A stretch of DNA of 64,000 nt from Cycas panzhihuaensis (lineage: Eukaryota > Plantae > Cycadophyta): NCBI GenBank assembly GCA_023213395.1, contig CM041465.1, positions 91,829,741 through 91,893,740 on the forward strand. Reading direction: 5' to 3'. Positions within the stretch are counted from its first letter, which is position 1, and each line of letters opens with the position of its first letter. The translations under genes and the position numbers were made by a program. Below, in pieces: positions 1 to 64,000 of the stretch. The notes beneath the pieces are model-generated. The model saw only the letters and a list, made by a program, of their open reading frames with translations, made no database searches and had not been told where the DNA came from.

Positions 1-99
1 CTATTCAAATCTCTCTCCAGTCTCGCACCTCCTAATGGTGGTCATCCAACCTCCTAGGATGTCCTTGTAGTTCTGTTTCTAGGAAATCCAAAATAGAAT

Positions 100-519
100 A
101 GCTAGAGTAATGAGTTTCCTCACATGGGAAACTCTAAATAAAACCATCGTTTGGATTCAGGCTCCCTGTTGATCCCATCTTGTAAAAAACCTAGCTACCT
201 CCCTATGGGCAACATCTATGTTGAGCAGTATACCCAGTGATGTTGGCATCTATCCCAATGGTACACCCATAATCCTCCCGATATCCCCGGGCATAATAAA
301 AATATCTCCCACCTATGGGAGGTGGAATACATGCCTCTGTCGATCCCAATGAGAGACGATGTCTACTAGGAGATGTTGATCGAATGCGTACTAAGGAGTC
401 TTGATGAGCTTTAGGAGCCTGCAGCGTCGTAGAGTTATCTGCTCCTACCGTGTCATCATCTCGATAAAATTCATCATTGTCATGCCTATATCCTTACGAT
501 TATCAACCGTGAGAACAAC
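100..519 (-). pseudogene. Plant mobile domain (PMD / aminotransferase-like) ORF remnant, antisense within the Tat-like element
   Basis: Manual minus-strand translation gives ...LRRCRLLKLIKTP*YAFDQHLLVDIVSHWDRQRHVFHLP*VGDIFIMPGDIGRIMGVP. This resembles the PMD signature D..LL.AL..RW...THTFHLP.GE.TIT..DV..I.GLP. In-frame stops are present, and a strong acceptor (TTTTTTGTCTGCAG) lies at 521-520. Confidence 0.6.
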
Positions 520-1780
520 CTGCAGACAAAAAACAATAGTCAGAGATCCTCAAATCCCCTCTACCATATGCCATGCCTCCCTTTGGATGGTTGGAGCTCC
601 ATCAAGCTAAGCAAACCCATACATCGGGGCCTCTTTTCTCTTTTTCTCCTATCCAACCTCTGCCCAATGTCAAACTCTATGGTACTGTAGATATTAATAT
701 AGACCCCACTAAGAAAATCCTATTTTCTTGGCGGCCCCGCTGTAAACTTCGTAGCACCGCAACATTTGTCGCGGGGCCATGGATACCCCCTAAAAGGGGG
801 AGGGAATTGACCTAAAAACTCAAAAAAAAAAATTATCTAAGTGGACCAAACTTAGCCTACTGGGACCAGGTCTGCCTAATGCCCTAGTCCTCCCCCTCCC
901 TGGGCCTCATTCAAGCTTCAAGGGGTACTAATCACCCTTATGGGGCTAAAAATAAACTTTAAAAATTGTAAAAAACCATTAAATGAAATTAAGGAAATGA
1001 GATAGCTAGGGGGCAATCCATTCACTAGATCATGCTTGATCGTTGCCATCTCGTCTCTACGATCATGATGGCTATCCTCGCTCCTTGATCCAATAGCCAG
1101 ATCTCTCATTGGGTGCTCCTAAATATTAGTGCAGCCTTGCTGCATAGAGGGAAGGACTCTAAATCTCTTGTGGGGCCCATGAAAATGAACCCCATTTTCA
1201 CCCTTCTCCCCTTTATATACGCAGGGTCCCCTAGGGGTACGATCTCTTTTCTTCTCCCTATGATAGCCCTCAAGATGTCTCATTATCCTCACTCACGTTG
1301 CCTTTAGGTTTTGACCCTTGTTTCGCTCCCATAGCCTCCATTTTGCTTCTTTTTTGATGACCCCTTTAGCTTCCTATGGGCTCCTTCCATCTCATTTTTC
1401 ATGTTGTTTTGAAACGTGCCCATGTTTATACTCCTTTGACTCATTTTGATATCCTGAATCCATTTTTTCCATTTGTTTGAGCCTTTGAGGCACCCAGGGG
1501 AAGCTCCTCGTCCCTTTCAGGCCCCCATAAGCCCTTTTGTAATCCCTAGGGGCCCCGAAAGGGCATAATCGCTATCATTTTCTCACCCTTTCACCAAGTA
1601 GGCCTCTCCTGAGCCTAGTAACCTACCTCCAGGGCTCTCCTATCCTCTCACGATCTACATTTATAGCTTTCTGAGTTGTTATAGCCCCATTGCTACCCCT
1701 TGCTTTTGCATGTTGACTTTACCGTCGCCATCTTTTCCGTCACTCAACTCAAACTCTATTCTTTTACCATGGTATTACTC

Positions 1781-2190
1781 ATCTTCACTAACAGAGGAAG
1801 TCGTGGTAATACTAGACCTTCCACAGCCACATGGATCCTCCATGATTCCTCTGGGTATGACTATATACGTTCTGAAATCTTTCTACCCAAGGCTACGAAT
1901 AATGAAGCTAAGTACACAATTGTTATTAAAACCCTTACTGATGTACTTTGCTTTCACCATGGCCCCATCATCCTCTATTACGACTCTCAAATCATTGTGT
2001 CACAACTAACCTAGGTTTACCAGGTACGTTGCCCACAATTGAGAGCCCTTACCTTGACCACTAGGTTCCTTTTGTCTTGCTTCTCTTCTGTAGATGTTCA
2101 GCACATTCCCTGAGACCTAAACATTGAGGCAGATGGCCTTGTTCGTCACATCCTTAAGCATCATCTCTCTCTCTTGGATGATCCCTCCTA
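1781..2190 (+). pseudogene. Additional (archaeal-type) RNase H domain of a Tat-like element, degenerate
   Basis: ORF 1700..2014 and its continuation read FTNRGSRGNTRPS...ATNNEAKY...YYDSQIIVSQL*...VQHIP*DLNIEADGL. This follows the RNase HI motif order (DG.SRGNPG, TNNEAEY, DSQL, H.PR..N..AD). Confidence 0.75.
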
Positions 2191-3289
2191 GATAGCCTAA
2201 TGGGTCTCCTGATCGCCTAGGCTTCAAGATCGTCCTTTCTTTTATTGCGATCTATTCGCACCTCCAAAAGTATGCCACTAATAAGGTTAAACTATGGTGA
2301 CCACCAAGTTTGTTTCTTCACTCTGTCCTTTGTACCATTTGTGGCACGAGGCCCTTGCACTTTAATTCTATACATGCATATATCTTTTGTTCACATATAT
2401 CCATTGATTATGCTCATGACCTTACACATCACTCATTCTGCATAGGCGCGATGGGGGCAACCCCCTCATCCCCTTATTCTTTCATACTAGATTATTAAGT
2501 GATGCATAGGCAGCCCCTATGCTGCCCCTTCTCCTTCTTTGTCCATGCAATCTGCCAGGATACCTGTCACTTCCCTTAAATGACGACACTCTTTGCATTA
2601 GTGGATGATACTAATCTTTTTGTGTTGACAGCATTTGCCATCGCCAGATGCTTCCAAGTGACAAGGCTCTCCTACCAAGGGGGCAGTGTTTCCCAGCTAC
2701 CGAGAATGGACATGGATGGCGCCTCTTAGGTATTCACAGGTATATATCTCTATCCTTGCTCCTCGTTTATTTCAAGATGTAATGAGATGTTTGGTGGTTG
2801 CATTTTGTGTGACATTGTTACAAGCATGCTTGAGATGCTTGGTTCACCTGCCCATTCTTGTGCCTATGACTATGATCCAGCTTATGACGACTCAAGACCA
2901 CATCCTATGACATCACATAGCCCCTCATGACACCTTCTCAACACTCTTAAGTACTCATGGACCCTTGTAGCCCACCTTTTGTTTAGTATTAGCATTATAC
3001 ATGATCCCTAGAACTTCATTTTAGGCCTGATCACCCCTATATATGTCACCCATCCCTCGTTGGGGCCTTTACTACCCTCTTTTACACATTTGGGAAGGTC
3101 TCACTGATTCCTAGAGGATCCCTAAAGGCTTTACCAGTCCAACATACTACTCTATTATGTCCTAGGACCCATCCTTTGGGGGTCCCCTAGGCCTCCTTTT
3201 TATATTTCTTTATGTTTTGTTCACATCGCGGTAATATTCGTAATACTGCAGCAAACTTCACAGTATCGCAAAATTTACCGTGGGGCAAT

Positions 3290-5943
3290 TGTCCATTAAC
3301 TTCTACAACTTGGTAATAGTAAGTTTCATATTTATTGTGAAGTTAACATATGGCAAGATGTTGTTTTTTGTCCAGAGTGAACCCTAATCGCTCAGGAAAC
3401 ATAATTTGGGCATAAAAACCTAATTTTGAGTCCATTCTACCTCTCTTGGCTCTCATGCGAAAGGAAAAATGCCTCCCACCTACACTTCTGGTCTCTCCTT
3501 ATATTCTTCTCTTCTCTAAGGGTGAAACCCTAAAATGTAGGTCTGTACCAACTCTTCTCTAGTAGATCTTCCTTCCATGGTGGTCACTGCAGTAGCTGCA
3601 ACAGGTTTTACAGGGTTTTAACTCTCATTCTTGCCTCTAAAAGAAGCCATTCTCCACCTAGCGAGAGGGATCCTCATCCTTTCTTTGGTGCATGAGGAAA
3701 TAGCCATTTTACTTTAGTTTTTGTGACTATATTAGGTTGATTTCTTATTGTTCTTCCCTTTGGCAAGTATACTTGGTATATATTTCCATTTATTACAAGT
3801 CTTACATACATCCTTATCTCTTTTTGGGTGTCCAAAGGAAGGCAAACCCTTCCTTTCTCCAGACATACGTCTCCATACCCCTTAGGTTCTTCTTGAGACA
3901 CATGTAGATGGATTGCAAGATTCTTTTGAGAGGGAGAAGAGGAGATCATAGCTAGGGTCCCAACCCTCATAGCCATATCCTCTAGGGCAGCCCCCTACCT
4001 CTCTTAGCTTTCCTACTCCATATCCATCCTGCACACCAAGAAACTCCTTAGGTGAGGGCCCCTATTGGTCATAGTGTTCACAGCACCTTGCAATGCCTAC
4101 AACTAGCTCTTATATACATCATTTGGTAGAAAGTTTTCTTGTATGTTTTGTCATTTCATGAGATCTCTATCCCCCTTGTATATCTTGCAAAAATTGCAAC
4201 ATTATGACTTTTGCAACATTTACACTTTTTGTAGCTTTTACAACTTTTTGATCCTTGTAAGTTGCATCATTTTTTTATTTGCTTAGAATTATAAACTCTC
4301 TTCTAACTTGTTCCCTGGAGTACTCGGGCATGTAGGAGGTAGCTTGTTTAAGAGAGCTAGCTATTTTGAGGCTCTCCTTTCTCTCACCTTCAAAACCCCC
4401 TTTTTCTCCCAAATATTACTTAGAAACATTTAAGTATATTGTGGGAAGATTAAAAAGTATATTGTTTCTTTACGTTTGAAACATTGAGCAAGTTCATATT
4501 TCATTTTGATGAGCATATGTACACACGCATATATTCGTATACACATGCACATGTATGTTATTGCTTGTTAAAAGGGGTTTGTCCACAAGGGAACTCTACC
4601 TACCTTGAGCAAGCAAGATCGTGTTGAAAGGTACGTATATCTCATTTACATTTATTTTCCTTTGAAGCTTTCCTTTAGAGTTCTTTGTTCTTTTGTAATA
4701 CATTATAGGGAAGGTAAGGAAGTCCCACCTACGGTTTCGTCCACAATGGCAATCATAGCTTGGAGCGTAGGGTGATTGGCAAAAGGAAGGCAATGAAGAG
4801 AAAGGGAAGCACTCCATCAACTGACTTGTTTCCAGGTGCACCTCTTCCAACCTTCCCCTTCCTTCATATTCTTTCCTTACCCCCTTTTCTCCCAAAAAGG
4901 AAATTGGTTGCATTTACGCATCACTTACAATCATTTGTTTTGATACCTACATTCATACAATGGAAAGTATAAAGGAATATCACTCATTTTTGCTCTTTTA
5001 ATCTTTGCATTAATGTGTATTGATCTTGTTTCCCCCTTTCCTCTGGCACAAGCATGAAAAAGGATAACTTAGATTAGTGCATCTCTCATTTTTCTTTCGA
5101 AAGTAAAGTGATAGAAAGGGTTTTCTTTTCTTTGTCACACCCTCCTCTCACACTCACTTTGCATACACAAGAGTAGGAACAAGAAAGGGAACTTGGACTT
5201 TTGATAGTCATCCTTCTTCCATACATCATTAAGAAAAGTTATATGAGTCATTTATACTCTTCTTCTTCTTTGCACTTCCCTTTCTCCCTTCATCTAATTC
5301 TTTTGTTGATAAAGATAAAAGAAAGAGAGGATAAAGAGAGAGAGAAGGAGAGTATCTTTTGAGTTACATTTACTTTACATTGATACTTTACATATTTACA
5401 CTATCTTTAAACAAGAACTAAGACACTATCCAAACCCTCAGTATACTTAGTTCACTTGTTTTGTTTAGTCTAAACCCTAGAGGCTTTCCTTTAGGTGATC
5501 TTTAACAAGATGCTCCACTAGTCTTGTCTCTTTTTTATTTGGTTTCCGCATACTAAATCCTTTTCACATCTTTCAACTAATTGTTTCCCTCTTTTATTCT
5601 ATAGGCCCCTACCCTATTAGGGCTTGACTCTTCTTTTCCTCTTCTTCCAGGAAAGGAGCTTCAATCCTCCCTCTCCTTCCTTCACTCGTTAGGATACGAG
5701 AGTCCTTCCTTAGGCTACTTGGAAAACTAAGGATGCCCTTGCCTAACCCAAATCTGAGAAGGTACCTACCGAAAGGGAAAGTCTTTTGTGCTATTTACGG
5801 GTCTCTGAACCTGCATTCCAATGCACAGATGCCCTTTATGGGTGACCTATCCCCTTGCCCTCAAGGATCTTTAAGCCCCTGGTATAGTGATAGTGTAGGC
5901 TTAATATCCTTATCCTTAGTGACCCCCCAGAGGTGTGCTTCCA
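3290..5943 (+). repeat. Putative 3' LTR (~2.65 kb) of the Tat-like element
   Basis: Begins with TGT right after the PPT-like TGGGGCAAT and ends in CA at the junction with Copia RT. No coding capacity seen. No partner LTR in the window. Confidence 0.5.
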
Positions 5944-7260
5944 CTAATTATAGGCTTATATGCAGATGACCTAGCATATACTGAGAATTGTGATTACTTA
6001 TCCCAAAAGTTTAAGAAAGATATGTGTAAAGAATTTGAGATGACAGACTTGAGACTTATACATTATTTCTTAGGCATTGAAGTATTGCAGGATGAAAAGG
6101 GGATATTTGTTTCCCAAAAGAAATACATATTAGATATGTTACATAAGTTCAACATGAGTAGTTACGAACTACTTGCAATACCAACTGAGGTTGGGTTTAA
6201 ATTGTCTATATTTGAAAAATCTAAATCAATTGATCTTACACTTTATAGCAAGTTGATTGGGAGCCTAACTTACTTAACTTCAAATCGACTAGATATTATG
6301 TATGCTATCAGTATGGTTTCCAGGTTTATTCATGAGCTTAAAGTAAAACATTAGCAAGTAGCCAAAAGAATTCTCAGGTATCTCAAAGGTACTATTGGGT
6401 ATGGTTTACATTACAGATCATTAAAGGATTATAGGTTGATTAGTTATATAGACTCATATTGGACAAGTTGTATAGATGACAAGAAATCTACTTTAGAGTA
6501 TGCTTTCAGTTTAGTTTTAACATTAGTAGCATGGAGTTTAAAGAAGCAGGTAACAATATCTCTTTGTACTACAGAAATAGAGTATAAAGCAACTATAACA
6601 AAAGCTTGTAAAATAGTTTAGCTTAAAAGATTGCTCCAAGATTTACAAAAAGAGTAAGTTGGCCCCATACAGTTGCTTTGTTATAATTAAAGCATAATTC
6701 AGATGATTAGGAATCTACTGTTTCGTGGTAAGATAAAGCACATTGAAACATAACACCACTTCATTAGAGAATTGGTACAACAAGGTGAATTGGAATTAGC
6801 ATATTACAACATTAAAGATCAGCTGGTAGACATTTTTACAAAGGCACTTAGTAAAATAAAATTTATCAACTTCAGAGATAAACTATGAGTCTCCCTAAAT
6901 GGGCATTATAAGGGAGAAATGTTAGAATAATGCCCATATCGGAGTAAGTACCTACCTTAGGAAAATTACCTGCACCGGTATAATAACCCAAATTAGTGGA
7001 GATATTGTGGTTGCACTATATTAGCCACTTGTCAGTGCCAGTCAGTAGTAGACCTTAAGAGTTGTGCCCAAATCCTCTCGATCTCACTTATTTATTCAGG
7101 GGGTCTGAAGACCCTAATGTTCATCAACACCACCATCCTCACGGATTAATGATTGTGCCCTTTCTTGCTTTCATTTCATTTATATTTCTACTCTCCTTGT
7201 CATTTGATTCCATTACAAATAGGAAAAGTAATTTTTCTATAAAATAGGCTTATAATTATT
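5944..7260 (+). mobile_element. Ty1/Copia 3' fragment (RT C-terminus, RNase H, PPT, start of 3' LTR)
   Basis: LYADD, FEMTDL, YFLGIEV, YIDSYW, KHIE and DQLVDIFTK motifs with stops. PPT AAGGGAGAAA is followed by the LTR start TGTTAG at 6920. The right boundary is approximate. Confidence 0.9.
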
Positions 7261-7980
7261 TTATTAAAGAAGAAGGAAGTTCAAGTTCAAAGAGGTTATG
7301 GAAGAGGATCTACAATCTAAACCTATGGCCCAAAATATTCACATTTTTATGGTTGGTCTCTTACAATAGTATTTTAACTTTAAAAATCTCAAAAAAAGAG
7401 GAATGATAGGTCATTTAATATATGTAATTTATACTAGTTCAGATAAAGATATTAATCATCTCTTTTTGCAGTGCAAAGTTAGTAATCAATGTTGAGACCA
7501 TATGAAACTCAACTTCAAATATCTTATTAAGAGAGGAAACAAGGTACAAGGATTCTTAAAAGGATGGAGTAAATTTAAGGAAGGCCAAAGATCCTTAAGA
7601 GGGGATAGGATCTTGCCCATGGATTCTTAATGTGGAATCTTTGAAAGGAACAGAATGAAAGATTCTTCAAGAATTTAGCTTTGCCAATAATTTAGGTTAT
7701 TCGAAGGAGCAATAGAAATATAATTGAAACTCTTGGAACCAAATTTTAGGATAAAGAAGACCTCTCTTAGTCAATGAAGGAAGAATTCCAACTGAAGTTG
7801 CTAGGAGTGGGAAAAAATAACTTTAAAATTGATTGAAATCTATAAAATCAATAGGAGAGTAGTCAAAATCGCTTGGAGCCTCTTAAAGAATTTATGTTCA
7901 AAGCTAACTTCGATGGAGCCTCCACGATTAACCCAAGTAGGGAAGCATAGGAGGTATAATCAGAGACCATGATGGGAAAG

Positions 7981-10900
7981 TGGATCGTTCCTTCTCATAA
8001 ATAGGGGCTCGTAGAAGTGATAATTAGCAAAAAATGAAGCCAAATAACACGAATGTGCAAGCAAATCACAGAAAATGAATCACCAAAATGAGTACTGAAG
8101 TACTTTCTCCTTTCAAGATATCATACTCAATAACATTACGAGTGGTTTAACCTTTTAAATACACAAGTAAGGGTCTTTATCCTTAATGATTCTATTGGTG
8201 GCCCTAGCGGCCTTACATCTTATTGGACGGCTTAGCGGTCCATACACATAACTTACTAAACCCCTTAATCCTTACTTGTTGGTGGTTCCCTCTTGCTAAG
8301 GAAATGTGGGGTTATGTTACAGGTCCCCCAATCTGAGACGCTGAGTCCCCACAGCGTTGGAGATGAGGATGTTTCTGGATGAACTCATCTGGCTCCCAAG
8401 TAGCTTCATCAGCATCACAGCCGACCCATTGTACCAAGTGTTCAGAAATAGTGCGATTCCGGAGGCGGCACTGGTGACTGGCAAGGATTTTATCAGGAGG
8501 AATTGTAAGAGTTTATTCTTCAGAGAGAATGGGTAGGGTTGTGTAGGGTGTGACTTTAGCTCCAAGGTATTCTTTTAGGCAAGACGCATGGAAGATATTA
8601 TGGATATAAGTGTTTGGGGGGAGTTCAAGAAATACTCGTAGTTGGGTAAGAATGGTAGGTGTTGGCCACGTTGTGATGACCGATATTTTGTCGGGGTCTA
8701 CACGTACCCCTTCTGATGATATGATATGACCCAAATATTTGAGTTCTGATTATCCGAACTCACACTTAGATAGTTTTGCATAGAGTTAGTGGTTCTGCAA
8801 TATTTGAAGAACAATTTCTAAGTGTTGGATATAGAGATCCAGGCAAGCATTATAAATAAGAATGTCATCGAAGAAAACTATGACAAACTTTCGAAGGTAG
8901 GGCCCAAAGATTTTATTCATGAGAGCTTAGAAGGTTGTTGGGGCATTGTAAAGGCCAAAGGGCATTGCTTGAAACTCAAAATGGCCATGATGTGTGCGAA
9001 ATGCTGTCTTATGACAATCTTGTGGGGTAATTGGGATTTGGTAGTAACCAGATTGGAGGTCTAACTTAGAAAAGATGGTTGTGCCATGGATGTCATCTAA
9101 CATGTCATCTATGTGAGGGGTGGGAAACTTATTTTTAATGGTAATCCTATTTAATTCCCTATAGTCAACACAGAGGCGAAAGGAACTATCCTTCTTCCGA
9201 ACTAAGACAATTAGGGCTGCATAAGGGCTTTTACTAGGTTGGATTATGCCCATGTCGAGGAGCTCATTTGTGAGTTTCTCGATTTCATTCTTTTGGAAGT
9301 ATGAGTTACGGTAAGGTCGAAGGCTGATGGGGTCATGGTTAGATTGGAGGTCAATTGTATGATAGAAACCACGGTCGGGAGGGGTGGTGGCAGGCAAAGG
9401 GGCGAATACTTGTTCATATTGGGTAATGACATCCTGGATATAGGGATGAATTTGTGGTTCGATTTAAATATTATTGAGGTGGACTATATACCCTAGGTGA
9501 GATTGAAGATGGTGTTTCATACGTCTAGGAGAGACCACTTGGTTAGGGGGGGATTGCATTCTGTAAATTTTGTGGTTTCGCCCCATATGGTCTTTGAAGA
9601 CAATGAATGGATTTATAAGCGAGTTGTTCGTGCTATAGGTCCCTAGTGTTTACAGCCATTGAATCCCTAAGATGGCATCAGATCCTCCTATTGATAATGC
9701 ATAGAAGTCTGACACTAAAAGGTATGAGCCAATTTGGACTTGGAGGTTTTTAATAACACCTACACAATGGAGTTTCTGGTACCCTAGTAGAGAACATGTG
9801 AAGCCAGTTTTTGGGACAATATATAGGTTAAGTTGTCTAGCAATCGAAATATCAATGAAGTTAAATGACGTGCCACTGTCGATCAAGATAGATATTGGAG
9901 TCTTGCAGAGAATGCCTCTAACTCTTAGGGGTTTAGGGCAGGAGGAGGTGGTAACAACAGATATAGATACTTCAGGTTGGGGGTCTGGTGCAGGATCATC
10001 ATGGGTTTCATCATCAGCCTCTTGGTCAGAGTCAGAATCAGAGGGATCGTCAGGGGAGAGGGATGGGTCAATTGAGAAAACCATACGCCGCGCTTTGCAA
10101 AAACGACCGTGCCTGGAAGTCTATTTTTCTACACACTGCATACAAAGGCTGATCTCGAGTCGACGTTATGCTTCATCTTAAGAAATCTGGACTCTTTTGG
10201 TAGATGTATCCTCACTCTAGTGATCAATAGATGGTTGAGAATCATCCTATCGTGGTCAAGGACGTGTAAAGTCAACTTGAGGATGAGAGGCATCGTCAAA
10301 TCGAGGTCAAGGTCACTAGAAATCTGCTTGTCGAGTGCATGAGAACTAAGAGCTATCACGTCGAATGGCTAAGGATCTGTCTGCCGCAAACTCAGCTTCT
10401 ATTGTGTGGGCCCACTTGAAAGCTTCCTTAAGGGAGTAAATTGCCATTGTCTTTAATCTCATCTGAATACGGTCTTGAAGTCCTGCCACATAAATATCAA
10501 TCACTGTTTGTTTGTCCAAGTTTTGGCTTTGTGGCGTGCAGTTATATAAAGCTTGAAATTCATCCATGTAAGCTTCTACAGTCAATGTCTGCTTAAGCCG
10601 GATGAGTTGTGTGAAAAAAGATTGACTCCATGTATCTTCATATTTCTCGAAGAAATAACTAGTGAAGTGAGACCAAGTTTGGTGAGAGGGATATTCCCAC
10701 TTCCATCAGTTAAACCAATGGTGAGCTCGACCATCTAAGTGAATGGAAGCGTATAAGAGTTGGTCCTCTTCTGACATCGGATGGAGAGTGAAGTAGGATT
10801 CTAACTTATTAATCCAGCTTCGAGTGCACTCTCTATTCACGTCTGGATCAAAGGTAGGAATGTTGATCTTATGGTGGAAAAACGGCTGTCTTGGTGAAGA

Positions 10901-11573
10901 ACCTCTTGTATATGCATTGCTTCCTAGAGAAGGGGGAGGTTGGTTGCCCGTTAAGGTAGAAGCTCATGTGCTTTGGGGTTGGGTTGACACCCACTGTTGA
11001 AGCATTTTAATAATCTCTTTCTTGGTGTTGTCCAAGTCAGATTTGGTAGGAATGCTACTAAGTTTATCGCTGACCTCTATTTTGAAGTTAGACAAATCAT
11101 TGGTTAACTCAGAAATTTTTTCTGTTTGATTTTTTGCCATTGGAGTTGAAGAAAGGGATTAAAGAAGCGGGAGTAAGTAGAAAGAAGAGAAAGAACAAAG
11201 TGGGATAGATTCAAGAAAGAACGGGATATAAGAATAAGGAGTTGCTATATGGGAAAGAAAGGGCAAATAAGGGAATGTGGGGTGTCTATAGCCTGTTGAC
11301 CCCAAAATTACATAAGCAAGATATTTAGTCCACTAGAAAGAGCAAAAAAAACTTATCGAAATGGGATGTATGAGTTTTAAGATGAATTTGGAGTGGTGGG
11401 GCCCACTAGTGGCCTAGGTACAAAAAGAGTGAAAATTTGGGTATAGACTAACCTAGTGCAAAATGACCCTTACGAGATGCTAATCGAATTGAGGTATATG
11501 AGTTATAAGGGTTTTTTTTTGCACTGTGAGTAAGAGCTAAGTGGGTTTTTTCTTTTTCTTTTTTTTTTCTTTA

Positions 11574-11611
<38 letters not shown>

Positions 11612-12730
11612 CCTTCTTGGCTCTCTCTTTTTCCTTTTTTTTTTTTTTTTTTTTTCAGAGGCTTGACTATTTTGACAAGTTTTGAATTCAAGCAGTCAGT
11701 GGCTTGTGATTAAGATTAGGGCAGGGGAAGCAGCGAATGATCAGATGTATCCTACCCCCTGCAGAATGAGGTGTGCTTGGTCTTATAGGCCTGCCAATAA
11801 ACTTCTAATACAGAAGTTCGGGGCAGGTAACTTCGTGGCGCTAACCCCTAACCATTGCACTGCAAGACTTCAGCGGCCGATAGGTTACCTGCACTAAGAA
11901 GGGTTTTGGAATCCTAAAGGGGTCCTCCTATATACTTGGAGGTACATGGAGACACACTTCCGTAGCCAGGTTCTGTCTAGGGCTTGGTTCAAGAGTGTTA
12001 TCTCTAGTCCTTCACGCAAGGGCCAGCAAAGCCACGATGCGCTTAGCTAGAATGACAGATCCCTGTGATCTTTAAAGACCCCCGGTACAGGGTCTCTACC
12101 TAACTACTTGGGTAGCCGCCCAGCGGTGTTATCTACCCTTGGAATATAACCCAATGCAGAAAAAGAAAGCTTAAAAATTGAATTGAATGTAGAAGAAATA
12201 AATTGCTTGCGGTACCTGAAGGTCGAAATTTCCCTTCGCTTCGCGACCTCTAATATGTCCTGCTACCATTCCTCAATCTTCTTGGAGAGAGTACTGAGTG
12301 AAGGTCTTTCCTCAATCTCTGCCTAGGGAGAGAGAGTACTCAATCATACAGGGAAAAAACAAAAATTGCTATTTCGAGCAGCTTCCCACGATTGCGAACG
12401 CAGGTATGATACCACTTGGACCGTTCCTTCTCAGAAATAGGGGCTCGTAGAAGTGATAATTAGTAGAAAATAAAGCCAAATAACACGAATGTGCAAGCAA
12501 ATTACCAAAATGAGTACCGAAGTACTTTCTCCTTTTAAGATATCATACTCAATAACATTATGAGTGGTTTAACCCTTTAAATACACAAGTAAGGGTCTTC
12601 ATTCTTAATTATTCTATTGGTGGCCCTAGTGGCTTTACATCTTATTGGACGGCTTAGTAACTTACTAAACCCCTTAATCCTTACTTGTTGGTGGTTCCCT
12701 CTTGCTAAGGAAAGGTGGGGTTATGTTACA
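7981..12730 (-). mobile_element. Ty3/Gypsy chromovirus (Reina-like) with both LTRs and a deletion of RNase H and most of integrase
   Basis: LTRs at 7981-8321 and 12417-12730 (TGTAAC...CCA on minus). TSD GAAAG at 7976-7980 and 12731-12735. iMet-type PBS TGGTATCATACC at 12414-12403 and PPT at ~8322-8334. Gag ~11140-10090, protease ILIDSGT (9650-10084), RT (RLCVDYRELN, SKLDLQSGYYQI, MPFGL), chromodomain LVQWVG...EATWE at ~8440-8390. Confidence 0.95.
11510..11656. repeat. Poly-T / (TA)n microsatellite in the chromovirus leader
   Basis: Directly visible low-complexity tract. Confidence 0.9.
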
Positions 12731-13442
12731 GAAAGCTAGGCACATTTTGTCTCAAAACATTAGGGAGACCACAAACAATATTGTTAAAGTTATGATAGCA
12801 CTGGCTATTCTTAAGGAAACAAAGAACTATGGAGTGGAGAGTCTACTTGGAAGGCAACTCTAAGATTATCATTAATATGCTTCGAGCACTAGGGAATAAA
12901 GCTAAGAACAAATGTTGGAGGATCACCTCAATCCTAGAGGAAACAATTATCCTAGGTAGATAGTCTAAGAAATTAAACTTCAATCATGTTAAAAGAAAAG
13001 TGAATTAGATAGTTGATCTTTTGGTAAATATACGAACATAAAGCTAATGGGGAGAAAAAACATAAACTCAACCTTCAAAGAGATCACCAACTTGGAGATT
13101 AAAAGAACCATTATCGAAATTCTAAACAATGATAGTTGAATAATAGAAGAATGGATGTAGAAGCTTTATATCATTAGGGGAAGTAGGATTAGGATTTTCT
13201 ATACAGTTTTTTGAATCATTGATGTACTCTTTGTTTCTCTATTAATTTGTAGCTTAAGCTTTACTCGTAGGATGGAATGAGAAGAAAAAACATTCTTAAA
13301 GAAAATGTAAGGGATAAAAAGGAAAAAGAAAATATAACAGAGAAAAGGGAGAAAAGAAAAAAACATGTCATCAATGTAGTCTTAATGATTTAGCATATGT
13401 TGTCCTATCCTCCTTTTGAAGGAGTCTTTTTTCTTATGACTT

Positions 13443-16400
13443 TATTATAAATTTATTGTATTTTAATATAATTCTCTACTTTACTGATCATATATATATA
13501 TATAGATAGATACATAGATACATAAACATGTAAAATAGAAACATGTTCCTAAAAGACTATAGCATACCATTAAATATCAAATAAAGTGATGTGGTGATAC
13601 CATGTATATTTAGTATAAACCGTACAATGATACTACAAAAACATTAAAAGAAAGGCATGATACAATAGTATGCTACCATAGATAAAACAAAGCTACATGT
13701 AGGGATACAACATGAATTGTGAACAGAGATGTAATAATAAGGGATAATACCACAGGAACATCCACAACAGTAATAGTATGAATGATGAAACACCATGGAC
13801 AAACTATGATACAGTAGCAAAGACATGCGATATGACAGAAAAAACATAAAATCAGCAAAACATCAAGCCAAATTCCAAAATCATGATCACAATAGATAGG
13901 GCATGCATTAATCCTTAGTCTAAAAGCAAAACTAAATAAAAAATAAAATGAATAGTGACTTATTTAAGCAAAAGTAAACAAAGATTAGGACTATCCTAGA
14001 GTAGACACTCTTAAAAGGCTTAGGATCCAAATGAACCTAAAGAGAAGGTATTTATAGTTAGTGGATTTAGAGAATAAATCTTCTAAACTGGTATAGAAAT
14101 CAATTTTTGAAAGAAATATATTATTTTTTAAGTCTTAATTATGAAGTTGGCCTCAAAGAGTAAGAAATAGAACCATAAGAGAAATCAAAACTATAAAAGG
14201 AGCATAAATTCCTCATACAAAGTTTGTTTCTAGGCCATGAATACTCAATTTATATCTACTCAATGAGATATACGTAATAAACTATGTGAGAAACAATTGC
14301 ATTTAAAAATAAGGTCAAAATGTAAAAAATGATAAATATGAATAAAAATTGTGATAGAATAGGCACATGCACATAATCATTATATCACAGGTATAGAAGG
14401 AAAAATACAAACAAAATGACAATGCACATGTACACAGGTTGACAGGTGAAAAACCCCTTCTAGGGAAGAAAAACCACCTCCTAATCTAGATTGTATTAAT
14501 AAATGAATGAAAACTAATACAATAACCAACCTCTAAAATACAGCCTAGTTTCAGGCATATGGACAGACCTCCTAGATTCCTAGAACTTATTCCATGAATC
14601 TAGGAACCTAATAAATAGGACAAAAGTTCCGCATTTCAACGACCATCTACAATTCAATTAACATTTAACATAAGTTTATAACTTTAGAATCACTTAAATT
14701 ATTTTTAAGACATGTGATTTAAATAATAACATTAAAATACATAAGTTTGCATTCTATAATCTAACATCCCCCTTTAATGTAAACTTTTGTACTTGAGAGA
14801 AAAGAAGATCTTCATCACGATGATCCCCCTTTAATGGAGACTTCGTTTATCTACAATAAATCTCTGAGATGTAAAAACTTTGGTTCAGTTAATGACTTCG
14901 TAAGAATATCAGCAATCTGTAAATCTGTTAGACAATAAGACAAACAAACAAGATTATCAATAACTAGATTACGAATAAAATGTTGATGTAATTTAATATG
15001 TTTAGTGCTAGAATGAAAAACAGGATTAGTAGCAATAGCAATTGCACCTTGATTATCAACTTTAATTTCAATTGAAGAGTTTAGAGTCAGACCAATTTCA
15101 TTTAGCAGTGATTTTAGCCAAAGTGCTTCTTTACCAACTTCGACTAATGCTCGATATTCAGCTTCAGTTGTTGATAACGCCAGTGTCTGCATTCTTTTGC
15201 TTGACCAAGTAATAGGTGAAGAATCAATAAAAAATACATAACCGTAAGTAAATTTACGATCATTTGAATCACCTGCCCAATCGGAATCTATATATCTAGT
15301 TAATATTAATGGTTTATTACAAAAGTTATAAGTTAAACCATGAAACACAATATTCTTTAGATAGCGTAAGATTCGTTTGGCTGCTTTCCAGTGAAATTCG
15401 TGTGGTTGTTACATATATCTAGAGCATAAAGCAACAGCATAAGAAATGTCAGAGCGGGTATGTGTAAGATAAATTAGACTACTAATGAGTTATCAGTATA
15501 GAGTTGGATCACATAACGGAGTTGAACAATCAGTGGACAGTTTAACTCCTGATTGTAAAGGATTGGATACCAGTTTAGCATTGTCCATGTTAAACCGCTA
15601 AATTAAATCAAGAATATACTTAGGTTGGGATAGTGTTATATTTGATTGATTTTGATAAATTTATAAACCTAAAAAGTAATGTAATAGACCTAAATCGGCC
15701 ATTTCAAATTTGTTCATTAAAGTTGATTTAAGATGATGAATATTATGGGTTGATGATCTAGTGATAATAATGTTATTAACATAAAGAATTAGAATGGTAA
15801 GATTTTTATCTTCATGTTTAAAATAAAGATTTGGATCACTAATACATCTAGTGTATCCAATGTGGATTAAGTAATCATCGACTTTGGTATACCAAACTCG
15901 AGGAGTTTGTTTTAAACCATAAATAGATTTTTTAAGTTTACAGACTAAATTAGGATTTTCGATAAATCCAGGTGGTTGTGATATGTAGATCTCTTCTTTG
16001 AGATCACCATTCAAGAAAGTGCTCTTAACATCCATTTGGTGGATTTCCCAACTAAATTTAGTTGCAAGAGCAATAACTGTCTTGATTGTATTCATCTTTG
16101 CAACAGGAGCAAAGGTTTCATTATAGTCAATGCCATCTATTTGAGAAAATTCTTTGGCAACAAGGCAAGCTTTAGATTTTTCTATTGTGCCTGTTGAATT
16201 ATATTTAGTCCTATAAACCTATTTACAGTCGACTACATTTTTCCCAGGTGGGAGAGAAACAAAATCCTAGGTAGAATTTTTAATTAAGGCAGCAAATTCA
16301 GTCTGCATAGCATCTTGCCATACAAGATTGTTGCTGGCTTGTTTAAAAGTTTTGGGATCATTATTTTCCATTATTTTTGCCATTAAGGCAAAATTTGTAT

Positions 16401-19400
16401 AAAGTTTTTACGCATGTATACGCCTAGTATCAGTAGGATTGCCTACATTAGATCCAGCATCAGCAAGCATTTTGGTTGCCCAAACTGGTTGCTTGTGAGT
16501 AACTGAATCTGAGGTTGTAGGTTGATTTGATGTGCTAGCTTGAAGAGAATGATCTGTTTCAGCGGGTTCTAATAGGGTCCAATTTTGGACTTGAGTTGAT
16601 AAAGAATTTATGATTTCTAAATCAACTTGTTTATCAGAATCATCAACCAAACGAGTGTTAGTTAACAAATCTTCAATAGGAAGTTCTACATAAGTAAATG
16701 TTGAAGTAGAGCCTTCTTCATCAAATACTACATCATGCAAAATAGAAATGTTATGTATGATTAGATCTAAAAGTCTATAGGCTTTACTCTCTTATTTGTA
16801 ATAGCGAAGATGTATTTTTAACTTTTTTTATCTAACTTTTTATGTTTTTTGTGAGGGATATGTCCCCACGCGATACTACCGAAAATTCATAAATGTTGGA
16901 CAGATGGTTTTTTTCCAGACTATTTTTGTTCTGGAGTGATGTTTTGTAAACTTTTACTAGGTAAACGATTTAATAAATAATTAGAGCAGTTAATTGCTTC
17001 TGCTCATAATTTTAGATCGAGATTCTTTGCATGTAACATGCAATGAGTCATTTCAACAAGAGTGCGGTTTTTGCGTTCAGCAACACCGTTTTGTTGAGAC
17101 ATGTATGCAACTGAATGTTAGAATTTAATTCCATGTGATTTGCAGAAAGAGGTGAAATTTTTACTTAAATATTCCTTAGCATTATCAGATCAAAATATTT
17201 TGATTCTTAAATTGGACTGATTTTCTACTAACGTTTTATATTCAACGAAAATGTCGAACACTTGACTGCGTGTTTTGAGTATATAAACCCAACATTTTCT
17301 TGAATAATCATCAATGAATGTAATGAAATAACGAGATCCTGAGTATGATGGTACGTGAAAAGGTCCACACATATCAGAGTGGACAAGTTCTAGTGGAGCA
17401 GTTGCTCGGTATTGAGTTTTGTATGGAAATGGATCCATGTGTTATTTGCCTGTCACACAGGCTTCACAAACACCATAAATAGTGTTTAATCATGGTAAAC
17501 CATGGACCATTTCATGCTTAATTAAATATTGCAATTTGCCATAGCTAATATGGCCAAATCTCGCATGCCAAAGTTTGATGACTAAGTCAGATTTGGTAAC
17601 GAAGGCACTAAATGATTTTGATTTATTATTTTGAAAACTGGTCATACTATAGAGACCTGTATTATGATCAACAGGTCCTAAAGCAATACGTTTGAATTTG
17701 TGTAATGGATCTTTAATGACAAATTTATTTTTCTAGAATTCGACAACAAGGTCTTTCTGGAAAATTTGATATACTGAGAGGAGGTTTGGTAACAAACCAG
17801 ATACGTAAAAAACGTCCTTGATTAAACCATCCTTTAGGGTAACATCGCCAGATCCTTTGACTTTGAGTTGATTACCACTACCGAAAGAAATCTCTTCTTT
17901 AGAGTTCGTTTCGAATTAATAGGTGGTTAAGTTTTTCTGGTGTCTAGTCATATGATGGGATACACCAAAGTCAATGATTTATTATGGTGGTTAGTTGGAA
18001 GGAGCAACAAACGCAGAAGTTGTTGCTGTCAAAGAACGATTATGAAATTAACGGTTTTGTGGTCGTGATTATGAATGTGAATTCGATTGGAAATAGGATT
18101 GAGAATGGGATTGCGATTTATTTTGTAATCCCTTGGAAGCTTTCCATGCTTCCAAAGCTATTCTACTTCTACAGACATCAATAGTATGGCCTCTTTTATG
18201 ACAGTAGGCACAACTAGTATTTTGAGAAGAAGATGCATGGTTTTTATTAGAAATGAATTGATTGGAAGTATTCTAGTTTTTAGTTAAACCAAAATATTTA
18301 ACATTATTTTGAGAATTAGATGGTGAACCTCGATGAGGTTTATTAAATTTTTTATTGTTATTATGAAAGTTGTTATTCTGTTGTTTATTTTTAAATTGTG
18401 GCTTAGTTTTAGAAAACAAAACCTGTGAATGATCTTTTATTGCACATGTTCTGATTAACATTGTTTGATGTTCAATCAACTGATTTGTTAGCTGATTGAA
18501 TGTGATATGTGGATTGCCAGCTTGTTGTCTGGCATCTTGGTAAAGATTGAAGTGTTTTGGTAATTTATTAACTACAAGACGTCTGGCGTGTAAATGTCTT
18601 TGATATGCGTAGTTATTTTTTCTATATCACCTTCTTTGGTTTTTTATTTAATGCAGTTATCTAGATCTTTATTGATTGATTGAATTTTTGTTAAAAAATC
18701 CTCAACATTTGTAAAGTCGTCAAAAGTCAGATTATACAATTGTTCTTCTAGGATAGCTACCTGATGTGTATCAAACTTGTCATATTTTTCTTCCAAAGTT
18801 TTCCGCATGTTGGCTAAGTCTTTTTTTTCAGAAAACTACCGACTGATTTCTGATGAGAGAGAATTTAATATGGTGCCTAATGCGGCATCTGAGTTCATCA
18901 GATATACCATAAGATTCTCAGTAGCATCTGCTTTTGGTTTTTGGAATTCACCTGTCACATATCGCCATACTTTTCTTTGTTTGGTGATAGGATATGTGAT
19001 TCCTCCAACAAGATAATTTGAGCCGATTAATCTTTGGAATTGGAGCAGCGGTGTTGTCACGATATTAATGCCATATTGGGAGTGTTAAGGTGTATTTGAA
19101 GATTAAAAAATTATGAAGATGACTTGAAAAAATAATTACCTAGTGCAAAATACTAATCTTGTTAATAGATCTAATTCACAAAGACATCTTAATTTGCATG
19201 GATTGATTTTAAAATAAAAAAATCATGTGTTTTTAAACAAACAACAATTTCTTAAGCAGTTATTTTTGAAAAACCAGTTTTCTTTTAGAAAAAAAATAGT
19301 TCCCTTTAGGAAAAAAAATCTCCTTTAGAAAAATAAATTGTCCCCCTTAAAAATAATAATTCCCTTTTAGAAAAAAATTAAACAATTTTCTTTAACGAAA

Positions 19401-20564
19401 TAAGTGATTTAAAAAAAAAAAATTAACTAGGCATTTTGTTTCCCTTTTTATATAAAAAAAATGTATAATGTTAAGGATTAAATTTAAATCTTATAGATTA
19501 AGTGTTAAAAAGGAAATTAATAAATGTAATGGTAAAAGGTTAATTAGATTTACCTAGGATTAACTATATTTGTTTTAAGTAATTAAAATGTAGTTAAATC
19601 AAATCGTTAAAATGTATTAAAGGATAATAATAATAAGATAATGAAGTTTATATATACATTATAAGGAGAAAAGTTAATAGAGTAAGATTTTATTTAAATA
19701 TTCATAAAATGTTTAGAGGGGAAAGAGGAGAATGTAATTAAGAAAAAAAATTTGTATTGAAAAAGAGGGGGGGTATTAAATTTATTTTAACAAAGGTATT
19801 ATAGGAGGGGTTTAAAGTTTGTTTTAATAAAAATGTTTTAAGGGTGGAAATTAGATTTAAGTCAAAGTATAAAATATAATGTGGATGGGGGGGGGGGCGC
19901 ATTTGATTTTAAATCAAAAAACGCAAAGGATAATAGGATGGACTCATACTATAAGGTTTAATAGAGAAACTTTGATTAAAGTTAAAATGATTTTGTATTA
20001 AGATAAAGTGGGGGGTTTTTAATCTTAAATCGAAGTGTAGAATATAATAAGGAGGGGACTTTGATTTAAATCAAAGTAATAAATTTAATGGAGGGAACTT
20101 TATTTTAAATCAAAGTGTTAAATTTAATGGGGGGAAAACTTTGATTTACAACAAGGTATTAAGATTAATAAAAAAGGGTTTTCGGCTTTGATTCATAAAA
20201 AATTAAAAGGTATTTATAAGATTTAAAAGAGTGGGGGGGCGGGGGGGACTTTGATTGAAATCAACGTATAAGATATAATAGTTAAAATCAAAAAATGATT
20301 TGAATTAAGAATAAAAGACTTTATAAAGTTTAGAAGAGGGGGTTGATTCATTTGAATCAAAAAATTAAAAGATTTTTTATAAAGTTAAAGGGGGGGGTTA
20401 GATTCAATTGAATCAAAAATTAAAAGGTATTTTTATAAAGTTAAAAGGGGGGGTAGATTTATTTTAAATAAATAAAAAAAAAAAAAAGTAAATACGGACG
20501 CAGACCCGACAGACTTTATGTGTTTTAAAACACAAAATCGAAATTTGTTTTAATTTGGGGTCCG
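13443..20564 (-). repeat. Left arm of the giant inverted repeat (flank + 3' LTR + gag-pol + part of the leader)
   Basis: Reverse complement of 21663-27967. Mirrored ORF pairs include 15661..16095(-)/25278..25712(+) and 13673..13858(-)/27524..27709(+). Confidence 0.95.
19840..20470. repeat. Degenerate array of palindromic ACTTTGATTTAAATCAAAGT-like motifs separated by G-runs in the Copia leader
   Basis: Perfect 20-bp palindrome at 20058-20077. Variants near 19851, 19901, 19968, 20017, 20097, 20138, 20248, 20343 and 20399. Confidence 0.7.
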
Positions 20565-21662
20565 AGAGGTAAAGATGAGGAAACCCTACCTCATTCTTTC
20601 CATGGCGGCGGCGTTCGCTCCTCTTTGTAGGTCAACGGCGATTGCATTGGAGCGGCAGCGATGCGTGTTGCAGATTGATCGAGGAGGAGCAGCTCGGTCT
20701 AGCTTGGGAATCTTCCTTGGCAACGTTGCATCACCCATTCAGTGGAAACAGTTAGAAACAGAACGAGTCTCTGGATCTGGAACGACGGGTTGTCTCAGGG
20801 CGTGGGCTTCATTTCAAGAATTCATCATTGCTCGGTTGCCATTATTACGTTGTCTTGTAACAGGTCATTCCTCTGCGAAGCGTGATGGTTAGTGATCTTC
20901 TGCTAGGGTTCTTTGATTTTGTGGAGAAGGTAATCTTTCTCTATTGAGAAAATCTTTGAGAGCTTTTATGGCATATTCTGTCCAATGGACTTGTATCTCT
21001 CTTTCTGTGGCGTCCACTGTTTCTGCAGGTTGTTCTTGGCGGCAGCATGCTCAGCGTCTTCGTAAGGAGTCCTCTTTCAAGCTCTTCTTTTTCAAGATAC
21101 GGGGTTTATGTCTTTGATTTGCCTCTTCTCAAATCACACGAGGCTAAAGTTGACATGGCACTACGGATTCAAGCGAGGCGGTAGAAATCACGAATGCGAC
21201 GTATGAGGCGCGTCTTTAGAAGACCAGATGGATGCCTTTGCCAGATGCCTTTGTTGTAAAGATCAGAGCCGCCAGTCCTGTGAAGCTGTGCCCTAAAAAA
21301 AATCCCTTGTGTCCTCTTCTTCTTGTTATTCCTTACATATTACTAAACTGGGGTTCTGACTCTTGTTTTACTTTCACAGACATGTACATATTCGGGCTGA
21401 AACTTGGTTTTGTCAAGCCTTAGGAGAAAGGGTTAAACTGATCCTTTTTGTGTACAAGATGTAAATTTTGACTGGTTAATGGAAATTTTGCTTTGACAGA
21501 TTTTGTGTAAAACAGTTTATGGAATTCCGTATGAATGATCTATGACCCATTAAAAAAAAACTGGGGTTTGTTGTGAAAATTGATGAAAATATAATAGCTG
21601 GAAAGGTATTAATAAAATGTTTTATGCAAAGACATTATGTAACATGTAAGTAGGCTAAGTCC

Positions 21663-24600
21663 CGGATCCCAAATTAAAACAAATTTCGATTTTGTGTTTT
21701 AAAACACATAAAATCCGCCGGGTCTGCGGTCGTATTTACTTTAAATTTTTTTTTTTTTTTTTTTTTTAAATAAATCTACCCCCCTTTTTAACTTTATAAA
21801 AATACCTTTTAATTTTTTATTCAATTGAATCTAACCCCCCCCCCCCCCTCACCCCCCCCTTTAACTTTATAAAAATCTTTTAATTTTTTATTCAAATGAA
21901 TAAACACCCCCTTCTAAACTTTATAAAGTCTTTTATTCTTAATTCAAATCATTTTTTGATTTTAACTATTATATCTTATACTTTGATTTTTAAATCACTT
22001 ATTTCGTTAAAGAAAATTGTTTAATTTTTTTCTAAAAGGGAATTATTATTTTTAAGGGGGACAGTTTATTTTTCTAAAGGAGATTTTTTTTCCTAAAGAG
22101 GACTATTTTTTTTCTAAAAGAAAACTGGTTTTCAAAAATAACTGCTTAAGAAATTGTTGTTTGTTTAAAAACACATGATCTTTTTATCTTAAAATCAATC
22201 CATGCAAATTAAGATGTCTTTGTGGATTAGATCTATTAACAAGATTAGTGTTTTTCACTAGGTAATTATTTTTTCAAGTCACCTTCATAATTTTTTAATC
22301 TTCAAATACACCTTAACACTCCCAATATGGCATTAATGTCAGGGATAGTCACCTGCGTTCCAATTCCGATTAATCGGCTCAAACTATCTTGTTGGAGGAA
22401 TCACATATCCTATCACCAAACAAAGAAAAAGTATGGCGATATGTGATGTGAATTCCAAAACCAAAAGCAGATGCTCGAGAATCTTATGGTATATCCGATG
22501 AACTCGGATGCCGTGACAGGCACCATATTAAATTCTCTCTCATCAGAAATCAGTCGGTAGTTTTCTGAAAAAAAAGACTTAGCCACTGTCTGGAAAACTT
22601 TGGAAGAAAAATATGACAAGTTTGATACACATCAGGTAGCTATCCTAGAAGAACAATTGTATAATCTGACTTTTGACGACTTTACAAATGTTGAGGATTT
22701 TTTAACAAAAATTCAATCAATCAATAAAGATCTAGATAACTGCATTAAATAAAAAACCAAAGAAGGTGATATAGAAAAAATAACTACGCATATCAAAGAC
22801 GACGACACGCTCGTACGTCTTGTAGTTAATAAATTACCAAAACACTTCAATCTTTACCAAGATGCCAGACAACAAGCTGGCAATCCACATATCACATTCA
22901 ATCAGCTAACAAATCAGTTGATTGAACATCAAACAATGTTAATCAGAACATGTGCAATAAAAGATCATTCACAGGTTTTGTTTTCTAAAACTAAGCCACA
23001 ATTTAAAAATAAACAACACAATAACAATCAATAAACCTCATCGAGGTTCACCATCTAATTCTCAAAATAATGTTAAATATTCTGGTTTAACTAAAAACCA
23101 GAATACTTCCAATCAATTCGTTTCTAATAGAAACCATGCATCTTCTTCTCAAAACACTAGTTGTGCCTACTGTCATAAAATAGGCCATACTATTGATGTC
23201 TGTAGAAGTAGAATAGCTTTGAAAGCATGGAAAACTTCCAAGGGATTACAAAATAAATCGCAATCCCATTCTCAATCCCATTTCCAATCGAATTCACATT
23301 CATAATCACGACCACAAAATCGTTAATTTCATAATCGTTCTTTGACAGCAACAACTTCTACGTTTGTTGCTCCTTCCAACTAACCACCACAATGGATCCT
23401 TGACTTTGGTGTATCCCATCATATGACTGGACACCAGAAAAACTTAACCACCTATTAATTCGAAACGAACTCTGAAGAAGAAATTTCTTTCGGTAGTGGT
23501 AATCAACTCAAAGTCAAAGGATCTGGCGATGTTACCCTAAAAGATGGTTTAATCAATGACGTTTTTTACGTACCTGGTTTGTTACCAAACCTCCTCTCAG
23601 TATATCAAATTTGTGAGAAAGACCTTGTTGTCGAATTCTGGAAAAATAAATTTGTCATTAAAGATCCATTACACAAATTCAAACATATTGCTTCAGGACC
23701 TGTTGATCATAATACAGGTCTCTATAGTATGACCAGTTTTCAAAATAATAAATCAAAATCATTTAGTGCCTTCATACCAACCGACTTACCATCAAACTTT
23801 GGCATACGAGATTTGGCCATATTAGCTATGGCAAATTGCAATATTTAATCAAGAATGAAATGGTCCATGGTTTACCACCATTAAACACTATTTATGGTGT
23901 TTGTGAAGCCTTTGTGACAGGCAAATAACATATGGATCCATTTCCATACAAAACTCAATACCGAGCAACTGCTCCACTAGAACTTGTCCACTCTGATATG
24001 TGTGGACCTTTTCACGTACCATCATACTCAGGATCTCATTATTTCATTACATTCATTGATGATTATTCAAAAAAATGTTGGGTTTATATACTCAAAATAC
24101 GCAGTCAAGTGTTCGACATTTTCGTTGAATATAAAACGTTAGTAGAAAATCAATCCAATTCAAGAATCAAAATATTCCGATCTGATAATGCTAAGGAATA
24201 TTTAAGTAAAAATTTCACCTCTTTCTGCAAATCACATGGAATTAAATTCCAACATTCAACAGCATACATGCCAACAAAACAAAGGTTGTTCACGAACGTA
24301 AAACCGCATCTATTGTTGAAATGACTTGTTGCATGTTACATGCAAAGAATCTCGATCTAAAACTATGGACAGAAGCAATCAACTGCTCTAATTATTTATT
24401 AAATCGTTTACCCAGTAAAAGTTTACAAAACGTCACTCCAGAACAAAAATAGTCTAGAAAAAAACTATCTGTTCAACATTTATGAATTTTCGGTAGTATC
24501 GCGTGGGGACATATCCCTCACAAAAAACGTAAAAAGTTAGATAAAAAAAGTTAAAAATACATCTTCGTTGACTACAGCGAAGAGAGTAAAGCCTATAGAC

Positions 24601-27600
24601 TTTTAGATTCAATCACGCATAACATTTCTATTTTGCATGATGTAGTATTTGATGAAGAAGGCTTTACTTCAACATTTACTTATGTAGAACTTCCTATTGA
24701 AGATTTGTTAACTAACACTCATTTGGTTGATGATTCTGATAAACAAGTTGATTTAGAAATCATAGATTCTTTATCAACTCAAGTCCAAAATTGGACCGTA
24801 TTAGAACCCGCTAAAACAGATCATTCTCTTCAAGCTAGCACATGAAATCAACCTACAACCTCAGATTCAGTTACTCACAAGCAACCAGTTTAGGCAACCA
24901 AAACGCTTGCTGATGTTGGATCTAATGTAGGCAATCCTACTGATACTAGGCATACACATGCGTGAAAAGTTTATACAAATTTTGCCTTAATGGCAAAAAT
25001 AATGGAAAATAAGGATCCCAAAACTTTTAAACAAGCCAGCAACAATCTTGTATGGCAAGATGCTATGCAGACTGAATTTGTTGCCTTAATTAAAAATTCT
25101 ACCTGGGATTTTGTTTCTCTCCCACCTGGGAAAAATGTAGTCGACTGTAAATAGGTTTATAGGACTAAATATAATTCAACAGGCGCAGTAGAAAAATATA
25201 AAGCTCGCCTTGTTGCCAAAGAATTTTCCCAAATAGATGGCATTGACTATAATGAAACCTTTGCTCCTGTTGCAAAGATGAATACAATCAAAATAGTTAT
25301 TGCTCTTGCAACTAAATTTAGTTGGGAAATCCACCAAATGGATGTTAAGAGCGCTTTCTTGAATGGTGATCTCAAAGAAGAGTTCTACATATCACAACCA
25401 CCTAGATTTATCGAAAATCCTAATTTAGTCTGTAAACTTAAAAAATCTATTTATGGTTTAAAACAAACTCCTCGAGCTTGGTATACCAAAGTCGATGATT
25501 ACTTAATCCACATTGGATACACTAAATGTATTAGTGATCCAAATCTTTATTTTAAACATGAAGATAAAAATCTTACCATTCTAATTCTTTATGTTATTAA
25601 CATTATTATCACTAGATCATCAACCCATAATATTCATCATCTCAAATCAACTTTAATGAACAAATTTGAAATGGCCGATTTAGGTCTATTACATTACTTT
25701 TTAGGTTTATAAATTTATCAAAATCAATCAAATATAACACTATCCCAACCTAAGTATATTCTTGATTTAATTTAGCGGTTTAACATGGACAATGTTAAAC
25801 TGGTATCCAATCATTTACAATCAGGAGTTAAACTGTTCACTAATTGTTCAACTCCGTTATGTGATCCAACTCTATACCGATAACTCATTAGTAGTCTAAT
25901 TTATCTTACACATACCCGCCCTGACATTTCTTATGATGTTGCTTTATGCTCCAGATATATGTAACAACCACACAAATCTCACTGGAAAGCAGCCAAACGA
26001 ATCTTACGCTATCTAAAGAATACTGTGTTTCATAGTTTAACTTATAACTTTTGTAATAAACTATTAACATTAACTAGATATACAGATTCTGATTGAGCAG
26101 GTGATTCAAATGATCGTAAATTTACTTTCGATTATGTATTTTTTATTGATTCCTCACCTATTACTTGGTCAAGCAAAAAAATGCAGACACAAGTTATCAA
26201 CAATCGTTGAATATCGAGCATTAGTCGAAGTTGGTAAAGAAGCACTTTGGCTAAAATCACTACTAAATGAAATTGGTCTAACTCTAAACTCTTCAATTGA
26301 AATTAAAGTTGATAATCAAGGTGCAATTGCTATTGCTACTAATCCTGTTTCTCATTCTAGCACTAAACATATTAAATTACATCAACATTTTATTCGTAAT
26401 CTGATCGATAATCTTGTTTGTTTGTCTTATTGTCCAACAGATTTACAGATTGCTGATATTCTTACGAAGTCATTAACTGAACCAAAGTTTTTACATCTCA
26501 AAGATTTATTGCAGATAAAATAAGTCTCCATTAAAGGGGGATCATCGTGATGAAGATCTTCTTTTCTCTCAAGTACAAAAATTTACATTAAAGGGGGATG
26601 TTAGATTATAGAATGCAAACTTATGTATTTTAATGTTATTATTTAAGTCACATGTCTTTAAAATAATTTAAGTGATTCTAAAGTTATAAACTTATGTTAA
26701 ATGTTAATTGAATTGTGGATGGTCGTTGAAATGCGGAACTCCATTCTAACGAACCTTTGTCCTATTTATTAGGTTCCTAGATTCATGGAATAAGTTCTAG
26801 GAATCTAGGAGGTATGTCCATATGCCTGAAACTAGGCTGTATTTTAGAAGTTGGTTATTGTATTAGTTTTCGTTCATTTATTAATACAATCTAGATTAGG
26901 AGGTGGTTTTTCTTCCCTAGAAGAGGTTTTTCACCTGTCAACCTGTGTATATGTGCATTGTCATTTTGTTTGTGTTTTTCCTTCTATACCTGTGATATAA
27001 TGATTATGTGCATGTGCCTATTCTATCACAATTTTTATTCATATTTATCATTTTTTACATTTTGACCTTATTTTTAAATGCAATTGCTTCTCTCACATAG
27101 TTTATTACGTATATCTCATTGAGTAGATATAAATTGAGTATTCATGGCCTAGAAACAAACTTTGTATGAGGAATTTATGCTCCTTTTATAGTTTTGATTT
27201 CTCTTATGGTTCTATTTCTTACTCTTTGAGGCCAACTTCATAATTAAGACTTAAAAAATAGTATATTTCTTTCAAAAATTGATTTCTATACCAGTTTAGA
27301 AGATTTATTCTCTAAATCCGCTAATTATAAATACCTTCTCTTTAGGTTCATTTGGATCCTAAGCCTTTTAAGAGTTTCTACTCTAGGATAGTCCTAATCT
27401 TTGTTTACTTTTGCTTAAATAAGTCACTATTCATTTTATTTTTTATTTGATTTTGCTTTTAGACTAAGGATTAACGCATGCCTTATCTATTGTGATCATG
27501 ATTTTGGAATTTGGCTTGATGTTTTGCTGATTTTATGTTTTTTCGGTCATATCGCATGTCTTTGCTACTGTATCATAGTTTGTCCATGGTGTTTCATCAT

Positions 27601-27879
27601 TCATACTATTACTGTTGTGGATGTTCCCGTGGTATTATCCCTTATTATTACATCTCTGTTCACAATTCATGTTGTATCCCTGCATGTAGCTTTGTTTTAT
27701 CTATGGTAGCATACTATTGTATCATGCCTTTCTTTTAATGTTTTTGTAGTATCATTGTACGGTTTATACTAAATATACATGGTATCACCACATCACTTTA
27801 TTTGATATTTAATGGTATGCTATAGTCTTTTAGGAACATGTTTCTATTTTACATGTTTATGTGTCTATGTATCTATCTA

Positions 27880-27923
<44 letters not shown>

Positions 27924-27967
27924 CAGTAAAGTAGAGAATTATATTAAAATACAATAAATTTATAATA
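21663..27967 (+). repeat. Right arm of the giant inverted repeat (inverted Copia copy with 3' LTR 26599-27028 and ~0.9 kb of duplicated flank)
   Basis: Mirror of 13443-20564 with scattered substitutions. It lacks ~19413-20257 of the left arm (junction near 21990). PPT CATTAAAGGGGGA is followed by TGTTAG at 26599. Confidence 0.95.
27871..27920. repeat. (TA)n microsatellite, the inverted copy of the LINE tail at ~13490
   Basis: Visible; longer than the left-arm copy. Confidence 0.9.
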
Positions 27968-30287
27968 GGTATAGAAGGAAAAACACAAACAAAATGACAA
28001 TGTACATGTACACAGGTTGACAGGTGGAAAACCCCTTTTGGGGAAGAAAAACCACCTCCTAATATAGATTGTATTAATAAATGAATGAAAACTAATACAA
28101 TAACCAACCTCTAAAATACAGTCTGGTTTCAGGCATATGGACAGACCTCCTAGATTCCTGAAACTTATTCCATGAATCTAGGAACCTAATAAATAGGACG
28201 GAGGTTCGTTGGAATGCGGTTCCGCATTTCAATGACCATCCACAATTCAATTAACATTTAACATAAGTTTATAACTTTAGAATCACTTAAAATATTTTTA
28301 AGACATGTGACTTAAATAATAACACTAAGATACATAAGTTTGCATTCTATAATCTAACAAATTGACAAAAGAGAGCATGATTATAATAGAAAAAAGATAC
28401 ATGTTTTGTATGTCGACTCAACTTTACTGTAGCTCTATAAAATATGAAGAATGTCGTAAGAGACATCATCCTTATAAGAGATATAATATATACAAGCAAA
28501 CCAAACAAATGCTCAATCACATATAGTGTAAAATAAACAAGCAGCAAATGCAAATAATTAAATATAGTACCAAGCAAATAACAAATAACCAATACATACC
28601 TAATGAGCTAGAAAATAAAATCATATATAAAATTCCTAAATTTTGAGTAGAGGACACAAAATTGAGGAAATTATTTATATTAATATAAGAATCAATGATA
28701 TAGATATTAAGAAAGAGTTTTAAAATTAATGTTTACATAGATTATATTATGATGTAATTAGGGTTATAACTTAATAGTGTAATCTTAGTATATCTCAAGG
28801 GTTGTGTAAGTGAGTCACAAAAGTCATCACTTAGTGAATGACATATCCACAACAATTATAAACTCATTAATGAACAAGTGACACTTGTGAGACCAATTAC
28901 TAGTCTAATAGATAATTATTGATCCTAAGTTATATTAACATTCGTATCAGTATTGTAGATAATGTATTCAAAGTTCTTAATAAATTATGAAGAAATTTAA
29001 TGGTAGATTAATTCTGCTTGAGAAGTACTTTATTGTAATTCTATCCCTAACTCACGTTTTTCTCACACCTCTTAACCTTAACTAGCATCCATAGGTGCAA
29101 ACATTAACTAATGTTATTATACAAATCATAATTGAATGAAGGAAAAAGCAAACAAAATAGAAATTAGTTAGATGTTAACTTTGTAAAATGCTTGTTTTTG
29201 TTTTGATAGTATAGAATAAATGATAGCATAAAGGCTTTTAGAATGATATCTTCTTCGAGTTGTAGTACATGGAAAATGCCCAAGGGCATATTTAAACAGT
29301 GATTTATCACTAAGGAGAACACATGGGATGAGAATTGTACAAGTCTATATGCATTTGATGTTTATAATAAGAGAATAAACAAAGAACTCATGAAATCGTT
29401 GGTTACTAAAATAATGGTTAGTGGCGAAACTCTATGTTCTCTTTAATGTCTATAAATTAATTAACACTAAGACAACAAATGTGATTCATGCATTTTAGGA
29501 ACGTGATTTGCAATGCAGTTGGATACTTCTAGTGTATAATCTATAGAGATTTCAGAATGATTACAACCTTAGGAGATAAGTTGGACCCACCTTAAGATGG
29601 TATTTAAAAGAGGAGAGTATTGAGTGTTATAGGAAAGCCACCCAACTAAGGTTGTGAGGCCCTAAAATCCACAAAAAGCACAAGAGACCAAACCTTGATT
29701 CATTCGGTCTAATCTCAAACACAAACACAATAGGGCACTTAGGAGGTGATTAAAGCCATGGTCTCTAAGGGCAGTAAATTCAAGTCCCAAGTCCTTGAAG
29801 ATGTTGGCCTCTCTAATCACAACCCTATCTAGTTTGTCTTAGCACATGGAGAGATGAGGAAAGCACACTAAAGCAAGTCTACCTACTCAATAAAGGCGTG
29901 GAGTTTGCATGCTTGGTCAAGGGGTCAAATCCCTTGGAGGTGTATCTTCAGTGTGTATGGTTGACCCACGCCACACTTTGTTCTGACAAGTTGATTCTTG
30001 TATCACTTAGTGCTTTGTAGGATTCATTCAAAAAAAAAAAATAAATGGGGAGGTCCACTTTAAGCTCAACATCTCCCACCTTAATAATGATTTGTTTATA
30101 TGGAGCATCAAACAAATTTGGAGTCTCTCACCTAGGCCACCTATGACTTAGATTGGATCACCTAATGGGAGAAGCTATCAACATAACTATATCATTCTCA
30201 AGAGGTTACAAGAAGCAAGTAGTTATGATAAGTCAAAAAACTAATAAAACCAATGCCAAAGAGTTTAGTAGAAATAAGAGTGGCCTT

Positions 30288-30596
30288 AGCCTCATGGGGC
30301 TGGGTGGATTGGTAAGATATGGCGATTACCAAGAAGAGACCCAGGTTCAAAACTCATGAGTGCAAGTCATTTCACAGGGAAGTAGTCGGCGTCCACTTTG
30401 CAAAGAAAGTAGTCCGACCAAAGTCCGTTGAGTGTGCGCCAGCTGTACGATGGCGGTATGAACTCCAAGCGTGGCCAGTACAAAGGCAGTACAAAACCTG
30501 GATCCCGGAGGTCCCCCTTACTTCGGAACTTTGTACCAAGGGTGGCTAGAGGTTCTCCTCTAGATAACAAAAAAAAAAAAAAAACAAAAACAAAAA
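30288..30596 (+). mobile_element. tRNA-derived SINE
   Basis: Perfect 18-bp TSD AGAAATAAGAGTGGCCTT at 30270-30287 and 30597-30614. A-box-like TGGGTGGATTGG (30301-30312), B-box-like GGTTCAAAACT (~30345-30355) and an A-rich tail at 30569-30596. Confidence 0.9.
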
Positions 30597-31349
30597 AGAA
30601 ATAAGAGTGGCCTTGAAGGTAGTTGCCAAGCTTGTCCATGCCAAAATTCCCCAAACCATAGCTAGTTTGCACTAGATTAAAGGACATGAATGCTTTTCTT
30701 TCAAATCTTAGGTGGAAGCGAATGTCTAAATGTATCCATACACTCTAAATTAAATCAAAGAGCATCTCAAACTAGAGGGATTGTTGAAGAAATCATTAAG
30801 CACTAAAATGGCATCTTTTAAGCCCAAGATCCCTATAGTAGGTATGTATTGGATGCTTGATAATTATCCCTAAGAAACTGTCTTTTTAAAAGATGTATGA
30901 GAAAATTGGGTTTAATATTATGCTAGATGATAATCAAACACACGAGATAAATGCAATACAAAATGCTATATTTAGATGATCTAATGAGACGATGATTATT
31001 CAATATAAAAATGTATATATAGAGAGAGATGTACATCTCATAGAGAACTAATGCGAAATTATAAGTACATAAGATTTGTGAGCTTTTATCACACATAATA
31101 AGAATGCTCATATATTAAGAGTATTCACATATCCATTGATTTATGAGAAGCCCTCTATGTGCAACAATAAGAGTATTCACACATATTCATAATGCTTACA
31201 CATTAAGAGTGTTTACTGATTCAGTCATTTATGAGTAACATTTATGGTGCAACTATAAGAGTTTATGTAAACAATCTTGAATGCACAACAATACATCACC
31301 AAATGATTAGCACACCACGTAGTACCAATGACCACTCACATAATCCACA

Positions 31350-33652
31350 TATTAAATATTATCTTCAACAAGATGATTGTGATGTTTATCTAAGACTAGG
31401 AGAGCTTTCTAACACCTTTAATGATGTGACAAGTGAGATAACCCTTACACTAGATGATTTCCCTTCAGAATTCTTCATAGATACCAAGGAAATCACACAC
31501 CCAATCTTGTTTAAAATATGTCAAAAAACTCTAAGAATTTGGGGCCAAGATCAATAAAAGCAACATCAAAATCATTCCCACAAGGAATATCTTGAATGCA
31601 TCATAAGCTAAAGACCCATCACTCTCCCTAATGTCTCCTACAAAATTTTGACCAAATGCTAGCCAAAAAAGCAAAAAGTGTTTTTCTCAAGCTAATGAAA
31701 CTCTAGCATAGTGCTTTCTTCAAAGGTAGCACACTTTTCTCTAAGGCATTCACTAATATCCCCATTAATGGGACCCGCACAAAACCAATTATGCTACTGT
31801 GTGCTTGTTCATGATTATTGTGAACATAAATAGGTCACCATGGGAAAGGTAAAAGAAGCTTTTGCAAAGTTCAATGCGACACCTATTGTAAAAACAAACT
31901 AGGAGGTGAATTTGGAATCCTTGATATTCAAAGGCAAGACCATGCCCTCAGCACCATGCACATAGTTATAGCCATGAAAGAATCAGCAACCTAGAAAGCC
32001 CTTATCAAACACGACATAGCTCAAGGAAAACCCTAGGAGCAAAATGGCCTCTTTCTGCTTCCTCAAGGTCTTATCCCGATTGCTATCCTCACCTAAGTAG
32101 CAAGCACTATTATCTTCAAAGGCACCTAAAATATTGGAAAACTTTTAAGCCTTAGTGGAGAGGTGATCAGCCAAGAAGAGGCACTTCTACAGGCAATCAC
32201 TCCATCTGGTGGTATGTGATTCTCATACATGACAATTGTTCCTTAGAACAAATATTTTGGTTCAAGACTGAAAAGATGGCAAAAATGGAACTTCAAAATG
32301 TCCCCCAGCTATACAACCCCTGCATAAGTGGATGGATGATGTGAAATGGAAGTAAACAGGCCTATAGACACAAAATTTCTGACATTTATATCTCAGAGGT
32401 TATTTGGCCTTCCCCTAACAATCTACTTTCCAAGTTGACAACAAGGATAGCAAAAAGATGGTAGGAGGACTAAGCTTGCAAAATCTCCAAAAGCTTCACT
32501 AATTTCTCCACCTAGTATATGTATCAGTTTCTTGAATCCCAACTTTATTTGGTGGATAAAACCAGTAGCAAGCAAAAATGCAAAAATGCAAGAACTCCTT
32601 AGAATAAACTCCCTGAACAACACAGGAAAGCACCCATTGAACCCAATAAAGCATTCCCCACGTGGTTTTGTCATCAACCATGGCCTCACTACAAGAGATA
32701 GGCTTGCAAAGCTTGGAAACACTAACTTGGCCTCCCCACTTTGCAAATGAGAAGAGTCCATCCCACAATTCTTTTAGTGGTGTCCCCTTGATAAATATGC
32801 TTGGAATTGGGTAAAACCCTTGGCCCAACCAGTCCTCAAGTTGAATATGTGATGGAACCTAGCCATACTAGTTGACACCACACCATGGTCTAACTTTGAG
32901 ACATGCTTATGGTGGAAAATTCTACATACAATTTGGAAACAGAAAAATGATGTCACCTTTGCTAATAGATCTCCCTCAAGGTCTTTCATTAACCAAATGA
33001 AGATTGTTGGGAGTCTCTAATTATACTTTGCATATAAGTGCCAAGGTCAAAAAAGTGCAACTAGAACTCTCCCATTTGAAAGAGCTGATTGACCACTGGG
33101 GCTTTTGCAACTTGCTTTGCCCCCAGGGTCCCATCAAAACAAGGCAGCTCAACTCAACACAGACACAAAAACAGAGGGGCCAAACAGAGGCAATCACACA
33201 AAAGAGCTGGGTCTGAATTTCATCAAGGCAGAGATAACAACAGATAGCTGAATACACCTTGTGTACCATTGGCCATCTCACCAGGCTGTCCACCCAATGA
33301 CGATCGGAACCCACTGCCAGAGGATATTAGAAATGATGACCAATGGGAAAGGTTGGTTAATCCAGATCCAACTACACATGATGCCCCAGTTGCCCCCTGT
33401 GATTTGTGGTTATGTCATCCAGGTCATTGAACTTCTTATCGGTAACTTTTTATGTTGACATGTCACCATGTCATATAATTATGAGACCGCAATAATGTTT
33501 TGCGCATGCCCCATTTTGTCTAACAGTATGTAGGCTTATATTCCCCTTTTGAAGGTGTGACTCATCCCGAGGGCTCGTGGGTGGTCAATGCATCCACCTT
33601 TTTAGTCGTAGCAATATTAATATATCCATCTTCACAACATAAAAAGAAAAAA
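31350..33652 (+). mobile_element. Degenerate L1-clade LINE (RT start, post-RT region, zf-RVT)
   Basis: TLDDFPSEFF (cf. PGPDGF..EFF), RPITLPNVSYKILTK, YCKNKLGG..GILD and HGLTTRDRLAKLG...LCK*EES. The A-rich end near 33640-33652 is tentative. Confidence 0.75.
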
Positions 33653-34664
33653 GTTACTGCAGGGATTTGCATCACCAACAAGGAGATCAATTGTTCAAAC
33701 CTAAAAAGCCTTGACTTTATTCTTCTTCTTCTGTTCTGTCACTTATTCTTAGCAATTCTTATGACTGAGATATCTGCAAGATTGTGTAAATAAAAAAAGT
33801 TACAACTGAAAATAGGAGTTATAGTATTGCATGTGTGTATCACTTCAGGGCCTAGATGATTTTACTAAAATAACTAATCTTATTGGATCATCATAGGAAT
33901 AGAAGTTGACTGGATAGTGATACGGGTGACAGAATACATTCTCATGTTAGACCGGAGCTGGAATGCTAGTAGGTGTTGGTAGTACAGAAGACACTTGCTA
34001 GTGCCTTGCCTCAAAATAGTTGAAGACTTGCCTTTCATATGGAACTACACAATTTGAAGCTGCTCAAACACAGCAACCATGAGACTTGCACAGGAAAGCA
34101 TACTGGGTGGCAATCATACTTATGAGTCCATGATGATTCCCCAAGAAACAAGTGGAGTCTGAAAGAGATCGTGTTTCTTATACTATGCATTTATGTAAAC
34201 ATATTCTTCAGTAATAAACATATATCTTATCTATTCCCAACTCTTTGCATCATTAATCATTTGAATAACGGTCAACTATCAATGATTTAATCACATGTTA
34301 TGTTACAACAGATTTACTACCCCTCAAGGTGCTCAATGTTATTTCTTGCAAGTATGACAATATGCATTGGCATAATAAATCATTGCTACAATGTTGACCA
34401 AATGCACAGAATCAGAATTAATCTTAAATTGAGAGGATAACAATGATTTTTACTGTACAGATTGGTATGAAAAAGTAATATTCACAGAATTAAGAATGAA
34501 GACAACTTCAACCGCTGAGCTGCTGCTCATAATCCTATGCCTCTTACTGCTAGTTATGGTCATCTCTGAACCCTTAGCTGGCATGGAGAACACAATGTGC
34601 ATCTGTCCTGTGGCAGAAATGAGGGATCTCCAAAGTACTTAAAAGCAAGGCACTTCATGTTTGA

Positions 34665-35128
34665 ATAACCATTGAATCCTTTTATAATCCCTCAAAAGAA
34701 TCTGCTTTGATTAGAATGATCTTGCAAATTGTATTGGATGATGGATTTCTGGAAACACCTCAGCATATCAAGAAACTGTAAATTTCTAAACCCCTGTATT
34801 ATGTTCTTCAGTGCAAAGAACCTTTGCAATTCATTGTTGGTGATGTTGAATTGATTATTAGCTGAAAATTATCAGCTGCTGGACCTTCTGGCACTTTTTT
34901 CTATAACCATTGAATCCTTTTATAATCCCTCAAAAGAATCTGTTTTGATTAGAATGAGCTTTTAATTTACATTGGATGATGGATTGCTAGAAACACCTCA
35001 GCATATCAAGGAACTGTCAGCTTCTCAACCCCCGTATTATGTTCTTCTGTGCAAAGATCCTCTGAACTTCTTGTTGGTGATGTTGAATTTGTTATTAGCT
35101 GAAAATTATCATCTGCCAGACCTGCTGA
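34665..35128. repeat. Tandem duplication (~238 bp period) of the kinesin last exon and proximal 3' UTR
   Basis: Copies at 34665-34890 and 34903-35128 both start ATAACCATTGAATCCTTTTATAATCCCTCAAAAGAATCTG. Confidence 0.9.
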
Positions 35129-38100
35129 CTCACCTACAAAAATAGAAAGCTCTACATAAATGTCTGAATTGATTATTGCACAAGAGAGCAAGCAAAAGTA
35201 ATGCATTTCACATCTGCCCAAGAGGACACTGTTTTCCTTATGTTTTCTTGAACTTTATCAACACAAGAATTTTGATGAAAACAGCAAAATGAGTTTTGAA
35301 GCCTCTATATATGTGAAAAAAGTTGTGCAAACCACTGTACGGGTACTAACATTTTGCAAGTGGTTTAAGCATAACATCATGTAGGCTCTTTGAAGTTCTT
35401 TCTATTCTCACTGCAAATACCATGAATAGGTTGTCACTAGCAATCTGACTTCATCGTCAAAAGAAAAGTCCACCTTAACTTTTTAGGGGATATCTTGGAC
35501 TGCTTAACATGTAATAGCAAAAACTGACTGACTTCTCATTCTAGTCTAACAAATACAATGAGGATTGCACATAATCAATTTGTCAAAATTTTGAAATGGT
35601 ACAAGAAGATTAGAAAGTAGATATCCATTAGTAATGCCCCTACTTTCTTGTTCATAAAGATGTTCCTTAGCAGCAGCTTTGATCACTTCCAGTCTGCAAG
35701 AAAATGATAAATTATCACATGCATAAATTTTCCACAGCCTGAGAGAATGTATAAGCGACTAAAACTAAGGCACTGCAATCAACCTGTGATGCCATTCTTC
35801 ATTTCTTTTCCGCTGACGTACAAGGAATTTCTCATAGATCACATATGGGTCATCCTGTTCTTCTGTCAATTTCTCTAACTCTACACTTTCCAGCTCAAGC
35901 ACCGATCTTGGTCGTTGGAATAGTTCATTCTCAAAAATTTCTACTTCCTGAAACAATAAAGTGGACAACAATTGCATACTGTGCTTGGAATACTAGAACC
36001 ATCACAGGCTTCTTGAAGACAAATACTAATAGGAGTGTCAGTACAAGTCCTATATTCCCTGCTGTGCTTCATTTTCAGGAATTTCTGTCCCACTGATTAC
36101 ATTTTAGAGTTTGGACAGCTTAAACGTGGTACACTAGATTTAATACTGATAATTCTCTACTCACTCCCCAAGAACAGTCCAAGTGGTAAATCCTTATCAC
36201 ATTGACCAGGTTACCAAGAGCTCAAATATTATGCAGGGCATGCCAAGCCTATGGGCCTACTTTCATAATAGGGAAAAGCCCAAGAGGGTACACTCCTTGT
36301 ATGATTGGGTCAAGGACTACGTGCTACTCATTCAATGTTGGAGGGAGACGGAGGCACAATAAATATAAGAGGCCCATGGTCTTTTTTTTTTGGGGGGGGT
36401 TGGTGTGGGGGGAGGTGGAGAAGGAATTACGGCAAGTCAAAATACCTGTAGAGAAAATAAACTCTCCTTAATATGCTCAAAAGGATCCTCGAGATTTGCA
36501 GAAAGCACACGAAATTCATCCTCGACATTCACCATAGCCTTTGTACAGATCTTCATAGCCTGAACACCCACGTAATTGTGCCAAATCAGCTGTTATTTGC
36601 AAAAACACATCACTGGTATGCTTGGACAATTAAAAAGCATGTGCCTCCTACAAGCATGAAGGATTATTTTTCCTTTCTTTTCTGGACAGAACAGAAGAAT
36701 TTTATTGGTAAGAAAACTCAGTATAAGAATTTTTTTGGACTTTAAAAAATCTGCTCTCAGGCATACCCTTGACCCAAATTGAAGAGAGGATAGCGTTTCA
36801 TGAATATACTCGCTGCATGGAGCTATATTGATAATAAGAGAAGTCTTTGCACTTCCTGGAAAAAGAGGCAAGAAATAAGAAACCTTGCCTAAATCTAGAC
36901 ATTGGAACCAGAGATAAGAAACCTTCAAATTTGTTTAATTAATATAACTAAAGAATATCAATAATCTATACTTAGTCTTGTGTATACTGATGAAAGCACC
37001 AAGTTCTAATTGAATTCAAATTACCTACGAATAAAACCTTCAAATTTGTTTTATTAATGTAGCTAAAAGAATATCAATAATCTATACTTGGTCTCCTGTA
37101 TGCTGATGAAAGCACCAAGTTTTAACTGAATGCAAGTTACCTCCAAATGATTCTTGGAGCAAACGAGTGAGCTTGGATTCACGGAAAGGAATATGTGAGA
37201 CTGAGGGATCTGCTCGTGCACTTATGCATTTTCCTGTACATTAGTTTCAATATCAGAATAGGTAAATTACTAGATATAAATACATTTTTCCATCTTTTTT
37301 ATGGAACTACATATATTCAAGAGATATTACACACTCAGATACTACTGCTAGCGATCATTAACAAATATAGCTACATGCTTGGCTTCATATGCTATAAAAG
37401 GTGCTTGCCCAATTAGAAAGCAGGGTAAATACCATAAGCATACTAGAATGAGATCTGCTATTTCCATCTAGTCTACCCTTAATCAATTGATGTCTAATCA
37501 ACCATTATTGCCCAAGTCTCTTGCAGATTGGTAAAGCCTAGTAATTACAACAAAAAGCCCTGAAAAGCAATCTACAAGGCATCCAAAAAGCACTGTGTCA
37601 AAACATTCAAAACATGCCATAAATTCAACCTTACATGAGAAAATAGCAAATAGAACAACTCCTAATACCCTATAAAAAGGAGAAATTGGACATTTATTAT
37701 TAATTCCAAAGTGGACAAAGATAAGTGGAAGGAGTTATTCCATTCTAATAGAGAGTACTCAAACCAGGTAATTCATTGTTAATTCCAGAATAGAACCAGG
37801 TATGTGGAAAGAGTTATTCAATTCTAAATAGGAAGTACTCAAACCATGTGCATGGATGACCCGTGCTCTAAAAGAATATCCTCACTTCACTACAATGGAT
37901 CACCATTGTTTTTACTTCTTCCATTGAGGTATCCCAAAGTTTCTCTCATTAACTGCTCAAATGACATATTTTTCCCTAACAGTAAAAGGTGTGCAAACAT
38001 TATTAATGCCAGGTTACTTAGGTGTGAGTGGAAAACAAACAGGCTAGGTTTGCTACCCCTCATCGAATTCACCCCCTCTAGTCTGCCTTAAAGCTTGGCC

Positions 38101-41100
38101 CCCAATTGGGAGTGGGTTTGAGGGTGACTCCCACCCTAGATAAAAGGTGCATTTTGTTTGAATTATAGCAGAGCAAATCTAATGGACATATGAAGATATA
38201 ATAAAGCACATATGCATGAGGTGATAATAGATGTAAATAATAAATGAACAAACTAAAGAATGAAGTATGTACAATACATAAGACAATAAAGCTTGTGGGA
38301 AATAATCATCGCCAATTATTGCATTTGATATGAATACATACTTATAATACATAGTCACCTCATACTTGTCCAATCATATGTAAGAACCCTTATGTCCACC
38401 AATGGGACATTTACATGAATAGGTGTGCATCACCTTGCACACAACTTAATATACCTCAATTTAATAATCCTATGAGAGAGTTAAGAGGAACTCCTTAACA
38501 TTAACATTATTTAATTAAACATTATCTCTAACACCCCGCTATAATGTTTAATCACATAACTCAAATGTCACATTAACACATCATCAACCCTCTTTCATCA
38601 AGACAAGAACCATCTATCTTCTCCAATAAGACAAGCACCGCCTGCGTTCTCCAATATCCATCTTTACCCTGTACAAGCTATTCAACTAGAAGCCGCACAC
38701 CAACCAATTCTTGCTGGCGTCCATTTAAAGAAAGCTCCATCTACTAAACTACATGGGTAACCAACTACTGCAACCATCAGTTCTCTTAAAAACTCCTTCG
38801 AGTACACAATTCTGTCAACACCAAGTCAACTATTTCGGGAATAGGCCAAACTACTTGGCCAGTCAAATAAATTGAAAGAAAAAGTAACAAGCGGATCCCA
38901 ACTCTTGCCAAATGGGATTTACCAGCAACTGCTTCTTCTTCTTGAAGCCTTCACCAAATGGCTTCATCCTCTATCAACAACGCTCTCCCCTCACCTGCTC
39001 TCAACATATAGCCACCCAATCTTGGGATTACAAGGTTCACCAATCATCTATCAACCAACAGACAATTATGCTTTAAGTGTCAAACTTTGAGCTCTTCAAG
39101 ATTTCATGCAATCTGCTTGTCTGCTCAAAAACATGCACCATACAAATACCAATAACATAGGATGTGACTTCATAAAAACTAGAAATATAACTCTCTCATA
39201 AAATATTTTCTTAGTTTTAACTCAATGGTTCTCCATGATGCAGGCTCTGAAATATATCAAGTGACCAGTCAATGTGTTCGTCTATGAATTCCTTTTCTAA
39301 TGCAATCGACAATACTCAATTCTAACTTCAAACAGAAGAGTTATGCCCTAGAGAGTGATAATGCCTCATAAAAAATCAAAATCTCAAAAAAATTTACTAA
39401 AGCACCTTTTTCATTTAGCCCTTTAATCATATTATTTGCCCATGTGACCATCCAGCTTCATAAAGGGGCTTAGGGACTTAGGTGAACTTCAAACTAAGTT
39501 TCAATTTAATTAAATGTCTCAAAAACATTGCAAAAAATAATAACCCTATGTCTAAAGCCAACCTACAGGCGATTTACAAATGGATTGAAATGAATCTTGA
39601 TGAGGGCACAAATTGGGCGGTTCTTCAACAATGCAGATGGTCTTGAAGTCAATGGACAAGAGAGATGGACCTATGAAACTTGCACGCACTGATTAGTTTT
39701 TGATCTCTTAAATTGTCCTGAGGATGCATAATACGTCTAACCCACCTACTCTAGTATGCACAAACTCTATGCTTTCAAATGGTCGTTGGGATTATTCTCT
39801 TACTAGTTCAAGAGCATAAGATGGGGCCTTGTTCAGAAATGACAAGAGGCTCAAGTATGACATTTCTGCACCTCCTCTACGAGTGCCTTATCACCAAGCT
39901 TACCCTTTAGACCTGCAGTATTATCCACGAGAGGAGATCAAACGGTGAACAACATGGGAACACATGTACATGCAGGATTTGGATCTCATCATCTGAACTT
40001 GGGTGGAGCTCCTTCCATCTGAGATTCGTAAACATGAACCCTGAGCCTAGGAGATGACATAGAACCAATGGTAAGAAGAGGCAATGTTCAAGGGACATCG
40101 TTGCAGACTAGAAGATGACATAACAATGAACAATTCACACACTAACGCATATGCCTCACAAAACAGTTAATGCAGTGTAATGAATATCCAATCATGGTGA
40201 CACAGTAACGATGCGTGTTCTTAGAGGCACTTTGAATCATAGAACAATGGCGCACAACATATAGGTACACCCACGGACAGGTAATACCTCATGGTTTCAA
40301 CAATAAGGATAGGGGCGCCACGGAACAATGATTTACACCACGTAGAAGCCATAGAGAAACCATCATGCAGCAAGGGCGTAACAATAGGAGTAGATGCCAT
40401 ACAAACTAACAACAAATGAAGCATTTTATATGATAGATCTTGGTCAGATAGTCTTAGAAACATACATCTCTCACGCCCCTTGCTACAAACTGCACTTTAC
40501 GGTGCTCTGCTTCAAATTTGTGATGACTTGCAAGGAGTTCCTTCATCAAACAAACCTTATCACGTCCACAATGCCTGCCAACAAACTTGCCCATGGTTAT
40601 TTAACTCCGATTAGCACTCACGCCTCAATCCTCACAAATAGGCCTGCCAGAAAAATCGTATGATTCTCTACAATGCTTAATAGTATGTCTAACGTCTTCA
40701 ACGCTACTTTAAATCAACTCTGCCCATTGTGACAATGAACTATGAAAGCCCAACATACATCTTCTCAACATCTTGAGTGTCCACTGGTAGCAACTCTCTT
40801 TCTTCTACAAGGTTTCTCTTGAGTAATTGGTGCTTACTTCTAACGTCTTGGCACAACACTTCGCTGCTTGCATTTTACCCTAGATTATTACTCCCGCAAT
40901 ATCATGCTAACCTGCTCCATTCCACAGAATCACAGTATCCCACTTTGATACCATGGTAAAATTGTAGCAGAGTAGATCTATTGGACATATGGAGATATAA
41001 TAAAACGTATATGCATGAGGTGATAACAGATGTAAACAATAAATGAACAAACTAAAGAATGAAGTATGTACAATACATAAGACAATAAAGCTTGTGAAAA

Positions 41101-44100
41101 ATGATCATCTCCAATTATTGCATTAGGTATAAATACATACTTATAGTACATAGTCACCTCATACTTGTCCAATCATATGTAAGAACCCTTATGTCCACCA
41201 ATGGGACATTTACATGAATAAATTCTTATGTCCACCAATGGGACATTTACATGAATAGATGTGCACCACCTTGCACACAACTTAATATATCTCAATTTAA
41301 TAATCCATATGAGAAAGTTAAGGGGGACTCCTTGACATTAACATTATCTAATTAAACATCATCTCTAACACATTTAAAATTCGAGTCATGATTACATTTT
41401 ACAAGGTGAGCTATCAGATAGTCAAAAATTGGGTGAAATGCATGGTTGAAACAGGAAATGCCCTTGTAATAAAGTAGCCTCCTCCCTTCTTTTCCAATCA
41501 CCATTCTCATTCTCATCAAACACATCACTATCTTTGTAGTGAACTGCCATTTCAGCTTTCACATTTCATACATTGTTATAAAACCTTCTGTGCACGTTGG
41601 CTGAATCACATAAGCACCTTTCTCTGCAGGTTCAGAATGTACCTACATGAATGCATTCTATATGCTGTTCTTTCCAAATATTTTGCCCAATCTGGTAAAC
41701 TGTGAACAGTGGTGATGCAGTTACCATCAACAAATAGGCACAAAATATCTTGAATTGCTCTGATAAAAGTTGAAACAGTGGAGAGCTTTGAGCATTAGGT
41801 TGAGTGTAGCACTGTAACCCCAACAGGAACTTTCAAAGCATTACAGCAAAAGCTCATGTTCCCAAAATTGCAAGCACAATTCCTGTCTATTCAGGTTCGA
41901 AATTTAGGAAGAGTTCATCCACAACTAATGATATGCTATTTTTAAAACTATGGATCACTATAAGATTATGCAACTCCTACATATGGGAATATAAATGGAT
42001 AAGCCAGCATCAACCACCATCGTTATGGAATGGATAACATCCATGTTAACTCCTCCTCTCTTGCTTTTACAATTAAAATGCTAGTTGCTGGCTTTATTTT
42101 AAAGGGAGGACCATGCAGATAGCATTTGATTTTACCATGCCATCTCAAATGCCAGGAAGATAATTTGGTCTTTTCATGACTACAAGAAATCCAGATGCCA
42201 TAGCAAATAAGATGTCCAACAGAAGGGGATTACAATGGAAATAATGCAATTGCAATCAGTTTGTCTTTAACAAATCTACTTCCATTTACGCAAGAAATAA
42301 ATATTCACTCATCTGTCAGGAAACAGGCTACTTGTTATACCCTTATAAATGGGATCAGTGCAAGACAAATGGAATGGATTCACACCTAGATCATAATGCA
42401 ATCGTCATTGTTGATAAGTTCCATAAGTGGATGATTCGTGACCCTGATATTTCGTACATATGAAGCTTAGCCAATGAAACCCTATGTGAACCCTTTTGGG
42501 ACGGAGTTTGAAAGCAAGGGATTGCAAGCATGGAAAATAACTTTGTAAAGAAATAGGATGAAGATAATGTTTGCCAACCTGCATAGTATAAATTCATAGT
42601 TGCATTAAAAGTCTTTAATTTGGATTGCAAGAAATAAAACCTTGTTCCAAAATATCAAGCAGTAGTTGGAAAAAAGTCCATGCAGCTTCAGTTCAACATG
42701 AAAAACGGAAAAAAAAAAAAAAGAGTGGCCTGCACTTTAGACATTCTAAAGCATGTAAAATGGTAGCATGGTCAGAGAGGCCTATTGTCAAATAATATTA
42801 TTTTCTTGAATAAATTGATGCAATGCCTTTCTTGTGGGAATGACCTAGTCTTGTGCAAATATGACATCTCAGTCAATTATCTTACTTTTATCTCATTCTG
42901 CAGTTCAGTCTATAGCTGCCAAGAGTTTCTATTGTATTTGCTTCTAAATTGCTATTGCCCTTTGCACTAAACAGTCATCTACTGCTAAGTCCATTAAGCC
43001 TCATCAATCTCTAGGCCCCTGTTTTCTTAGCATTTCATTCATCCATTCTTGTAGCATCTTCACAACACCAGGTTGATAAGATCACAAGGCTTCTTCAAGG
43101 ATGCAAAAAAGAACTTCATAGAAAGCAACAGTTTAGGCTGGTTTACAATGCATTAGCGGTTCACGTGCACAGTGCAAACCTAACAAACACATCCTGTGAT
43201 TTGCAAGCCATGATGCACATAGTATCTCAATATGCTAAATGAAAGTTCAGAAACTTCACACAGTGGCATATATGCAGGGATGCCATATGATCTGCATTTA
43301 AAAACCACATGTAATATGGATTTCTGATCATGAAGTGCATTATCCCTTGTTCCACAATATTCAATCATTGGATCCTATGTATCAGATTTGGAACAAACTC
43401 CAGATATCAAATGCTACAATTAACCCTACTAACTAGATCGATAAAATTTGGATTCAAAACCAAGAAAGTGGAGAGCCAATGAATACTGGTGAGTGCTGTC
43501 CAACATCTAAATGTCCTATTTGATAAGTAGGAAATGCACCTGAACCCACCTAAAGCAGTTAAAGACATATTCACACTCATTGCTTCAGTGGCACGAAGTC
43601 CCTCTGATCCTGCAACAACAAAAGAGAAGACACAATACTTAGGCATAGACATTACAAAATAATTAAAGATAAATTTTACTAGTTTAGTTTATGGACTATT
43701 TCCAGCGCTAAAAAATAAGCATGTGCATACCACTTTTCTTTAGTCTCTCCGACCCAGCAAGATCAACAAGAAATAATTTGCCTACCAATATCCTGTTATA
43801 AAAATAACATGATATTGTACAATCAGACATGTTGCCAAGGGGAAGAAACAAGCCTCTCCAACTGGAAAAAAAAACAAAGTTCTATGCAAGCAAGAAACAA
43901 ATAAACTTGAAGAATAATCTAAACTTCCAGCAAAAATAAAAATTGTTAAAAAATACTTTCAGAAAACATAATAAATATTGATAGGCAATCAGAAAATTCT
44001 CTAGAACCCAAACATAGGAACTGAAAACTTCAAAGCTACTGGAACTCTCCTTACTATGGAAATAAAAAAAACTTAAATACGGTGAACGTTTTTATTTACA

Positions 44101-47100
44101 TAGCAGGCAGAATATTTTACTTCTCTGACAGCCCCGACCCTTTCACAGCTCTCTTCTTTGCATTTGGTAGATTTTTATTCAGACTACGATGTAGAGATTT
44201 CTTTTCCACTGTGAAAATAACTATAGCATGGCTGCGTGATGAGTGAGCATTCTGCATCCAGAAACAAATAAAACCTGCACATCAACATTCTTTTGTGTTT
44301 TCCTTCAAATAATAAAGATGTGAAAAAAGAACCTACTCCACTCTTCAAAAGAAATGTTTCTGTCTACTGAAATTTCGAATTCAAGGAAAATATAATGATC
44401 TCCAATACTTGATAGCTGCAATCGAATAAAGGTATAAGACTAATGTTGTGATCTGGTCCATAACTGAGCAGTATAAGATCAAAGCTGATGTTGCAACATG
44501 CACTTAAGCAATTAATGGTTTCCATAGAAAGCAATTTTAATTTTCTGATTGTATTGGCTGCATTCAAGATTTAAATACTTCAGGCAAATTGGCAGTTATG
44601 CTTTATGCTTTACAGGGCACTATGGTTGGCAGACCCTCTAGAGAAGACACTTTGTGTATATACATGTAAGTTGCAAGAAATAAGGCCTGGCATATTCTCT
44701 GGCTCATTTAAAACTTCAGGTGCACAAAAGGAAAATTTCTGCAATTGCTTCCACAAATATATTCATAGGTGCCACTATCAGCTACTACTATTTAAAAATC
44801 TTGCACATGTATATTTCTCTTCATATTTGATGAGAAAACAGATTATATTGTCATTTGCCATTGTATGTCTAAGCTATCAAAATTCTATAATTATAGAGGT
44901 GACTCTAATTTATATGTACATGTGTTGTATCAAACAATTTGTGGATAGCGAGTTATTCTTCACAAACAAGAAATTCCTCCCTTCATTTTCTCTTCTTGCC
45001 TGCAGATTGTGCTAGCAATATGATTATAGAAAGATATGCTAGTTCATATTGTCTATCCATTTCCATGGTGAAGAGTTTCAATTGCAAATGGAGCTCCCAC
45101 TTGATCCCCTCAACAAGAGCCCTGCCAATATCTATTCCTGATTTTTTTCCCACAAGCCCTCTCCCAACTGCAGTAGGAACAATAATCACTCAAATCCTGC
45201 TTGTTGCTATGAAGGGATCATGCAATGATAGAACCCTTCCCAATTCTTTTGGGCTGCTAACTAATTGCTATGTAATTGGATCCAAACAACTTCATGGCCT
45301 TTTGTTTCCACTACACAAGAATCTTGCATATATAGATTGTAAATTTTAAGTCTATAATATGACAGATTTGGAGGAACCCAAGGAAGACGACATATTGGTT
45401 GGCTGGCAAGAACCCCAGCGTGCAGAAAGATTTTATGTGACAGTTTAAATCTTACACACTCATTTTCCTTAGACCCAACAGAATTCCCAATTAGTCAACA
45501 GCATCATTTGCCTTGGGCCCAATAGAATACCCTATTAATTGAGTAGATTGTTCTAGTCATTTACTAGTAGATTAAGAAGTAAATGAGATCTCTAGATACC
45601 TAATTGTTACAATGGGGGAATGCCACTTGGGATCTTGCAAGTTTAACCATACCCTGAATTCATAAGAAGGTGCAGCACGCTGGCAAATTCTCACTTCTAA
45701 TTTAGTTGCACCAAGCATGAGAAAGCCAAATGTTGATGTGAAATTTCTCTTGTATTTGGACCTATATGTATGCCTTCTATGCACACAATTTATTTAAAAC
45801 CAGGGTAGGATTTTTGAAAGACTTTGCTGCAAGAATATTTAAGGACGATGAACAAGTCCAGCCTTAGATGGCTTCTTGAGACGAAGAAAAACAAGTATTT
45901 TTCACCATTCTTGTCATGTTTAGCCATGCTCCTATTCACTTAATAAGGCTACATTTTATGCTCTTCACTAGCAGACATACAAGTGGCATTAATCTCTACC
46001 TTTCTTGGGAACTGAACTATATCTCTACGTTTGGTCCTTACACTAAAACCAAACTGCTACAGAAGAACTAGCATGAAGGGAGAGATGAGCAGACAGAGAA
46101 ACATGACAATTATATGATGTAAATAAAACAATTCTAACTTGAAAACAGTGGAAGGATAAGAAAAACCATCAAGGAATTCACAGTTGAGATCAAAGAAAGT
46201 TGTCTTTACCATCTTAGTGAAGGCATTGCATCGATTACAATCACCAACCACAAGCAATCTCACAACATCCTCAACAGACTTTACCTCAATCTGTCCAGCA
46301 ATGTCCACATACGAACATACGCATCCAATGACTCAGCTTCGTCAAAAGGAAATTGGACCTATTACTAACAAAATCATGGCTAGATACTTGTATCTTAACA
46401 ATGCACACCCTGTATCTAAAATTTCATGAGTATTTCAATTTGTTCAAAGGATCCTGATGATCCATAGCATTTCAGTTTAAAAGGAGAAATAACTTGCCTG
46501 CTGAACTCCAGCAACAAAGATGTCTCCATCTTCCCCTTCACGAATTTGAAGATTCAAGTTCTCTGGTCGAAGCAAATCTTGTATCTGAACATTTATACAT
46601 TGAAGACATAAATCAGTACAGTTGCAGAAATCTTAGATATAATGTAAAACAGTTGCGTCAGTTGCGTCAGATACTACCAGTTATGATCAAGGTAACAATG
46701 GTAAATTTTATTTACTAACTAGGGATGAATTTATACAACTTTTATATACAAGCATTCACCATGTTGGGTCCTGTATAAGGGTTACAAGGGGTTTTTTCCA
46801 TTGTTTAGAACATTTTTCTATAATTTTCCATTTGTCTCCCATCAATCCATCCTACAAGGCTGCATGTTGGCCCTAACATTGTATGTATTAGTAACAGATG
46901 CTGAAGCTTGTTTCATAGATAATGAATGATTGAATGCTTATATAACATTTACAAGGTCAAACTGACCTAGGGGAGCAAAATACCGCAGGTGAAAGCCTTA
47001 TTGTATTTTATCTAACCTGCACTGATAGTTTCAGCTTAACAGCATTCTAACAGCAGAGAATGAAAAGTGCGAGTTAGATGTGCAGATTCTCTTTGTGCTG

Positions 47101-50100
47101 TCAATGTTGCTGCCCAAGCTCTCCAAGTTTTCAATGGTTGTTTAATAAGCAGCCTATTCTATAGAATTCCCTATGTGACGGAAACTGTATGTTCTTTTCT
47201 TTGCTGATTAAAAAAAATCCGCAGTATAGCATCTGCTGTCCTAGACACTAACTGTATGAGCTTCGGCCTTTGTGGCCAAGTTTACATCTGGAAAATCATA
47301 CCAATTCTATAAAGGCTGCACTTCAGCCCTTGTTGTCTTTATTAAATCCATATTGTATGTTTGTAACAGCAGTTTCTTCCTCACTCTGTATGCATGTGCC
47401 ATATATTCTCTTGTTTGGGGCATGTTCCCCTCTTCAAAAATCTGAAGCATGTCATTTCCTTTTGACAAAAATTTGGGTTTACCTTCTTACATGTTTGGAC
47501 ACTCTGCATATCATCAGCATGCGGTATTCTATTTGGAGATAACATGTTTTTCGCCTTTCAATATTGAAAGTTGAAATACATTTTTATCTCCAAATCAAGC
47601 ACCCAAGACTGCCGTGGTATTACGAGAGGAAATGGGTCAAGTTAGAAGAGATTTTCGTTTATGAGGATCTCCTTTGGGTCTCTGTTCTTGAAGTTTGAAA
47701 TGCAGAACAAAAATGGAAAATGCAAAGCAAAAGTTGCATATGGAACACCAACCATGGGGTAGTGGCAAAATACCTAGTGCGTGCAAAGGCACTAAGCCTA
47801 TGTCTCTATAATTTCTCTTGTAAGATATCTCCATGTCACAAAGTTGTTGAGAAGTTGTATGTGGTCTCCTGCATATGGCAAGAGGGAATCTACCAAGTTA
47901 AGTGGGCTATTAGTTGTAAGCCTAAAGAAAAAGGAGGGATACAAGCACTTGATTCAGCAAGAAGGTTGAGCACTCTGTGCCAAATGAATTGATCGAGCCA
48001 CCTTAGGGGGCATGGCATGAAAAGTGCTCATTTGGAGTGAATGTGGAGCAAGCCATCCCCCTTAAGCAAGGATAAATGAAGAAATTTGCCCTACTTGAAT
48101 CGTCGATGACTATTGACATAGTCAAGAGTGTTGGGACGTCGGTCTTCAAAAGCATATGGAACACTTGGCAAAGTTGAAGAAACTGCTTTGTTGATTGATT
48201 GATAAACCGAGAAAATGGCAGTCAACCACTTGCAGACCAAGCCATAAAATTGTTACTTAGGTGGAAGCCTGTGAAAGTAGTGCCAGATACTATTTTTATT
48301 AAGTTAATTTCAATACCAACCAGAGCATGGGGGAAAGGTTGGGTCTGGGGTTCTGGAATGACAACACAATTTCATAAATCCTCCCATGCTCAATATTTTA
48401 AACCCCATGTTAAAACCTCCATGCAAGTTGGGTTAGCTACCCAATTGCCTATGAAAATGGAAATCAGCTTGATTACCTATGGACCAAGCAATTGGACTAC
48501 CTATTGGATCATACTGAGTCCAAGAAAACTCTTTCTGGTCACTTATGCATCAAGGGCTGGGAATGAAGACTCTCCTGGCAAAACAAGACTAATTGAGATT
48601 TTCAGATGATTATCTCCATTTTGTCTCGATGTCCCATTGCAAAACATTGTTGACAACTGATCTGAATCATGCCATCAACTCATTCTTACTCAACTTTAGG
48701 GAGGCTTCTGTATAATTGTGGCATACCAAAGCTTGGAACTAAGCCCCAGTGGGTGCTTACTAGATTCTACATAGAGAAGTCTTATTTGCAGGAAAGACAC
48801 AACAGTCATGGTATGGCAGCTATTGGAATTGAAGCACCCATGCCTTGCATTATTGACAAAGGTTAGGCCAACATTACCCCCAAGATCAAGCTGATGAAGT
48901 GTCAAAGGAAATTGAAGCATTCACACGAAGTTCTCTAGAGTTAGGAGAGGGCATAGAGCTATGCTAGTTGGAAGCCCCACAAGAAGGGAGAGCAGCTGGG
49001 CTAGTCGATGTAATTATTACTCTAATACATTTTGCAATAGCACAAATGCCTTTCATGACTATTTTTCAAGAATGAAACATTTCACCATGTGAAATGCTGG
49101 TGAAATGGCTAATATAATATTATTTATAATAAATTATTATACCGTATCATATTATAAAACATTATATCATATTATATTATATTGTATTATATTGTTATTG
49201 TTATTGTTACTATTATATTGTAATCTTTTGTTATACTATTATTACTACTACCATTATTATGATGATGATGATGAATATGTGGCATTTCATCCCTGCATTT
49301 CACAAAAGAATAGTAAAGCCCATTTGATAAATTTTTTTTGTAATGAAACTTTTTGGTATTGTGTGAATCTTGTGCAATAATGGACGATGCGGTAGGGTAA
49401 GCCAATCCTAAAGAAGCTAACAAAGCATTTGCCATTTATGATCAGCTAGTCCAGTTTCCTTATTAGATAGGCTGTGCCTCCCAGGCATTGTTATAAGAAA
49501 TGTCCAATAAGCTATATACGCCAACACAAAACTATAGAAAAAATAAGCCAACATGTACAAAATGGTAAATAAAGCAAAAACATTATATACAAATGCTCAT
49601 AAAATAAAATATAATGAAAAAGTAATTTTAAAGAAACACGTGGGAACAAACTGACAGTGATGTTAACGTAGACAAATATACAGCCTTTTACCTCTCAATC
49701 AATTGTCATTGACTACAAATGAAAAAAACACACAAAAATGGCCGATAAGGTGTCAAATATACGCTTTTCCCATAGACATGCCTAAAAGACATTGGAGGTC
49801 AGGATAAATAAGGAAACTTGAATGAATAAATGAAATCACACCATATTATGAGTGGCAAGAGGTGGCCAATTAAGCCCTTTCAAAAGCAATAGAAGATGGA
49901 GTTGTTTTGATAAGGTTTGCCTCATTGCAATCTTATTGGTTCTTTTCGAGTACCCCATGACTGGAAATGGCAACGTTTGCCAAATGCTTGAGAATCAATA
50001 TCTTCTCACAGTGTCCTTGTAAAGTTATGTTTATGTGCTTGTGCTTTATGTTTTATTATCATGGCAGTTAGTGTAGCAATGTTGCCGGTCTTTCTGGCCA

Positions 50101-53014
50101 TTTTTGTGTGATGTGTAAAATTTGAAGCCAATACAGTGAGCAAATAGAATCTAACATGTCTAATACTAAATATATCTTTTTACAGATTCGAGGCTTTGTT
50201 TGAAAACTCTCCATTTTGGTGAGATTGGCATGCCCTTCCTTGATGGCACATTTGATGGTGTGCTTGTTTGATTGATAAAATCAATACTCAGTTTGAAAAT
50301 GTTACTTCTCTGGCATGTCCTTATAAGTGAACAATAGTTGTAAATTTCAAGGTTCAAAGGGCACATAGGTATTTAAACTCACCATTTCCATGTAAATCTG
50401 AATGTAGCTCATAGAAACATGATACTGATGGTCCTTATCTTCATCAACTCTTGCAAATATGTCAGTTGCAGATCTGGGAATTATTCCTAAAAGAATGTGT
50501 CGGGATTGTAAGCTTCTCCAAAATCTACAAAAGCCTAAGTTTGTCTAACATTAGCATTGGATCAAATGCCATGTGGAATCAGATTAGAACTCATACCTTC
50601 AGCTGTTTGTCCTCCGAATTCATCAATTACCATAGCTGAAAGAGTGTATGTCTTTCCTGCTCCTGTTTGTCCATATGCCATAATTGTGCCATTGTAGCCA
50701 TCAAGAACATCCTGAGATGTAGCAAAAATAAATTCAGATATACATTCTTTTCCAACAGAGGTCAATATGAGAGCTTGAAATATCATATTTTTGCAAAACA
50801 ATAAACAAAGGCAAACCAATATAGAATTATAGGGAACTGAAACAGTAGGCATCAAAGGAAAAGGAATTAGGCATTGCCAGAACAACGGCTTGAGCAGTGG
50901 TGTTGTATACATCTGCTTGTGTAGCAATGGAAGGGAGAACAGCATCAAACTTAAACTCCGTGCTGTCCCCAGCACCTCCCCTGTCATAGCTTAAAAAAAC
51001 AAAAAGGATGCATGTGTCAGGATAAACTCTTTTAAACTAAAATTGACTAATTCATGCCCAGCAAATTTGTTGACTGGCAAAGTGCAATAATTGTCTATAT
51101 TCAGATTTTCTTGATGCAAGCAACACAATCTGAATCTGGAGATGTAAATTCTGCACAATAAGAATACCAGTACTCGCTCCTGATTGATTGACCAACAAAA
51201 CAAATGTAAACATCCAGTTTCTGAACTCTTTTAAGTGAGATAATTAATAATTTTTCTTTCAGATTGTTTACCTCGTCACATTTAACAGGGTGAAAAATTG
51301 TATGCAAAATTATAATACCATGGGTATGGGAAGAATAAATATTCAAGCTCTCCAGAACAAGCACGCAATTGTACTGTTTCAGACCATTAACAATAAGAGA
51401 CTTACTTCCTGAGCAAAGTGATGGATTTCTCCTCAGCATCCGCATGGATAATCGGAACTTCATCTTCCCTAGCCTTCTCCAATTTTGTGTATGGCCTTAC
51501 TCTCACAGTTACTTTTACTCGCTCTGCACAATTCAATACCTAGAAATTTACATATTTGGCAGCATATCTTTAAAAGCAGCAAAGACTTTGAAGGTTAATT
51601 TCAAGTTTTAAATACCAAAACTGTAAGGTCTGAGAGGGTTAATGCAACCTAGTCATATGGAAAGGTATACACAACTTTAATATTTTCACATTTTTGGAAC
51701 TGCAACTGGCTTTTTGGTAAATCAAGGAAATGTCTCTAATCGATCTTTCTCAAAAGGCCAATACAATTACATATTAAACCCCACCTGATCTCCTTAACCA
51801 CACAGATGAAAGCAACTACATCTCAGAATTGGGCAATAGTCTTAGTGTGGCTGGATCCGAAAGTAATTTGAAAGATGTAAATTAATAGAGTACATAAAAA
51901 GCTAAGTGGTGAAGCAAAAAATGGCACATTTGAAATTGTGTAGAATCATGGAAGCAGTCGATCAGAGTGTAACGAAAGACAGTACAAAAATGTAAAAATT
52001 CAGAAAAGCATACAACAGATAATGCAATTGGACATCAATGAATTTAATCTACCAAATGTTGGCAAAACCACAATTGCACAATCACACAGACCCTTCAGAT
52101 GCTTGAGGACTAACAAAATAAGAGGTAGGTGAAATGAAGGAGAGGATGGGTAGAGGAAGGAAACAGAATAATGAGGGAGGGTGCAGACCACAGGGTAGGG
52201 GATAAGTAGGTAATGATGAAACAAATCACTGTTTTTTATTTCTTATTTCCCTGACATTGTCACCTCCCCCTAATTCCTGGGGGAGACCGCTAATTCATTA
52301 TAGGTGACAATACCACCTATTTAATCACTGTCACCTATAAATATAAATAGAGAAGACACCTAACTAGAAGATGTAACGTGCTTTGTCTGGCATCTTTTCT
52401 GAACAAGTCATATAGACTGAAAGCAAGCTATGGGCATTGTGAAAGCCAACATAATGTCGCATAACGTGGAGGAGTATCTAAAGCATCCCCTAAGTGTACC
52501 ATCTATGTAATCTCGTAAAGAGCAGTGCAAGGACCAGGAGCCAAAACTAGCACTAGTGGCCGGCCCATGAAGCCGTCATAACTGGCTATGGCCATGAAGA
52601 GCACGGCCGATGAGATTGTAAGAAATGACGAAACCCGTGAACTGGGGTTAAGCTGTGGTAAAAGAAGACGACTGGGGGAGGCTGGAAGCAGAATTTTAAA
52701 CTGGAGTTCTGAAATGCATATATGTGGTGAAGGACATCAAATTTACCCCATCCGCTGTCTTCAGGTGCACACTGTTGCGGTCGATGCCTTTCAGGGGTTG
52801 AGCATATAATTTTCCTGTCATTGTTTCTGGATTTGTCTGGTGAACTCTTTTTGTGTTTTTCTTTATCTTTATCAGAAATTCCCCCTCTTTTTTCAAGTTC
52901 ACAACTCTTGTTCAACCCCACCAGGTTAATGGTCGTCCTCTCGGGTTTCTTCTTTCTGCATTTTCTCACCGTTGACGCTGATGCTGCAGGGCAGCGTGAC
53001 GATGGTTCGGCCAT
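35006..53014 (-). CDS. Kinesin motor protein, ARK (armadillo-repeat kinesin)-like motor with no armadillo repeats seen; 17 exons, ~608 aa
   Basis: Phase-consistent exons on minus: 53014-52747, 51523-51406 (VKVTVRVRP), 50980-50878 (FKFDAV), 50711-50597 (P-loop GQTGAGKT), 50486-50383 (GIIPR..YIQIYME), 46584-46498 (IQDLL), 46290-46210, 44251-44121 (switch I NAHSSRSH), 43792-43731 (switch II DLAGSER), 43609-43550, 37233-37141 ([13 protein letters not shown]), 36855-36767 ([11 protein letters not shown]), 36559-36446, 35947-35784, 35693-35644, 35410-35351, 35133-35006. Total 1827 nt with no internal stop. Motor exons are firm; exon 1 and the last three exons are less certain. Confidence 0.92.
36919..37142. 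repeat. Tandem duplication (~115 bp) at the start of kinesin intron 11
   Basis: AAACCTTCAAATTTG...TTACCT at 36919-37026 and 37034-37142. Confidence 0.9.
38155..41370 (-). mobile_element. Non-autonomous LTR retrotransposon (Copia-type termini) in kinesin intron 10
   Basis: LTRs at 38155-38533 and 40954-41370 (TGTTAG start on minus). TSD CATTT at 38150-38154 and 41371-41375. PBS TGGTATCAAAGT at 40953-40942 and PPT-like ATAGCGGGG next to 38534. No gag/pol motifs recognised in the 2.4 kb interior. Confidence 0.92.
47720..49000 (+). mobile_element. Degenerate L1-clade LINE fragment in kinesin intron 5
   Basis: [20 protein letters not shown] matches the post-RT L1 motif V.W...C.PK..GG. Boundaries approximate. 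Confidence 0.65.
49110..49275. repeat. Degenerate (TAT)n/(GAT)n microsatellite
   Basis: Visible low-complexity tract. Confidence 0.85.
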
Positions 53015-53099
53015 ACCCTATGTTGCCAATTTAATTCAATTCCAATTGGAATTCGAATCCAACGAGTGGCGTCATTCATCCAAAATTCATGGTCATCTC

Positions 53100-53240
53100 G
53101 AATCACAAAGCCACGTTTGCCGTCAAAAGCACGTGACGGTCAACTCTGAAGAAGTAAATGTTGCGCTAGTGGGGAACGGGCGCCAAATCTTTTGGCGGCC
53201 ATCCAATTCTGGGCGCGCAATGCACCTTTTCTCGTGTCCA
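53100..53240 (-). promoter_or_regulatory. Putative kinesin proximal promoter with paired E2F-type sites and a G-box
   Basis: CpG-retaining patch 90-220 bp upstream of the ATG. TTTGGCGC (minus, 53187-53180), TTTGGCGG (53191-53198), CACGTG (53130-53135) and AACGG (53175-53179). Confidence 0.45.
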
Positions 53241-54075
53241 TAGGATTGAAGCCAAGCCAATGCCTAGTTTCATTCTAAAGCCCCCTCTTAATTGCCAAAA
53301 TAGTGCTAAAGAAGACAACGAATTTATTGGGAGCTAAATTTAGCACGGCATATTAATTTCTCTTAATTTTTTACTTATACATGCTCGATGCTCCACAAGA
53401 CTTTAGACCTTTTATCAATCTATTCATCTCTTTGTTGAATCTTTCTTATGATTTTAGCATTGTTATGCCATTAGGGCTTTTAAAGGATGTTTGACCTTCT
53501 AAATGTAAGTGCCAAATGGGCACATCAATCTTAATGTTTCATGTGTTTAAGTTCCTAATCTTAATTTATGGAGTTTCCCAACTTTATAGCAGCGTTAACT
53601 CATATACCCATCATAGAGGAGGTTGGAGTTCTCACAATCTCCTTAGGATGGAGTGGTTTCTTCCCAACAAAATTACTAATGTGACGAGCACACTTCTTCC
53701 TTCAACAATAGTTTGAGCAATTTTATAGTGCCTTAGTAAATTATCAAATTTTTTGCTAGGCTATGTTCTTATGTTAAGCTCCTAAAAATCCGTAACAAAA
53801 GGGGACATTGGAAAATGAAACCTCCATCCCAAAGCAACCTTGAGGTGGGAACAACTATTTTCCTTTAACCCTTCTTACTAATGATACTTTGTTGATCAAA
53901 GCCAAAGTTACAATCTTATCAAAATTCTCATAAGCTATTAAAAAGTGAAGAAATTTTTTAAATCACTTGTATATTAAGTATATCTCATATTAAGAGAAAT
54001 TGTAAAAGAAAACATCTATGAAGGTAGGCAAGATCCTTATAAGCAATTAATGATAATTTTTACCCTTCTCTTTAA

Positions 54076-54429
54076 ATGGGTTATAATTTACCTTTATTTT
54101 TTAGATTTTTTATAGCTTCACCAATCCCTTAATATAACCATTCTCTTACTGTAATATCATCGTCCTATGATATAATTATAAGTCACTATTATGGCCACAT
54201 GGTTGCAAATATTATTATTAGAAGAACATCAATCCAAATAAGTTATATGTAATCTTCCTCTCCTATGTATAACTTATTTGAATTAATATTCTTCTAATAA
54301 CATAATAGTGCCTTATATATCATAGGACGGTGATATTATAGTAAGAGAATGGTTACATTAAGGGATTGGTTGGCCTATAAAAAAATCTAAAAAACAAGCT
54401 CCAATTATTTAAGGTAAATTATAATCCAT
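54076..54429. mobile_element. Foldback / MITE-like element (near whole-length hairpin)
   Basis: ATGGGTTATAATTTACCTT pairs with AAGGTAAATTATAATCCAT. CCAATCCCTTAAT...CGTCCTATGATATA pairs with TATATCATAGGACG...ATTAAGGGATTGG. An inner stem closes a loop near 54250-54262. No TSD identified. Confidence 0.75.
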
Positions 54430-54600
54430 GATGGTTATATGAGCAAGGATTGAGTTGGTTACTCTCCCTTGATGGTTATCTGAGCAGGGATTGAGTGGGT
54501 TGCTCTCCCTTAATGGTTATTTGAGCAGGGATCAAAACGGTTGCTCTCCCTAAGCTCTTCATTTACACGATGTTGAGTTAGTTGCTCCACCAAGTTTCAA
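54430..54600. repeat. ~41-bp tandem repeats (GGTTAT.TGAGCAGGGATTGAGT.GGTTGCTCTCCCT), left part of a split array
   Basis: Three clear units plus a variant; the same motif family recurs at 60740-61150. Confidence 0.8.
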
Positions 54601-54722
54601 AAGGTAAAACTTGTTATAGTTAAATCCTAGTATTCATATAATAATAGAAAAGACATGCTTGTGATATATCTAAATCTTATGGGTGAGCTATGTTACTAAT
54701 CTCCTTAGACTACTATTATTGG

Positions 54723-57700
54723 TGTTAACATAGCAGTTGTTTGTTAAGCCACTGGTTAATGTCGATGTGGTGATTTAACTTAATTATGATTAATGAAATG
54801 GTGTGAGTTATGCAAAGGGTTACAACCCTTATTAAGTGACACCTCTTAGAAGGATATAAAATCCTAGAGCCCTTGTATATTCAAATCAAGTAAGTGGTAA
54901 TCAATGTGATGTATTGATCTTTGTAGTGAGTTTTTTCTTGAAAGGCTTTCCCACGTAAATCCTATGTATTGTGTAACTGTTTTCTATGTATATCTTATTT
55001 GCTTATTATGCATGATAAAAGATTCTATAAAATATAAACATATATGTATATATTCATGTTCTTTAACATGGTATTAAAGTCATAAGATTCTACACAACTA
55101 AGATCGAAGTTAGGCAAAGCAATGAGATCATTGGTTGTCAGGTGATATTATCAAACCCAGGACGTTTCTTAAGGATCCATTTACTATAATGACTTGCAAG
55201 AGTACGCACAATGATCAATGGGGGTTAAGGAGGTGAAATTCACCTATCAATGAAGCAAAGGCATAGTTGGAGTCAGAATTCAGACATACAAGCCATATTT
55301 GTGGTTGAGTTTATTCATTGGGGGTCATTTGAAGCTGGTTGGTGATTTATGGCACTAATTGAAGCTAGCAAAGCATGTTCTAATGGTGATTTAGTGGTGG
55401 TAAGGACAACCATAGCTATATGCAAGTAAGTCGGTCCTACTCTTAATAAAAAACCATATAATCCAATATACAAAACAACCATTTACCATTAAATCATATA
55501 TTTCTCATCTAAGGGAGAGATTGGAGCCTAGATTAGTGGTTTTCTTCCCTTGATACGAGTGTTGGATAGTATATGTGGTTGTAGTAATGGTTATTTGATG
55601 AGTATTGGTCTTATGTTGAGTAGTGGCATCTTTAATTGAGTATGTCACCCTTCTTTTACATCTATGTGAATGAATTAAGCTTGAAGCAGTCGTGTTAGTA
55701 CTAGTTGCCCTATGCAGGAGTATCCTCATCAGTTGCGACCAAGCGTAAGTTGGCTTTGAAGTGTATTAAGGTGCAAGACAACTTATAGAAATTTGTGATA
55801 GCCGCATCCCTATATTTTTAGCGTTAACATGGGAACTTTAAATCAGTATCATTTAGATTAATTTTACTAAGTTTTGAACGTTAGTAAATTCAATTAATTA
55901 AGTGCCATTTGATTTAATCACGTGTTGAGATGTAGGATGAACGGATGTATATAAAAAGTCACATTTCATAGGAATATAGATTTTGGCATATTCTTAATAT
56001 AAAGTGACTTTATAAAAGGCCTTTGAACCATTAATATTTGATATATTTCAATTGTGAAGCATTATGGAGAGTTATATGATCATTTTTTAAGCCATTTGTC
56101 GTGTGGATTTGATTTAGAAGACTGTACACCTTATACTATATTTAGATTTCTTTATTTTTTGAACATATTTAAGGCAACTTAAGTCTTTTTTAAGACTTTT
56201 TAGCATTTTGAGGACTTTTTTTGAGCTTAATGGTGACGGGTGGGCAGTTGGTGAGCCACTCCAGCTTGCATAGTTATTATTTTATAATCCCTAGTGAGTG
56301 TGCCTGAGAAGGAGGCGATCACAATGGTGTAAGTTTTGCCTGGATGATTATATATTTATTAGTCTGGTAATATTAACTTATGTGTTAAAGCTTGCTTCTT
56401 GAGATGGAATATATGATGCCCAAAGTTATCTTTAATGGTAGCAATTTCAGTGAGTGGAAGGCCAACATGGAGTTAGTGTTGATGGTGAATCAAGTATGGG
56501 CAATTACTAAGGTGAAAGTAGTAGTGATCCTACTTGATCATAAAGAACATGTATGACTTGAGGAGAAGTAATTTATGGGCGTCAGATTGTTGAAATTATC
56601 ACTAATACTAAACTAGAGGCCTTTGGTTCATAACTTGGAATAGCCAAATAAATTCTAGGTAAAATTATATGAAACTTTTGAGAAAAAAAAGACGAATAGA
56701 TGCTTGGCCTTAATGTTGGAGCTTCTCAATTCTAGAGTAGAAGATGAGACTAACATAAGTTCACACCTGAATAAAATCACTGACTTGAAGAATAAACTAG
56801 AAGAGTTAAAGTCGAATTTGATTGATGATGCACTTTTATTTACAATTATCATGTCCAAGTTGCTAGCTACTTTTGCCACTTTTCAGACCATTTATGGTAG
56901 AGATAATGTGATGGAGATAGAAATATTTAATGGCATAAATAATCTTATTTTAGTAGGGATGCCAAGTTAAAACATTATGGAATACTTAGAGGTTTTGAGT
57001 TGAGTCAACCCTTAGTCATAAAGACACAAACAAAAGAGGTCATTCAGGAGGAGAAGTTCACACAAAGGTCTAAGGAAGACTCTCAGGAAAAGAAGAAATT
57101 CAATGGTAAATGTAACTACTGCAAGAAGGAAGGCCACATAGAAAAGAACTATTGGTTTAAGAGATAAGACAAATGCAAAGTTAGACATGATAATAAAAGG
57201 AAGAGTATTACAACATATTATATTAGAGTGTCAACCTTGTTAATCAAGTCAAATCGAAGAGACTACTAGATTTTGGACTCTAGAGCGTAAAAGCACATCT
57301 CCTTCCAGAACCATAAGTTTGATACATGGAGTGAAAATCATAGTGGTGCATAGATCATCCTTGGAGATGCTTGAGTGTTGCTAGTGGAAAGTGTTGGTGA
57401 AGTTTCCTTGGTAGGTGGTAAGTTTATAGGGGTCTATTATATACCCAAGATGCAATTGAATTTGCTTTCAGCTTGAGAAATATGTAAACAAGAAATGAAG
57501 GTGGAGCTTTATCATGATAAATATTTAATTAAGGATCTTAAGTAGAATTTCTATGTCATTACTACTAAGAAGGTTAGAGATAACTTTTGGGTGTTTGAAA
57601 AGCTTCAATCCCAAAAGAAGTTTTATGCTCTTATTGCCCATGTGGATGATGTGAGCAAGTTGTAGCATGATCACCTAGGTCACCTTGATTACAGAAGCAT

Positions 57701-60700
57701 TACACTACTAAAAATGTTGAAAATGGTGGAAGGGTTACATTCTGTTTCATGTTCAAATGATGTTTATAAAAGGTGCATGTATGGGAAGCATTATCGTTAT
57801 CCTTTTGCTTGGGACAATGCCTAAAGAATTAAGGAGAAGCTTAAGCTTGTACATACAGATGTGATGGGTCTACTCCCAAATCCTTCAATATTAGAAGCTC
57901 AGTACATCTTAGTATTTGTGGACGATTACACCAAGAAGGCTTGGGCATATTTCTTGAAAAATAAGTCAGATATATTTGATTGCTTTCATGATTAGAAAGT
58001 GAGTGTAGAAAATGAAAGTGATAAGAAGATAAGACATTAAGAAGTGATAATGGAAAGAAATACAATAATCATGCATTTAATCAGTTCAGTTGGGATCATG
58101 GTATCAAATAGAAGTTTACTATTCTATATATCCCATGACAAAATGGTGTTGTATAAAGGAAAACTTATACCATGATGGAAATGGTGAAGCATATGGTACA
58201 CTTGAAAAACTTGCCACTGATGTTTTGGGCAGAGGTTGTGGCGACTACTGTTTACATTCTGAACTAGGTACCCACTCAAGTAGTTTGTAGCATAATCCCT
58301 AAAGAAAAATGGACCAATTGTAGACCTGTCATTAGCCATTTAAAAACATTTAGGTGCATTTGATATGCACACATCTTAGACGAAGGTCATAAAAAGTTAG
58401 ATTGCAAGAGTTTGAAGTGTAATTTTATGGGGTATTTAGATTAAAACAAAGCTTATAGACTGTGGGATCCACAGGGGAGAAAAATTATGATTTGCTGCGA
58501 TGTCAAATTTAATGAGCTATCAATGTATCATGCTAAAAAATCATTAAAAGAGTCTTTTTACCCCCAACTACTTCCATTCTTAGATTCATTAGCTGAAAAG
58601 GACAAGGAGCCAATCATTCGAATTTGTGAGGAAGCTGGACTAAGTGGAATGAGTAATAATGAGGAGTTGTCAAATGAAGAAGTACCTCAAACACCAAATT
58701 CTTCTATACTATTATGTGCAAGGAAGACAATTGAGGATTCTAGAGTGGTGATGCATACCCTTACTAATGAGCAAAGAATAAGAAGTTAGCATGCCAATCA
58801 AACTCTACTAGTAAACACCAATAACTTTAGTAATCCTGATTTGTATAATGAAGCAAAAGGTGATTCACAATAGAGAGCTATAATAGAAGAGGAGCATGGT
58901 GGTTCGCTCATAAAGAATGACATATGGGATTTGGTTACGCTCCTTTCAATGAAGAACCTTATTGGATATAAGTGGGTCTCTAAGGCTAAGTTCCACTCTG
59001 ATGGAGAGGTGGATAAATATAAGGCTAGGCTTGTCGCTCAAAGGCTTAAGCAAAAGGAAGGAATTGATTATAAGGAGACATTTGCACTAGTTTCTAAGAT
59101 AATAATGGTCCATTTGATCATTTTCTTAATAGTTGCATATGGACATCAAGTCTGTATTTCTTAATGGGGGTCTAAAGGAGGAGATTTATATGTTGCAACC
59201 TCAGGGATTCATTAAGAAAGACCAAGAGCCTCATGTATACTAATTGAAGAAATCACTCTATGGCCTTAAATAAGCACCTTATGATTGGTATGAGAAGATT
59301 GATGCCAAGTTAAAAGCAAAGGGATTTATTATTCCTAATTTCAACTTCAATCTATATATGAAAAGGAGTGAGACCTTAATAGTAGCTATTATGTTGTATG
59401 TTGATGATTTGCTCATTAGAGGTAACTGTAATAAGCCAATTATGAGCTACCTTTGATATGATAGACCTTGGGAGACTTCAGTACTCCTTAGACATTCAAG
59501 TCAGGTAGATGGAAGATTAGATCATGTTATTGTAGACACAGTATGTGAAGAACCTACTTGAGAAGTTTAGGCTGTAAGATTACAAGCCAATTGTAACACC
59601 ATGTGCTAAGGGCATAAGACTGCAAAAAGATATGGCCAAACCCTTTGTAGATAGAATAAAGTACCACCATTTGGTAAGGAGTCTAATTTATTTAACTAAT
59701 ATTAGACCAAATATCACCTATGTTATTAGATTGGTTTATCGATATATGCAGAATCCTTAGGAATCGCATTAGGTTACAATGAAGCAGATTCTAAAGTACT
59801 TGAAGGGGGCACTCAATCTTGGTCTCAAATACCGTCATGGTGAGGAGATAAAGTTGTATGGCTATATTGATGTTGATTGAGGAGGAGGCTTTAATAATTG
59901 GAAGTCCATTGTTGGATACATCTTTGGTGTTAATAATGGATTTGTTTCGTGATAGTTAAAAAAATAATAAATAATAACGCTATCTCCTATAGGGGCAGAA
60001 TATCAAGGACTCAGTGTCGGTGTGAAGGAAGTTATATGGTTGCAAGGTCTTTTAGAAGTTCTTGGAGTTTCAAATGGGTATCTAATTATTTTCATTGATA
60101 ATTAGAGTACAATTCACTTGCCAAACAATCCAAAGTTTCATGCTCATATGAAGCACATTGAAATATAACACCACTATATTTATGAACATATTAAGTTAGG
60201 GAAACTACAGGTCAATTATTGCTTGAGTGAATATCAACTTATAGATGTCTTTATCAAAGTGCTTACTAAACATCAATTTACAAAGATGTGTACTAGATTA
60301 GGACTCATAGATGTTATCCTTGAGGCAGGATATATCAATAAGGATAAAGAAGCAGGATAGTCCCAGCCTTTATGATAACACAACTATTATAGGTTGTAAG
60401 TTCCCCATATTTACATTAAGGGGGGATGTTAATATGGCAGTTGTTTATTAAACCACTAGTTAAAATTAATGTGGTAGTTTAACTTAATTATAATTAATGA
60501 AATGGTGCAAGTTATGCGGATGGTCACAACCCTTGTTAGTGACACCTCTTAGAAGGATATAAAATCCTAAAGCCCTTATATATTCAAATTAAGAAAGTGG
60601 TAATCAATGTGATCTATTGTGCAATTATTTTCTATGTATATCTTATTTACTTGCTATGTATGGTAAAAGATTATGCGGAATATAAACATGTATGTATACA

Positions 60701-60716
60701 TTCATGTTTCTTAATA
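54723..60716 (+). mobile_element. Full-length, heavily degenerate Ty1/Copia element
   Basis: 5' LTR 54723-55068, PBS TGGTATTAAAGTC 55069-55081, gag from ~56404 (FNGSNFSEWK), knuckle CNYCKKEGH at ~57112, integrase LVHTDV, RT YKARLVAQ / YVDDLLI, RNase H, PPT 60416-60426, 3' LTR 60427-60716. The TSD is imperfect (ATTGG/ATTAA). Confidence 0.9.
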
Positions 60717-60721
60717 ATTAA

Positions 60722-63700
60722 GGGCAAAGGATGCCTTATAAGGTGGGGTTGAGTTAGGTGCTCACCTACACTTAGTTATTATTAATATCTACATAGGAGT
60801 TGAGTTAGTTGCTCCTCCTTGATTGTGCTCGAATGAGGATGGGATTGGTTGCTCTTCTCAGGTAGGGATAGAGTTAGTTGCTCTCCTTGAAGGATGGAGT
60901 TAGTTACTCTCCTTCAGCCATATCTATATGGTGTTGAGTTAGTTGCTCCACCTGTTGGTTGAGCCATATCTATATGGTGTTGAGTTAGTTGCTCCACTTA
61001 TTGGTTATTGATAAATAAGGGTTATAGTTAGTTGCACCCCTTAAGTTAAGGTTATTTGAGTATAAGGGTTGTAGTTGGCTGCTCCCCTTGAGTTTGGGTT
61101 ATTTGAGGATAAGGGTTATAGTTAGTTGTTCCCTTTGGTTTTTAGTTATACCCCATAGGTGTGTTACACAATAACGTAGTCCTTTGATATTAGTTTTCTA
61201 ATGATCCCCAAATGACTTGATATTATTGGTTTATTAGGGTATTATTGCATCATTTCTTCTTTTGGCATCAAGTGTTGCTATTAGACTTTAACTTGTCTAA
61301 TGGTCTTGTTTCTCATCTTCTCCTTATTGTCCAAAATTCTAAATGACTTTTTATCAAACTCCAAGTTTGGTCTTGCCACAAAGTTAGTCCAATCTAATAT
61401 ATGCTTTGAATTTAGCACATACACTTTTTAGTAAAGAAATGTGGAAGGCATTATGTACTTGGATGTTTAGCGAGAGTGCAAGTCTATAGGTAACTAAGCT
61501 TTCCCTTTCCAATATCTTAAAAAGCCCACAATTCCTCATAGTAAGCTTTTTACAAGCCTCTAAACTTATGCAACTATAGTTGGGCCTTACCCTTAAGAAT
61601 ACATGGTCACCAACCTAGAATTCTTGTTGTTCACTTCAGGTTTGCACAACTCTTATGCCTATCTTAGGCTACCTTTAGTTGTTTTTGAATGCTAACCACT
61701 TATCTCTCCATTCCCTGTAATATGTCTAGACCTAAAACATGTTTGCTATCTAAGTTATTTCAACTCAAAGGTATGTTACACCTCCTACCATACATAGTTT
61801 CAAATGGGCTTACTCCCAAGGATGAGTGGATAGAATTGTTATATGCAAATTCTACCAAATGTAAGTAGTTCCCCCAATTTGTAGGCCACTCTATAGTGTA
61901 TATCTTAAGCAAATCCTCTAATACTTGATTCACTCTCTTGATTTGTTCATCTATCTCAAGATTGTATGATGTACTAAATCATAACTTGGTGCCCAACTCT
62001 TGGAATAATAATCTCCAAAATTTTGAGGTGAACTTGATGTCCCTATTAGACATAATAGCCTTGGAACAATAATCTCCAAAATTTTGGCACTCCATGTAAT
62101 CAAACAATCTCCTTCATGAATGTTTTTACAATGTTTGAGGCAATATTAGTTGAGCACATCGGTATGACGTATGTAGACTTGGTTAGTTTGTCCACCATAA
62201 CTAATATTGCATTATGTTATTTAGTGCCTCTCAGTAAGCCTATAATGAAATCTATTACAACCATTTCCCACTTCCACTCAAGGATTTCTTATAGTTGTAA
62301 TAGTCTAGTTGGATGTTGATGTTTCACCTTTACCTTTTGGCATGTTAAGAATTTGGTTATATAAGTCATAATGTCCTTCTTTATACCAGGCCAATAGAAT
62401 TACCTTTTTATAGTAGTATATGTCTTGTTATAGCTCGGATGTCCTGCATAAGGCATATCATGTACTTCATGCAAAATAAGTTCTCTAATTTTAAGACTCC
62501 GTGGTACATAAGTTCTTTGTTGATATGCCAAGGTACCATTCTCCAATTCTATGAACCCTAAAAACTTTTTCAACAACTTCATATTTATATTTCATCATTC
62601 TCCTTGTTGTTATAATACTTTCTTGGCTTGTTTATGTAGTGTGTCTCCTTCATTGGCTCTCAAAATAGAAGTAATTAAATTAGATTTTAGCATACATATA
62701 ACACCAACATGGTATATTCAACTTAGAGCATTATTAACCTTATTTTTCTTGCCTTTGATGTAACATAATTCAAAATCAAATTTACTTATGTATTCTACCC
62801 ATCTATATTGTATGTCATTTAATTATGGCTATGTGAAGATGTGATATGTTCATAGTTTAAACTTTCATCCCAACAAATAGTGTTGTCAAATTTTAAGTGC
62901 ATGAATGATGATCACAATCTTAAGATCATGCACATGATAATTCTCTTTATATGTCTTTAGCTTCTTAGATTTATAAGCCACTATTTTTCTACTCTACATA
63001 AGAACAACACCAAGTCCCTCTAAGCTAGCATTAGTGCAGACTAAAAACTCCATACCTAGGTTTAGTATGATTAATATGGGTGCTAAGGTAATCAAGTTTT
63101 TTAGAAATTAAAACATTTTCTCATATAATTTTATCTATATGAACTTCATTTTTTTCTTTTTCAAAGAAGTAATTAGGGTTGCAATTTTGGAAAAATCTTA
63201 CATATTTCTTATAGTATCCAGCAAGTCCCATGAAGCTTCACACCTCTTGAACACTACAAGGAGATGGCCAATCCATGATTGCCTTTATTTTTTTGGCATC
63301 TATAGAAATATCTTTAACTAAGGTAACATGCCTCAAGTAGTGTACTTGCTCCTTATAGAATTCGTACTTACTGAATTTTACATACAACTTGTGCTCTCTT
63401 AGTAATTATAACACTATTTATAAGTGCTTCTTATGGTCTTCTCTTATCTTAGAATAGACTAATATATCATTGATGAAAACCACCACAAATTTATATAGGT
63501 ACTATCTGAATATATTATTCATCATACACATAAAACTAGCTGATATATTTATTAAACCAAATGGTATCACTATAAATTTATAGTGAGTGTCCCTCATTAT
63601 AAATATTGTCTTGAAGATGTCTTCACCCTTAATTTTGATCAGCTAGTACCTATATCTCAAGTTAATTTTTGTGAACATTATTACTCCTCTCATTTAGTCA

Positions 63701-64000
63701 AATAAGTCTTTTAAGTAGGTGGCAGGTATTTATTCTTAATAATAACTTTATTTAATTATCTATAATTGATATACAACATGAGAGATCCATCCTTCTTCCT
63801 TACAAAAAATATGAGAGCTCCCCATGGTGATGTGTTGGGTCTGATGAGCCCCTTGTCCAGTATCTCTTATAGTTGCATATTCAACTTAGTTAATTCAGTT
63901 GTGGTTAGCTTGTGTGGAGCCTTGAAAATTGGTCTTGCTCTTAACAGGAACTCTATGGCATAATCTACATCTATCTTAGGTGGTAACCTTAGTAATTCAT
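60722..64000 (-). mobile_element. Degenerate Ty3/Gypsy chromovirus (Tekay/Del-like) pol and start of 3' LTR; continues beyond the window
   Basis: Minus strand: RT (IKNKYL, VIPFGL, FVVVFINDILVYSK), RNase H, integrase zinc finger ILHEVHDMPYAGHP (ORF 62400..62582), integrase core, VHNAFHIS and a chromodomain-like tail. LTR start TGTAACAC at 61168. Confidence 0.88.
60740..61150. repeat. Degenerate tandem repeats (GTTGAGTTAGTTGCTC core), probably within the Gypsy 3' LTR
   Basis: About ten units visible. They lie just inside the TGTAACAC LTR start (minus, 61168). Confidence 0.8.

Follow-up and report, generated by a model that had tools for sequence, protein, structure and literature searches.

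A Copia retrotransposon of Cycas panzhihuaensis probably rebuilt into a foldback by DNA-level inverted duplication

A foldback of ~14.5 kb, with arms of about 6-7 kb, lies in the 64,000-nucleotide stretch of the Cycas panzhihuaensis genome analysed here (the window). It is probably the fossil of one minus-strand Ty1/Copia insertion, marked by the target-site duplication (TSD) AATTG, that later underwent an inverted duplication at the DNA level. The element was already a pseudogene when it was duplicated.

Structure of the foldback

The initial annotation of the window described two inverted copies around a loop of ~1.1 kb. BLAST comparison confirmed this arrangement, and all coordinates of that annotation were right to within 1 bp. 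The left arm (13443-19415) and the right arm (27967-21987) are 95.5% identical over 5,956 aligned columns with 39 gap openings. In an inner block, positions 20258-20564 of the left arm pair with 21989-21663 of the right arm at 88% identity, with seven gap openings in 329 columns. An 842-bp stretch (19416-20257) is confined to the left arm and absent from the right; this left-only stretch had gone unmentioned in the initial annotation. Divergence between the arms is uneven; it is lowest in the flank (0.0145) and highest in gag-pol (0.046). The arms enclose a spacer of 1,098 bp (20565-21662, GC 0.43) that has neither similarity to Copia nor a second copy within the window, and whose summed contig depth in reads (13-760) indicates that it is moderately repeated. 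The ORFs of the spacer gave no Pfam match and no usable protein-atlas match, and comparison with Rfam, at the gathering threshold or at E-values up to 1, returned nothing save one chance-level match.

Three LTR copies could be read from the sequence. The 3' LTR (14352-14766, minus strand, 415 bp, TG...CA) carries a private 15-bp deletion, its inverted copy (26599-27028, plus strand, 430 bp) is complete, and the 5' LTR (27968-28359, minus strand, 392 bp) is truncated, lacking the last 38 bp of U5. All three start with TGTTAG on the sense strand and both complete copies end with CTATCA; the PPT AAAGGGGGA adjoins the 3' LTR at 14767-14775 (minus strand) and is found again at 26590-26598. The TSD AATTG was read directly at 14347-14351 and, in identical form, at 28360-28364, and we estimate that, with the local base composition, a 5-bp match of this kind would arise by chance with a probability of ~0.002. 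Outside the element and its TSD, the outer part of the left arm is formed by an AT-rich, non-Copia flank (flank A, 13443-14346). In the right arm, the inverted LTR is followed (27029-27967) by an inverted copy of the TSD, CAATT (27029-27033), and by inverted flank A (27034-27967), which is 98.3-98.6% identical to flank A over 0.9 kb. This arm abuts the truncated 5' LTR at the junction 27967/27968, where 1 bp of microhomology is present. Thus, the structure bears out several claims made when the locus was first annotated: that there are three LTR copies, that one TSD brackets positions 14352 and 28359, that the inverted arm has replaced the end of U5 together with the PBS, and that most of the 5' LTR was kept, including its TATA-like motif CCTATTTATT (28188-28197, minus strand), so that the U3 and the TATA-like motif face the antisense arm.

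Between the 3' LTR and the leader lies a full-length but broken gag-pol (14767-19084, minus strand), in which the longest open piece is 185 aa; its inverted copy (22317-26598) has the sense sequence on the plus strand. The order in the left arm is gag, zinc knuckle, protease barrel, gag_pre-integrase, integrase, SH3-like, RVT_2 and RNase H region. When the broken ORF pieces were searched one by one, neither joined nor frame-repaired, Pfam matches were obtained on the minus strand in Copia order (Retrotran_gag_2, Pol_BBD, gag_pre-integrs, rve, SH3_retrovirus and RVT_2), and the RNase H piece had no Pfam match. For the RVT_2 piece, the best protein relative shows only 75% identity, and the named ones, from Pinus taeda, Ginkgo and Taxus, show 57-62%. 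The TG...CA LTRs, the 5-bp TSD and the domain order place the element in Ty1/Copia. The PBS sequence TGGTATCAGAGC, allowing up to two mismatches, was not found anywhere in 13443-28359, because the rearrangement removed the U5 end and the PBS; the copy is therefore a rearranged remnant and not an intact member of this group. The family itself is very abundant, with ~17-18 thousand contigs per run on a 6-kb stretch in at least three labelled organisms.

The innermost part of the left arm (19085-20564, minus strand) consists of the leader and a non-coding stretch, B, built of tandem units on the palindrome TTTGATTTAAATCAAA plus G runs, after which an A run is found at 20475-20490. Its inverted counterpart (21663-22316, plus strand) lacks the 842-bp stretch. 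Stretch B is multi-copy in reads. A second LTR end was searched for in the leader and not found. At the boundary between arm and spacer, TCCGAGA (20561-20567) and TCCCGGA (21660-21666) are complementary at six of seven positions, and later divergence blurs the boundary.

Order of events

The three LTRs allow the insertion and the duplication to be placed in order. At 16 sites the 3' LTR and the inverted LTR agree and the 5' LTR differs, whereas six sites are private to the inverted LTR and three to the 3' LTR, which gives the topology ((3' LTR, inverted LTR), 5' LTR). The K2P distance is 0.022 between the 3' LTR and the inverted LTR, compared with 0.053-0.065 between the 5' LTR and either of them. 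The duplication is thus later than the insertion, and the topology puts it at ~44% of the insertion's age. At least ten of the stop positions that bound the ORF pieces are common to both arms, and six or seven are private to the left arm; the common stops show that the copy was dead before it was duplicated.

Since the inverted arm contains 0.9 kb of host flank and a copy of the TSD, it points to one insertion followed by an inverted duplication at the DNA level, and the original reading of the locus as a single insertion rather than two head-to-head elements was correct. The unevenness of the divergence between the arms counts against this explanation, as a single event followed by uniform decay would not predict it; either methylated TE DNA must have decayed faster, or other copies of the family must have caused conversion.

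Formation of the inverted arm by DNA repair

An inverted copy of the flank and the TSD is a product beyond retrotransposition, and the sequence missing between 21662 and 27968 comprises 38 bp of U5, the PBS and part of the leader. These features suggest a repair event. A break would have occurred on the 5' side of the element, probably between the present spacer and the U5 end, and repair would have used the left side of the element itself as template and copied ~6 kb of it in reverse, taking in the leader, gag-pol, the 3' LTR and 0.9 kb of host flank. Two routes would account for this: synthesis primed by the broken end after it folded back onto itself or onto the sister chromatid, or the capture of a sister fragment in inverted orientation. 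End-joining would then have linked the new strand to the opposite end of the break, which by then had been cut back by 38 bp within the 5' LTR, and the PBS and the remaining leader would have been lost in the process.

Fold-back inverted duplications are characterised by inverted arms that enclose a non-duplicated spacer and by the loss of whatever lay beyond the break, and they are documented with single-copy spacers of 0.77-70 kb and short junction microhomology (PMC3907307). The locus shares with those cases the kilobase-size non-duplicated spacer (766 bp to 70 kb in the documented cases and 1.1 kb in Cycas) and the lost sequence beyond the break. However, the human cases are megabase-scale, terminal and arise via dicentric chromosomes, whereas here the copy is interstitial, ~6 kb long and re-joined to the other end of the break with 1 bp of microhomology.

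A variant of this history places the novel junction elsewhere. The inner repeat (20258-20564 and 21663-21989) and the spacer could together represent a nested element of greater age, bounded by long terminal inverted repeats; a break at the right-hand end of this element would then have primed copying at 19415 through an 8-bp microhomology (GATTTAAA/GATTGAAA), so that the novel junction would be 21987/21989, the 842 bp would never have been copied and the actual spacer would be 19416-21986. The alternative junction at 19408-19415 and 20250-20257 does carry GATTTAAA/GATTGAAA, BLAST splits the arms into exactly these blocks, with the inner one poorer (88% versus 95.5%), and the left-only stretch stops, on its right side, where the inner repeat has its outer end. 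The inner repeat and the spacer are also multi-copy, and position 20567, at the boundary of arm and spacer, is covered by several contigs in each of three organisms. On the other hand, when mismatches alone are counted the inner block is 95% identical, and its divergence of 4.9% equals that of the gag-pol arms (4.4%); its indels sit in G and T runs, and an unequal deletion in the tandem array accounts for the 842 bp equally well. We regard this variant, all its parts taken together, as possible but rather unlikely.

Hairpin RNA and silencing

The initial annotation also proposed that the locus is a working 'Copia killer': the 5' LTR promoter would drive transcription across antisense arm, loop and sense arm in turn, the transcript would provide ~6 kb of dsRNA, and the resulting siRNAs would silence the family in trans. 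The architecture suits this role, with a promoter-bearing LTR followed by the antisense arm, the spacer and the sense arm, and the abundance of the family would give such a silencer a target. In plants, siRNAs are produced very efficiently from TE inverted repeats (PMC13409302), and LTR hairpins have been proposed as silencing triggers for the Copia element EVD (PMC11624286). A leftward transcript would, however, have to pass 17 AATAAA motifs to reach the loop, six of which fall within the initial 0.94 kb. The copy was, moreover, full of stops at duplication, and as it was dead, with LTRs that had diverged by 2-3% before that event, its promoter may already have been silenced. With the current arm divergence of 1.5-5%, only 45% of the 21-mers are still perfectly complementary between the arms, and the family reached a very high copy number nonetheless. 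We consider a working 'Copia killer' improbable.

None of the runs listed as containing the locus is recorded as RNA. One small run that may be RNA, which constitutes a weak test, had no contig over either loop junction and none over 19000-20999 or 21400-21999, and its contigs matched at the family level only (90-97% identity).

Any transcription entering this non-mobile inverted repeat would give RNA able to fold. The first stem to become available would be one of ~190 bp, between the R-U5 of the 5' LTR and the antisense inverted LTR, and the stem of ~6 kb would form only upon read-through of more than 9 kb; in this model the ~190-bp stem is the more reachable hairpin. For a transcript that starts downstream of the TATA-like motif, the first 1.37 kb are predicted to fold into the long stem of LTR and inverted LTR, at a minimum free energy of -446 kcal/mol.

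Our estimate is that the locus today behaves like other methylated TE inverted repeats. Hairpin-type siRNAs from the locus above the family background are conceivable, with the chances leaning against them, whereas control of the family by the locus at any time is at best improbable. Slightly less probable again is a past or present role as a functional trans-silencer of the very abundant Copia family, which would make the locus the first naturally occurring equivalent of Mu killer among LTR retrotransposons, created by a repair accident instead of transposition. In that case, the 5' LTR would drive both the LTR/inverted-LTR hairpin and a read-through gag-pol hairpin, and their siRNAs would set or reinforce methylation of the family.

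Assembly and transposition as alternative origins

The structure could also be an assembly artefact, in which a chimeric or haplotype-collapsed join placed an inverted allele beside the first copy. Foldback chimeras are described as a known artefact of long reads (PMC6218980), and the Logan contigs offer no independent read support for the junctions: none of the listed short contigs (~100-400 bp; 19000-24999, four runs) bridges 20564/5, 21662/3 or 21987/9. The exact patterns of the 27967/8 and 21662/3 junctions gave no matches in metagenome contigs, a long shot that carries little weight. However, an artefact would require two false junctions, the second landing exactly in a truncated 5' LTR with a matching TSD. 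Arms that differ by 4.5% and by 39 indels are unlike a read-level palindrome, and the divergence order of the three LTRs matches a real, dated history. An artefact is thus very unlikely.

Although head-to-head or antisense nested arrangements exist, as for EVD (PMC11624286), an origin from two Copia copies placed head to head or from a nested insertion is ruled out, with next to no residual probability, by the copy of the first copy's flank (98.6% identity) and TSD in the inverted arm and by the at least ten stop positions common to both arms, and the inverted arm has no 5' LTR, PBS or TSD of its own.

Comparison with known silencing loci

Mu killer (Muk) is described as a natural inverted duplication of part of MuDR, for which a hairpin transcript, small RNAs and heritable trans-silencing were shown genetically (Slotkin et al. 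2003, 2005, as recounted in PMC2725412 and PMC11624286). The Cycas locus is likewise an inverted duplication of transposon sequence and, as in those accounts of Muk, it is non-mobile and one transcript could hold both arms and fold into a long hairpin. Muk, however, derives from a DNA transposon, whereas the element here is a Copia LTR retrotransposon that was dead when duplicated, and its arms are about 6-7 kb long, 1.5-5% diverged and include host flank.

In the antisense nested insertion of EVD (Copia93) in Arabidopsis, Copia LTRs similarly lie in opposite orientation, 1-2.5 kb apart, and an LTR hairpin or convergent LTR transcription has been proposed to yield LTR siRNAs, a functionally hypothetical route (PMC11624286). 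That arrangement arose through transposition of a second copy; the Cycas foldback is old and most probably formed by duplication of the same copy, with its flank, at the DNA level. A further parallel is provided by the 115 IR+ clusters of Wolffia, which are TE-derived inverted-repeat siRNA loci (PMC13409302). Plant loci of this kind are, like the present one, inverted repeats of TE sequence in a TE-rich plant genome, but the Wolffia loci are defined by their measured siRNA output and the Cycas locus by its sequence.

TE-derived inverted repeats are already known as a source of siRNAs in plants, and the locus adds one candidate to them. LTR hairpins have been discussed as one candidate, hypothetical route to the first silencing of a newly active LTR retrotransposon (PMC11624286), and a Copia locus in which the element's own promoter points into its inverted copy would provide a concrete test case for how silencing starts. 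The 0.9 kb of unique host flank in the arms (A and its inverted copy) could yield small RNAs from this locus alone and would thereby serve as a built-in control. If the foldback was made by repair, TE loci capable of forming hairpins can arise in a TE-rich plant genome through repair-driven inverted duplication and not through nested transposition alone. The locus also shows that a structure of this kind can survive long enough for 1.5-5% divergence to build up between its arms.

Anatomy of the foldback

Repeat finding, together with a BLAST comparison of the left half and the reverse-complemented right half, recovered the two inverted arms around a loop of about 1.1 kb that the initial annotation had described in the foldback, a rearranged Ty1/Copia copy at 13443-28359. 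The arms consist of two collinear inverted blocks: an outer block (13443-19415 versus 27967-21987), which aligns over 5,956 columns at 95.5% identity (190 mismatches, 39 gap openings), and an inner block (20258-20564 versus 21989-21663), with 88% identity when gaps are counted and 95% on mismatches only. Between these blocks, 842 bp at 19416-20257 are present in the left arm and absent from the right. The spacer (20565-21662) is 1,098 bp long and GC-richer (0.43 versus about 0.30); it has no second copy within the 64-kb window and gave no match in Pfam, Rfam or the protein atlas. Identity between the arms falls locally to 91-94%, with more transversions, at 16743-17342 and 18843-19142 (neighbouring 300-bp windows, 96-99%), perhaps because other copies of the family have converted the arms in patches, or because decay has been uneven.

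Sequence reading and LTR comparison placed the three LTR copies and the AATTG target-site duplication at both outer ends within 1 base of their first description: the 3′ LTR (14352-14766, minus strand), an inverted LTR (26599-27028), a truncated 5′ LTR (27968-28359, minus strand) and the duplication at 14347-14351 and 28360-28364. The element lies on the minus strand, where its LTR reads TGTTAG...CTATCA. The polypurine tract AAAGGGGGA adjoins the 3′ LTR at 14767-14775 and has a copy at 26590-26598; the motif CATTAAAGGGGGAT, which holds this tract, occurs twice, 47 bp apart, directly upstream of the 3′ LTR in both arms (14767-14826 and 26539-26598). The 5′ LTR stops after 392 bp, so that, as had been proposed, the inverted arm replaces the U5 end and the primer-binding site (PBS) and leaves most of the LTR, with the last 38 bp and the PBS missing. 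A search through the foldback structure found neither a tRNA-Met type PBS nor a further LTR end.

Pfam searches with the open pieces taken separately gave, along the minus strand of the left arm, the Copia order of gag, zinc knuckle, Pol_BBD, gag_pre-integrase, integrase, SH3-like and RVT_2 domains (RVT_2, E = 6e-54). The nearest named relatives of the reverse transcriptase piece are gymnosperm Copia entries with 57-62% identity. The coding region (14767-19084) has its full extent but is broken, the longest open piece being 185 aa in either arm. Upstream of gag, 1.5 kb of non-coding sequence (19085-20564) comprises tandem units of the palindrome TTTGATTTAAATCAAA and G runs, followed by an A run; the array, in which the 16-nt palindrome is perfect, spans 19416-20460 and 21778-21911 and may be either the leader of the family or an independent repeat.

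A single insertion followed by inverted duplication

The inverted arm runs past its LTR through CAATT, the reverse complement of the target-site duplication, and on through 0.9 kb of left host flank (13443-14346, copied at 27034-27967 with 98.3-98.6% identity). Reverse transcription and integration cannot copy host flank; a second insertion, including a nested antisense one, is therefore excluded. This bears out the earlier view of a single insertion as opposed to two head-to-head elements, and the sequence supports a history of one insertion with a later inverted duplication at the DNA level.

In a three-way comparison, the 3′ and inverted LTRs agree against the 5′ LTR at 16 sites; the inverted LTR has six changes of its own and the 3′ LTR has three, together with a 15-bp deletion found in it alone. 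The K2P distances are 0.022 between the 3′ and inverted LTRs, 0.053 between the 5′ and 3′ LTRs and 0.065 between the 5′ and inverted LTRs, which under equal rates would place the duplication at about 44% of the insertion's age. Ages in years hinge on the substitution rate chosen for the organism: a published rate of 1.3e-8 per site per year would date the insertion to about 2-2.5 My and the duplication to 0.6-1.8 My, and a conifer-like rate of 2.2e-9 would make both about six times older. At least 10 of the stops bounding the left-arm ORF pieces are also stops at the aligned right-arm triplet (6-7 are private to the left arm), so the duplication acted on what was by then a pseudogene.

Abundance of the family and the spacer

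Among the sequencing runs listed as matching the locus, none was recorded as RNA; the best were DNA from three differently labelled organisms, with 32-39% of sampled words. Read contigs were mapped at ≥90% likeness to 19000-24999, and each DNA run yielded about 17-18 thousand short contigs, mostly 90-95% alike. Summed contig depth reached 30,000-60,000 across gag-pol; it was in the hundreds to thousands in the leader array, where the TTTGATTTAAATCAAA array is high-copy in all three runs, and 13-760 in the spacer and the inner ends of the arms. These values show that several related organisms carry the Copia family in great abundance and that the spacer, too, is moderately repeated; they speak to the copy number of family and spacer, not to the foldback junctions.

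In one small run (X24, 50 M letters), whose RNA nature is a guess, contigs covered gag-pol at 90-97% identity, that is, at family level. In what is a weak test, X24 had no contigs over 19000-20999 or 21400-21999 and gave no evidence of a through-loop transcript. A 180-bp piece of the spacer (21056-21238) lay within a longer contig unlike the window on both sides, and a skip of 43 bp was also observed (21162-21206). This stretch of the spacer is part of a dispersed repeat, possibly an expressed one.

Formation of the foldback

The simplest history that we infer is stepwise. A break on the 5′ side of the internal region would have been followed by inverted copying of about 6 kb, comprising leader, gag-pol, 3′ LTR and flank, through snap-back or sister-strand priming or through capture of an inverted sister fragment. 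End-joining would then have linked the newly made strand to the other break end, already trimmed into U5; the junction between 5′ LTR and flank copy (27967/27968) has 1 bp of microhomology. Human fold-back inverted duplications have non-duplicated spacers of 0.77-70 kb and junction microhomologies of 2-8 bp (PMC3907307), and the 1.1 kb spacer fits their pattern. The inverted-arm copying ends just past a (TA)n/(ATAG)n microsatellite (13490-13530 and 27885-27922), which lies ~50 bp inside the outer arm ends and differs in length between the arms.

In a possible variant of this history, 20258-21989 (inner repeat plus spacer) would be a nested element of greater age, bounded by long terminal inverted repeats, and copying would have begun at 19415, primed through GATTTAAA/GATTGAAA microhomology. 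This would account for BLAST splitting the arms exactly at that point and for the higher indel number in the inner block, and it fits both the multi-copy state of inner block and spacer in the reads and the several contigs covering the arm/spacer boundary (20567) in each of the three organisms. However, mismatch divergence is equal in the inner and outer blocks, and contraction of the tandem array accounts equally well for the 842 bp. An assembly artefact is unlikely, as it requires two false junctions, the second re-entering, at the exact place, the truncated LTR with its matching target-site duplication, and the arms differ by 4.5% and 39 indels.

The sequence supports the structural interpretation of the initial annotation and refines it: a copy that was already dead was duplicated together with its flank, the timing of this event is known relative to that of the insertion, the arms are asymmetric by 842 bp and an alternative junction is possible.

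Hairpin and silencing potential

The 5′ LTR retains its U3 and, as annotated earlier, a TATA-like motif, located at 28188-28197 on the minus strand and directed into the antisense arm. This architecture would allow the proposed role of a "Copia killer", a hairpin-RNA locus silencing its family in trans, but there are several counter-indications to the functional reading. The predicted leftward transcript path is long and AT-rich; its first 0.94 kb, the flank copy, contains six AATAAA and two ATTAAA motifs, 17 AATAAA motifs precede the spacer, and Copia coding sequence is paired only after >9 kb of transcription.

A much shorter product than the full hairpin would already be double-stranded, according to the predicted fold: in a 1.37 kb RNA (minimum free energy, -446 kcal/mol), the antisense inverted LTR lies 0.95 kb downstream of the 5′-LTR R-U5 and forms a stem of about 190 bp with it. 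Two LTR promoters also stand in convergent orientation across the flank copy, and convergent transcription could be a second route to LTR dsRNA. The same two routes, LTR hairpin and convergent LTR transcription, were proposed for a nested EVD insertion (PMC11624286).

Perfect right-arm complements exist for 45% of the left-arm 21-mers, the longest perfect stretch being about 210 nt; between the 5′ and inverted LTRs the fraction is 25%. Plant TE-derived inverted repeats are highly productive siRNA loci (PMC13409302), and Mu killer shows that a single locus of this sort is able to silence a family (PMC2725412), which makes some siRNA output from the foldback plausible. None of the observations supports a role in controlling the family, and we regard the foldback as a hairpin-capable, TE-derived inverted repeat of a known class; its status as a killer locus is not demonstrated.

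Other elements in the window

Just left of the flank lies a Gypsy-type LTR retrotransposon (8078-12657, minus strand), with direct repeats at 8078-8235 and 12500-12657 (94%); it has a PBS-like TGGTATCATACC (12403-12414) and ORF pieces matching RVT_1 (8930-9397) and RVP_2 (9653-10084). Another Copia reverse transcriptase fragment is found at 5935-6351 on the plus strand (RVT_2, E = 3e-15). The region 38161-41306 looks like a small LTR element of TRIM/LARD type, with direct repeats of about 260 bp (93%) only 2.8 kb apart, the right one carrying an internal 37-bp duplication, and, on the minus strand, a PBS-like TGGTATCAAAGT (40942-40953). At 54723-60714, two pairs of collinear direct repeats (83% identity, about 5.7 kb apart) probably represent the LTRs of a retrotransposon of greater age. 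An open piece at 50565-50987 (minus strand), some 22 kb to the right of the foldback, gave a kinesin motor/microtubule-binding match (E = 2e-11) and probably represents one exon of a kinesin gene of the host.
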